In this document: in pieces, positions 1-64,000 of the stretch
Layout of the letters: every line of letters begins with the position of its first letter
Numbering within the stretch: position 1 is the first letter of the stretch
From: Candidatus Omnitrophota bacterium
Lineage (GTDB): Bacteria > Omnitrophota > Gorgyraeia > Duberdicusellales > 4484-171
Reading direction: 5' to 3'
Assembly: GCA_021735655.1 (NCBI GenBank)
Contig: JAIPGM010000001.1
Location: forward strand, 128,001-192,000
DNA: 64,000 nt
Notes under the pieces: generated by a model
Seen by the model: the letters and a program-made list of their open reading frames with translations, nothing else
Database searches by the model: none
Told to the model about the DNA's origin: nothing
Translations under genes and position numbers: made by a program

Positions 1-2
1 TG

Positions 3-515
3 CTTGAGGTGGGAACCGGTTCAGGCTGGCAAACCGCCATATTAGCTACTTTAAGCTATGGCGGTAGTGTTTATTCAATCGAACAAGACCTCGAAGTAGC
101 TAGGGTTGCTCAAAGTAATATTTCGGCGGCGAGGATTAGCAATATTTTCCTTATTCAAGCTGATGCAATGCAACCAATAGATGTATTAGCCGGTAAAAAA
201 TTTGAACGAATCATTGTTTCCGGGGCATTACCACAAGGAATACCGGTCATATTGTTAGATTATCTCGACTTGTCAGGAATAATGATTGCTCCGATAAATC
301 ACGGTAACTCTAGTGATAGTTTATGGAGGATTACCAAGGGGTATGACGGAACCATGGCTGCATCTAGAGTAGATAAAAATATGAGATTCCAGCGGATCAA
401 TGTTGCAAGTAGTACCTCAGTAATTCCAGTTAATCAGGCTAAGAAATTACAAGATTTATCTATTGAGCAAGCTACAGAGCTTGGTGTTCTGTTGGCTGAT
501 AGGAAAGCTCGAGCT
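3..515 (+). CDS. pcm: Module 0 (5' truncated): C-terminal part of protein-L-isoaspartate O-methyltransferase.
   Basis: LEVGTGSGWQTAILA is a SAM-binding motif I identical in style to the PCMT VLEIGTGSGYQAA. The spacing of the downstream motifs fits the PCMT fold. Confidence 0.55.
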
Positions 516-3500
516 CCGCTTGATAATGGAAAATCTTTATCGAGACGTAGCTTTGGTTTTATGGTGACCGCTTTGGGAGTGGGGTCATTTTTGACTGTTT
601 GTTCTAAGTCCTCTGATTTGAAACCGGAAGGCAATCTCATTGGGACTGGACTCACAGTAGGATTAACTTTCGCTCCTGGATTAGGAAGAAATATTGGGGC
701 ATATGAGGAGACAGTATGGACTGATCAGGATGTTGAATTTTTATGCCAAGAAGCGAAATTGATCAGAAAATTATGGAATGTTCCTTTTGTTTTATTCTCT
801 GTTTATACTCCTCCGATTGCCGGTAGCAATTACGCTCAAAGTTATCGATGGATTAAGCAGATGCATGAAGCTGGAGTTCGTCTTTTGCCACATATCTCAA
901 ACTATGATGGTCGCTATCTTCCTTCACCAATCGATATTAATGCTTGGGGTATTTCTGGTAGGGAAAAGAACCTATACAAAGATTTTATTAGGGGTTTGTA
1001 TCATGAGTTTAGCTTACGCAATGAAGAGGGTATTTTTTCTGAAACTATTGTTGGTTGGAATGTTTTTAACGAATATGATTATTTAGCTGTAAATAATCCT
1101 AAATGGTTTGCCAGAACGGGCGAGATTGAGGGATTATTGCAGGGTCTGGATGAAGCTGGGATAGTTGATAATCAAGAAAGAACAAGGGTAATACACGGGC
1201 ATGTTATCGATAATATCCTTTTAGCTACAGAGGAAACAACTCGAGGCATTATTGGAGTCTATCAAGACCTAGGTCTTGATCCTAAGCCGATATATACAGT
1301 TTGGGCTGGATTGCCGACAACTGAACAGGTTGCTAAAGTTCCTTCTTTGACTGGTTGGTCATTTAATCGTTATGATAAACCAGGCCTGTTAGAATCTTTA
1401 GAAAATGCTGCTCAGATAGTTGGTGGTAAAGAAATAAATATCCATGAGATCGGGGAGAGTTCTCATGATGGAGAGGATGTTCAAGCGATAGAGCTGGCTA
1501 GAACATTAAATGAGATAGTTGGGGCAAGAGCAAAATTTCCGAATTTGCGTCACTTTATGTTTATGAGCGCTAACGATAATCACTGGAAACCGGAGCTAGA
1601 AAGCACAACAGCAGGATACCGAAGATTTGATAGACAAGGAACTCCTTTCTATGGTCAACATTGGGGATTGTTTGCGACAATATTTGATGATGATGGCAAT
1701 GCCATAGCAGTTAGGCCGAAGAAAGCTGTCGGTGCTTTAAGTGTAGAAATTAGTAAGCTGGCTAATGCAAATAAAGCTGGTCAGCCACTTGATAATGGCC
1801 GGGATAGCTCAGCATTAGGCTCAATTACTACTCGGATTAATGTTTCAGCCAATAACCATTCAGTACAATTACAGGGACATCAACATTTAGTGGTCATTGC
1901 TCCTTTCGAAGATTTAAATCAACAGGACAGAGCTACTTTAGATGAACTTCTTGAAACCAAACTACCAATTGGTGACTATGTATTTATCGGCGAAGGAACT
2001 TTTGGTCTGTTAATGGTTGCTAAGATGGCCCTGTTAAAAAATAGCGATATCCGCGATAGTCAGCTAGCCGAACATTTAGGAAATGTCATTGAACTGGCTA
2101 GCTTGATGAATCAAGGGCTTAGCTCAACCGGCTTAAACTTAGGTGAGCCTATAGCCGAGCATCTTAATCGAGTGGTTGAATATTTTCCTTTAACTAATAA
2201 TCAGCGGCTAATAGCCCTTATTCGTAATTTAGTGATAATGCATTATGGGGAACCAGTAATGTTTTTTACTCAGTTTGCTCAAGATCCCGGTCGCTTCCGA
2301 GGAGTTTATCTATCAACCCTTGCAACCAGTCCGGAGATCATCAACCAGATGGAAATACAATATCAGAGGCAAGTACCGCTTAATAACGGAAAAGATACCG
2401 CAAAATATGTTTCAACTAAAGCAGTAATCGTACTTGGTGTATCTGGTTCAGGAAAAACTACCTTTATTGATAATTTGCTTGATGATCGGCACGACCGTTT
2501 TATTTTCCCGCGACTTACTACTACCCGAAAACCACGCAGTGGAGAAACTGCTGATCGTTATCGAGTTTTTGTTAGCCAAGAATTATTTGATTCAAAAGAT
2601 CGGGCCGATCAAATGTTAATGGTAAGAAGGGGCCGTCATGGCGGCTATGCTTATGGGTTAGATAGAGGTAATTTGGATAGGTGCTGCGCCACCGGTAAAG
2701 CATTACTTTTTGATACAACTTCAATCGCTGGGGTAGAGCGAATAAGAGAAATTTTTCCTCAGGCTGAGGTAATCACGGTTATACCTAAATCATTCGATAG
2801 GCTCAAAATTTTAAGCGATGAGCAAATTAAACGTATTCTTGAGTCGCGAATGAAGACAAGACGCATGAGTAGGGTTGATACTGAAAAACGCCTTCAGGAG
2901 GCTGTAAATGAGCTTAAAAGATTTCCTGAGCTTAAACCAGAAGTGGTTGTTGTGAATGATTCAATTGATGACTTAGATGAAAATATGACTAGATTTAATC
3001 AGGCAGCCGTGGAGTTAGTTTCTAAAAATCAGCCGTTAGATAACGGAGTCGATGAAGCGCATTGGCGACACAATCTTGACTTAAAAGGTTTTACTGAATT
3101 TTCTGATGAATATATTGATTTTCTTAAGAGAGTTGATGATCGAGAGGCTAATGATGCCTTTTGGCAACCGATCGAAAGATTTAATCAAAGATTAAAAAGC
3201 AATAAAGCTTTAGCTAGAAAACTTTTAGATTTATCGCAGATAATGCTTGATCAGGAAGTTTCAGCTGCTGAGGCTTTAATTGAGGCCTTAGCGCAAGTTG
3301 ATAATCGTAATGATTCAGAAGTTGCCTTTGAACAGGTAATTGAACTAGCGGCAGTTTTCTTAAGAAGAAATTTTGACCCGAGGGCTTCGCTCATGCATGG
3401 AGTAGTGGCTATAGCCAGTGCGGCTAAATCAGCAACTGATTTAGAAAGTTGTTTGGCTCTTGCCTTGAACATAGCCGAAGATGCTTCTTGGGATTATCCA

Positions 3501-6500
3501 CAAATAAATTTTGCAATCCAGTTTGATATTCCTTTGATTGCTTTAGAAACTAATGATCCAGAGGTTTTAGCTACTCAGTTAGAGTTTTTAGTCAGCCGTC
3601 AAGGATATTCGCAAGCTCGAGCTTATGCCCGGACCCATTGGATGTATAATTTTAGAAGAAAAAATAGTTTTCGCACTACTGATTGTTACGAAGTTGGCCC
3701 AGATGGTCCAAATTGGAAAAAAGGTTATGTTCGCAGAGGATTAGTAGAATTAATTGCTTATAAAAGATTTATTAAAGCTATAGCTAGAGCACAAGAACAA
3801 GGATTAGGCATTGAATCTCGTATAGCTACTAAAGAAAAACAAGTTTATCGTGGTCTGGTTAGGGCTGAAACTCACAGTGATTCAGGCACCTATTATACTT
3901 GGGAGCAAGATTTAATAGTAGCCGTTTGCCCAGTATTTTTAAAAGAGACAGTAGTTTCTAAAACTGATCTGACCGGTCAATTTTTCCCCGGCTTATTAAG
4001 AGTCGAAAATGATCAAGATATTAGCTTATTAGATTGGCATGTTCAGCGTGTTGTTGGTCAATTCCAAAGTTGGGTTACACATAGGCATAGAAATTTTGAT
4101 CAATGGCCACGTTGTCGACGCGATAATTTATTGCTTGAAGCTTACTTACAGCACCAGATTTATGATACCTATAAAAAATTTGCCAGTATTTGGGCTCGGG
4201 CTTATCAAGAAGCATTCATTCCGCAAAAATATCCTAAGGGGAGTCAAAATGATAATCCAGTATATTTAGCTGCAGTTGAAGCAATTGCTTGGTTAGATCA
4301 GGTTGGTGGAGTTGCCAACGAGCAACGTTTGGCCAAGCTGGATGAGCTAGACGATAAACATCAATTAGGGAGATATCGAATATTACTCCAGAAAGCTTTG
4401 CTTGAACCTCAGACTACAGGAGTCTCGCAAGTAACTCAAAAAGTTATCGGAGAGGAAGGTATTTCTGGCAAACCTTTAGATAACGGGAGAGTAAATAAAG
4501 AAGAATTAGCGGTTACAGCAGTTAAAAGAGGGAACACCTCACCGTGGCTGGCGGGTCCCCTCTCTGCTGTAGCCCCTATATATATAGGTAAACAATCGCT
4601 ACCTTTGGATAATGGTAAGTCAATTCAAGAACAATTCATTGAAGATGTAATTGTTTTTTGGAAAGTTTGGGATAAACAATATCCTAGAGATATTGAATCT
4701 AGCATTTGCGTACTCGAAGGCGTAAAAGCTTTGAAAGCCAAAGGTTATATAGTCTATTCTGGCTCAGAGCATCAATTGAATATGGCAATTGCTGGTTTAT
4801 GGAGAAATGTTTCTGAAGATGATAAGTTTGCAATAAAAGAAGCTGTACGTTTATTGGCTGAAAATGTTAGACAACATGCTGACGATAGCGGAAGATTGAT
4901 AGCCTTTTTTGATCGTGAAGATGATGTGCTTTATTTAGCTATGGTTGATGTTGGTCCGGGATTTTTCCGTGATGATGAAGGAAGACCGGTTATTCGGAGA
5001 AAAGATGATCGGTTTGAACAACGTCCGGATTCTACCGGCAGAGGGGTTGGTTTAAAGTGGGTTTCAGATCAGGTAGATGATTTACAAATCCATACGGGTG
5101 GGCATGTTAGCCGACAGCCTAAACCAACAATTGAGTCCGATTCAAGGATAGAAGATCTTAAAGGAACTTTTGTTTTTACGAAAATAAATTTAGCCAGTCA
5201 AGCCAGGGAGCCTTTAGATAATGGTTATGGAGTTTATCAAGGCAGGAGACTATATCTAGCTGCTGATCCGGTTCTAAGTGGAGTTAAAAGTATTCGGCGC
5301 GTGAATTTATCAGGTCTAACCACCAAGAGACAAAAACACACTTTATTCACTAGACGAAAAATTCTCGATTTAGTGAGTGTCCATGCTTTAGCGGCGGCCC
5401 ATGGTTATTCTTGGTTAAATGATATAAATAATAGTTATGCTAAAAACCAAGCTGATGGTGAGGTTACTTATTGGTTTGAGGTTTATTATGCTATGCTTTC
5501 CTGGTTAAAGGGAGAAATTTATAATGCTGAAGGAACTCGCGATGAGGCACCTAGTCTTTATGTCGGCCAACACGTTGGGGCTGGATTTCAAAGTGATTTT
5601 CCAGAAAGAGAAGAAGCGAATGTAGCTATCGGAATTGATCCTTTAGAGGTAACTAACGGAGTAGTTTCAGCAAAATTTCTTGGTAGTACTGCTCCGGCAG
5701 TATACGCACCACGTGGTGGGATTATGAAAATAACCGATTTAGCTTATCTTTGGGCTTTATCGGTTGGTCCGGCCGCCGGAAATTGCGATTTAAATTTAAA
5801 CTACAGCGTTAGAAAAAATATGACTAATCTAGCAGCTAGTTTAGGTAAGAAAACAAGTCAGCTCAGAGGGGTAATGTTATTCAGAGAAAGGCATTCACGG
5901 GTTCCTTTGTTGCAATTGGTTGAAAGCGGAATGCAGATAGATGAAGGTGATTCAGAACTTAGAGAATTCTTAAATGAGGCCAAACGAATCGAGGATAAAG
6001 AAAAACAATGTCAGAAGCCAAGCCTGCAAGATTTTGATAGTTTGAAGCAGACTTACAAAGCTTTTGATAGCAAGGTTAAGGCAACTGGGGTTTATCAAAG
6101 CGGGAACCTTACCTTTATTGCTGACGGGAACCTTATGCCAGCTTTAGTGGCTTTAAAGAGAGGCTCGGCAGATTTTATTTTTGACTCAGGGGGAACTTCC
6201 GAAGGAATTATGGCTGCGGCTAATGTAAGGGCAATTGGTGGAAAAATGAGCGCCCGGATTGTGCCTTATCAGGCAATGGCTGAAGGAAAGCTTCAGGCAA
6301 ACTTAGTTAAAGATAAAGATAAATTTTTAGAAAATGAACTAGCTGAGCTAGCGAGATATGGTTTTTATCCTAAAACTTCAAGAAGAAAATTGCAGCGAGG
6401 GCAATATCGTCTTAATCATGTTTTTGATGCTACAGATTTAGTCAGTGCTGAAGAAGCAGTTTTCTTGGCAGCTCACATTAAAGATAGTCCTTGGGACAGC

Positions 6501-9500
6501 AGATTGAAGGGAGTAAGATTCGACCGTTCGAGTGGTTATTTAGTCGTTGATGTTGTGGTTAGTACGACTGCGGGTGAAGTTTCAGTTTATCGGGTAACTA
6601 TGAATACAAAAGTTTCAGACGTAGAATCAAAATACGATGCGTTATATAAAGTGCGAGGATTGTCATTTAGTAGAATTTTAGACATATTTGATGGTCGTAG
6701 TCAAGCTCAGCAATTAGCTACTGATTACTATGATTTAGCTAAGGCTCTTGGAATGTTGGGTTTGTTTGAAGATGCTATTGATACATTTAGGTTTTCCGAA
6801 AATTTAAGAAGCAGTACTTATTCTTTTAGATGTCGCGCTGCTCAATCTCATTTCTTGGGGATGAAAATGATTCTAGAAGGTCAAGCAGGCCAAAACGCTA
6901 ACGAAATTGCTGCTAAACATTTTGAAGATTCCTTAGAGAGGAGTCGAAAGAGCCGAGACCCACAGCTAAGAACTAGAGAAAGGCTTATTGACCTTTATAA
7001 ATTTCTTGGTGAAACTGCAGTGAAGAAGGATGAACATCAGGATGCTGAACGTTGGTTTACTTTAGCTTTAAGAAGAGACCCAACCAACAAAGAATTGCTA
7101 GATAAGCTTAATCAAATACAAGTTTTAACTAACCAGCCGCTTGATAACGGCAAAGCCTCCCTAGAAGACCAAGCAGCTAGACAGCCTCTTGATAATGGCA
7201 AGCCTACGATTTTTTCAATTTCACCACAACTTCAGGGCACTCCTTTAGGTGAACGGTTGACGCAGCTTAATACTCTTTATCAGGAAAAAGGTACTAACGA
7301 ACAAGGCGCTAGGGCTGTAGTTGAGGCAGTTTTAGTTGAGCCGGAAATAAAACTTGAAGTCTCCCAAAGAATAAGACAGGCTGATCGCTTGGAAGAGACT
7401 CAAGGTTTTTCAGTATCAAAAACTTGGGCTGATCGTCTAAAGGATGAAGTTTTGAGCCGTTCAGTTGAAAAGTTAGTTGACCGGGAGATTTTCATATTTC
7501 AGATGGAGTATGAGTTGTCGGTGGGATTCTTGCAGGCTTTTTATGATTATCAGATTAGTTTAATGCGACAATATCGTAAGGCTGAGCTTGAAGCTGCTGA
7601 TAGCTTGGATCAGCAAACCGCTCTCGAAGCTGAAATAAGAAGAGATGCTACTCACAATACTTCCCAATTTGCTAAATTGCTTATGGCTGGTGGACTAGGA
7701 AGCTTTAAGCCGGATTTAGTCCGCGGCTGGTATCGAATTATTAAAGAATACCGTAGTTTAGCGGCTGCCCGAAATCAAATTCATGTTATGGGCATATTGT
7801 ACTCAAGTGCAATCAAGGGACAGCAGGAAAATCGAGGCTTGATGCAACTTAAGGGTCCAGCTCAGATAGCTGATAGTGATATTATCGAAACAGTTATCAT
7901 CAATCGAGCCAACCCTCAAAATGGTATGCTTGAATTAGTCGATACTTTTGAAGGGCCTGTTCCTGAATTTGGTATTGGTCAGTTAACCATTGAGTTATAT
8001 CGTAACCCACATTCTGAATTACAGGAATATTGGCTATATTGTCCGTCTCAGGTGGTTCAGGATAAATACGACGGGACTAGTGAAGTTGTTGAATGGTTGG
8101 AAAACGGAAGAGTCGTAGTTAGGCAAGCTCAAGTTTTCAATGAAGCTTATCCGGGAGAAACCTCTGATTATTGGCGGGCAGTTCAATCTTTAGTTTATCG
8201 CCGAGTTTGTTTAGAATTCATTCGTCGCGGTCAAGAGAATCGAAGGAATCATGAAAAGAAGCGAAAACCGCGCTGGGGAACTTATTTTGTCGGTAAAAAA
8301 TTACTTTTTTCAACTAGCGAAGTTAACACTACTTTAGTCATTCCTCAAGTTATCGAAGCTCAATACGGCCAGGTAGAAGATAGTCGGGGAAAGAGGGCAA
8401 AAAGAGTTATTCGCGGTGATAATTTTGCCAGATATTCTGGTTTTCGCGACGTAGTGGTTCATCATTATAACCATACGATTGTTCCAGCCGGCATGCCTTA
8501 CTATCCGCAGGATGCTGAAAATGACTTTTTTACTGAATTAAGCATTGCTGAACGATTCCGTCCGGCTATCCATGACGGAAAAATTGATTTAGTAAAAATA
8601 ACTGGTCAGGTCAGCGATGTTATCACTGGCTGCTCAACCATGCATACCCGGATTTTACGTGAGGAAATATTTGCTGAGTTTGCCGAAAAGGTAGTTGAGG
8701 ATCCTTTATTTGGTAATAGTGAAGGTTCAGATCTTGAGCGTTGGCAGGGAAGAAGAATCCAGACCACGGTTGCCCATTATCGAGATCAATTAGGGGTAAC
8801 CGGAAGCCATCAAGAGTTTTTCGCGGCTTTAGGCAAAGTTTCCGACGGACAACCAAGGGTCAAGCGAGACTTCATTGCAAGTATTTTACGTGCTAAACAT
8901 AAACAAAAAGAATTATTTGTCCGAAAGCTATTTGATGGTACTTTTGGCGATCTGGGAGTAACGGAAGCGGAGTTTAAAGCTGCCGGAAAATCTATCTTAG
9001 ATATGCCATTTTTTACTTTTGTCCGCCGTTTTGTTGATTATAAATGCCCCAATCTTATCATTGATATGCTGTTTAATAAAGAATATCGCGATAGAATTGT
9101 TGCCGCTAACGCCGTAATTTTAATCGGTGGTCGCCGCTTTAGTTGGTTTTTTGAAAAACAGCGTGAACGGTTACGTCAATTAATAAGACAGGATCCGAGA
9201 ATGAGATTTCATGTTTTATTTATTGAGGAACATAATATACATACCTCTCCGATAATGCAGCAGGGCACTGATTTTGGCGGAATGCTTTCCTGGGAAGGAA
9301 AAGAAGCCGGCCCAACTAGTTTTGGTAATGCTCAACAAAATGCTTCGCCGACTATTGGAACCTTAGATGGGGTTATCCCAGAACGTTTGAGGCCGATTGT
9401 GCGTGGCCAACAGGGAGAAATCATTAGTGGAACCGGATATGTTGTTGAATACTCACAGGAGCGTAAAGGTGGAGTAAGAATTCCGGATATTAATTCGTTA

Positions 9501-12500
9501 GTGCTTCAAATTGAACAAGCCAGCAGAGACTACGCCGATAAATTAGTTTATGGTCAAATTGCCGTAAATGCTTTAGCTATGGGCATGACCCAAGGCGATA
9601 TTGACAATCAGGCCAAGGGCTTAATTGCAGTTTGGGGGAACTTATTAGAGCAAGCAAGGCCAGCGGCTGTACCTTTAGATAATGGAAAAGTATCTAAGGC
9701 ATCCATAGGTAATAGAAATTTTGGCCAAAAATTATTTAATTTTTTAAAATGGTTTATTGCTCCAAAAAGTCCTAAAATGCTTCAGTTTCTTACTGAGGCA
9801 ATTGTAAATACTACTGGTTTGTCAGCCGATATTACTCAAAAGTTAGAAGAAATAAGAAGGCAGATCGAACAAGCTGAAGATAAGAAAGAGCCTTTAGACA
9901 ATGGTCGGGATAAATTAAGCCCTAGAATATCAAAATTGCTTGCACAAGGAACTGAAGATCCTCAAGTGCAATATCAATTACTAGAGATTATTCGCGCCCA
10001 ACAGCAACCAGTAGTCGGGATGATGGATAATTACCATTTAAATGGTCAAAGGGTTCGCTTTGCGCCTGAGGAAAGTTTAGCTGTAGTCGCAGAATTTGAT
10101 CGTGGTAGTTTTAGAAGAGCATTCAGTCCAAAATTAAGGACGATGATTATTGAAACTCATCCCGATGATTTAATCATTCATGCCGGTGCTACGGCAAATA
10201 TGTTTGTTAGTGAAACTAGGGGAATGATAACTGAGCTTATTCCGCAATATCCGGGATACCGCAATAATATGCCAATTTTTGTTACAGCAGTTCCTGATCC
10301 AGCCGGAGTAACTGATAATTTTGCTTTTAATTTTTTCCAAGGCAAATTAACTTCTTTGGAGGCGGCAAAAAGAGAAGTCCGGGCCCAGGAAGCGATCTTA
10401 AATGCTGGTTTTATTGGTTGGAATCAGACTGGCAATGCCAGTGAAAGGCACATTAATCTTGATTTAAGATTAAGCTTGATTAAAGCAGTCAGAAGGCCGG
10501 ATGGAAGCCTTGATTCTTATCGTAGTGTTTTTCAGAGATTAACTAAAAGTGAACTTGAAAAAATTGACGCTGTTGTAAGGGAGAATGCGGCTGATCAATA
10601 TTTTATGGTCCATCCGTTTAGCAATCATCCACACCATCGGGTTGTAACTCATGCCTTTTTAGAAGCGATTTACACTCACAATCCGCAAGCAACTATATAT
10701 TTTTGGGCTAATCAAGAAGAACACCAACAGTTAATGACCCAGGCTAATGTATTTTTTGTTTTTAGTGAGGGCATGGAGAATTGGAAAGGGTTAATTATTT
10801 TTAACGGAAACCATTCGCAAAATGAACGCCGAGGCGGAAATGGTGAATATTATTGTGATGCTGCTCGGAGTATGGATTTAGCTACCTGGGAAAATTTACA
10901 AGAAAGACTTGCTCGAGAGGAAACTAGTTCGGTAAATTTAAATAGTTTACCGCTTTGGCGACCGCATGCAGAAAGATTTGTAAAGGTAAGGATTGAGCCA
11001 GTCGGTCAAGATGTCCTGAGCACTCCTTTGGATAATGGGAAATCAACTAAGCAGCCAGAGAAAGAGGTAGTTTCTGATTCCCAAAACGATTTTTCTTTAG
11101 AGCAACTGAAAGCGCTTACGGTTGGTAGCCCTAATCTTTCTTTCGGGGTAGGTATTTTAGCTCGTCATCAAGAGGTGGATTTAATTATTCAGGCTTTTGG
11201 TAAGAGAATAATCAAGCGCGGTGCTTTTTACCAGACAAGACCTTGGGAGGAAACCTTAAAAACCGATTTAGCTTCACCTAACGCAGCTAAAGTAGATTTA
11301 GCCATTAAAACATTAGCCAGTTTAGGCGGAGATTACGCGGCCAGAGCTAGGCGCTTTGAACAAGATATAACCGTAATTGAAGTCGACCTGCCAACCCATT
11401 TTCTTTTATACGGCCAGGATTTAACCGGCGAGATTTATTATCAGCTTACTCATATTGGTCTTGAGCGAAGAATAATTTATCTTCCAAGTAAATATCTAGA
11501 GGATGCAAGTGGACCAGAGTTTGTAGCTACTATTTTTAACCACGATCAAAGCGAGCTTGAGGAGTTCATTCCTTTTTTATTAAGTGGCCGAAATATCACC
11601 GATCAAATGGTTGAGCAGGCTCATCAACGGGCCATGCAAGACGATCCTTTTGGTGTTTACCCCCAGGTCGATGACTTGCTTTCTGATATGCAGGCTTATG
11701 ATGATATGTTTACCCAATCGATGGTTGTAGCTCAAATTGCTGCCGTAGATTCAGCTGTTACTACAAAGAATCGTCAGCTATTAGATGCTTTAGCCTCCCG
11801 CACGCCAAGTGGGCCAGAAGCCTTAAAGGCTAAAGGCCTTTTATTTGAACTAGCCAACCTTGAAACTAAAATTGGTTGTTTGTATGAGGCATTAGGCCAA
11901 AGAAAAAGTGCAATCAGTCATTATCGTAGCGGCGTAGCCGCATTGTCCAGAGTCTCAAAAACAACTATAATTGATACTGGTTTGTTGCCGCTTCAATTAC
12001 AGGTAAGAATGCTTTACCTCTATGCTCGCGAAGGCATGTTTGGCCGTCTTCGAAGTGGTTTTCGTAAATTTTCCCAAGTTAAAATTGGTCGCCAAGCTGA
12101 GGCTTCTGAGGTTGAGCTTTTTGAATGGTATATGGATAGCAATTTTGTGCCGGTAAGAAGAGCTGTGGTTGGAATCCTGCGGCATCACATTACTTGTGGG
12201 CATAACAACTACCCTAAAGATCAGGTAATGACTACTGTTAGATATATTGAACAGTGTCAATATATTCCTTCGGATATAACCCCACGTCTTAAACCAGCTT
12301 ATCTTCAAATTAGAAACACTCCAAGCTTAGCTAATGTTTTTTCAGCCGCCGAATATTTTAGGAGACATAAAGTTCCCGGCTGGGATAAGGTTTTAGCTAA
12401 AACCTTAGGCGGTAATGGCCAGATGGAGGAAGAATATTTGGGTGAATTTGTTGAAGCTAAAGCAGCTGAAGATCAAGTTTGTTATTCGCGGGTAATCGAG

Positions 12501-15500
12501 CTTAGCCTTGAGGGCCACGGTCCAGAGATAGATTTTGTACTTGAAGTTGATCGGGCAAAGTATCATCGTAACAATCAAGGGCAATATGGTAATTTAGATG
12601 AGGGAATTTATCTTGGTGAATCCAAGACATTTAATCGACAATTTAACTTAGATTTGGTTACCGAACATACAATTGATGATAAACAAAGCAAATATCGTTT
12701 AGTGGCCGCAAGGTTAAATAAGCTTCCCGATCCAGTTTTTAACGGCCGCATGAAGGGTATTGTTTTTGCTATGGGGGGAAGCTCGGTTACGGCAGCGGGA
12801 GTTCTAGAGTTTAGGTTAAGACAAAGAGAAGTGGATGAGGGATTAGAAACTTTGAGCTTAGTTGAATATGTAGCTTACATCCCGGATACTATTGATGCTG
12901 ACGAAGAGATAACTTTAAGTGTTAAGGAGGAAATTTATATTATTAAATGGGTAAGAGAGTTAGTTGAGCGGGGAGTAATTGAAGAAAATGAGGTTACCCG
13001 CGTTGAGCGTGTATTTATGGAAATAGCTTCAACTAGCAGCCGTTATGTATTACAAAGTATAGTTTGTGCAAAGTTAAGAGAAAAAACCGGGGAAGGTGAT
13101 ACTTCTTCAGCCAAGCGTCAGTCAGAACAAATTTGGCAAGAAATTATAGCTGAGCTAGAGGCTGAAGCTTTTCCAAATCGAAAACCACTTGATAACGGCC
13201 GCGATGGTCAAGCTGATTTAGCTCGTCAACAGTTAGCTGAAAGTTTGAGAGGGCGCTTGACCGGATTGCTAGATTCTGGTCTTAATCCGGAAAATAGCCT
13301 ACTTGTAACTCATGTTGGTCGACCGAATAAGGCTGGCACGCTTAGGGGTTTGGGTTTACGAGTTTACGAGATGGTTATTCAAGGAGTCAATAAACTTTAT
13401 TATGACCGACGGACTGTAAGAACCATCCCTTTATTTTCTAATAGTTTAGATTGTCCTTATCCTGGTGGTTATCATTCCCAGGGTGGAATGCTTACACCGG
13501 AGGCTAGGCAGGATATTGTTAGCCGGGGAGATGTTTTTATTCTAAGCGGAGGTGAGCTTGAAATATGCTTGCAGATGACTTTTAGCGAATTAATCGATGC
13601 TTTAAATCAAGCTGGAAGAACTACGGTGATATTTGTTCCGCTTGAAGCAACTAGTAGATTTATAAATTTAGAGTCGGCAACCGGCTATGCTGATTATTTA
13701 AAAAGCCGAGCGATAAGCTATGAAGAGTATGATTTTACTAAAAACGAGGTAACTCTAGCTCAACCGGCTACGCCACAGGTATTATTAGTTTGGACTAAGA
13801 CCGCTCAGGAAACTCTTTATTGGTTAGATTTCATAGCTAGGCATCAAAGACTTGTTGCTGAGAAACTTATTGAATCTTTGGGCTCAACTGAGGCAAATGT
13901 ACGTAAAGATGCCGCCGCTAGAATAATTACTATTGCTAAATTAATTGGTCACAACCAAGAAGATAATATATTTGGTCGTCATCCTTTAGATTGGCTTTAT
14001 GGTCATGATGACCATCGCCAGACTACGCCGCAAGAACGCAGGCTTTTATCGGAAGTTTCTTGGTTTCCTTCTGATGCTGTTCATCGAGATGAGGAGCAAG
14101 TACTTTTAACCAATCGCCGAAGAGTAAAAAGCAGAGTAACTGAAGTAAGAAAATCTTTAAGAAATAGGATTTTGTTTGACGTTAAGGCAAAATTGGAATT
14201 ATTAAAACAGCGTTTAGCTGATTCTGAAATTCAGGCTGCAGTAGATTTGGTAAGCTTTGGCTTTGATTCAAGTTTACCGGATCAAGGATCACGCAAGATA
14301 GCTGTTCTTAGAAAATTAGAGAGAAATCTCCAAGAGCTAACTACCCAGATAGAAAGGGCTAAAGCTTCTGGTAGTATTGGAGTGATAATTGTGCCTTTAA
14401 TTGATGAGGCTTTAAGTAGTCTACGGCGGCACGTAAATACGATTAGACATTGGTCGGATTATAAAAAAGGAAGCTATGTGCTTAGGCAGTTAGTTGATTG
14501 GATGGTTCGAAAGCATTTTGAGCCGCAGCATGCTCAATATCGGCAGATAAAATCAGCTAAAGTTTTGGGACGAGTCGATAACGGAGATGAAAAATTTTGG
14601 CAACTTCCGATTTGGCCGTTGGCTGATAACGGTGAGGTTGATTTAGGCTTAACTGGCTGGATGCTTACTTCGCGACAACGGGCTCCGCCAGAATATTTTC
14701 AAAGAAGAAAAGTTTCCCTAGCCGAATTAGCTGGTTTAAAACCAATCCAACTTACCTTATTTAATCTTGATGATTTTACTGGTTCTGGGCAACCCTTAGA
14801 TAATGGCCGAGTGCCTCTCGATAATGGTAAACCTTTATTAGAAAATAGAGATAAACCTAAAGAAACAGGCAGCCACCTTAGAGTAATGCTGGGTTTTCTA
14901 AGTCCGATCAGAGATGAAACCAAAATAGATGAACCCTTGAGTATTTCCGTGTTAGCTGGAGTATTAAGAGATGAGTTTAAGGGCACGGTAGACGTTGCCA
15001 CGGTCCACCCTCTTGTTGAAAAGGGAGGCCTTGAAGGGGTAAAGGAAAGGATAAGAAAAGAACAGCCGGACATCTTAGGATTATCTTTGTTTTTTGGTAG
15101 TTTAGATTATTTAAGAGAATTAATGGCTTATATACGTACTTTGCCAGAAGAAGTTAGGCCTTTAGTGATACTTGGCAATGTGTTGGCTAAATATAATTTA
15201 GGATTGATTTTAAAGGAATTTCCAGAAGTTGGAATTTGTACTGGAGAAGGAGAAAATACTATACGAGATTTTGTGCGTTATTACCGGGGGGAGATGGGTC
15301 TTTTGCAGATTACCAATTTTGCCTATATACATCAAGGGGTACCGAGAGTAAATTTACCTCAACAACGCACTGATTTGTCTGATATTGGAATGCCTCAGCG
15401 GGATATTTTTTCTCACGTCATCAGAACCGGCGGGGTCGTATTTTTAGAAACAAGCCGTTCTTGTTCGCATAATTGTGCAATGTGTAGTCGTAAGACTTAT

Positions 15501-18500
15501 TTGGAAGGAGCAGAATTTTCTCAAGTAGGTTGGCGTGGACGTCCGCTTGAGGATGTCATAAGAGATATGGCTGATGTAAGTCGTCAAGGAGCCAGATTTG
15601 TTAATTTCGTTGATGAAGATATTTTTGGTGGAGGCCTTGTACGGGTTATGGAGCTTGCCCAGAGAATTATTTTTGCTAAGGCACGAGGCGAGATTCATCC
15701 CGATTTAACCTTTGGCAGTTCAGCTAGCGTGAGATCAATCTATGTCCAACCAGAAGGTGATACTAAAGCTAGGGCTCAGATTGAAGCCGATAACGAGCTG
15801 AGGATAGAGGCACTTACAAGATTAAAACAAGCTGGCTTAGTGGTTTTATTTACAGGTATCGAGTCAGGTTCTCCTACTCAGCTTGCTCGATACGGAAAAG
15901 ATGCCACAGTATTTGAAAATGAAATGGCCTTACGGATAATCGATGAAGCAGGCATACACAATGTTCCTGGTTTTATTATGTTTGATCAAAAGGTCACAAT
16001 CGAGGAGCTGCGAGAGGATATTGCATTTTTACGAAGAACCGGGATGGATAAAAAAATTACCTATCCGCTTAGAACTTACTATCCTTTAAGGGGTGCTATG
16101 TGCACTGATCAACTGGTGGTAGATGGTCTTGTGGATGCAGAGCGATATAATGCAAGTCAGTTAGCCTATGAATACGTTTATGAGGATCAAGATGCTGCTA
16201 CTTTGTTGTGGGCTTTAAAATCTTGGGAAAAAAGCCAAATGCTATTCTTTTGGATTATTAAGATAATTTTTCGTTCTTCACGGTTTGGTGAGCTATCACC
16301 GGAGACACAAGCATTATTCAAAGAGGTTATGGCTGATCAAACTGTTATTTTACTTGATTATTTGGAAGATTTAGTTAATTGCTCATCAAGTTCTCAATAC
16401 CCAGAGATTGATCTTAGATATAGTGATAGATTAATAAATACCATGCTGTCTATTTTAGGCTTAATTAACGAAGGTCAGCTATCTATAGATGGCTCACATC
16501 TTTCGGAAGTTATTTACGGAAGCATAACCAGGGAAATCGTCCGTGTGCATCTTTTACATTTGCCATTTACTTTAAATGATATTTTTGAAATGGTAAAAGT
16601 AAGGTTTGGTGCTGAACTTAGTCTGCCTATGCTCAAGAGAGCTTTAAGCAGCTTTGTGAACGAGGGCGCTATGGAGTATTGTGAAGGCAGGTATTCATTA
16701 ACAGCTAAATTTTGGGATTTAAAAGGAATGCCTTATTATGATTTGCCAAGACCATACCGAGGAGGCGAATCTAACCTTGCTCAAGCGAGTTTACCAGTTC
16801 CACATCTTGATGTATTTAGGCAAAGAGCAGGCATTTTAGAGTTAGAGGTAGCTTATAACCAAGTCAGAGTTTTTGGGGAAGTATTATACGCTGCAGTTGG
16901 TTTTATCCTTTTTGCTATAGTTGGTGTTTTGATTATCCATACTTTGGCTGGAGGGTTTGTGGTTGGCTTTTTCGGATTAGTTATATTTGTTTATTTTTAT
17001 TCCAAATCGTTTCCTAAATCAAAATATAAAATAGTTGAGCAAGGGTTGAAAATGTTTAGTGGTCAAAGAATTGGTAGCCAAGATTTCATAAAACTATCTT
17101 TGGTGTTTAGGGACCTTTTAGCTGATGATTGCGATAATATAATAATACAACTTCTTGCTCGATCGGGAATCGAAGCAGCTAATGAGCTTGCCCAGAATAG
17201 GTACCTAGAGGAAACCTTGGGCGTGCAGTCTCCCCTTGATAATGGTAAAGATCCCTTTCTTACAGTCGATATTAGCCAATTGCCAGGAATGCTGTTAAAT
17301 AGAAATTATCAGAAAGCAATTGCAATATTTGAGAGCTTAGACGTTTTTAAAGACGGTGACGCTTTGAGAGACTTGCTTTCTGGCTTCAGGGAAATGTATG
17401 AAAATAATTACGATTTCAGGTCACGTCTTCTAGAATGTTTCATCCATTTATATGAAACCCAGCGCCAGCAGTGGTCTAAGGCCGAAAGAACCTTAAGGGT
17501 AATCTATGAACAGCAGACAGCTGAGGAAGATTTATCTTTGCTGTGGGTGAGGAAAATTGCCGTTGATATTTGGTCTGAGATTGCAAGTAGAGAGATAAAA
17601 CTTTCTGATGAACAAATGGTACCGGTTGAACAGGTAGGAGTTGATCTACAGGTAACTGAGGTCTGTTGCTATGAGTGTCCTTGGTGTTTATATCATCACA
17701 CGCCAAAAGGCCCGGCCCGGAGAAACCTTCACCGTTTAAGCGAAGCCGAGGCCGTAGACATAGTCAGTCAGTTTATGGAGGCAGAAACCTTTTCTTTGGC
17801 GCCGTTTAGTTTCACCGGCGGGGAACCTTCAATGAATCGGAAAGTTTTATTTGCTGCTCTTGAGGCAGCTACCCGACGTCAGCAAGCTGGATTTATTAAT
17901 GTATTTAGTAATGGTATTTGGGCTCGAGACGTAGAGGCTGCTGAGCGTATGCTAAACGCTCTTGCTGAGAAAGCAATCATCAGACTGGTTATCAATAGTG
18001 GGCTTTTGCCCGAAGGCCTTGAGCGGATTAAGCATATTGTTGACGCTTACGGCAGATTGGATAGTTCAATACAATACCGCATAGAACTTGGTATAGCCGT
18101 TCCTTTATTGGGCGATGAGATTATAACTTATCTTGAATCAGTGCGGCAAGCGCTTAAGGGAAAATTTCTTATTCAGCCGTCTAATGGCGCTATTACTGCC
18201 GTAGACATGTTTGAAATGTATCATTTAACAAATTGTAAGGTTGGTATTCAATTGTCTAATAGTCGTATTCTCATTATACATCCTGAATCGATTGCTATAA
18301 GTCATGCTAATAAGGGTCGCCTTGCTTTAAGAGAAAAGCAGATTGAAGCTTACCGGCTTAACCGCCCGGTTTGGTCGTCATGGCAAAGCAATGGGTCGCG
18401 CTATGTGCAATTTGTGGCGCAAAGTGACCTTTGGGTTTTAGCTAATCCTTTTTTCTGGGGCTATGGCAATCCTCGGCAGTGGAGTTTTGATTTTATGAAT

Positions 18501-21500
18501 GTTAGTCAGCTACATGAAGCCTATCAGCGTGATCCGCTTTGGCAGATGCTTTCAACTGTGCCAGCCGAGGAGATTATAGAACAAATGCGGCAGCTTTTTG
18601 TCACAGTCCCTCAGGGCGTTGATCGTTGGTTATCTGGTCTTCATGCGGTCCATCCGATTGCTAGCAGTTTTGCCGCTGAACTTTTACAGGATTCGCGCGT
18701 GCGTTATTGGCTAAGAAGATGGCATAGTGGTGATTCAGTTAATGAGCCATATCCGGAGTTATTGATGCCGGAATTAAGTCAAAAACAAAATTCACCTAAA
18801 TCAATTCCTTTGGATAACGGCCGAGTGCCTCTTGATAATGGTAAACCGTTCATGCAAAAGTTTAAACCTTCAGAAACTCTAGGCTATTCAGTGATTAACG
18901 GTCCTAGACATAGAGTGATGATTATTAATGTTTTGCCGCAAGATAAACAAGCTTCTTTAGAAACTCAAACTCAGAGCATAATTTCACAAGTAGATTCAGC
19001 CTTAGCTAGAGAGGGTTTTAATAATAGTGATGTGGTTAAACAGGATATGTTTTTACGTGATCCGAGCCAAAGACCCGAGGTTAAAGAAATGCTAGGTAAT
19101 TATTATGGAAGGGCGCCTCCGGCAACCAGTTTTATTCATCAGCCGCCGATAACCGGTGAGCTAGCTGCTACTGAATTGATTGTCATTAAGGGGGAGGGGG
19201 TCCAAGTCTACCGAGTAAATAAATATGCAACCTTAATTAATGCTGACGGACTTTGGATGCTTTATGTGGCTGGAATTGAACCGGATGCTAATTTAACTGA
19301 TACCTATCAGCAGGCCTATAATACTTTTTTAAAGTTACAGACTGTTTTAGAAGAAGTTAGGCTTGGCGCGGTAAGCTTTAAATTTGAAGATGTAATTAGA
19401 ACCTGGCTTTTTGAACGTGAGATAGTTGGTTTTGATGATCAAGAAAAAACTCAAGAGAGATATCAAAAGCTTAATCAAGCCCGACGCGTTTTATTTGATA
19501 CGGCTGATTCTGGATCAGGGGTTATTTTTGGCCGTCGTCTGCATTGTCCATCTTCTTGGCTTCTTTCCTGGCGAACGAGGATTGCTTTTTGGTTTTTAAA
19601 GTTTTCTTTTACTCATCGAATAAAGAAATTCGAAAAAATATTATTCAAATTAGCCCGAGTCAGGCCTCCGGCTTCAACCGGAATCGGTGCTTTGCCGGAA
19701 TTTCAAGCCCAAGGAATAAACGTTGCCATTGGTCCGGCTTTTGTTTTTGAAGCTTTAGCTTTGTTCGCTGAAAGTAATCGAGGCGATGTTTTAATTCAGT
19801 TTATTGAAAACCCCGAACAAACTCCGGCTCATGCTTATTCCAAAAAAGTATTACCCAAGGGAGAAAAGAAAAAGAAAAAAGCTTCCCCGGCTTTTAGCCG
19901 TGGTATGGCTGTATTTATGGATTACATTTGGATAATCATTTCTGGAACAGCTTCAGTTAAAGGTGAAAAGGTAGTCTCTGTTGGTGATGTAAGAGGTCAA
20001 GCTGAGACCACGATTGATAATTTAAGATTAGTAGTTGGTCAGGCTGGAGCCCAGTTAAAAGATATACCGCAATTAAGAGTGTATATCAAGAATTGGCAGG
20101 ATTATCAGACTGTAAGGTCGGTAGTTGAAAAGCATTTTCCCGATACTCCGGCCCTATATCTTTTGGCTGATGTCTGTCGGCCAGAGTGGTTAGTTGAAAT
20201 TGAAGCCATGGCTTTTATTCCTCGAGAAGAAGGGGTTTCTAAGCCTTTAGACAATGGTAAAAATAGAATTCGGCAAGGTGAGATCTGGTCTCCTCACCGT
20301 GGCTGGCGGGATCCAGCTCCCTTGCCGGATTATATATCTGTTCCGCTCGACAATGGCAAAAGAACTCTAGATTCATTGCCAACCAGACTCAGGGTTTTCT
20401 TAAGACTTAATAATATTGATCCAGCTAAAACTTATTTATTTGCCATGAGCGGCGGTGATTGTGCCGGGCCAAATTCAGCTTATTATGGTGCAGTTAGAGA
20501 GGCTGATAAATATGGTTATAAAGTATTAGGGGTGTTGAATGGTTTTGAAGGGTTAGGGGCTAATCCGGATTTATTCGTTGATCAACTTATTTATATTACT
20601 TCCGAAGGCATTGAGCGATTAAAAGGAATGCCGAGTATTCATGTTGGGTCTTCTCGGGCTAAATTTAAGGATAAACGCGAAAATATTTTAGTTAATTGCG
20701 CTGCTTTTGCCGGAGTAATTTTTGTTGTTGGTGATGACCATTCTAAGCAAACCGGCGAGCTAGCTGAAAGCGGCATAGCAACTATAGCTATTCCCAAAAC
20801 TATTGATTATGACTTTTTGGCGGAATCTTTAGGGTCACATAGTGCTATTTCTGAGGCCCGGCGACTTTACCTACGGGCTCATCGCATGGCCCAAGAGGAT
20901 CATTTTGTTCAAGTTATTGAATTTATGGGACGTGATGCTGGCTGGCTAACCTTTTTGGCAGCTCAGCAGGTTGCTGGAGCTAACTTTATTCTTCTCCCGG
21001 AAAAAAGCGCTGGCTTTAAGGATGTTTTAATTAAAGCTTTGTCAGTTATTTTAGAGGAAGGTTATTTGACTATCGCTATGGCTGAAGGTTATAGCTTTAG
21101 AGATTTCCAGGAAAAAGATCGTATCTTTGGAGGGCCGCTGTTTTATAAATTCTTAGATATTATACCGTTTCTTAAGGCTAAATTTTATTCTAAAGGCCAA
21201 ACCGATGTACATGGTAACCCCAAATTATCAGGAATAGCTGAGTACTTGTCTTTAGCTATTCGTTATTTGCCACGCTTGGCCAAGCATGATGCCGATATAA
21301 ATAGGCTTTATCAAGCGATTAAACTTAAGTACCCACATTATTTTGGTACTGACTTGCGTTATAAGGCTAAGGGCGAGGTAATGCAGAATGTTCGTTTATC
21401 GATTTTAGGCTATATTTTAAGAGGCCTTCCTTCAGATGATTACGATACTAGATTGGGAGAGGCTTATGGAAGAGCCGCAGTTAGGTTACTTCAGGCCGGA

Positions 21501-24500
21501 AAAAGCGGTTTAGAAGTTACAATTAGTAAAACTTGTACTTTGCGTTCATCTAGTTGGTTAAGAGCTATTCTTAGGGGGGAAGGGGTGAAAGCTGTTCCAA
21601 TAGTTGAGGTAGCCATAAAACAATATGTGGCTAAAAGCGATGATCCGGCTAAGGCGGCTATAGCTTTTCATCTTAGCGATAAGAAAATAGCTGAGGCCGG
21701 GGTTTGGTGGCAAGGCTCCCAAGAACTTATTACCCATAAAAGAGTAAGTCAGCTAGTCCGCGAAAAAGATTTAGGCCCGAGCCCGCGCGAACAGGCGCGC
21801 AGATCTCAATATAGCGCAGCTATTTCAGCAGCCATCCATACTACAACATCAATTTTCGGTTTTAGAAAGGTCGATGGTTTAGATTCAGATGATTTAGCTC
21901 TTTATGCTGGCGATCAAACTCCACGCGATAAGAGTTTGCTTCCGGGACATAAACAGTATTGCTTGGCTGAGACCAAAGGCAGTACCATGATTCTTTTAGC
22001 TAATCCTTTAGCGGAAGTTAGATCGCCTTATCTGCGTGATTTACTACTTGATATTTTAGGTAAGATGACTGAGCGTGTTAGTTTCATTGATGAAAGTACC
22101 CGAAGGCTTGTTCAACGTAAGATGCGTGGTTATGTTAATTTAGTAGTTTCCGATAAGTTTTTATTGAGAGATTTTACTGAATCGACAGATTTATTTTCAA
22201 AGCTCTTATCTTTAGATCCAGTATTAAAGGCTCGCTATGAGTTTAATCAGTATTTTTTCGATCACGGAACCCCGGGTTTTATGGAGCTAATGTGCACATT
22301 AGTTTCAGCAATTACTCACTTGCCACAACTAGCTCAAGGTGATCCAGAGTTAATTGATGCAGTTCAGAGACTTTATGCGAATCGACCAGAGGTGTTCGGT
22401 AAAGATCCTGAACGCAAAGGTGAACTTATCTTAAAAAGTTTACGCCTTAATATGCCCAATCAGGTTATCGGAAGGAAACCGACTCCTTTAAGAGAGGCTG
22501 ACCTGCGACGTAGCGGAGTTTGGCTAGGTCGTCAAAAGCCGCTTGATAACGGAAAAGCAAAAGTAGTTTTAAAGCCAGGAAATATGGATTACCATTTAAG
22601 TGTGGCGCGGAATACTCATTTTAGCAATGCTGCTTCCAAAATTGTTCCTTGTTTTTTAGATAATTTAGCTAAGGCTCAAATCAAAGGAATGCATAAAGAA
22701 ATTAGTGCGGTATTAGTCCATGACGATCAGGGGAATATTCCGATTTTTGCCTCGGCTGATCGGGCCAAGCTAGATGGTTTTGCAATTAATCATTCTTTGA
22801 TTGCTCAGGCTTCTGGTATTCAAGTAGATAGAGGTTTTGCTCGAATTGTGCTCTTTTTTAGAGTTGAAGATGAAAAAGCCGATAGTGTAGCCATATTTCC
22901 TAATTCTTTTATAGATAAAACTGAGTTACTTAGTAAAGATTTAGACATAGCTTTTAGAGCCAAAGCTAAATTATTCGGTGATTTTTCAAAAATTGCTTTG
23001 TTAATTAAGGAAGTCTTTCTCCAGATGGGTTATACTCCAGAGTATATTGACACGATTTGGCTTTCTAATTTTGATGGCGGGGCTTTCGGGTTTAGTAATC
23101 CACGGAAAAAAGTTAAGACCTTTGGCGATGCTTTAGCTTTGATTGAGTTGATGACTACCTTAGAGACACAGATACCTTTAGATAATGGTCGTAAGACAAA
23201 TGATGATCAAGCTAAATCAGAGGGTGTCAGCCGTCGCGATTTCGAGATTAGATCTCTTCTCGGTGGGCTTTGTGCCTTTTGTGGTGGAAGCTTGCCGGAG
23301 TTTGCCGGTGCTGCGGCTGGTTCAGCGGCAAGCCTATCGGAAATTCAAGCTAGACTTAAGGTAATGAAGTTATTTGAACAAGGAGTCAGAGATTTATTAA
23401 TTAATGGAGGTATAGTTGCTCGGCCAGCTTTTATCAGTCCAGCTGAGTGGGGTATTTTGAATTTTGATCTTTACCGTTTTAATTTAGTCCAAGTTATGGA
23501 TGATTGTGGTGGTTCTATGAATGCTGCCGAGCGGGTTGCTCAAGGGGTTAGAGACTTTGCCCAATACGTTAATGATCCGCGACTACAAAGATATTTTTCA
23601 CAGCAAGCTCGAGAGAAATTAGTTCAGCAGAGAAAGGATAACAGCCAAATTAGAAGAGAAATAGCTGATATCAAGATTTTACTTGAAATAGCTCGAGACG
23701 CCTACCATCACATGAGTTCGCCGGTAGATTTACCGGGAATAGTTAAGCAATTAGAATTTGAGTTATTTCTTAAAAGAGGGCAAGTCGGTTTTAATTCGGC
23801 TAGTGTTAAGTTGGAAGCTTTGTTGGTAGATAAAAATGATGAGCCTTTGGATAACGGAAGAACTATTGACCAGCAAAAAACTATTCTAAGGGAGCAGGTA
23901 CCGAGTCTTAGCGATAGAGCTCACTCAGCTAAACTCGCCGCAATTTATTCAAATCGTTTAAATGCTAAATTATCTGACAAAGGTTGGGGTATGCCCGGTG
24001 ATCTTAGGTTAGTTAAGGGAATAACCCTAACCGTAAACAGAGTTATTGCTCCTTGTTATGAGCTGTTTTTAAATATTATGCGTCACGGAAGGGGTGGAGA
24101 ATTTAAGGCGGATTATCGTCAAGGTTGGCTGGGTGAAAAAGAATTAACGGTTGTTGGTTTTGACCAGGGTTTGGGTATTGCTAATCCGGATCAGCTTTTC
24201 GCTGATAAGTTAGAGCTACTAGCTATTGCTGAAGATACAGCTGATTTAGACAAGAGGGAATTAAGTCGAGGAATTGTTCATATCGTGCTTGATCCGGACA
24301 GCGTGATGCTTGAAACCAGAGGCATAAGGTGGGCTAGGTCAATATTAGATGTTGAAGTTCGTTCAGGATTGTTTATGCCGGTAGTTACTTTGCAGCCGAG
24401 AGGCAAAAGTGAGGTTAATAAAGGTTTACGTTGGACTTTGGGATGGAAGAGGCAAGCCAGTCCTTTAGACAACGGCAGACAATCTCTGATTCCGGCTTTA

Positions 24501-27500
24501 GCTGCTGCTGAGCATATACCTTATGGAGAAGTAATCACAAAAATACTTGTAGTTTCAGGAATGATAATGATAGCTGTAGTAATGCTTAACTTTTTTTATA
24601 TAGTAGTTCGTATACTAATTGTCGAAGTAAATGATTTGATAAAACGATCCAGAAAGAAAACTAAGCCTAAGGGTCTATCGGCCTATGCTCGTTCAATGGG
24701 ATTATATTTTTTAAGACAAAGATCATCTGGCCTAGATAAATATTATGTCAAAGGGTCTTTCTCGCGTTTCTTTAGTGTAGATACTAATAAAAGAAAACCT
24801 AAATCTGGTCACGATAAACCGCTCGATAACGGAAAAGATAAAGACCAGAGTCCAGACAAGCGTATTCCGATAGCAAAATTATTACCACAGTTACTTAAAC
24901 AATCCCAGGCTGAGCTGTCTCAAGGTCCGCCTCATACAATTAGCCAAACCAGTGAAATATTAATGCGAGTTGGCGAGCTAACAGTGTCACTTAGCTACCT
25001 AAGAAGACAGTTAGGTATATATTTAAGAGCTAATCCTTCAGTTGAGATAACTCATAATATTTCTTCCGGTGGTTCAGTTCGTAATCACAGTGGTTTACTC
25101 CCTGGAGAAACCTTAATTGAGGTAAGGACCGCTGGGCGACCGACTAGATTAGTAAAAGTAATTCGGGTTGGTAGTTTTGGTTCAGAGATTGGCCTAAAAA
25201 GTCCTAGGCTCAGAGAATGGATAAATTCCCGATATCAAGAGTTAGCTGAGTTTGTAAACTTGGGCGATGAGTTTGAATGGAGAACTAAGAATGGTAGGCC
25301 GCGTTTGCCCGGTGATTTGTATCCGGGTTATGAAATTTTAGGATATCGAATGCTTAAAGATGGAAGGACCAGCGCTGATTTTATATTTATTTTTGAAAGA
25401 CAAAGCTCTAAGAAATTGAGAGGAGATGAAGGGTTAGTTAGATTAATGGTTTCTAATCCTAAGAACCTAAATCGACCGGTATACTTGGGAATGATTTGTC
25501 GCGATCCGAGATTTTTTGAATTAGCTGAGCGACTAACGACTGGTGTAACCCTTAGCGATATAGTAGCGACCCCTAAGGGTGAACCGCTTGATAACGGAAA
25601 GAATAACCCTTATTCTGATGCTGAAATCGAAGCTATGACTGCCCAGATAGCTCCTCAAGGTTTAGCTGAGTGGGATGAACAGATAGCGAGTTTAAGCTTA
25701 GCCGCTGAGAGTTTCTTGGAAACTGAAAAAGCAGTAAGAGATCATTTGGCGATGCTTAATCAACGCTTTGGTCCATTGGGAATTCGTTTCACTGCCACCC
25801 AGGTGGGTTTAGTTGCAATTATGAGTAAACCAGCAGATCTGGAACATAGTGATGCTTTACAGGAAGAGGTATTCCGTTACTATGAATTGGCTGAAGAAGC
25901 TAAACGGGCTCAAACTAACTGTCAGCAATGTCATAATAATTTATTAAATAGTTTTAGTGGTATTTTAGAACCGGCCATTAGTATGGCGGTTACCATCAGC
26001 CGGAGCCAAAATCGACCAGCTCAGTTTAATCAGCTTAGGAGTGCGATTATTGTTTCTCAAGAGCGTTGGCAGGCAGCTAAAGAAATTGAAAAAAGCTTAG
26101 CAGCTGTTGTTTTTGAGGGAGCATCTATCCATCTTCCGGAAACAATTCTTCCTCAAGGAGTAAGCTCTGAGGAAGCTGAGCGGTTGTTTAAAGATGTGTT
26201 CATCGATATTAAATCACCTTATCTAAGATTACGATTGATATCGCTTGATTTATACTTTTTATTGTTTCGTTTAGCTATCGGTACAATTGAACCAGTTCTT
26301 GGTTACAATCGGGCTTTAAGTTTAGCCCAGCGTGCGGCCACCCTTGAGAAACTTAACGAAAGACTTCTTCCAGAAAATCGCGGGGTTAGAGGAATACATC
26401 AGATTTTTGAATCAGCTAACGGCAATTTAGGTGAAATCAGAGCAATTATTGCTGAACGCCAAAGTCGGATAGTAGCAATTGATCAGCCAGCTGACTTATT
26501 AGCTTTAGATATTTTAGTTGCGCGAATTGAAGATGATTGTGTTTTAATGCAACGGGCTTTAAGTCTTGATAAAAGAGAAGCGCTACCGACTCTTGCACGT
26601 AGATTATTAAAATTAGCTGCTGATATTAAAGCACAGCGTCAAAGCACTCCGGTGGGTGCTGTATTCTCGGCACTTTTACCTAAGAACTCCCAGGGTAAAC
26701 AGAAAGAATCACCGACTAAACAGAATGCTTTTATTGTTGTTACCATGAGTGCTAACCAAGCTCCGATGGTTCACATTACTAATAAGCCGGCTGGTTTGCT
26801 GGATAATGAAGTTGGTCGGATTGCCTTTAGAGCCCTTGATTGTTTTAGTTGGCAAGATTTAGAAATTAGTGAAGGGGTTGATCGACTTAATTTATTAGGC
26901 GCACTTGGTCCGCTTAGTTATGGAATAACTCGTGAGCTTCGTCAGAAAGGTCTATTTATGTTAACCGGCGAGATATACAATTTGTTAAAAACGATAAGAA
27001 ATTTAGGCCGGGTTAAATTAATTATTCTTCCGAATCAAACAGCTCAACCTCAGGCAATACTTGATCTTGAGAGAACTTTAGAATTAGCTGATAGTCCTTT
27101 AGATAACGGCCGACCTTTGTCAGTTTATGAAGCAAATAAAAGGTTTTTTATGGCTTTGGGAGAATTAGTTCAGTGGCAACAAAGTTCACCAAAAAATTAC
27201 TGGTTTAAAAATACTGACCAGTTTTTGCAAGACTTGGCTGGTTTTCGTGAAAGATTTGAGGAATTAGTTGGTCAACCTCAGCTTGGAGAATTTCCTCAGT
27301 CATTAACTTCTTTGCTTGAAACCAATGAGAGGGTGGTGGGTGTTTTTCGTTACCAGTTTTATGCCGAAATTGAAGAGTGGCGAGATGAAGTTCTAGCTGT
27401 TCTCACCAATTTAGAAGCCGATAGCGGATATCTGTTTGAGGCAGTAACCGAATTAAAAGAGTTAGTTTCAATACACAAAGATAGTATTCTTCATTTTCAA

Positions 27501-30500
27501 ACCTTTATTGAGAATATAGCTAAAATTCAGAGTACTATAATTTCAGAGATAATGAGAAGGTTAATTCAAGTTGATGAGCGGCTCGATCAGTTACTTGAAC
27601 AAATTGAACAAGAAGGTTCAGAAGTTAGCCAAATTTTAACTGAGCTATCTGAGGTATTTTCTGATATATATGGTTTACATTTTGAAGTTTGTATAACTAC
27701 AGCTAGTCGTTATCTTACAAAAGGTAACGATTTAGTTAAGGAAATATTTCAATATTTTCTTGATAGATTAGATGAGGCGAAACCGCTTGATAATGGCCGA
27801 AGACCTAGGCGGCGTTCAGATAAAGGTGAAAGTAAGTGGGATATTTTAGATCGGTTTAGCCAAAAACTCAGAACTGTGGATACGGAAGTATTAGCGGACG
27901 TAGACCAACAAAGAAGCATTGGAGCTAAGAGAAGAATTTTAACTAGAATCGGTATAGATGAAGCTAGCCAATTAGACGGAGCTTTCTTGCTAGGCGCAGT
28001 TAGCAAAGCCTTAAAGCGCCAGGTTGGAAATTTAAGCCATGATTCAAGCCCGATTACCGTAACTGAGCCGCTTATTTATGCTGGAGTTGGTCGTTTTCTA
28101 ATTTGCTATAAAGATGAAAATATTGACGATGGCCTAGCAGTTAAAATTGCTAGCAGCGAAGCTTCTTTGCGTAATGCTGATCTTTATTCTTTAAACGGAG
28201 TCCGCATCGCCATTAATCGTTTAGGCACAGGCTTAGCTGCCAGCACAATGATTATTGATGCCCGTTGGCCAGAGGTTAGGTCTTTTGTTTTTAACGTTAT
28301 TGATCAAGCTGGACATCCTAGAAGGATTGAAACTCAAATCGCTATCGTCCAACAAAAAGTTTTACCGTTAATTGAGTATTTAAAACGTTTAGGTCGTCGA
28401 GGCTCTAAGGACCAAGATGTATTAAAGGCAATTACCTATGTTGATAAGTTTAAACAGCTTATAATTGCTATGTATAAACAAGGGGTTATTGATGATGATA
28501 CTTTTAATATTGTGGGAAATTACGGGATATTAAAGGTTAATGATAGTATTGTAATTTTTGATCTCGGTGATCTTTCTGATTCAGCTGATCGAGCTGCAGG
28601 TTTTGTTAGAAATTTAGATAGCTACAACCAACAGATGTTTGAAGCCTTTTTAGAAATAGACGGTGTTTTCCTTGATGAACGGATTGCCGATTATTTTATA
28701 AATAACCCGTTAAAAAGAGAAGATTTTATTTCTGGCCAAGGAGATCTATTCGGATCCGAATACGATCGGGAAAGTTCAAGAATGGTTTTCCCTTACGATG
28801 AGGAAACAGTAAGGATGTGGGGGGTTCGGGCTTTTGATTTAGTAAGCCCCGATACAGAGGCTAGCCAGCAACCACTCAATAATGGAAAAGCTAGGACTAT
28901 TTCTCGTTTTGAACAAGAAACTAGAACTGAGCCTTATCTTGTTCCTGAAGCTGAAGGCGTTGTATATCAAGCAGTGGCTAAATTTTTTAGAGCTAATGGA
29001 GATAGCCAGACATTTAGAGTTCTAGATCTTTTCAGTGGAGCCCATACCTATATACCGACCTTGAACCAAGTTCAGGTTGAAGAGTGTATTGGCGTAGGCA
29101 TAAGGGCGCAAGAGTTAGAATTGAATCCTAACTTAAAAGGTAACCCTAGCTACTTAGTTTTAGATTTAAATCAGGATAAGTTGCCTGAGCAGTGGAATCA
29201 GCGTTTTGATTTAGTCTTAGTGGTTAACGGGGTAGCTTACGTTGAGGATCATTTCAGATTATTTGCTGAGGCTGCAACTGTGACTAGACTCGGTGGCAGA
29301 TTATTAGTTGTTTTTACTACTGAAGCCTATTCTACCGAGATTTCAAAAACTTGGAAATATTTAGGTAGCGGTTCTTTAGGCCAGAGAAATAAAATTAGAC
29401 ATATTAGTGAATCAATAGCTAGAGTTCGCCAGTTTGGGCCTGTTGCCCATGGACATTTTACTTATACCATTCAACATGGCTTAGATATTTATGATAAGCC
29501 TTTAGAAATCATTACTGCGGTCAGAAAGAGTAGTGCTATTCCGCTCGATAACGGTAAAGTGCGTTTGCCGATAAGTCCTTTGAGGTTAGCTTCGTTAGTA
29601 ATAGTTCCCTGGTTTGCTATCGGATTATCGATTTATTTTGGTGATTGGTACGTTGATACAGTTAAATCATCGGATTTAAACGCAATGTTAGTTAAAGGGT
29701 TTTTAGGTGGTCTAGCTTGTGGTTTTGGGATGTATGTAAAGCAGACAATTAGTGGCCAAACCCTGAGCCGTAAAAATTTCGGAAAGATACTTCGTTGGAC
29801 TTTAGCCGGATCAATATATTTAGGTTTAATTGTTTTTGGTGCCTGGTATGGATTTTTGAAAGCTAATGTTCCCAGTGATGTTTGGAAGGTTATTTTAGAT
29901 ATAACTTTATTTTCAGCTTTCATCGGTTTACCGCTAAACTATTTAATTCAAAGATATATTGTTGACTATGACAGCTACCGTAAAAAAACAATTAAAAAGC
30001 ATATTGTTAATTATCTACGTCTTTGGATTTTTAATGCCAGCTGGTGGGGATTTTGGTTAGGCCTTTCTTGGTCACTTTGGCCGGATAGTATCGACCTTAT
30101 TGTGGCCAATGTAAGGATTATTTGGTCCGGCATATTTATTTATTATCTTAGTGAGTGGGTTGAATCTGGTTCAAGTAGTCTACAAGCGTCATCTAAACCA
30201 CTCGATAACGGCCATCAACCGCGTAAAATTATTTGGATTAATTTTGGTGGTTGGCGCGGCTATTGGTTTGCGGCAACCGGCATTGAAACTTTAGCCGGTT
30301 TTATTGAGAAAAATTATTCCGGCGAGTTAGAGCAGGAAGTTTTTTATTATAACCCTAGCCAGATTACTCAATTTAGCGAGCATCTAAGTCAGGCCTCAGC
30401 TGATTTTATTTGTTTTTCAGTTAATCCGATGTATTTTGATTTGGCTATGGATTTTGCTCAAGAGATTCAAGCTAGTTTAGAGGCTTCACCTAACACGAGA

Positions 30501-33500
30501 TTAGTTTTTGGTAACCGGGGAATATCTGGCAAGGAAGCAGCAATCCTAAAAGCTTTTCCTGAAGCTTTAGTAGTAACCAACGAAGGTGAAGAAGCTATGC
30601 TGGGAATTGTTAAAGGCGACGCCCGAGAGTCAATTCCTAATCTTTGGTATGTTGATCAAAACGGAGAAGCTAAATTTACTTATCCTCAGGTACTTTCGGC
30701 AGCTGATTACGTGGCTCCTTCTAAAAATATTCGCAAGATCAATGAACAGCCGCTTCCTTGGTATCAGGATGTTGGCTTTGTTGAGGGAACTCGTGATTGT
30801 TCAAAAGCTAGTTCGCGGCCTTGCACTTTTTGTGTGCATAGTTGTCGTCGAGCTCAGATACCAAAAAATCAATGGCGCTTGCTTAATGTTGCTGAGACTT
30901 TAAAGAGTATCGAGGCAGAAGTTAATTCCGGTAAAAGTACAATCAACATTGTAGCTGAAGATTTATTGGGTAGCGATCCAAAGCAAGTAGAACTTTTATT
31001 TTCCGGGATTAGGCAACTAAAGCGAAGCGGACGTATACCTAGGACAACTACCTTTTATGCTTCAATTATGACTTATCACATTTATCGTCGGGCTGATTCT
31101 TTATGGAGTAAATTTAAAAAGATATTGCGGCTTATCCGTATGCGCCGCCTCGGGTTTACTACGGTTTTTGTTGGTTTTGAGAGTGGTTCTGATCCTCAAC
31201 TTAAGCGTTACAATAAGGCTGTATCGGCCTTTGAGACTAGAATGGCTATTCGGATATTGCTTTGGCTCGGGTTTCATATTGATGGTGGTTTTATTAATTT
31301 TGACCCTTTAATGAGCCTGGATGATTGCTTGACTAATGTAGCTTTCTTGCGTTTAGCTAAGGTGCCTAAATTATTATTGTTTCCGTTTAATCAGCTAATT
31401 GTATTTCCTAATACCGCTTATGCTAAGTTAGCTGGGAGACGCCAGCCGGAACCAGTTGTTCAAAGGCTACTTAACTGTATAGCTAGAGTTAATCAAGAGA
31501 TACCTTATTTTCAGTTTGAGATATTCTTGCAACGTTTGCGCTTAGCTTATTTTGCCGGGACTGATAAGGCTAGTATTCGAGAATATGAACAAATTCTTTA
31601 TCGTTATGGCAATCTTTGTTTAGATTTTATCGAACAGATTGTAGTAGCTCTAAAGAGAGGCGCAAGCGATTCTGAACTAGAGACTTTAACCGATCAATTC
31701 CTAAATAGACACAGGCAGTTTATTGATAATTTTTATATTTGGGCTCGGGTTAGGGCACCGGAGATGTTTGAGCGAACCATGTATGCGGTTCGGCCGCAAT
31801 CCAGCGAAAGAGCCGGTTATGTGCCGGGTTTTAGTTTTTGCGATCTTGAGCAGTATGGTTCTTTAAATGTTCCTTCTGGCCCTGCGGAAAGTCTGATTGA
31901 TATTGAGCCTTATGTTGACGATCGAATTCCTCAAGAAATACCCTTAGCAGTAGCCCAAGGCCAAGCGGCAATTGAAATCCATTGTGGATTAGTTGTTGAC
32001 ACTAATACTTTACTTGGGCAATGGCGAGCTCAAGGAGCCACAGTTAGTGAGCTTTCAGTAGGGGTGGCCAATCTTAAAGAAAGCTGGTATGTAGTAAATC
32101 GAGAAAGTGGTGTCACCTATGTTTTAAGACGAGTCCAAGGCAAGACTCGCCTTAATCATTATTTGGCGATGTTGAAATATTTGGGTGTGCCGCGTGAAAA
32201 AATATTTGTCCGAGATTTTAAAACTGCTTACCGAACTATTTATCAGAATAATTTAGCTGATTTAGCCGGCAAGCTCACCCAGTGTGTATTTAGTTTTAAT
32301 CTCACTGAACGCTTGGAAGATCTTCAGGCAGTTTATCCGGCAGCAACCGTAAGGGAAGTTCAGGTTGATGGTTTTCATCATGCGGTTATTACCTTTAGCC
32401 GAGATAACCAAATTCTTTTAATTGATCTTAGTGATGCCTACGGAAGTCAAATTGCTCAAGTTCTTGACTTTGTAGTTAGCCCTCTCGAACAAGGTGGCTT
32501 AGCTATAGAAAGAGTTTTATTTTTAGGAGCCTGTGGAGCAGTAGCTGATAATATTGCTTTAAATGATGCAGTTATAATGCAGGGTTTAATTGATGATGAT
32601 CCTCAGGCAGTTGGTTTTCCGGTTAACCAAGTTGACGCTGATCGACTTTTTAGCTATTTAAATTTAAGTTATGAAGATTTTAACGACATGATTCATACAG
32701 TAGGCGCTCGGGGAGCGCATTCTGAAGGTTTATGTTGTCAGACCACTGCTAATCTTGCTGATTGGCAAGCTCGCGGAGCTGATTTTGTTGAAATGGAGCT
32801 ATTGCCTATTATTGAAGTATTAAGAAATTACTGGCATGTTCAGTTGGAAGTAATTCTCCAAGTTACCGATCTTTTAGGCCGTGAGAAAGAATATCAATTG
32901 GGTCAAGGGGTGCCAGCTGCCGCTGAAGCTAGGAGAGCAGCTCGTTTCCGAAAGGCGATTGCTTTATATTTAGTTGGTAATTTAAAGCCAAAAGTTACTG
33001 TAAATGCTAGTCGAAACTTTAGCCTTGACGCTGTTCCTTTGGATAACGGAAAAAGCGAAAAAACTAGTCCAATCGTGCGAGCTCCGCCTTTAGATAATGG
33101 CAAGCAAAGCAAATCTCACCCGGCAGTAATTAGCGAATATGAGGTTTCACGGTTTGTGGCTAAAATAGCTCAAACCCGTCGTCAGGAGATGAGGGTAAAT
33201 ATTCGCTCTAGCTTAGGCCTTGAGTCTTTTATTAGTTTAGTTAAGGGGGAGCGTCTTGAAGCCCTTAGAGAAAAAGTTATAAATTTACATCAATCCGGTG
33301 TTAGGAAGATAGTTTTGATGAACGCTACTGAATCTGGTGGTGGCGTTGCCGAGATGATGCATGATATTGTTTCAGTTATGTGCAGCGCTGGAATGGCTGC
33401 TGAGTGGGTTGTTATGGATGGCCACAGTGCTTTCTTTAATGTAACTGTGCATATTCATGAAGGACTTCAGTCGCCAGCCAAGGAAGATATTTCTTTAGAG

Positions 33501-36500
33501 GAAATAGCTTTGTTTGACGAAGCCAGTATCGGAAATTTTGAACGCCTTGAGCAGGATGGTTACTTTGATGGACTTGATTTATTTTTTGCCGAAGACCCTC
33601 AGATAGTCGGTCTAATACCATTGATCAGGGCTTTTTATCCAGAGGTTCATCTTGCTTGGCGTTGTCATATTGACACCTCTACTCCTAATCGTCAAATTGC
33701 CGAATTTGTTAGCGATATGGTTAGCGGCCGTCTTGATCCAGTACGGGATAAATTACTCTATGACTATCTTTTAAAGCGTTTAATGAGAGAGGGTATGATT
33801 GGAGCAGCAGTTGATTTTGAACAAATGATGCAGGCTAATTCCCTTTCGGTTAATCTTGCCCAAGTTGCGACTAGAAGATTGTTGGCCGATATAGCTATTT
33901 ATCACACCGAAGAATTTGCTTTAGGATTACATCTCCAAACTAAAGGCGTGCCAACCTTTATTATGCCTCCGGCAATTAACCCTTTTAGTTATAAAAATAT
34001 TCCCCTAGCTGATAATTTTATTCGGGCAACTATGGTTAAATATGGTTTAGATCCCAATAAATTTACGGTTGTTGAAATATCACGTTTCGATCCTTTTAAG
34101 GGGCCGCTGGAGGCCATTCAGGCTTTTGTGCGTTTATTTTTGGATAATCCGGGATTGCAGAATGATTTACAATTTGTTTATGCCGGAAATATGGCTGACG
34201 ATAACCCTAAGGGAAAACGCGATTTTGAAAAGATCGATGCCTATTCTCGCTATCTTAGAAAGAAATTTCCTAAACTTAGGAAAGCCTTGTTTTTGCTCGG
34301 TCTTGGGAATAAACCCGGGACAGTAGCCTTAAATTGGGCCCAGAGACGCAGCTTGCGTGTTGGTGGTCAGTTTGCTCGGCCATTTTCTCGGAAAGAGATA
34401 GGTCGACTCAACGGTGTTGAGATAAATGCTCTTGAGGTTAATGCTTTACAGCAACAACTTGAGATGGAAAAAAGAGACGGTAGGTTAGTTATTTCTTTAC
34501 CGCGTAAAATAGCAATACAGCCTTCATCAAAAGAAGGTTTTGGCTTAGTGGCGGCTGAGGCTACCGGAAAAGGTACTCTGGTTATCGCTTCTTTGATCGG
34601 TGGCCTTAAAGCGCAATTAAAGGATTTGCTTGCGCAAGCTTCTTGGTTGGGCATTAACTATACGCCGGAGGAAATTAGTCAATCTTTAGAGGTGTATGAC
34701 TCAATGGATTCTGATCAGCATAGAGGTGTTGTTTTCGATGTGGCTTATTTGGAAAGAATTAATTTATATCAACGGCTTAATCAACGAGAATTCGTTTTGG
34801 GTTTAGCTACCTCTCTGCGGGTGGCTTACGAACTGGCTCATAAAAATCCAGATGTCTATCGAGAGCTCGGTTTAGCTGCACGTTGCCAGACTTTAGATAA
34901 GTTTATTACTCTAGCTAATGTTGAGAACCGCTTAGCCGCCGCTTCCTTGATTGTTGATAATCAGCAGCCCTTGGATAATGGTAAGCCAGAAGTTCCGATG
35001 CCTTCTTCTTATTGGATCGATCATAGCCTTCTTCATGAAATTGATAATGTTTGGGCTAACTTGGATTGGATTAATCCCGGGCCAAGTTTAAGCATAGCTC
35101 GCCAGATTGAGAAAAATTTTAAGCCAGCACAAGAGCCAGGTTTTTTAAGAGTTAGCATAGATGCCTTTGGTCCGCTTAACGGATTTAAAAATCAAGTATT
35201 AGCTGAACATGAGCAGTATTTTGATTCCGAGGTTTATAAAGATTATCGAGCTGGCATAATTCATGCTATTGATAATCTTTGGCAACACGGCGGAAAGTAC
35301 GGTGCCTTATTTTTGATGGCTCAGCTTAGAGGACGAACCGTACGCTTTACTTATTGTTTGCTAGATCGCGGTGATGGTTTTATTAATGACGATTACAACC
35401 ATGTTCGTTTAGAAGAAGCCGTTCAGGCACATAGAACATTTAAACGAGCCGGCAAGAATGGTATGGGCCTTTATTATATGGCGATAAAGCCGGATTATTT
35501 TTCAATCACCGCGGTTAATTGCTACCGGGCTGTTGCCACAACTCAAGCTCACTATTGGGAAACTGGCTACACTAAAGAATGGCCGTTTTGCCCGCAACAA
35601 ACTCCGGTTAACAAGGGGGTGCGGGTGATTTCGGTAAAGGATGTAGCTTTAGGCCTTTTGCCATTTTCGAATATGCAGCCGTTAGATAATGGCCGTCGAA
35701 CTGATGAAGAACGCCTGGATTTTATCGGATTTTTAGTTGAGTCATATTTAGAGGCTTTATTTACTTTCCGGAGGTTAAGAGCAAATAACAGCGAAGTAGC
35801 CGAGATGTATCTGCCAGCAATTTCCGAAACTGCCGTTAGAAAGAAACGAGCCAAATGGGTAGTTACAGCTGTTGAGGTTGCCCGTGAGGCATTTCAGGTT
35901 ATGGCTCGAGCTGATTTTCGACATTCATCCGGCTTAACCATTCGTTCAATCTTTGATTCAATTTTGGCTTCTGGCGGTCGCAACCAAGCAGCTAATGATC
36001 TAGGAGTCGATCGCGCTAGCCTTACTCGCTGGATGCATAGCTTACCTAATGATTTATTAGGTGGGTTAGATCCAGAATTAGCAGTCTTCAAACAAAGAAT
36101 CCTTGATTTATTTGATGAAAACAATACTCGACCCCTAGACAACGGTAAAGAAAATATAGATTTATTAGCGGTTACAGCAGTTAAAAGAGAGGACACCTCA
36201 CCGTGGCTGGCGGGCCCTCTCTCTGCTGTAGCCCCTATATATATAGGTAAACAGCAGGGGCCGCTAGATAACGGCCGAGCGCCTTTGGATAATGGCCAGC
36301 CAGCTAACTTTTGGAAAGTTTTGCATTCTGGTATATACGTACTTCCGATATATTACACTCGACTTTTCGATACAGCTAAAGACGCAGGAATTGGAAAATA
36401 TACTTATGTAGTGCCGTTTGTTCGTGATCATGTATTGTCTTTAGGCCATCAAGCGATACTTTTCTTACCGTTTTCTTTGCAGTTACCTTGGTCGCAATCT

Positions 36501-39500
36501 CCTTATGATGCGGCTGATTGGCGTTATTTTAATACTGATTATATTGATTGGGGGCTTATCCCTGAGGCTCAACCTTTTCTAGGTAAGTTCGATTATTACG
36601 GTCATTCACAGCGTAGCGTTGATTTTCGATCAATCCGGCCACGTGAATTATTAATCGGAAAGGCCGCCTTTCTTAATCTCAGAGACAATCGAGAAAAACA
36701 ATACCGCCAGCGCTGGGAAGATTTTCAAAGGTTTGTTAACAATCAGCGAAGTAGAGGGCCGGAGTGGGATTTAACCCATCTTGGTCATTACCGGGCCTTC
36801 AATGATGTCTTGGGTAATGATTTTGGTTTATGGGTTCATGAAGGGATGTATTGCCCTAGGCAGGATACCCATCCAGATGTTATCAAGTACAACGTTGCTG
36901 AGCAAAATAAAAATATGCAATATTCAGATTTAATTCAGTTCTATCAATACCAGCAATGGATTGCTTTCGGCCAGGCTCGCGATATGCTTGAAGGTTTGCG
37001 CAATATTGGTGTCTTTTATCTTTTAGATAATCCTTTCTTTCATGCTAAGGGTGGTATTAATTTTTGGACCCAAAACATCATTTCAAGAGATAGGCATTAT
37101 GAATTTTTTGATCGTTCACCCGGTGTACCCGGAATCGGTAGTGACCCTGAACAATTCTGGACATCTTTGGTTCCTTGGAATTGGCCTAGATTAAGAGAGT
37201 TGGACTATGAACCTTTCTTAAACCCTTATCATTATTATTTAGGTGATTTGGGCGCTCAGGGAGTTCGGGCTGATGCTATTCATTTTCTTTTTCCTTGGAT
37301 TCATTGGGAACGCGGTCCTTATGCTGCTAATTTTCAGAGTTGGGAGTCCCCGGGTCATGATTTACTTTGGAGATTAGACAACGTTTTTAATTCTTATGGA
37401 GCTTTCAGGCTTGGCGAGTTACTTGGCCCGGGTTTTGAAAGTATTCAGAGAATGGGCTTTGATAATTATCACTGGCATTTCTATCGGATGTGGAAATGGG
37501 GTGGCGGACCTGATTTAAATCCGGGTTGGAACGCAAAAGCTTTAGAGTTACATGATGGGCCGCGGGTTTGTGTTGACCATGAACACGGGTTCTATCCTTA
37601 TGCCGGACACGCTTATTTACGGCATCGTTTGGAGGGCCCGGGCGGTCTAAAAGAATTAAATAGTCGTTTCCTTTTAGGCAGTTCGGATATAGCTATGGTT
37701 TATGCCGGAGATGAAGTAGCCGACAACTGGTGGATAAATAACCCTAATCTGCCTGAGTGGATGATGGATCGTAATTGGGCCACTCGAATGCCAATGCAGG
37801 GCGATCAGGATTTTGATCTTTCAGTAGCCTTGTCCATGCTTGAGCATCGCCGTTGGATTGGCCAGCGTCTAATTGAGCGGACGCCTTTGGATAATGGTAA
37901 GCAAGAGTTTAATCATCTTAGCTTGGTTGAATCTAACGGTGAACAAAAGTTATACTCAGCCAGTAGTTTAGTAATATCTCAAAGGGGAGTCTATTTAAGC
38001 CCGACATCAACCGGGCCGAAAGAGGTAATTTCTCAGATTCAACTTAGCCCAAGCGGAATTAAAGTTTCCGGGGAGTTAACTAGCCAGGAGCCAAAATCCC
38101 GGCCAATAGATTATCGTCACTCTTATGAAATTAACTTTTATTTTGAAAAATTAGCTAAAGCCTATGGCCGCGGTTTGTTTGTCGGTATCAATGACGTACA
38201 GCTTTGGATTCGTCTTAGCCAGGCTTTGGGTGATTTTTTATGGGGCGTTTTGCGTCTTGAAACAGGGATTTTTGATATTCCCGATAGAAAATTACGACGC
38301 CTGGTGATTCAGGAAGCGCTTTATCATGAGGTGATGACTAGTGCCTTGGGGCTTTCAGTGGCTAATCGCGGCTTGCGTGAGTTTTTTGCAACCATTTTAA
38401 GTGTCAGCCATTTTTGCTATCTTAGCGAGATAGCTAAAGATCAGGATAAGCTTAATTATCGTTTAGGGATTCTGCAAGCTCTTGATCGGGGTTTAATCCA
38501 GATGAGTGATTCACTGGCTGGGCTATACCGTCAAATTGCCGAGTCTGGCAGTTTACCTGATCCAGCAACCTTGGTAAAAGCAGTTATAACCCATATTAAT
38601 GAAGAAGAACGATACCATAGTGACCGGCGTTCATTTAGGGATTATGTTCGAACTAAGTCCGAGAATTTTAGCGGACGCTTTACAGTCGGAAATCTTACCC
38701 AGGCGGTATTAAATGATTCAGCTTTACAGTTAGAGTTACAGGCAGAGTGGACAAATTTCTTGGGATTTTTAGCTAATTCACAAACCGTAGCCCGTGCCTG
38801 GCAGCCGAAAATTAAATTTATAAGAGGTCCGCGGGGCATAAAGGTTATTAATCCCCAAGGCGTACCGGATCAAGGCGGCTATCAATTCCAGCTGCAAAGT
38901 TTCCGGGCAATTTTTGACTGTTTGGGTTTGCCTAATCCGCTTAGTGAGCCAGCTGCCCTAAATAGATATTTAGGTTTTCTGCCTGAGCCTCCTGAGTATG
39001 ACTCCCAAGCCGTAAATTTACCGGAGTTAAACATCAGTCAAATTTTACCCGGAGTAGCTGTTGTTTATCCGGATAGTTTGGAAGCTAATCAATTAGCGGT
39101 AAGGCGAGCTTTGTATGAATTGATGAATTTTCGGGTTTGGAAGTTAGCCGTTGAAATACGTGGCGCCTTAGGTACAGAAGATGCTTTGTTTTTTGATCAG
39201 CATTGTCAGGTACATTCCTTTGTTGATGTAGCCCAAGGGTGGATGTTAGATTTAAATCCCCAAAGCCCGATAGTCTATGATGATGTTTTACCCGGCGGCC
39301 AAGCTTACGAAGCGCCGGAGCAGCCGGATTTAGCCGAACATGAGCGATTGCATCAAAAGGCTCAGGCAGTTTTTTCAAAAGTTTGGGCAATCACTATGAA
39401 CAGGTTCTTGCGGGATCAGCGGATGTTTGGCGGTGAAGCCGTGGGTTTAGTTGGCTTTACTACAACCGTACCAATATTATATCGTTACATACAGCAATGT

Positions 39501-42500
39501 AAGCATTCTGAGCCGGAATACTCACTACAGCGACCTTTGAATAATGGCCTAGGCATACTTCAATATTTACAATCTTTACGTCGTAGCCAGGAAACCGAGG
39601 CTGCTAGAAGGGTTAGTCTAGACCAAGGCTTTGGGCAATTAAAAAGTTTATTAGTTGAAAAATTACAGTCGATTGATTCAACCACTTTAAGCATTGCAAA
39701 TCTTGATCAGGCTTTGAATGAAGATAGCCAGGCGATATTTTTAACCTTAGAGCAATTAAGAGAGGCACGCTTTCAGGCTGAGAGCTTTCGTAATGGGCAG
39801 GTAAGTATGTGTGATCTTGCTAGCCTAGCTTTGGCCGCTGCCAGCGAAGAAGTTTTTGGCCAGAGACACTTAGTTAAAATAGTTGTTGGCTATTATCGGG
39901 TTGATGAGCAGCTATATAAAAAACATTATTGGGTTGTGATTGATGAAACATTGTTGATTGATATAACTTATGGTCAGTTTGATCCGGACCATCTCAATCG
40001 TATTTTAGTTGCTACAGTAGATGATTACTTGAGATTAAAATTAGAATATGGTACAGAGTTAGAGCCGCTTGATAATGGAAAACAAACTCAAGTTCAGCCT
40101 ACTTGTTTAGAGGCTAGGTGGTGGAATAATTATTATCCCGGGGTTATCGAAGGAACTGGAATAAGGCCGACTGCCCGCTCACTTAGCTTTGAGCAGATCG
40201 AAGAAGTGGTTTGTCTATTACTTCTCGATCAAGCCGGCCAGGAATTGGTAGCTAAAATAATAAATAGAGAACTGCCCGATGTATATCCTTCGGTTCGAAG
40301 AACCGCTCTTAAAGCTATGGTCAGGTTCGATCATTACGAACTTTTTGGCCCGAAGATAATTACTTGTTTGCAGGATGTAGTCAGAGATGGAGCTGAGATG
40401 TATCAGCCTTTTGCTCTTTATGCTTTGGCTCAGACCCCGGCTTTTAATGGCCCGGTTGCCAATAGATTTGCCGAGGAAGCACTTAAGGGGACCCTTAAAC
40501 CAAGCCCAAGAAAGCCTACCGCAGCCGAAAAAACTGCCTTACAGGAAGGGTTAGAGCCAAATACTCAAGCGATTAGATTTAAATCCCGGCTTGCTTCAGT
40601 TGAATATTTAAAAGGAGTTTTAGCTCAACGTCAAGGTTGGGCTCGGGTTTGCCTCGGAACAGTACCACATTTTAGTCGGGTTAGCAATCGCGCTTTAATC
40701 AATAAATTTGCTGCTCAGGTATTAGCAGCTGATAAAAAGCTTTCTTCTAGTTCAGCTCAGCGACGCCAGAAAGATAAGTCAGAATTTTGGGGTCTTGAGC
40801 AAGCTGAGTTTATTCATCCAGCTACTGGCCATGAAGCTTTGGTTGAGCTGGCCAATGATCCGGAGTTATCATCTAGTGATGAAAGTCCTTTGGTTGATCA
40901 AATACTACATCAGATGGAGGAATTAGGTTATGTGCCGATATTGCGACCCAGTAAATTTCAGCTTACTGAGCCAGCTCAAGGTCAGGAAGCTGAAATTGAT
41001 CGCGAGGCGCTTTGGACCAAGGATGCTGTTTTGATGATTTCTACTAAATTCGGAATAGTTCCGGTTTCTTCAGCATTAGCCAATCTTAAGGGCGGTGAGT
41101 TCGTCAGTGGCTATGGTAAGCGCGGCAGCTTTATGATTATTCCGGCAGCCGCTCTAAATTCAAAACAGCAGCTATCTGATATAATTCCCGAGGTTCCGAT
41201 TCATGTATTTCCTTCGGGATTTTTGGTGATCAATGATCAGGGCGTAATTCGTTTAAGAGGAACCTCGCATATTGACACTTCTTTAGGAGCAATTCCGATT
41301 ATGGCCCGGCCAGAATCAGGCCAGTTGATGTTAATCGATCCTTTGTTGCATCAGGTTGCCCGTACACACCCTCGCTATCGCGATCACTATCAATCAGTAG
41401 TTCAAGAAGATGGAGTGCGTTTTATTGATGTGCCCGAGCCTGAACGTCATTTAAATCCTGCTAATTTTGGTATTCTTCCCGGTGGAGAAATATTTATGCC
41501 TTATGCGCCGCGGACTAAACAAGTTTTAATTGAGGCTGGGGTTAATGAGCAGTATATAATAATGTTACCAAGTGAATTTAATAAGTATTTACCAACCCTT
41601 CATGTTTTGGCGGGGAGTATTGGCTGTTTAGTGGCCCAAGCTTTTCATCCGGTTGAGAAGCGAGAGCCGCTCGACAATGGCCATGAAAAAGAAAAACGGC
41701 AAACTAGATCCCGAGCAATAGATATATCAACCAAAGGTGCTGAAGATTTATTGTTTACTGAGCTTCAAACAGGGAGTTTAGTTAGTTTAGTGGTTGATGG
41801 CCTTGAGTATTGGCTTAGCCTTGACCAGGGCGATGAAGTTTGGTTTGATTTATATCGGCCTAAAGATGATATCATTGGCTATATTTATTTTCGAAATGAC
41901 GCAATGCCAGCCAGAAAAATAGCCAATTTTGGCGGCCCGAGCATTGTTCCGGCTTACCGGGGCAGGCATTTGTCGCGAGTTCTTTATTTTGTTTATTTTC
42001 GTTATCTTTGGCGCAATAATTATATCCCTGAAGAAGACTGTTTGACTATCGATGATCGATTGGCCCTAAAGCTTTATCATGAAGCTAAAAAGTTTTATTA
42101 CGATCAAGACCATACCTTTACTCCGTTTCAGATTATTCCCCGAGCCGAAAAGACTAAAGCTGCAAAACCTTTAGATAATGGCCACGATATGGTTCAAAAA
42201 CAATTATTTGAGTTAATTAAGCGTAAGTCAGATTCGATTAAAACTTTCTTAGAGCCGTTTGAAGCTTGCCTTGCTTACAATGGAGTGTTAGCTTTGCTGA
42301 TTCGAGGAAGGCCTGACTTGAGCGTTAAATTTTTGCTTAAGAAGATTGGCTCGGCTGAGCATTGGTTTTTACTGGCTGAAACTGTTTTAGGAAATCATCA
42401 GTTTGTGGTTGATATTTCGCCGCAAGGAAAGATGTTTACCGATATTGAGGTGCTGGTTGTAGATTGTGCTGAAGCCGGAAAAATAAATTATCTATATGAA

Positions 42501-45500
42501 GATTATACTGTAGTTAGCGATCAAGAAACCGAAAACTTATTGCGAGCCTTAGCAAGACAAAAAGGGATGAATGAGTTCTTGCATTTAGTTCATCAATTAC
42601 CAGAAGAAAAATGGATAGGTAGGTTACCGGATAGTGACCAGTCGATGCCACTTGATAATGGTAAATTAATCAATGAAGGTTCAGAAAGTTCTTTTTCCGA
42701 TATAACTAATTCGATGCGGGTGACTTTTGTTATGCCGATGTACAATGAACAGCAACGCTTACTTCCCAAGACTTCTGATAATCCCTATGGTGAAGATGCT
42801 TTAAGGGTTAAAGTAAGTCAATTTAGAGAACTCGAGCAAGAAAATCCTAATTTCCAGTGGCGGCTAATTGCCGTAGATGACGGAACTCCCGGGTTTGCTT
42901 CAGCCAAATGCCTTGAGCAGATTTTGGCTGAGATTGATGCCCAGAATCGGGAATTTAATATCTATTCTAAAGTTTTCGTAGTGGTGATAACTGAACAAGA
43001 AAAGAAACTCCTAGGCAGCCGAAAGGGTGGAGCGGTTTTGCGTGGCTTTCAAGAGGCCCTAAGCCACGGTTGGGCTGATTATATCGGGATTACTGATACT
43101 GATATTTCCAGTAATGTTAACCAAACTAAAGATTTGATTTTGGCTCTTCGCAAAGGTGCTGGAGTAGCCATTGGTTCACGCCGCCAAAGCGGGGCCGAAG
43201 CTCGCGGCATACCGCTTTTAGGGAGAGTTAGCACAGTTATTTATAATTGGTGCATTCGTTTGATTTTGTGGCCGCTTTTTTCAATTCGTGATACCCAGCG
43301 CGGTTTTAAACTTTTTCAAAAAGAAGTAATTGTCAGAATATTACCCTATGCTCGCGATCACCATCTTTCTTTTGATACTGAACTGTTACTTTTGTCGCGT
43401 TTAGCCGGATACCAAATAGCTGAGGTGCCGATTGTCTGGATTGATTCAGCTGAGGCAACTACTTTGGTTATGTCTAAAGATGCTCCAGCGATGCTCTGGC
43501 GAGTGATTAAACAAGCCCGCCATATTTTTAATAATCCTTTTCGCGGCCAAAAGCCGCTCGATAACGGCCGAAAAATAAATCTATCAGTTAGAATGCTCAG
43601 AAAAGCTAGATTAATTACTGTTCATGTTGATGCTGGAGATTGTCCAGCCGCCTTAGCTAGCGCGATTGATAAATTAGTTTCGGGTTTAGGGCAAATCCAA
43701 GTAAGCCGTAGTAATATTGTCTTAAACACCGCCCATCAGAATAGCCCTATGGATATTGTTTCGTCGGTAGGCTCTCTCTCAACTGAACAGATAACAACTT
43801 TATTTCCTGAAGCTGTTTTTCTGATTGCTGGCGGCAATGTGTTTAAATGCTTAAGAAATCTAGTTGAGTCATTGGCTGTCGGCTCAGTGAACAAGCGAAC
43901 TGTTAGGATTTTTGTTCTTTACGATTATACCTATGGCCAAGGCTCTAATTATAGCCCTGAGCAATTAGCCGGTGAATATTATGATTATTTTAGCGATATG
44001 CTTTCAGTCTATAGTGATAGGTTTAATCTAGCTGTATTTTATCTTGCTCAGAATCAATTCGAGCAGGAAATTTACGGTAAAAATTTATCCGGGCCCAATT
44101 TATCTTTAGCAATTATTGAAAAAGAAGCTTTAGCTAGTCAAGTACCTTTAGATAATGGGCGTAGTCTTGGGGAGTTAACTGCCGAAGGCTACAACTTAAA
44201 GTTTCTAGCCCGCAGTTCTGATTTAAGAATGACTGCCCATTGCCGAAGAGATGTAAGTTTTAATAGTTATCTTTATGATTATCGCCTGGATCCAGAGCAT
44301 ACTTATCGTCAAGCCCAATTAGTTCCTTTAGTTGCTCGATCGGTTAAGGAAAATGCTTTTAGAAAGTCTTCTGATTGGCAATACTTGCCGCAGCATTTGA
44401 AAGATTTATACGATTCCGGTAAAGTTTTGATGATTGCTTCCCGAGCCCAAGCTAAAGCTAAGCCTAGCCGGTATTCAGCCTTAGTAATTTCTGGCAGGAC
44501 TGAGGCTTTTAGCGGCCGGATGGGTATTTTACTCTATGACAATCGGCCGATCATTGTTTCAATTTTAGATAAGCCTTTTTTCATTGAAGCTAAAGGAATC
44601 GGGGTTGCTCAAGGAGGTTTTAGCTCAGTGCATCGGCGCTCGGGCCATAGATATGAAGTTACCGGGGCTCAGCGTTGGCAAGCTTCCTTAAAAGAATTTA
44701 CCAGTTTAGAGCTTGAGCGAAAAATCAGCCGATTTTTTGGAACAGCTGATACCCCACGCGCCTTAGCGGCGATAGTCTATAAATATCCTCAAATGGATCA
44801 GTTAATTAGTGATAGCCTAACTAGCCAGGCTGAGCGAAGAGAAGCTAAAGAGCAGTTAGGCGATAGTTTAGGGATAATGTTGCGGCTTTCGCCTTCGAGC
44901 CGCCGCTTTGCTTATAATTTAGAACAGCGTCACATTAGAATGCTTGGTGAAGCTTCAGCCCGCCTGCTTTGTTCTTATCTTCCCCGAGTGCATACTTCGC
45001 CGCATTTTGAAAATCTTCTGGAGTGGGCCGAAGGCAGTGAATTCTCTTGGTCAGACTATGGAGATATTGAAGTGTTATTTGCTCAAAGTAGTTATCACTG
45101 GTCAAGGTCACTGATTAATGCCCGTCGGATATTAATGTCTTATTTGGAAACTAGTATTAGCTGGAATGTAAATTTATTAAAAAAACTGGGAATAATCGAA
45201 ACCGAAGCAGAATTTATCAGCGAATACCTAGCTGGCTTTGTTGCTTATGCTGAAACTTTAGACTGGATAACTCCTGAGGCAATCGAACGTTTAGCCCGAG
45301 TCCGCTCGCCTAAGGAGTTTGTTGACGTAATGATTTTTGAAGTATTCGCTTTAAATGCTTACAACGTGTTTAAAAAACAAACTTATGAAACTATAGTTGA
45401 AGTTAATCAGAATAATTTAGTAGAAGAACTTTTAAGCTCGGCTTTAACTATTGCCCAGCGGCAAGAGAAAGCTCAACTTGTTGCTGAGTTAAGTGGACAT

Positions 45501-48500
45501 ATTGAAGCAGCTAAACAAGGAGAGGCTTTTTTAGGTTGTCGAATAAAAAAATCTCAAGCTAATCAAGGGGTGCTTACGCCGGTAGCTCAGCCGGTTAAAA
45601 ATAGTTCTTGGGCTAATCCCTTTTTTGATCAATTCGCTTATGATTTATGGCATGCGCTACTTTTTGATGATCATAACCTTTATGATTATGTTCAGGCTAA
45701 ATGGGATTATACTGTTGGTGAAGAAGGGGCTTTTAACGTGGCCGGATTTTATCTGCTTGATGCTCATTATCTTGGGTTGTTGCGTTCGCGCACCAGCATG
45801 CATAATATACCGGAAAAATTATATATGTGTTCAGCTGGATATGAAATGACTGCTAATATCAACAAATTATTGACTGCGATTAATCGAGTTAGTTTGTGCC
45901 CTCAGGAAAATACCTTGGTGCGTTCAACCGTACGTAACACCTTACAACATGCGATTTCCCAGCGCCTAAGTAAGTGGCGCCTGGCTCGGGCTTTAATATT
46001 AGTCGTTGAATCTAACGGCGAAGTTCTTGCCGGAGACGACAGCACTTATGTTTATATTATGGATTCTGGTCCGGGCATGCCGATTGATGCGGTAATGCAA
46101 GGCGATTGGCGAAGACATAGTACGATGTTTGGTACGGATTTAAAAGGTTTTCGTGAATATAGGGACGTTGAATGGATTCTTGATTCTTGGTCAAGCAAAG
46201 CCGGCGGACCGCAACGTTGGGATGGTCTAAGAGGGGGGCTGGTTGAGGGAGCTTTAGTACCGGACAACATGCCTTTATTTGGTACTTTATTCGGTATGCG
46301 GCTTAAGCATGGCTTAGAATCGAGTAGCAAACCTTTAGACAACGGTAGAGATTCTCGGTCAAAAGGACAAAATCTTGGTAGTTTAGGAACGGCTAATAAG
46401 GCCCCTCCGGTAAAAACTTACAATGTCGAGAGTCCTTTTAATCGGTTTTCGCTGCGCCTTTTAGATTTAATTCTAACCTTATCTTTCTTGCCTCTGATTA
46501 TTCTAGCTAGCCTACCCATAGCTATATTTGTTAAATATCAGATTTTTAAACACAAGACTGGACAGTCAGTTATTTTTAAAGAGCAGAGATTCGGCTATAA
46601 GGGTAAACCGTTTATCATGTATAAATTTCGTACTTATATCGGCGATAAAGATAATCCTAAGGCAGTTTTACTGAGCTTGCGTTGTTTGGGGCTAGATGAG
46701 TTACCGCAGTGGTGGAATATCTTAAAGGGCGATCTTTCAATTTGGGGAGTGCGCCCTAAGTTACAAGATGATCCCAGCTCTGACAGTGATTTCCAAGCAC
46801 ACCTGGATCAGATCAATGATTTACGCAAGCCGGGAATAATTAGTTTAGCTACGGCTGATGTGCACGCTGAGATGGAGCATGTTTCTTTTTCAGCCGAGCA
46901 TCGCGATCGTCAGATCGCCTTTGATCTTTATGAAGCAGAGTATTGGTCATTCTTTTTAGCTTTTAAAATTGTTGTTTTGAATATCTTTGCTCAATTTAAA
47001 GAAGCAGCCAGGATTGTATTCCGAAATAAAATTTTAGTTATTGTTGCCGTGCATATTCCGCAAGCCGAGCAGCCAAAAGCCGGCCCAATTTTAAATATTT
47101 TAGAATACTTAAGCCAAAGATTCCCTTCGAAATATTATAGTGTCTTTGTTGGTTTTCCGGATTCAGGAAATCCCAATTTAAATTTAGATTTAGCTATTCC
47201 TCAAGGCTTAACCATTGGCTTAGGTGAAGGCGATGAATACAACATAGTTAATTCTCAAGGCCTTAAACTTAAATTTAGCTGGCAGTTTGAGGGGCCAGAC
47301 GATTTAAGCCAAAGAACTTTAAAAATTGGACGCCACAAGTTATTAATGCCATTGTGCGCTGAAAGTTCTCTTCCGGTATTTTCCGGAGCTAAGAAAAAAA
47401 TTCCCCATAAGGCTATCTTCATTCCCTTTATTGCTTTTCGTCCATGTATTGTTACCTGTATGAATGATTTAATATTTCTCAATCTTCCGATAATTGGATT
47501 AGATACCGCTAATGGCATATTTTTGTTTGTTCCCGGCTCAACCCAGATTGATATAGTCGGTACAAACAAGCTTCTGGCCGTAGCAATTAATCATTCCGGC
47601 AGGGTGATGGGCAGTTCATTTAAAGATTTGGACCAAGTCGTTCCTTTAGATAATGGACGTCAAACCATTTCCCACTTCCGAAGTGGGGAAGGTCAGAGCC
47701 GGACCGGCCCGACATCCCGTAATTTCCCCCTGGATAACGGCGGCCGGAATAATGAAGCTATCGAAAACAATCGGTTTTCATTCGCTAATCGTCTAGGAAA
47801 AGTTTTAGTTGCTACTGTTATCGGTGGAATTTCTTTAGGGTTATTGTATTTATTCGGCGGCCTTGATTGGTATACAAATATAAAAAATAGTATTCCTTTA
47901 GGGGCAGTGATTTTCTGGCCGGGGGCTTTCCTGGATATGGTTACCGGTGTTTTGATCTGGTTAATTTCCGATATCGTCGGTCAATATCTTAATCAGGGTA
48001 GAAGCATTCGCTATCGGCAAAGTTTTAAAGTTGGTGCTTGGGGAGTATTTCAAGGGTTGGCTACTCACATTTTGTATAATTTAGTTGAACTGCTTCCGGT
48101 TGTGCCTTTACCTTTAGCGCAAGCAATGTTTCGAACTATTTTTACTCTTTTTGGCGGACTGACTATTAACATTTTCTATACCGTGGTTGTAGCCCGGGCT
48201 CGTAAAGCATCTAAGGCTGAAGGTTATAGCGGCCTAAAGGAGCGCCACAAGGCTTATGATGTTATTTTTAGTAAGTTTATCGTCGCCCCAATCAAAACTT
48301 ATTTTATAGTTAATCTATTACCTCCGGCAACGCGGGTTATTAGCGAGCAGGCTTGGGAATACTTAATGAAAGTTTTTGATGCTTATTTGATGAACCGTAA
48401 AGATTCACTTTTTTCTAGTTATATTCTAAATTTATTATCTAGAAAAAAACCTTTAGATAACGGCCGCTCCGGGCAGTCGGATGATCAAATAACTTTGGTT

Positions 48501-51500
48501 TCTGATAATCTGGTTGACTCATTTAGAAATGTTAGACAAAGGCTGGTAGTAACTGTTAGGCGCGCACAGATGTCTAGATTGGATTTTAAGCCGGGGATAG
48601 TGTCACTTCAGAATATGAGCCCAAAGGTAGATTATTTCTGCCTTTCTTCAATATCTGAACGCCAAGAAGATATCCAAGCCTATAGGCAAGTTCCTTTAGT
48701 ACAGGATGGTGCTAGTTTTGGAGAAAGTTACAGTGAAAAATATCTTATTGCTCAGGAACCGGATACCTTAGTTTTAGTTGAGGGTGATGAAGGGTTGATT
48801 GCCAGTTTTGATTATTCGCTTTGTGGTTGTCTAGTCATTCGGGCTAGAAATCTTTTTGGCATGGCCCACTTAAGTCCATTTATAGATTTTTCGGATGAAG
48901 AGATGGAAATTGAAAATGATCGGATTTATTATAAATATTTATCAGTTTTAGATTATTTCAAATTACAGGGATATAAAGATGTTCAAATTTTTCTCAGTTT
49001 GAATGAGCTGCTTCAGGGATTTAAAACTTTAAAAGCTAGGCTTTGGTCGGCTGGTGATAGCGATGCGACTAATCGTCAGAGAGTGGTAGATCTTCTTGGG
49101 ATTGAGGCTAGGCAACGCGGCATAGCTGTTGTTGATCGCCGCCTTCGACAAAAGTCTGAGGTTCTAGATGTCCTGGGTTTTCCGAGAAAAATGATTAGCC
49201 GTCAATGGCTTAATCGCGGCACAAAACCCGAAAGTTTTGAAATAATATTTATTGAGACTAGAGATGAGTTGCCAGTAGCCATAAACTCAGAGACTCAACA
49301 ACCCGAGATTGAATACTTTCAATTCGCTTGGCCTGTTGTGATACCTCTCGATAATGGCCGCCGGAAACTACCAAATGATGACTGGATTTGGGTTAATGGA
49401 GAGAGTTTGCAATTTGTTGGCCGGGACGGTTTATTGATAACAGGAATGGAGGGCCGGGGTAAAAGTTTTTTGGCCAGAAAAATATACGATAGCGATGATA
49501 GATGGAAAGTCGTATCCTGCGGAGCTACTCATGTATGTATAAGGAATGAATTAGCAGAAAGAGCGCTTTTAGGCAGACGTTTATCCGAAAATAATCTTTT
49601 ATATTCCCGGCTGTCAGGAACAATCCCGGTAGAACTATCGTTAGATGTAGTTGTTAGGTTGAACTGGGTTATGGCCTTAGACGATCTATACCGAGAAATT
49701 TTAGGGGGATTGTTGGCCGATGCCGGGCAAAGAGAGTCTTTGGGCCTCAAAATTATAGATATGAGCGATCTAGACGTAACTCGGCAATGGCCGAAAGTGT
49801 TGAAGTTCATCAATGCGTCTATTGTGAAACCAGAGACTTACGATAAAGGAAATAGTTTATTTCAAGTCCCTCTTGATAATGGTAGACGAGCTCAAGTTGA
49901 ACAGGAACGGGAATTTTTGATCCAGACAATCATAAATGTTTTTAGCCAAGGTGAAGGATTATGCCTGGAGCCGGCGCAGATAGAGGCAGCTATTGCTGTA
50001 GATACATCATTTGATGAATACAGGATAGCTAGAAACTTGCCGATAGTTATTGGCCTAAAGGGTAATATTTATGAAAATTGTCCTTTGGCTAGCAAGCCTC
50101 TTCTTCTTGTGTTTACCGGCAGAGGAAGCATAACTAAACCAGAGCTTATCTTCAATGCCTACACCCAGCAAGGTTTAGTCAGAGAAGCAAGCCGTTTAAG
50201 TCGTTCGATGGAAACTAAAAATGCAATTTGGGAGATACCTTATCATGGCAAGAAGACGGCTTTCATATTGGAAGATAAAAATAACTGGATTGCTTTGGCG
50301 GCAGTTTATGGTCCTGAAGATATTTACCAACAAGGACTATTGATCTGTAAGGGTGGAGATAGGATAACCAGGTTAGGTACAGAAATTTCTCAAGCCGCTG
50401 GTGAGGCAGATGAGGAAGCTATATTTTCTGATTATTCCCGGGCCTTAGTGGTTGCTCGTCTTTTAGGATTTTCTATCCTTGATGGTCCAGATATGATGCG
50501 CCGGGTTAACCGGCGGATGAGCGCTATGATCGCGGCAGCAAAAGAGACTGTGGCCGATATCAATGAGTTTGCTAAGGCATACCCTGGTTATGAGGCTGTT
50601 GATACACATCACATACTTAAACCTACTACCAGTAATCCGGTGGAAGAGGGAGGTTTCCCGCACACTGAATGGATGGTGACTAGTCGAGGGGTTGTTCAGG
50701 GGACGGTTACTGCTTTGCGTTGGCTTAGACAGGTTCTTGACGTTGGAGAGAATAGGTACCCTGAGGAAGTGGTAAGATTTGTTAAAAATTTGAATATATT
50801 TGGAAGTCCGATGAGCTATATTGTCCAAGGCTTTGGTGATGTTGGCAGCGGCATCACTAAGCTTTTTTTGACTATTTTTAAGATTTTTGGGTTTCAGGCC
50901 AGGGGTTTTAATAACCGTTACTTTGCAATTTATCGCCGCGAAGGATTACCTAAACCATTTTTAGTTGAGGCGCGGGAGATCGTTGAAGTTTCTCCTGATG
51001 CTTTAGATCTAGGGAGATTACTGGCAATGAAGAGTTTTGATGACCAATTACAGGGGGCGGTGGTTTGGATAGCTAATCCAATTAACCCGAAAACTAAAGA
51101 GCCAGTATTTGGTCCTGCTGATGTGGACAGAGTAAATCAAGCTCTTGCTGAAAGAGGTGTTACTGCTATTTGGGGTGATCAGACAGTAGTAAATGAACTA
51201 ATTTATCAAAAGGCAACCGTGCTTTTTCTGGCTGCAACCGCTAATGTTATTAGTGAACTTTCTCAGGTTGAAAGATTGCAGGTTAAGATTATTTCTGAGG
51301 GAGCTAATAATGCAGTTAAACCTGAGTTAAGAGAGCCTTTAAGAAAAGCTAATGTATTTTATATTCCTGGTGAGCTTCTTAACGGCGGGGGCATATATGC
51401 TTCTAAGGAAGATATTCGGCATAACCATACCGATGGATCAGAATTAATAAGGCAACATCGGCAATACTATTATATACATGTAACTGATGAGATCGACACA

Positions 51501-54500
51501 TTGGCTCTTCACCGAATGATTTCTTTCCTTGAGATTTGGGCTGAGTCAGCAGGAAATTTTTCTTTTGATTTAACCGTCCATGTAGAAAAAGTTGCCGGCC
51601 GGATTTTTGAAGCAGCTGATAATTTGGTAAGAACCAATAATACACGTTTGAGAAAATTTACCCAAATTGATCAAAAGAGAACCTTTGATCATCAAGCCGG
51701 CCGGCCGACTTTGCCTTGGCGTCATAGTCTTTATGAAATTGCCATTGAAATGGCACCAATGGGAATACTTTATCATTTGCGGGATGTCGGTAGACACTTA
51801 TCTTTACTTAATAGATTTAAGGTTGCAATAAAGGAAGATGGTCAGATAGATAATTATCATATATGTCGTCTGCGTTTTGCTTTATTTGAGTTGACCAAGC
51901 TAGGCTATTATTTAAAAAGTAACCAGCGCAGAAGGTTAATCGGCCTTCTTCCTGGAATAATTACCGATGAAAAGTGTGATGGCCTATTAAGGAAAGATGC
52001 CATGTTTTGTTTGGCAATGGCAATTAGGTGGCAGGAAGAAGAATCCTGTAAATCTGAGGTAGATCGGGCAAGAAAATTATATTTAGGCATATTACAAAAT
52101 CCCCTTGAAAGTGCTCAGCTGCATACCTGGGCTCAGCATTGTCTCTATAGGATTTTCGGAGAAAATTACTTCCGGCGGATAAGCGCTGATTTTGATCGCT
52201 TAAACGGAGTTAACTTACCCAAGCCGCTTGATAACGGTCGGGATAGTTCGGTCGGGATTACCTCAGAACCGTTAAGAATTTTAGCCGAGCTAATTTCGAA
52301 TAGTTATCGGACTAAGGCTTTAGTAGAATTTTTGCAGCCTTTCTTAGATTGTGAATCTGTTAATTATTTACAAGAAGAGATAGCAAAGCATTGCCAGCTA
52401 CCGGCCTGGGGTGTTGTTTCTTCTAGCCATTATCTTGATGAAGGGTATTTCTATTATGGTTTAAAATCCGGTATTGATCGCTGTCTCGAAAGAGGAGTTA
52501 TGGTTGAGAATGACGGTAACAGATTATACGTTACTAAAGATTCAGAGGATACCGTAAAATATAGCGGCCTTGACGAAACTCAAGAAAACCAGTGGGGAAT
52601 TTTTATTTTTCCAAGCGAGTATTTCAATCAGGCTATCAATTGCGGTTATGCCGAGGCCGGCTTAAGGCTTTCACATAACCGCTTAGGCATAACTACTTAT
52701 CCATACTTCAAAAGTTCTTTATCGCTTGCGCCGGCACGCTTTCTGATAATTGATAGATCTAAGGCAGATGAACATAGGCACCTGGAAGGCCAGCCGAAGC
52801 TAAAAGATAAACTTCAAGCCTTGACCGAAGCAGGATTGAAGGTTCTATGGTTGCCGGATTCTTCCGGCCCATTCTTTGACCCTGATTTCCAATATGCTTT
52901 CGGGGAGTTGTTGTTTAGTAATGATATTCCGGAAACCAATCGCTTTCTTTTTTATCCGTCCGCAGATACTCAAGATCTTACAAAAATCATCTGGTGGGTT
53001 TTACAGTCGTTAAGAATGAGTAGTATAAAAAATCGGCTATTACATAATATGGAGTTAGCTCGGCAATTTAAAAAAATCGGCCCCTTTGATAATGGGCGAG
53101 CTGATTTTACAACAGCAGACGAACAGATCGGTAATCTTTTTGCTGAGGCAGTTATTACAGGAGATAATGTTTTAATTGAGACTCATTGGGATGCTGTAGC
53201 GGCTAAGAGAGGCGGCAGTTTGAATATTTTAGAACATGCTGGCTTAAGGATTACAAGAAGTTTAGCTTTAGGAATTGTACCGCGGGCTGGTGAATGGCCG
53301 GATAGGGTTGAAACCGATCAAATCATTCTGAGTTCATCTCGCTATGGTTGGATCGATTCTGAAAGAGATATTGAGCATTTGTTAAGCGGCTTTGATCAAG
53401 CCAGATTGCTTAATTCGTTTAATCTTGGCCATTATTATCAGGGTTGTCACTATCGAAGTTTCCTAAGCTGGCTAGCGGTTTTAAAGAGTAGTCATTTCCC
53501 GGCAGTTATTTTTCATTTCATAGGTGAGCTAATTAATTCTTGGGGTATTAAGCCAGCTGCTAAGAGTGATTTTCCAGTTTTGGCCAGTCGAAGGGATATC
53601 TTTTCTTTCGTTAGCGTGCCTTATGTTTCAGATATAGAAAAATTAGATTTGCCAGTTGCAGTGTTTTTTGATGGTAAGCTTAGTTCGCTTAGGCGTGGCG
53701 ATAGCCGGAAACAGCCAACTTTAATATTAGCTTATTGGCAAGCTTTGAATGGTTTTATTGGTTTTAAAGAACAGATAGCTAGGGAAACAGCAGAATTTCA
53801 GAATACCCCTTTAGATAATGGCCGCAAAGAGCATGACATCTCTGATAGTACGGTAATCCAATGGCCGCTTAATGTAATTGTTAAAGATATGCGCGGTTTA
53901 TCCAAAGGCGAGATATTAGCTGTTGTTAAAACCGGTAAAATATTTTGGGGAAGGGAAATAGTAGGAGCTATTTTTTCTGACCGCAATATTGTTTTTGGTA
54001 AAGTGGTCGATGATAAGTTTATAGTATTTGATGATTGGTTAATTGAAAGAATTCCTGGAGGATTGTTAGAGGGGTTGCGGAGAAGCATTTTATTTTTGCC
54101 TTATTTAGGAAGTATTTTAAGAAACAAGACATCGTCAATAAATAAACCCCTGGATAATGGCAAGAAATATAATTATCGGCAAGTCCTAGAGATGGTTGAC
54201 TGTTTTGATAGTGCAAGGTTAGAGGCTCACTTATTTAGAGCTCTTGGCAGAGTTGAGACTGAAGCCGTATCTATAGCTGGTGATATTATTAGGGCGGCTA
54301 GAAAATTTGAACGGATAACTAAAGCAGTAAAATCTCTTTATAGGAAAACTTACGGCAAGCTACCTAATTTTACTCTTGCTTTCGATCCTTCCGGTCAAGG
54401 TATGTATGGGGCGTATCAGGAGGATGATACAGCCGGATTTTTTGATCATATTGGCGTAGCTCCAGAAGATGTGCTGCTTGAGGTAGGCAGCGGCGATGGA

Positions 54501-57500
54501 AGCATTTCGGATTTCATGGCCCATATGTTTGGGATTAAGGCAACTGGGATTGAGGTTTGGGAGCCATATTATCATTACGCAGTTTTCTTAAGAGATGAAG
54601 CAGTAAGAAGAAGATTCATTCCAGAAGGTAAAGTAGATTTTTTAAATAATAATTTAGTAGATGTTGATTTTTCAAAGTATTCTTTAGTGTACTACGCTGC
54701 TCTTGGCACAAGAAGAAAAAGTGAGCTGGCTGCTAGATTGCTTGGGGTAAGAGAAAAATCCAGGATATTAATTCGGGGTTCACCTGATGAGTTAGTGGAA
54801 GGGATTATCGCATCACATCCTGATTTTAGCTTAAGGAAGCTTGAGATAGAAGTTAATGAAAACCTTACTGGAATTAAGGCAAGGGTTTATACTCGAGAGA
54901 CAATTACCAGTTACCAGCCGGTTCTCGACGTTCCTCTAGATAATGGCCGAAAAAATAACCCTCAGATGGTCAGAGCGCGCTTAGCCGCATTTGAAAAATC
55001 AATCGAGGGCATCGTGCCTAGGGCAGATCCGCTTTATGACCATTTAATTCGTTTTTATCAATATCCTTTGAATAATTTGGGTGAACCTGACGAAGAGACC
55101 TATGTAAGGAATAATACCAAGGAGCAGGAGCGGGAGCTTCTTAGATTCTGGGCCGGCCATTTCGGCCTTCCTAAAAATTACGGCGGTCATGTGACTATCG
55201 GAATCGGTCAGGCTGAATATTATGCCATGTACGTGGCTAGCAATCGATTTCCCAAGGCTATATTTTATATTTCTAATCAGGTCGATAGCCTTCTTTATGA
55301 TACTTTACAGGTGTTGGGCATTGATCAAGGAAGAATAAAGTTAATTAGGTCTTTAGAGAATGGCGAGATCGACTATGGTGATTTAAAGAGAAAGATTAGG
55401 GAGAATTCATCATGGCCGGCGGTGGTCTGCTTGACTGCTGGCAGATTCCTGGGGGCGGTTGATGATTTAGGAAAAGTGGAAGGAATTTTAGGGAGCCTGG
55501 GCCTAAAGCATAAACATATTCATTGCAGCATGTCACCGTTAAGTATAGGCCAGTCGTTTTTGGAAGATGCGGCAAAGATAGATTTTCAACATGGCTTAGA
55601 TAGCATGAGTCTACCGTTGTATCATTTTGTAAGGTGTCCGATGCCAGGAGTCATCGTTCTTACCAGAAGGAAATACCTTCAGAACATTGCTTGTAGTCAA
55701 AAAGCAGCTGAGTATGTTAACTCTAACGACACCACTAATTCTGGATCACGTAGTGGTCATGCTCCGCTTTATCTTTGGTTTGCTACAAAAGTTATTGGGA
55801 CTAAAGGATTTAAGGCTCAGGCTGAGCGGGCCAGGGAAGTTTGTGTTTCTATTAAAGCTCTATTTGACCGTTACGGTTATCCTTGCCGGTTCACCGCGCA
55901 AAAAAATACAATAATCTTTGAGCCACCATTTTATGAGTTGCGTCAAAAATGGGGCTTATTATCACACGGGCAATGGTCCTGTTTTGAGATTGTACCTTAT
56001 TTGACCCCGGTTGAGATAGCCGAATTTGTAAGTGATCTTTTAGGTGATCATTCTCAAGCGGTAGCCGCCCCGGTAGAAACCGTATTTCCGGAACGGATTG
56101 TCTATGAACCGTCTCCGGAAGTCTTAGATGTTTTGGATCAATTAGAAGCAAGGATCCAAATTTTGATGGAAAGATTTTTAGGATTTCCGGCAAATATCGC
56201 CGGCAATGAGACATCTTTTGCTGCCTTGAGCAGCTTGTTTAAATACACCTTGAGAAAAAAGGATGTGGAAGGTTTTCGACACGAAGCCTTGAAATTTTTT
56301 ACTGATCTTTACGGTTTAAGGTACGAAGATTTTTACTGCGGCATAACTGCTGGAGGAACCTGGGGAAATCGGGTTGGCCTATTAGTTGGCCGGGAAAATT
56401 TTCCCGGCGGGATACTTTATTACAGTCAGGATTCGCACTACTCGATTGATAAAGTGGCCAGGAGCCTTAACATGGAAGTAAGAAAGGTCGCCTCTTTGTC
56501 TAACGGCCAAATTGATTATGATGAATTAGCCGAAGCCATAGAGGAAAATCGTGGCCGCCCGGTAATTGTAAATCTTAACATCGGCACAACTATGAAAGGC
56601 GCTATCGATAATCCCCAAAGAGTTATTGAAATATTAAGAGAACAGGATGTTACTGATTACTATATCCATTGTGATGCCGCGCTTTTTGGTATGATTTTAC
56701 CGTTTCTCGAGGCTGCGCCAAAAATTGATCTGGCTAACGGCGTCCATAGTATTGCCATATCCGGACATAAATTTCTCGGCCTACCGATGCCTTCGGGCAT
56801 ATTCATGGTTCGGAAAAATTGTGCTAGGGATAGATTGATAACTATTTCGGATCGATTATTGACTGCCCAAACTGGCCATGTCATTTTGTATTTTTGGCAG
56901 GCTGTTGCTAGCCGAGGGTATGAGGGTTGCAGAGAAGAAGCTATGGCTTGTGTGGATAATGCCCAATATCTTTATTACAGATTACAGGAAAGGGGATTGC
57001 CTTCGGAGGTAAACCCTTTTTCCAATATAACAATGTTTTCCCGGCCATCGGGTAGCCTAATTGACACTTGGCAGTTAGCGCCTTGCGGGGACCGCGTCCA
57101 CGTAGTGGCCATGCAGCATGTTACCAGAGATAAGATTGATGCTTTTGTCCAAGAGTTAACTAGGGATATGCAGCAAGGGCAGATAGAACTAGCTAGTTCT
57201 ATGCAGCCTCTTGATAATGGTAGACGGCGCAAAGCATCGCTAGTGCCAGAGGTAGGCCTTGATGAATTAGTTGAAAAACATTTAGGAAACTTGAAGTTGA
57301 TATCTTCTGAGTATGGAAAAAGCGTAGGCATGTTATCTACTATTTTAAGACGACCAGACAATGAGAGCCTTCAACAAAGAGCAGAGGAGTTGAGGAAGAT
57401 TGGTCCTGGCCGTCTGGCCTTAGCAGCTGACTTAGGCGAATTCGGAGTAGATAGTTTGAAAATTGGTCAGAAGTATGGCGTTGGCCGAAGAACAGCGGCT

Positions 57501-60500
57501 AGTTGGCTTGTTAATAATGGATTTGGCGATAGGGTTAATAGCGCTAGATATAGTCGAAGTAGAACATTAAGACGTCAAAAAATAGCTCAGGAATATGAGC
57601 CGATTGCTCGCTTATTAGATGGTGAAGGCAATCTTTTACAGACATTTTATACCCATATTTCTTGGAAAGAGGTATCTGCTTATCCTTTCGCTGTTTTAGA
57701 TGAATTAGAAATCCAAGCTACCGAAGTTTTAAGTTATGGTGGTAAGCAATGGGGTCAGTTTAAGGGGCATGCTGGCCATAGAGCTCGGATAACATTGGAG
57801 TGGGGCTATCCAATAGAAGTTGCTATGTCTAGCAAAAGAGGAGTTGATCAAGGTAGCTATAGAGCCATGCAGCTTAGGACCTATCAGTCAACTCTTTTTG
57901 ATAGAGAGGGGGAACTCTTAGATACTGCTTTTTTCGTTTTTGGTTACGATGAAGATTTATGTCGGGGAACAACAAAAGTTGTTAACTATCAATTAACCAA
58001 GGCTGGAAGAATTAGTATTTTTGGTGATGAACAAATACAGCTAATAAAACATAAACAAGCCTGGGCTAATTTAGTTGCAGTGGATGGAAAGGTGGTCAGG
58101 GCTACCATTCTTGATAGAGAGGGCGGGAATGAGGTTATTACTTATAATTTTTCTCGAGTGTATGATGAAAACAACCGAGTAATTTACACTTTTACTGGAG
58201 GTTTAGAGTTTAAGCAAAGCAGTGTGCCGCCTGCGTTGTTGAAATCTTTAGCTAGAGGAAGAATTGAAGGTATTTACCTAAAAGGTGGTCGTGGCAACTT
58301 AACTATTGGCGGCAGAACTTGGGTTGTTTTAAGTGACTATAAAAATTATCCATGTAGGGCTTATATTGAAGAAGGGCTTGTGGTCAGAGTAGAGGTTTTA
58401 GGTGAAGAAGGAGAGGCTGTTTTTACCAAGCATTCTCACCGCCTTTATGATAGAGAAGATAACTTTGTCGAAGTATTTTATGATTCTATTTCACCAGAGC
58501 GACTTAACCAGGTTGGTTTGTGTCGTAGCAGTCCACTTATTGTGACTCCTTCAGGAGAGTTATGCTTATCTGGAAATCGTTATACTTTTGAAAATGAAGG
58601 CGGCTCTAAGGCTATTGTTTGGATTGAACCCGGAGTTAAGTTCACCAGAAATAGAAAGCCGGATGGTAAAGCAGTTAGAATTGATTTTTATGATCAATAT
58701 ATGCATTATAAGCATACCCGTTATGCAGTCAGAATCTATGAAGATGAAGGAGTTTTAATTGATACTTTTTTTGGTCCAGGATATGCTGAGAAGCTAAAGA
58801 TTTTTGGTGATGTAATTGGCTTTGCTCAACTCGATACGTTAGGTTCTCTTAATATTGGCTACACAACCCATACCTTTACTAAATATGGTGACCCTCGACA
58901 TTTTGTTAGATTTAGTCTACACCAGGCTCAAGTTCTGGATGTAGATGTTCTTGGCCATGACTATTGTCATATCGATAGAGTTGGCTTTGACGCTTGGCCT
59001 GATATGGCTATCGATCACTTTGAAATGGCCCGAATTGTTGATGAGCAGGATCAGCTATTACACACTTTTTGGTACGGTGTTTATTCAGAACGGATTCCCA
59101 ATAGAGGTAGAGCTAGAATTTTAGGGGCGACTTTTACTGCCGGAGGTCACCTGCGACTTGGTAACGAAGATGTTTATCATGATGCGAACTTTCCCGAAGC
59201 TAGAGTAAATGTTACTTATATTGACGGAGAAGTAAGTGAGATATTAATTTATCAGGATGCTCAAGGCAACTCAGTAAATTATCATTATACTAAAAAGCAG
59301 ATAGATAATTATAAGCGCAGAGTGCAATATTATAATCTGCGCGGTCATGTATTCGAGCATGCTTTAAGAGTTGCCTTACCTTTTTTAAGCGACTGCCCTT
59401 TTGATTATCAAAAGCGCATTGGTGGTGAAGTTGATGGGTGGGTTGATGGTGAAGCTGAACCAAAGCCAGCTGATTCCAGATCACTTAAACGTCCAGATTT
59501 TACTAGTCCTTTTAGCTGGGCAATGAGTGAAGGGGTATTGTGCTATATTGATGCTAAATTCAATCTTAGAATTAAGTTTTTAATAGAATATCTAGAGGCA
59601 ATTAAAGAGACTTTAAGAACTGATTATTTTACTGATTGTGATGCCCCAGTTGAAACACATTTTGTAGGAAGAGTTATATTTGAGATAGTTTATTTAGGCA
59701 GAGTAAGTGAAGCTAATGTAGAGGCAAAGTTAGCTGGTCATCAGAGAAATTTTTCAGCTACCAATTCTGAGATGCTCACCTTGAAACCAGTTAGCTTTCT
59801 TGATGAGTACGGAGATAGGCTTAAGACCGCTGGTCAGGATACTTTAGTAAGGTTTCTGAGACATCTGAGAGTTTTTCATTATAAGCCAGGTCGCAAGAAA
59901 GCCTTAGATAGCTATTTAGCCCAATTAGAACAGGATAAAATTCCCGAGATAGCCGATGAGCAGACTAATCTTTTTTCAAGGCCGCTGGATAATGGCCGAG
60001 AAAGATTATTGGTTAGTAGCGGTAATAGTCATTTAAAAAGTTTTCGTGAGGCGAAAGGTTTATTAGCAAAATTAAAATGTACAGACATTTTTGGGGTTGT
60101 CATGGGTTATCGCGCTGCCTTAGCTGATAGAGATAATTATCAGAGAGTATTTGCTCGTGATTCTGTTTGGATGGGGTTAGCCGAAATGCTTTCCGGCTGT
60201 AAAGGTAGTTTAGCTTTAACATTAAGCGTATTAAAACATCATCAATGTCGGTACGGACAGAGACGCGGGGCTATTCCGAGTAACATTTCAAGGTATCATC
60301 GGGTAAGTTATGGGACAACTAGCCCAAGAATTGATCCAACCCTTCTTTATATTGTTAGTTCTGGCCAATATTATCGGTCCAGACCAGCCTATTTTCAAAA
60401 ACAGTTTCTCGTTGAAAATTTATCGCCGCTACAAAAAGCTATAGCATATTTAGAAAGACAATGGGTTATGGATAACGGTTTATTGTTTATTCCGATTGCC

Positions 60501-64000: not shown

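Follow-up and report, generated by a model that had tools for sequence, protein, structure and literature searches.

A conserved in-frame stem-loop at module junctions of giant Omnitrophota open reading frames, probably acting in the mRNA

A stem-loop lies in frame between enzyme modules of the giant open reading frame (ORF) in the 64-kb window, that is, the whole stretch of DNA that was analysed. The stem-loop is real, previously undescribed, and conserved as nucleic acid rather than protein: its loop recurs across loci, its stem covaries, it keeps to one strand while its reading frame changes, and it sits at module junctions. Judging from the copies compared, we would put the probability at about 0.55 that the copy at positions 36164-36253 (copy B) represents an undescribed family of strand-specific stem-loops, carried in frame within giant multi-enzyme ORFs of Omnitrophota/PVC bacteria and serving as a cis-acting junction mark. 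An in-frame hairpin at the joints of enzyme modules offers a first concrete landmark for how giant transcripts or proteins may divide.

The giant ORF occupies positions 1-63038 of the forward strand; its frame is already open at base 1, the left edge of the window having cut off the start. It comprises at least 21,009 codons within the 64 kb, with no in-frame stop from base 1 (the first full codon is 3-5) to 63035. About 59 modules can be distinguished, with PLDNG[K/R] linkers between them, and Pfam assigns one or two divergent metabolic enzymes to a module, including TreT_GT1/GT1, GH77, phosphorylase, FBPase_glpX, PFK and TPR domains. Compared with the published description, this is the domain content of an archaeovorin-type giant gene, with which the ORF shares GT1/TreT-type glycosyltransferase, TPR, FBPase and other sugar-metabolism domains; its hairpin-bearing relatives are likewise Omnitrophota MAGs, and the closest relative of the window, L012, is binned and labelled as Planctomycetia. 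The window itself contains no marker gene. A plasmid or phage origin of the window was dropped as a candidate, megablast giving 0 hits. According to the primary literature, Omnitrophota giant genes reach 85,804 codons, and the cutting of their transcripts or proteins is reported as unknown. The paper on these genes states that the cleavage points are unknown and describes neither a linker motif nor an RNA element (West-Roberts et al., bioRxiv 10.1101/2023.11.21.568195). The window supplies two sequence-defined landmarks that make the subdivision of giant genes testable, namely a six-residue PLDNG[K/R] linker (SLDNGG[K/R] in a relative) that parts units of whole-protein size, and a conserved putative mRNA stem-loop at some of the junctions.

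There are 58 exact PLDNG motifs in the giant ORF. None of the 17 Pfam hits that could be placed is interrupted by a linker, in agreement with an earlier note on this DNA that took PLDNG to mark module junctions, and module 18, the sole module compared in this way, corresponds to whole stand-alone proteins elsewhere. The motif differs by lineage, being PLDNG[K/R] in the window, SLDNGG[K/R] in L012 and possibly SSSFSL in L018 and L036. As at viral polyprotein junctions, a short recurrent motif thus stands between complete functional proteins of one ORF; unlike in viral polyproteins, the motif is lineage-variable, the window showed no protease domain, and cleavage here is putative. We regard the linkers as probable boundary or cleavage sites of a polyprotein. 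Literature searches with PLDNG and with the loop sequence gave no relevant result, and no homologues of modules 34-37, which adjoin copy B, were found by protein search.

Copy B is a 90-nt unit on the forward strand, consisting of a 5′ arm, the 19-nt apical sequence CCTCACCGTGGCTGGCGGG (36196-36214, translated T-S-P-W-L-A-G), a 3′ arm, and the palindrome CCTATATATATAGG with TAAACA after it. A PLDNG linker precedes it at 36132-36146 and a double linker (DL3, PLDNG-R-A-PLDNG) follows at 36261-36296, so that the interval 36147-36296 is made up of mini-module 35 (KENIDLLAVTAVKREDTSPWLAGPLSAVAPIYIGKQQG-PLDNG) and module 36 (R-A-PLDNG). Copy A lies on the same strand at 4505-4594 (core 4537-4555), with linkers at 4473-4487 and 4602-4616. 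That the two are copies, at the level of DNA, of a single discrete element, as the earlier note had held, is borne out by blastn (118 nt at 90%, E=5e-37). The shared unit is exactly 90 nt long and identical at 86 of 90 positions, and the likeness falls sharply at both edges. The palindrome reported earlier is also present, with 15-nt arms that are 87% complementary and spaced 42 nt apart, and RNA folding of the element gave -36.5 and -38.2 kcal/mol (z -2.4 to -4.3). Direct reading of the folds shows that, of the four differences between A and B, one is a compensatory change of a G:C to an A:U pair. The encoded 43-aa peptides are 79% identical, and both nonsynonymous differences fall in the stem, one being a member of the compensated pair and the other adding a base pair. 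The unit, as read from the sequence, is open in one frame only; copies A and B repeat directly and in frame at a distance of 31,659 nt (10,553 codons). The 20-nt dot plot that had been proposed for enumerating every DNA-level repeat of the ORF returned only the A/B element (26 of the 27 repeated 20-mers) and one pair of single linkers, at 49869 and 57207. The further suggestion that element and linker move as one unit did not stand: the 90-nt repeat ends 17 nt from the upstream and 7 nt from the downstream linker, and by direct count the flanking linkers agree at 12/18 and 10/18 positions, against a mean of 11.7/15 for any pair.

A third hairpin, copy C, had been missed by the earlier note. 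It lies at 20263-20335 on the forward strand (core 20292-20310), with linkers at 20244-20258 and 20343-20357, and carries the same 19-nt apical sequence. Its stem (CGGCAAGG.../...CCTTGCCG) differs from that of A and B, as does its frame (S-P-H-R-G-W-R); it has only the 19-nt core in common with them, yet its hairpin is equally good. Each copy in the window is bracketed by PLDNG linkers, and 3 of the roughly 60 junctions in the giant ORF are occupied, so a hairpin is not required at every junction. The window yielded no Rfam match at gathering score, nor any tRNA or tmRNA; hits to miRNA precursors at permissive E-values were set aside as generic hairpins far under their gathering scores.

Across genome and metagenome collections the exact core occurs at 44 loci. 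Thirty-seven of these lie in ordinary genomes, mostly of high GC, without a comparable long stem around the core, and look like chance matches. The remaining seven lie in giant ORFs (L001, L002, L012, L018, L026, L033 and L036), in all of which a long stem encloses the core on the sense strand, at a GC of 0.33-0.49. These loci come from Omnitrophota or PVC metagenomes, L001, L002 and L018 being Omnitrophota MAGs. Seven unrelated stems surround the common loop, and the orientation is sense in 7/7 of these independent stems. Full-length sequence is common only to A and B, and to L026, L036 and L018; copy C, L001, L012 and L033 share the loop alone. L026 and L036 lie 7.6 kb apart on one contig and have only a unit of ~127 nt in common, at 94%. 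Because copies were retrieved by exact 19-mer match, the invariance of the loop is partly an ascertainment effect. A search for copies with divergent loops, by mismatch matching and with covariance model R1 over 123 kb, yielded the copy at L001:6459 alone, plus three weak, probably spurious hits; this sole copy not retrieved by the exact core reads ACCTACCGTGGCTGGCGGA in its loop.

The stems are conserved in pairing. In a MAFFT alignment made without fitting to the structure, 82.4% of cells were paired, compared with 62.5±2.7% in shuffled alignments (0/500), and the covariation score was 0.522 against 0.199 in shuffles (0/500), with every slid register lower; 11 of the 12 variable stem pairs carry double changes. 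The number of base pairs around the core was a noisy measure relative to shuffles, and the covariation test and folding z-scores were relied on in its place. Among the copies, translation of the core itself runs in each of the three codon phases (TSPWLAG, SPHRGWR and LTVAGG). Copy C is the orthologue of the L012 hairpin, each following a RidA-like module; between them the loop and outer stem are retained, the inner stem has been swapped with its pairing retained, the frame has shifted, and the encoded peptides are unrelated. Since loop and pairing stay constant while stem and frame change, the unit of selection is a nucleic-acid structure. The element is thus selected as nucleic acid and not as peptide, most likely as a structure in the sense mRNA. 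Owing to G·U pairs, the sense fold is 5-12 kcal/mol better than the antisense fold in L001, L002, L018, L026, L033 and L036. Both strands fold about equally well in the three window copies and L012, so the argument for RNA over DNA rests on the other lineages, from which we infer RNA rather than single-stranded DNA as the functional form. The hairpin is a clean case of structure-level selection within translated sequence, in all three frames, and is a candidate new RNA family with which giant genes could be located and divided into segments.

Taken together, the element is probably a cis-acting mRNA stem-loop at module junctions, with a role in processing, 3′-end protection or pausing. Its stem of 17-30 bp is free to vary in sequence provided that pairing persists, and presents an invariant apical region, CCUCA-CCGU-GGCUG-GCGG-G, whose heart ACCGUGGCUGGCGG can form a 4-bp helix with a GGCUG loop on top; an A/U-rich tract follows immediately 3′ of the stem. 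The hairpin is always placed shortly past the end of an enzyme module, and in L012, L018, L002 and the second L001 copy it lies 30-100 aa past the module's last Pfam domain. In the mechanism we propose, the loop could be the docking site of a conserved trans-acting factor, and the hairpin could mark the junctions of the giant transcript, either for processing or 3′-end protection or as a checkpoint at which transcription pauses or terminates. Cleavage at the linkers would cut out the hairpin's arbitrary translation product of 33-43 aa, and a double linker would simply be a pair of such sites enclosing an empty slot of 2 aa. The element occurs within a genome as discrete, near-identical units of ~90-125 nt, which might stem from duplication or gene conversion, and hairpin-bearing junctions are sites where whole modules are gained or lost.

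Variable stems, a conserved apical loop or bulge and a fixed orientation characterize the IRE, boxB, bacterial SECIS and REP-type 3′-end protectors. Our element resembles these loop-recognized RNA hairpins in its variable stem, conserved loop, fixed orientation, A/U-rich flank and position between functional units, but it lies within a continuous ORF with no stop or UGA nearby, its 19-nt loop is unusually long, and it matches no Rfam family at gathering score. A bacterial SECIS has an in-frame UGA just upstream, and the giant ORF is free of in-frame stops. A scan for intrinsic terminators (GC-rich stem, 3-8-nt loop, at least 5 U in 8 nt) gave no call; the hairpin loop is ~19-25 nt, and the window tails UAUAUAUAUA and UUAUAUAU are without a clean U run, the tails being U-richer in L012, L018 and L033. 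REP/RAYT palindromes are extragenic and numerous with conserved stems, whereas the present hairpins are intragenic, number 3 copies in 64 kb and have variable stems. Resemblance of the loop to Chi, RfaH ops or 16S segments is partial and was set aside.

The sharp edges and 96% identity of the A/B units in an otherwise repeat-free ORF could also be expected of a selfish palindromic repeat, RPE- or MITE-like, that was copied into the giant ORF in its sole open frame and has no host function. The single open frame of the A/B unit would suit such a repeat, as would the ~127-nt unit that is likewise all that L026 and L036 share. There is a precedent in Rickettsia, where palindromic elements lie in frame within protein-coding sequence (PMC10969869). 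Similar to RPEs and intragenic MITEs, which are palindromic multi-copy units of ~100-150 nt translated in frame within the host protein, the element is a 90-nt palindromic unit that keeps the host frame open and is present in three copies. However, RPE families conserve their full-length sequence and peptide, whereas here conservation is confined to the pairing and a loop of 14-19 nt, without a family consensus or a conserved peptide; stems of different lineages are unrelated, the peptide frame varies, and placement is limited to giant-ORF junctions. In a MITE the arms of the stem would be conserved as terminal repeats; here it is the arms that vary across copies and the loop that is fixed. 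Reading of the flanks found neither terminal inverted repeats nor a target-site duplication, the ends ATTAGCGG... and ...GGTAAACA not being inverted repeats. The uniform sense orientation also speaks against a selfish repeat, and the loop and pairing that copy C and L012 kept through replacement of the stem point to purifying selection on structure. On balance, a selfish origin without function seems unlikely to us, and an mRNA stem-loop marking the junction is the reading we prefer.

Modules have been gained and lost around the element. Downstream of the orthologous hairpin there is a PFK module in the window and a different module in L012; homologues of the PFK module at L046 and L047 have neither linker nor hairpin. 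Relative to the ~93%-identical L026, L018 has 1,294 specific nt (~430 codons) immediately 5′ of the hairpin, corresponding to a TreT-like module plus junction, and ~140 extra nt immediately 3′, which L026 lacks. In the ~6.6 kb compared between L018 and L026/L036, the only large indels are those adjoining the hairpin. Two further double linkers on the forward strand, DL1 (14793-14828) and DL2 (18807-18842), both PLDNG-R-V-PLDNG, bracket modules 15-16 and form direct repeats whose cores are 30/31 identical. The module shuffling proposed in the earlier note is thus upheld as gain and loss at linkers (window versus L012) and beside the hairpin (L018 versus L026/L036), though not as the copying of an element-linker unit.

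These observations, together with the spacing of A and B as in-frame direct repeats, could be read as signs of a DNA recombination site, an attC-like hairpin of folded single-stranded DNA through which module cassettes would enter or leave in frame, with the double linkers as empty sites or scars. In its fullest form this would be an "integron inside a gene": hairpin and lineage-specific linker would act as a recombination and processing signal, modules would be inserted, deleted and shuffled in frame, and the double linkers would represent cassette sites left empty or scarred. Integron attC sites are indeed imperfect palindromes, conserved in structure over sequence, between exchangeable cassettes, and module indels lie beside the hairpin here. 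However, all the junctions examined between the window and L012 differ, with or without a hairpin, which makes turnover a general property of linkers. In attC sites the conserved parts are the R and L boxes, which lie at the base of the stem, and not the loop; IntI is required and the sites lie between separate genes, none of which was found here: the arms lack the R′′/R′ consensus (RYYYAAC/GTTRRRY) as read from the sequence, and no recombinase or integrase domain is present among the Pfam hits across the 21,009 codons. The plentiful G·U pairs suit RNA more than DNA, and the likeness of DL1 and DL2 is marginal (P≈0.04). We consider the recombination site, in either form, quite improbable. Finally, a short conserved peptide module of ~40 aa, freed between two linkers with the palindrome incidental, would fit the near-identical A/B peptides with PLDNG on either side, but was rejected as scarcely credible, since one DNA core is translated in three frames among the copies, the orthologous copy C and L012 peptides are unrelated, and both nonsynonymous A/B changes lie in the stem, one compensated and one adding a pair.

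As for the double linkers, the strings quoted in the earlier note are present at 14793, 18807 and 36261, and RA alone does separate the two linkers after copy B (36261-36296). The idea that these junctions were copied as DNA finds no support for DL3, where the likeness to the other double linkers (32/42 nt) is close to the null for identical peptides (30.5±2.0, P≈0.31) and peptide constraint suffices; for DL1 versus DL2 it is borderline (37/42 versus 32.8±2.0, P=0.036). Within each double linker the two halves resemble one another no more than random pairs of linkers do, and an origin by tandem duplication was rejected, TRF finding no recent one at these sites. No significant secondary structure was detected in the double linkers or in the short inter-linker modules 8, 10, 31 and 57. 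A small hairpin of another kind is present in module 46.

A single reading frame fills nearly the whole window, open from base 1 to 63038 (21,009 residues), with its start truncated by the window edge within a PCMT methyltransferase domain. It carries 58 exact copies of the linker motif PLDNG, in which the codons vary and the next residue is nearly always K or R. Because the variants PLNNG (three times) and PFDNG (once) also occur (window 2376, ~aa 790, 9700, 13150 and 17700 of the ORF), this tally underestimates the number of junctions; a guanylate-kinase domain begins directly 3' of one PLNNG. Pfam searches of the ORF detected divergent metabolic enzymes, namely PCMT, guanylate kinase, FBPase-glpX, glycogen phosphorylase, radical-SAM/B12, RidA, PFK, TreT/GT1, GH77, sugar transferase, Glu dehydrogenase, PLP decarboxylase and GH100, and all 17 of the 17 placed domain hits are each confined to one inter-linker module. 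The modules are nearly all mutually unlike, the only paralogous pairs being modules 15 and 30 and two hairpin mini-modules. Across 87-94% of its length, module 18 (472 aa) aligns with RidA-family proteins of 400-470 aa that stand alone in ordinary gene neighbourhoods. Since the match is to entire stand-alone proteins, at least this module is, judged by its sequence, a complete protein, and the ORF a polyprotein-like fusion. The protein-L-isoaspartate O-methyltransferase domain cut by the edge occupies window 1-530, and each linker includes Asn-Gly, a classic spontaneous deamidation (isoaspartate) site; the two may be functionally linked, or this may be coincidence. A family-5 extracellular solute-binding protein (SBP_bac_5, E=1e-48) is encoded by a separate gene that begins 41 nt past the giant ORF's stop codon and continues beyond the window edge (63079-64000). 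The domain content of the ORF is like that of the Archaeovorin giant genes of Omnitrophota, whose cleavage points are unknown according to their authors (bioRxiv 10.1101/2023.11.21.568195).

The stretch at 36147-36296 comprises mini-module 35 plus the 2-aa module 36 (PLDNG-R-A-PLDNG). Within it, hairpin copy B (36164-36253) has a discrete 90-nt unit in common with copy A (4505-4594), 86/90 identical (blastn, E=5e-37), and the likeness collapses a few bases beyond either edge. The unit includes an inverted repeat with 15-nt arms and 42-nt spacing, and its fold energy is -36 to -38 kcal/mol (z -2.4 to -4.3). A third copy, C (20263-20335), overlooked in the earlier note, lies between the linkers at 20244 and 20343. 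The sole sequence common to C and A/B is the 19-nt core CCTCACCGTGGCTGGCGGG, which is read as SPHRGWR in C and, in a different frame, as TSPWLAG in A/B; the stem of C is unlike theirs, with equal complementarity (CGGCAAGG.../...CCTTGCCG). The three cores, at 4537, 20292 and 36196, are spaced near-evenly (15,755 and 15,904 nt). This is probably a coincidence, since the next evenly spaced position (~52.0 kb of the window) is without a hairpin copy and two copies in L001, a locus outside the window, are just 1.7 kb apart. Another very short inter-linker module, module 46 (47658-47741, 28 aa), bears a different hairpin of roughly 9-10 bp at about 47668-47692 (TTTCCCACTT-CCG-AAGTGGGGAAGG), and a second small GC hairpin too (GCCGGACCGGC).

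Searching public genome and metagenome collections with the exact 19-mer core yielded 44 loci. Thirty-seven lie in ordinary, mostly high-GC genomes; there the core lacks an enclosing stem of comparable length, and these hits appear to be fortuitous. The other seven (GC 0.33-0.49) are on the sense strand of ORFs filling or dominating the locus, and a long stem encloses the core each time: L001, L002 and L018 in Omnitrophota MAGs, L012 in an assembly labelled Planctomycetia, L026 and L036 on the same 105-kb contig, and L033. The L026/L036 pair repeats the A/B pattern, with two dispersed, near-identical units of ~127 nt amid otherwise unique sequence. A second copy in L001, found by mismatch search, bears the variant ACCTACCGTGGCTGGCGGA, which narrows the invariant heart to ACCGUGGCUGGCGG; the apparent invariance of the loop is inflated by the exact-match searching through which copies were collected. 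A covariance model built here, R1, gave no additional convincing copies in 123 kb of sequence. The 11 copies in total have seven unrelated stems, and their core is read in all three codon phases, which excludes a peptide module.

Applied to a MAFFT alignment made without reference to structure, RNAalifold returns the stem, with compensatory changes in 11/12 variable pairs. Shuffles reach 62.5±2.7% paired cells, below the 82.4% observed (0/500), and a covariation score of 0.199, below the observed 0.522 (0/500); slid registers are all worse than the true one. The differences between A and B include one G:C to A:U double change. Folding z against flank shuffles ranges from -2.2 to -7.0 in all ten exact-core copies, and in six loci G·U pairs favour the sense strand over the antisense by 5-12 kcal/mol; this strand test is neutral for the window copies and L012. 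No match to Rfam families, tRNA or tmRNA was obtained for the element, which also falls outside the standard definition of a terminator. We have very high confidence that the element is a stem-loop, conserved and strand-specific, and that selection acts on it at the nucleic-acid level.

The distance from the last domain of a module to the hairpin downstream is 30-100 aa in other lineages (RidA in L012, TreT+GT1 in L018, GT5+GT1 in L002 and an Rce1-like domain for the second L001 copy), and an A/U-rich tract follows the stem 3' in every lineage. With moderate confidence, we infer that the stem-loop acts in mRNA at module junctions, where a conserved factor would recognise its invariant apical region. 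In a transcript >63 kb, it could serve as a processing or 3'-end-protecting site or, alternatively, as a pause or termination checkpoint. The PLDNG linkers would be cleavage sites, the arbitrary hairpin-encoded peptide being discarded, and a double linker would amount to two such sites enclosing an empty slot; the PLDNG boxes flanking the hairpin fit this idea. Rival explanations are that the element is a selfish, RPE-like repeat carried in frame, or a recombination site of attC type at which cassettes would be exchanged in frame.

L012, the closest relative (57-64% aa), has the module order 9, 12, 18 in common with the window; the intervening modules differ, and the homology blocks stop no more than about 8 aa from a linker. 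The linker that L012 itself uses is SLDNGG[K/R] or SLNNGG[K/R], with 7 in 2,666 aa (L012:1-7998, - strand). The motif ends in Gly-Gly, as in substrates cleaved by C39 double-glycine peptidases; such peptidases have been reported from Archaeovorins in the literature. The L012 hairpin is the ortholog of copy C: loop and outer stem are conserved, a new inner stem still pairs, and both the reading frame and the module that follows downstream have changed. L018 and the L026/L036 contig come from two strains with about 93% DNA identity, and over about 6.6 kb their structural differences lie solely at the hairpin. Relative to L026 131-257, L018 carries an additional 1,294 nt directly 5' of the hairpin (2384-3677; a TreT-like module with junction sequence, about 430 codons) and about 140 nt directly 3' of it (2134-2280), a net difference of 1,419 nt that retains the ORF frame. 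A recurrent SSSFS[L/V] motif at the junctions of these loci may be the linker equivalent of their lineage. The block ends and the indels lend support to the proposal in the earlier note that the polyprotein acquires or shuffles modules. All window/L012 junctions differ, with or without a hairpin, and Pfam detected no recombinase domain in the ORF, which argues against a special role of the hairpin in this turnover and against an attC-like site. A frameshift distributes the PFK-module homologue at L046:2724-3065, on a short contig, over two called genes; this probably reflects a misassembly within a further long ORF.

It had also been proposed that the double linker beside copy B was copied as DNA and that element and linker move as a unit. 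Under a null model with peptides fixed and codons drawn from the motif's own usage, the double linker at 36261-36296 shares 32/42 nt with the other two, where 30.5±2.0 are expected (P≈0.31), which does not bear out copying. The linkers flanking A and B fall outside the 90-nt repeat and match at 12/18 and 10/18 (direct count), no better than the average linker pair, and TRF found no tandem duplication at the double linkers; joint movement is thus unsupported. The proposed self-comparison by 20-mer dot plot returned 27 repeated 20-mers, 26 from A/B and one from a single-linker pair. The double linkers at 14793-14828 and 18807-18842, both PLDNG-RV-PLDNG, agree at 37/42 nt against 32.8±2.0 expected (P=0.036), and their core GGCCGAGTGCCTCTYGATAATGGTAAACC is 30/31 identical. 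As direct repeats separated by 4,014 nt, they bracket the radical-SAM-like modules 15-16 and, at this marginal significance (P≈0.04), are a weak candidate for a duplicated junction, perhaps belonging to an inserted cassette of two modules.

Follow-up and report, generated by a model that had tools for sequence, protein, structure and literature searches.

The module at positions 54948-57206 (+ strand) of the window, that is, the whole stretch of 64,000 nucleotides analyzed here, probably encodes a single-chain intramolecular pseudo-dimer: a group II (fold type I) PLP amino-acid decarboxylase of the histidine/serine branch in which two fused halves would form one composite active site. The canonical enzymes of this family are homodimers with two active sites, each of which combines the PLP pocket of one subunit with the mobile loop (carrying the proton-donor Tyr and the phosphate-binding Ser) and a pocket segment of its partner. 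In the module, an old tandem duplication was probably followed by reciprocal loss. The C-terminal half retains the pocket (Lys608, Asp576, His497, the NIGTT Thr and the Gly loop) but not the loop Tyr, the Ser and the NNxGDP segment, whereas the N-terminal half retains the loop with its Tyr256 and Ser267, together with NNLGEP...E, but no PLP-pocket residue. If the halves fold together as the canonical dimer does, the pocket of the C-half and the loop of the N-half would make up a single composite site, the other site being vestigial, and the whole unit would have been recruited into a giant multi-enzyme ORF, where PLDNG motifs flank but do not split it. The pseudo-dimer would be catalytically active, presumably on a small amino-acid substrate of the histidine/serine/alanine decarboxylase type.

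Within the giant ORF, the ends of the module coincide with two PLDNG motifs (54933-54947 upstream and 57207-57221 downstream, both on the + strand and each followed by R), and the module fills all of the sequence between them. Half 1 (module residues 1-376; 54948-56075, +) has an HDC/SerDC-like fold in which the PLP-binding residues have been lost and the trans-acting elements kept, and half 2 (residues 377-753; 56076-57206, +) is the PLP-binding copy, with the blocks GGTWGN, SHYS, NIGTT, HCDAA and SGHK. The two are joined by an unstructured connector of about 20 residues (56055-56114, +), which appears as coil at residues 370-389 in the DSSP assignment of the AF2 model, is present in all relatives, varies in length among homologs by a 5-residue indel and contains no PLDNG-like motif. 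A motif scan found neither PLDNG nor any one-mismatch variant of it inside the module, which rules out a hidden degenerate linker between the halves.

The original prediction had described tandem histidine-decarboxylase-like domains, and this description was borne out. Half 1 (54948-56090) matched NF002748 with E=2.3e-57 over profile positions 35-375 of 382 (194 bits, below the cutoff), and half 2 matched the same profile with E=4.7e-94 (315 bits; cutoff 305). Among solved structures, plant SerDC/AlaDC and Photobacterium HDC were matched by half 1 with E=6e-40 and by half 2 with E=2e-72; the best structural relatives thus include serine and alanine decarboxylases in addition to HDC. The PF00282 profile reported the downstream copy only (E=1.4e-25, 90 bits, cutoff 27). 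The two halves could be aligned with each other over their full length with 25% identity (E=5e-29), far beyond chance. Judged by these sequence comparisons, both halves are homologs of group II PLP decarboxylases, in the histidine/serine decarboxylase branch.

With regard to the cofactor pocket, half 2 has a full set of binding residues, namely SGHK608, HCD576AA, SH497YS, NIGTT and GGTWGN. The predicted Schiff-base lysine of S-G-H-K, Lys608, is encoded by AAA at 56769-56771 (+), exactly where it had been placed before, and is invariant in all homologs. The equivalent positions of half 1 read PLYH226, HCS, VDSLL, TAGRF and IGIGQAE, and no PLP-pocket residue is left among them: the Asp that binds the pyridine N is lost (HCD to HCS), the His that stacks on PLP is gone (VDSLL instead of DSHYS) and so is the Thr of NIGTT. 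The glycine loop is degraded (TIGIGQAEY vs TAGGTWGN), as the original prediction had noted. The loss of the upstream lysine was also correctly recognized, but its replacement was given as Tyr, with a register that was one residue off. BLAST, HMMER and MAFFT alike aligned SLPLYHF to ISGHKF, so that Lys608 pairs with His226 (CAT, 55623-55625, +) and His607 with Tyr225. In the half 1 of relatives, the Schiff-base position is occupied by R, R, S, A or E. The upstream half is therefore predicted to be unable to form a PLP Schiff base. It should be noted that the Glu of GGTEGN, which is otherwise invariant and was listed as conserved in each of eight decarboxylases compared previously (PMC11407765), is replaced by Trp in half 2, and that this position is Trp or Phe throughout the tandem family. 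At the YPx specificity position, half 2 has FPA.

The elements that a subunit contributes to its partner showed the opposite distribution. The catalytic loop of half 1 (residues 247-268; 55686-55751, +) holds Glu255-Tyr256 and Gly266-Ser267-Arg268, and aligns with the AtSerDC loop 328-341 including Tyr341, and with Tyr336 and Ser347' of CsAlaDC. Both Tyr341 of AtSerDC and Tyr336 of CsAlaDC are essential, the Y-to-F mutants being inactive, and Ser347 from the adjacent subunit binds the PLP phosphate (PMC11407765). When aligned to AtSerDC/CsAlaDC, half 1 shows AEYVNSNDTTNSGSRSGH, the reference VEYLASRDATIMGSRNGH and half 2 DRLITISDRLLTAQTGH. According to the pairwise HMMER alignment to AtSerDC, the loop of half 2 is 6 residues shorter, with the Tyr changed to Arg and the Ser of GS(R) to Ala. 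Thus, the loop Tyr and the phosphate-binding Ser, which every subunit of the canonical enzymes carries, are missing from half 2 and are present only when the two halves are taken together. Nine of the 10 tandem proteins conserve the half 1 loop; its pLDDT is low, in keeping with a mobile loop. A further segment of half 1, PLNNLGEPDEETYVRNNTKEQERELLR (residues 40-66; 55065-55145, +), forms a conserved NNxG[D/E]P...E block that adjoins the dimer-interface positions 110-122 of CsAlaDC; in half 2 the NNxGDP...FE segment is deleted or degenerate. The equivalent of this segment works in trans in other group II decarboxylases, and by analogy the NNxGDP segment here would act in trans as well.

Since half 2 lacks the loop Tyr, the Ser and the pocket segment, all of which are retained only in half 1, neither half should work alone. 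As read from the sequence, the loss is reciprocal: half 2 is without the trans-acting elements and half 1 without the PLP pocket. The downstream copy had been credited with every group II block, which did not hold, as the catalytic-loop Tyr, the GS(R) Ser and NNxGDP...FE are absent from it and the GGTEGN Glu is replaced. Similarly, the picture of a dead paralog fused to a live one was right in recognizing a fusion of diverged paralogs with an upstream copy devoid of the Schiff base, but was too simple in view of the reciprocal loss. The loss is unusually clean, with the cofactor pocket in one half and the trans-acting loop in the other, and the module would be a simple example, accessible to experiment, of the route by which duplication and fusion convert a symmetric homodimer into an obligate single-site heterodimer.

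The complementary loss is common to 10 tandem proteins from independent assemblies, with identities ranging from 62% down to 30%. Nine of these, reaching as low as 36% identity, have the complete set (Lys, Asp, His, Thr and phosphate loop, together with the Tyr and Ser in trans); one distant member (P0015) appeared to lack the half 1 Tyr. Another protein, P0016, was left out of the tandem set because it is an exact internal repeat of a normal HDC and probably an assembly or frameshift artefact. The closest named homologs of the module were from Omnitrophota/Omnitrophica MAGs (59-62% identity), and a scan of genome contigs with half 1 gave a sole match, in Dehalococcoidia, at 32% identity; metagenome contigs, scanned for exact DNA matches, gave none. 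Identity among orthologs was 58-62% for half 1 and 65% for half 2, and the dN/dS values between L006 and L007, a more closely related pair, were 0.118 and 0.154, respectively. Both halves are under purifying selection. A decaying duplicate as the origin of half 1 was ruled out by its dN/dS of 0.12, by the ortholog identity and by motifs retained to 30% identity, and an assembly or frameshift artefact by the recurrence of the tandem in 10 independent assemblies.

The tandem unit also occurs in proteins of 923, 1213, 4365 and 4670 aa without PLDNG, and as stand-alone proteins of approximately 760 aa that lack any PLDNG. Its presence in PLDNG-less proteins indicates an older gene-equivalent, and the lack of an internal PLDNG would follow from its having entered the giant ORF whole, as one such gene-equivalent. 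Thus, the earlier observation that no PLDNG separates the halves is real, but no special logic of the giant gene is needed to explain it, because the unit pre-exists in proteins that have no PLDNG. More generally, modules of the giant Omnitrophota proteins behave as portable gene-equivalents, as the same tandem unit is found with different neighbors in proteins of 923 to >21,000 aa. These results also bear on annotation, as databases call the tandem proteins 'histidine decarboxylase' or 'hypothetical': Pfam detects only one copy of the pair, and this seemingly 'live' copy is expected to have no activity alone.

A structure of the module was predicted with AF2 from a 12-sequence alignment in which only 4 rows were tandem proteins. 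The model (pLDDT 81.6, pTM 0.84) showed a confident fold for half 1, with low-confidence stretches in the half 1 loop, part of the NNLGEP segment, residues 415-419 of half 2 and the C-terminus. Superposition of the model on 6i33_A, a structure of the fused glycine decarboxylase P-protein, covered 664 residues at 3.3 Å, with a TMq of about 0.70 that spans both halves. The pairing of the two halves within one chain is thus predicted by the model, which fits the original suggestion of an obligate heterodimer encoded in cis and gives the pseudo-dimer prediction that had been proposed as a check a P-protein-like outcome.

The P-protein GLDC is the known fold type I case of a Lys-less N-half and a Lys-bearing C-half, and is unusual among fold type I PLP enzymes because the others are homodimers of identical subunits (PMC7259800). 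P-protein structures include 6I33-6I35 (human), 4LGL/4LHC/4LHD (Synechocystis) and 9UZ6 (E. coli), and the split GcvPA/GcvPB form is represented by 1WYT. The module shares with the P-protein the same fold and the same order of a Lys-less and a Lys-bearing half, packed, according to the prediction, as a pseudo-dimer. On the other hand, identity to the P-protein in structural alignments was only 11-14%, and membership in the GcvP/GcvPA/GcvPB families was not found, the sole trace being a faint match of half 2 to NF001696 (GcvPA; E=0.019). The module is also shorter (~750 vs ~950 aa), and nothing here suggests an H-protein/lipoamide partner. Thus, the module is P-protein-like in architecture but is not a member of the P-protein family. 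As each half is far closer to HDC/SerDC than to the P-protein, an independent duplication with convergent architecture is indicated, and the module looks like a second, independent origin of a fused fold type I pseudo-dimer, in the histidine/serine decarboxylase branch. A literature search found no published description of a tandem pseudoenzyme fold type I decarboxylase.

Compared with the homodimeric HDC/SerDC/AlaDC branch (AtSerDC 8JG7, CsAlaDC 8JIK/8JIJ, Photobacterium HDC 7ERU/7ERV; NCBIfam NF002748), the module has the same fold and family in both halves and, with the halves combined, the same set of catalytic residues. These enzymes are symmetric homodimers of ~370-480 aa chains with two complete active sites, whereas in the module the 'subunits' are fused, are 25% identical and each lack a complementary half-site; it is therefore no symmetric homodimer, and AF2 predicts an intrachain pseudo-dimer instead. 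Prozyme-type activators, such as the trypanosomatid AdoMetDC/prozyme, deoxyhypusine synthase heteromers and the ODC antizyme inhibitor, are similar in that an impaired paralog is required as the partner of a catalytic paralog. However, these systems consist of separate polypeptides of other folds or families, and the partner is not known to supply a catalytic residue missing from the live copy in the way proposed here.

Several other explanations were considered. In the picture drawn by the original prediction, half 2 would be a self-sufficient decarboxylase that homodimerizes with another chain, and half 1 a non-catalytic appendage with a regulatory, localization or stabilization role. Such a picture would lead one to expect what is seen for half 2, namely a score above the HDC equivalog cutoff and a full set of PLP-pocket residues, of which half 1 has none. 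However, the loop Tyr, essential in AtSerDC/CsAlaDC, is absent from half 2, as is the trans-acting Ser, so a half 2 homodimer would have no proton donor; exactly these missing elements are kept by half 1 in nine of 10 relatives, and in the AF2 model the two halves are paired with each other. We therefore regard a self-sufficient half 2 as unlikely.

The sequence pattern itself fits pairing in cis and in trans equally well, and half 1 of one chain could meet half 2 of another in a head-to-tail manner, giving domain-swapped dimers or polymers. Inter-chain contacts are conceivable in a giant multi-module chain, and the fused P-protein itself forms higher-order homodimers (PMC7259800). Nevertheless, AF2 joined the halves of one chain with high pTM in a way that matches the intrachain arrangement of the P-protein, and the connector of about 20 residues is present in all relatives, which makes intermolecular pairing quite improbable. 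It is very doubtful that the whole tandem is a non-catalytic pseudoenzyme, for example a ligand-binding or structural unit whose retained motifs reflect folding constraints: if there were no catalysis, it would be difficult to account for the full complement of essential residues in nine of 10 members with identities as low as 36%, and dN/dS is 0.12-0.15, even though the GGTEGN Glu is replaced in the whole family, one relative lacks the half 1 Tyr and many other modules of the giant ORF match their Pfam families weakly. The single-chain pseudo-dimer with one composite site thus remains the reading that we prefer.

The host of the module is a giant ORF (3-63038, +; 9-63038 in the ORF list) of at least 21,009 aa, a single frame with no start inside the window. 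Enzyme-like modules follow one another along it with PLDNG[K/R] between them, and about 20 distinct Pfam families tile it, among them families of sugar metabolism, radical SAM and methyltransferases. Class 1 'multi-enzyme metabolic cluster' giants of Omnitrophota are defined by a size of at least 10,000 aa and many distinct Pfam families, none dominating, and no linker, motif or cleavage site was reported for them (Nielsen & Lui 2026, bioRxiv 10.64898/2026.06.07.730766). The host ORF agrees with this class in size and Pfam tiling, whereas that description mentions neither PLDNG[K/R] delimiters nor a tandem decarboxylase. Exact PLDNG occurs 58 times in the giant ORF, vs 0.016 expected, in addition to 4 one-residue variants. 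The motif is conserved at the peptide level with synonymous variation in all five codons, which ruled out a DNA-level repeat as its origin. B12-binding and radical-SAM domains lie together in one PLDNG-bounded module, as do TreT_GT1 and GT1 in another. Thus, PLDNG respects protein-level units rather than domain boundaries, and in this lineage it marks the edges of gene-equivalent units. A tandem PFK-like module is also not split by PLDNG. A word-index search with a 43-aa mini-module flanked by PLDNG gave no match, and literature searches returned only irrelevant matches for the PLDNG motif and nothing on Omnitrophota polyproteins.

We tentatively suggest, as a possibility rather than an expectation, that PLDNG[K/R] serves as a site of processing or recognition, at which a bacterial polyprotein of >21,000 aa is cut into about 50 separate enzymes, the tandem decarboxylase being one released product. 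The units that need to stay together (the pseudo-dimer and the PFK-like tandem) would then be those that PLDNG leaves unsplit. If so, giant 'multi-enzyme' genes of Omnitrophota would be operon-equivalents expressed as one polypeptide, and the cleavage points, which were stated as unknown by West-Roberts et al. 2023, would be supplied. The first Pfam match in the giant ORF, to PCMT, begins at profile position 80, which indicates that the giant protein extends further upstream.

The module at positions 54948-57206 of the forward strand comprises 753 residues, and sequence comparison assigns both of its halves to the histidine/serine branch of the group II PLP decarboxylases. The upstream copy (half 1) and the downstream copy (half 2) could be aligned with each other from end to end (25% identity, E=5e-29), and both matched the NCBIfam histidine decarboxylase (HDC) model NF002748 (half 1: E=2.3e-57, 194 bits, profile positions 35-375 of 382; half 2: E=4.7e-94, 315 bits, positions 62-375), in agreement with the original prediction of two decarboxylase-like copies. 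The cutoff of this model is 305 bits, which places half 1 below it and half 2 only just above it. Plant serine/alanine decarboxylases (8JG7, 8JIK and 8JIJ) and Photobacterium HDC (7ERU/7ERV) were the best solved-structure matches of both halves (E=6e-40 for half 1 and 2e-72 for half 2). Pfam PF00282, which had been suggested as a check of both halves, detected half 2 only.

The PLP site has been lost from half 1. In three independent alignments (BLAST, HMMER and MAFFT), SLPLYHF of half 1 stood opposite ISGHKF of half 2, whose Lys608 codon (56769-56771) was confirmed as AAA. Thus, the Lys is replaced in half 1 by His226 (codon CAT, 55623-55625, + strand), and Tyr225 replaces the preceding His; the earlier placement of Tyr at the Lys position was off by one residue. 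Half 1 also lacks the pyridine-nitrogen-binding Asp (HCD changed to HCS), the stacking His (DSHYS changed to VDSLL), the Thr of NIGTT and the Gly loop, the last of which had rightly been described as degraded. The LG[Y/F]PxN motif was kept by half 2 and lost from half 1.

On the other hand, the claim that the downstream copy has every group II block did not hold. In the plant serine and alanine decarboxylases AtSerDC and CsAlaDC, a catalytic-loop Tyr (Tyr341 and Tyr336, respectively) is the proton donor, Y-to-F mutants being inactive, and the PLP phosphate is hydrogen-bonded by Ser347 of the adjacent subunit (PMC11407765). In the HMMER alignment, with the Lys as reference, these residues correspond to K+27 (Tyr) and K+38 (Ser). 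Both are present in AtSerDC (VEYLASRDATIMGSRNGH) and kept in half 1 (Tyr256 and Ser267; AEYVNSNDTTNSGSRSGH), whose loop has the same length, whereas half 2 (DRLITISDRLLTAQTGH) has Arg and Ala, respectively, in a loop that is six residues shorter by pairwise alignment. In addition, the NNxGDP...FE block, which lies ahead of the large domain and adjoins dimer-interface positions 110-122 of CsAlaDC, is retained in half 1 (PLNNLGEPDEETYVRNNTKEQERELL) and deleted from half 2. The losses are therefore reciprocal, and between them the two halves carry a single full set of catalytic residues, except that half 2 has Trp in place of the Glu of GGTEGN.

Three Omnitrophota proteins identified by word-index search covered the whole tandem at 59-62% identity: P0001 (923 aa), P0002 (1213 aa, a stand-alone gene amid ordinary genes in GCA_043798375.1) and P0003 (partial). 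Three more distant full-length tandems, P0013 (759 aa, 36% identity, Tara Oceans scaffold), P0014 (1028 aa) and P0015 (762 aa, 30% identity, Caligus rogercresseyi data), were found by an exhaustive phmmer search against 1.84 billion representatives, and a metagenome scan with the half 1 alignment added the loci L006, L007 and L008, whose host ORFs encode 4670, 4365 and at least 3620 aa, respectively. The reciprocal pattern was observed in 10 out of 10 tandem proteins, P0015 alone appearing to lack the half 1 Tyr. Identity of the Omnitrophota orthologs to the window was 58-62% for half 1 and 65% for half 2, and dN/dS between L006 and L007 was 0.118 for half 1 and 0.154 for half 2. Thus, purifying selection on the PLP-less half is at least as strong as that on the PLP-binding half. 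The source labels of the tandem proteins were 'histidine decarboxylase' or 'hypothetical', and the searchable literature yielded no account of a pseudo-dimer of tandem group II decarboxylases.

The smaller tandem proteins P0001, P0002 and P0014 have hydrophobic N-termini resembling signal peptides or TM helices, the N-terminal region of P0002 looks on visual inspection like the N-terminus of the 4670-aa L006 ORF, and a TM-like stretch is present just upstream of the decarboxylase unit of L006 (2909-3500). The hydrophobic N-termini and this stretch hint at a membrane-anchored or exported location. In the sea louse Caligus rogercresseyi, the tandem (P0015, P0161 and P0162) is present in the transcriptome and a partial match lies on a 35.8-Mb genome scaffold, which may reflect contamination, a symbiont or horizontal transfer.

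The AF2 model of the module (12-sequence alignment) had a mean pLDDT of 81.6 and a pTM of 0.84, with low confidence in the half 1 catalytic loop (residues 247-268), within the NNLGEP segment (43-54), at 415-419 and at the C-terminus; the connector (residues 370-389) was coil. Foldseek comparison with the PDB revealed matches over a single domain to SerDC, AlaDC and HDC (TMq 0.45, TMt 0.81-0.87, ~380 columns), and the full-length matches were to the fused glycine decarboxylase P-protein (GLDC) of human (6I33-35), Synechocystis (4LGL/4LHC/4LHD) and E. coli (9UZ6), with ~860-900 columns, TMq 0.68-0.71 and 11-14% identity. GLDC is an unusual fold type I member that occurs as one >1000-aa chain or as an alpha-beta heterodimer, with homology between its N- and C-terminal halves; Lys754 lies in the C-terminal half, and Gln is its N-terminal equivalent (PMC7259800). 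Thus, the AF2 model and the full-length P-protein match predict a fold type I dimer within one chain, from which we infer that Tyr256 is near Lys608. The tandem decarboxylase represents an ordinary enzyme family in an architecture whose origin appears to be independent of that of the P-protein.

We propose that the module is probably a pseudo-dimer formed by a single chain, with one composite active site: the PLP pocket would come from the C-half, and the catalytic loop, the phosphate-binding Ser and probably part of the wall of the substrate pocket from the N-half, leaving a vestigial second site. Neither half is predicted to be active alone, and the module would be expected to catalyse the alpha-decarboxylation of some small amino acid; Ser, Ala and His are the substrates of its nearest characterised relatives, and the YPx specificity position is FPA in the module. 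A self-sufficient downstream enzyme with a dead, regulatory upstream domain would fit the intact Lys608 but seems unlikely, as both the Tyr and the Ser are missing from half 2. The same residues might instead be brought together by head-to-tail pairing between molecules; this is rather improbable, since the AF2 model and the P-protein match favour intrachain pairing. Finally, it is also improbable that the module is non-catalytic throughout, considering that the complete catalytic set is kept in 9 of the 10 members (down to 36% identity) and that dN/dS is low.

The PLDNG punctuation of the host ORF is a more striking feature than the tandem decarboxylase. We identified 58 exact copies (0.016 expected from composition) at sites spanning 516-62819 and four one-residue variants (PLNNGK three times and PFDNGR once) at 2376, 28872, 39534 and 53082; in 51 of the 58, PLDNG was followed by K or R. 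All five codons differ synonymously among copies, implying conservation of the peptide rather than of the DNA. The flanks are not conserved. The decarboxylase module extends for exactly 753 residues from the PLDNG at 54933 to that at 57207, and no PLDNG or near-variant was found inside it by motif scan. The motif is thus missing between the halves and is not inserted at every domain boundary, as had been noted: one module (14814-17231) combines B12-binding with radical-SAM domains, and another (33087-34967) contains both TreT_GT1 and GT1. PLDNG divides protein-level units, not domains.

The tandem decarboxylase also occurs as a unit in proteins without PLDNG, such as the L006-L008 ORFs, in which no xLDNG motif at all was found, and its neighbours vary between genomes, module order not being conserved. 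In the homologous protein P0009, residues 335-560 are related to window module 32 (34968-35678; 29% identity, E=4e-28) and lie ~250 residues ahead of the decarboxylase, from which they are separated by a P-loop-like module; in the window, module 32 and the decarboxylase are ~6,400 aa apart. S/P-rich linkers with SLDNG or ASADNG were found in P0009 and ahead of the decarboxylase copy in a related KKF80 MAG. The occurrence outside PLDNG proteins and the differing neighbours indicate that the tandem entered the host ORF as one gene-equivalent, and an internal linker would be absent because PLDNG marks protein-level units. At L002 1231-5664 (the JGI contig with P0001), a 1477-aa gene lies directly upstream of P0001 in another frame with a 23-nt overlap; it has a Pfam intein-splicing match and no xLDNG motif.

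PLDNG[K/R] resembles a site that is processed or recognised at the peptide level, and we tentatively consider the copies as putative processing sites of a bacterial polyprotein. No literature on the motif was found, Nielsen & Lui 2026 (bioRxiv 10.64898/2026.06.07.730766) contains no mention of a linker, motif or cleavage site, and cleavage points in giant proteins are unknown according to West-Roberts et al. 2023. Two 43-aa mini-modules with PLDNG on each side (4473-4601 and 36132-36260) are 81% identical, a doubled delimiter PLDNGR[V/A]PLDNG occurs at three sites (14793-14828, 18807-18842 and 36261-36296), and other very short 'modules' of 7-33 aa are also present.

The host ORF (9..63038, + strand, stop 63036-63038, 21,009 aa) fills nearly all of the window as a single frame that is open at the window start. 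Its first Pfam match, the protein isoaspartate methyltransferase (PCMT) domain of the first module (1-515, + strand), starts at profile position 80; thus, the protein extends upstream and is longer than 21,009 aa. Isoaspartate, which PCMT repairs, forms most readily at Asn-Gly, a dipeptide contained in PLDNG; a link between this module and the Asn-Gly of PLDNG is pure speculation. Other modules matched, among others, guanylate kinase, GlpX FBPase, glycogen phosphorylase, RidA, PFK, PNP_UDP, TreT, GH77, GT2, Bac_transf, ELFV_dehydrog (Glu/Leu/Phe/Val dehydrogenase), GH100, GT1 and two B12-radical-SAM modules. Among the classes of Omnitrophota giant proteins, the ORF fits the 'multi-enzyme metabolic cluster' (Nielsen & Lui 2026). 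The B12-binding/radical-SAM-like modules (14814-17231 and 30198-33035) are paralogs (26% identity over 389 aa, E=4e-26). Module 19 (20343-22538) contains a second tandem pair within one PLDNG-delimited module: its first half matches Pfam PFK (E=1.3e-35), and its second half has no Pfam match yet is similar to the first (aa 240-364 versus 596-714, E=4e-12), a layout resembling duplicated eukaryotic-type PFK. Module 54 (57207-59981, 925 aa), directly downstream of the decarboxylase, has no Pfam match and a weak internal repeat (aa 228-338 versus 608-719, E=2e-4). GC skew was positive in all 2-kb bins (0.09-0.21) along the whole host ORF, with a GC content of ~40% (1-64000). A separate gene with a family 5 extracellular solute-binding domain (SBP_bac_5, E=1e-48; 63079-63999, continuing past the window end) starts 40 nt beyond the host ORF stop and has a signal-peptide-like N-terminus.
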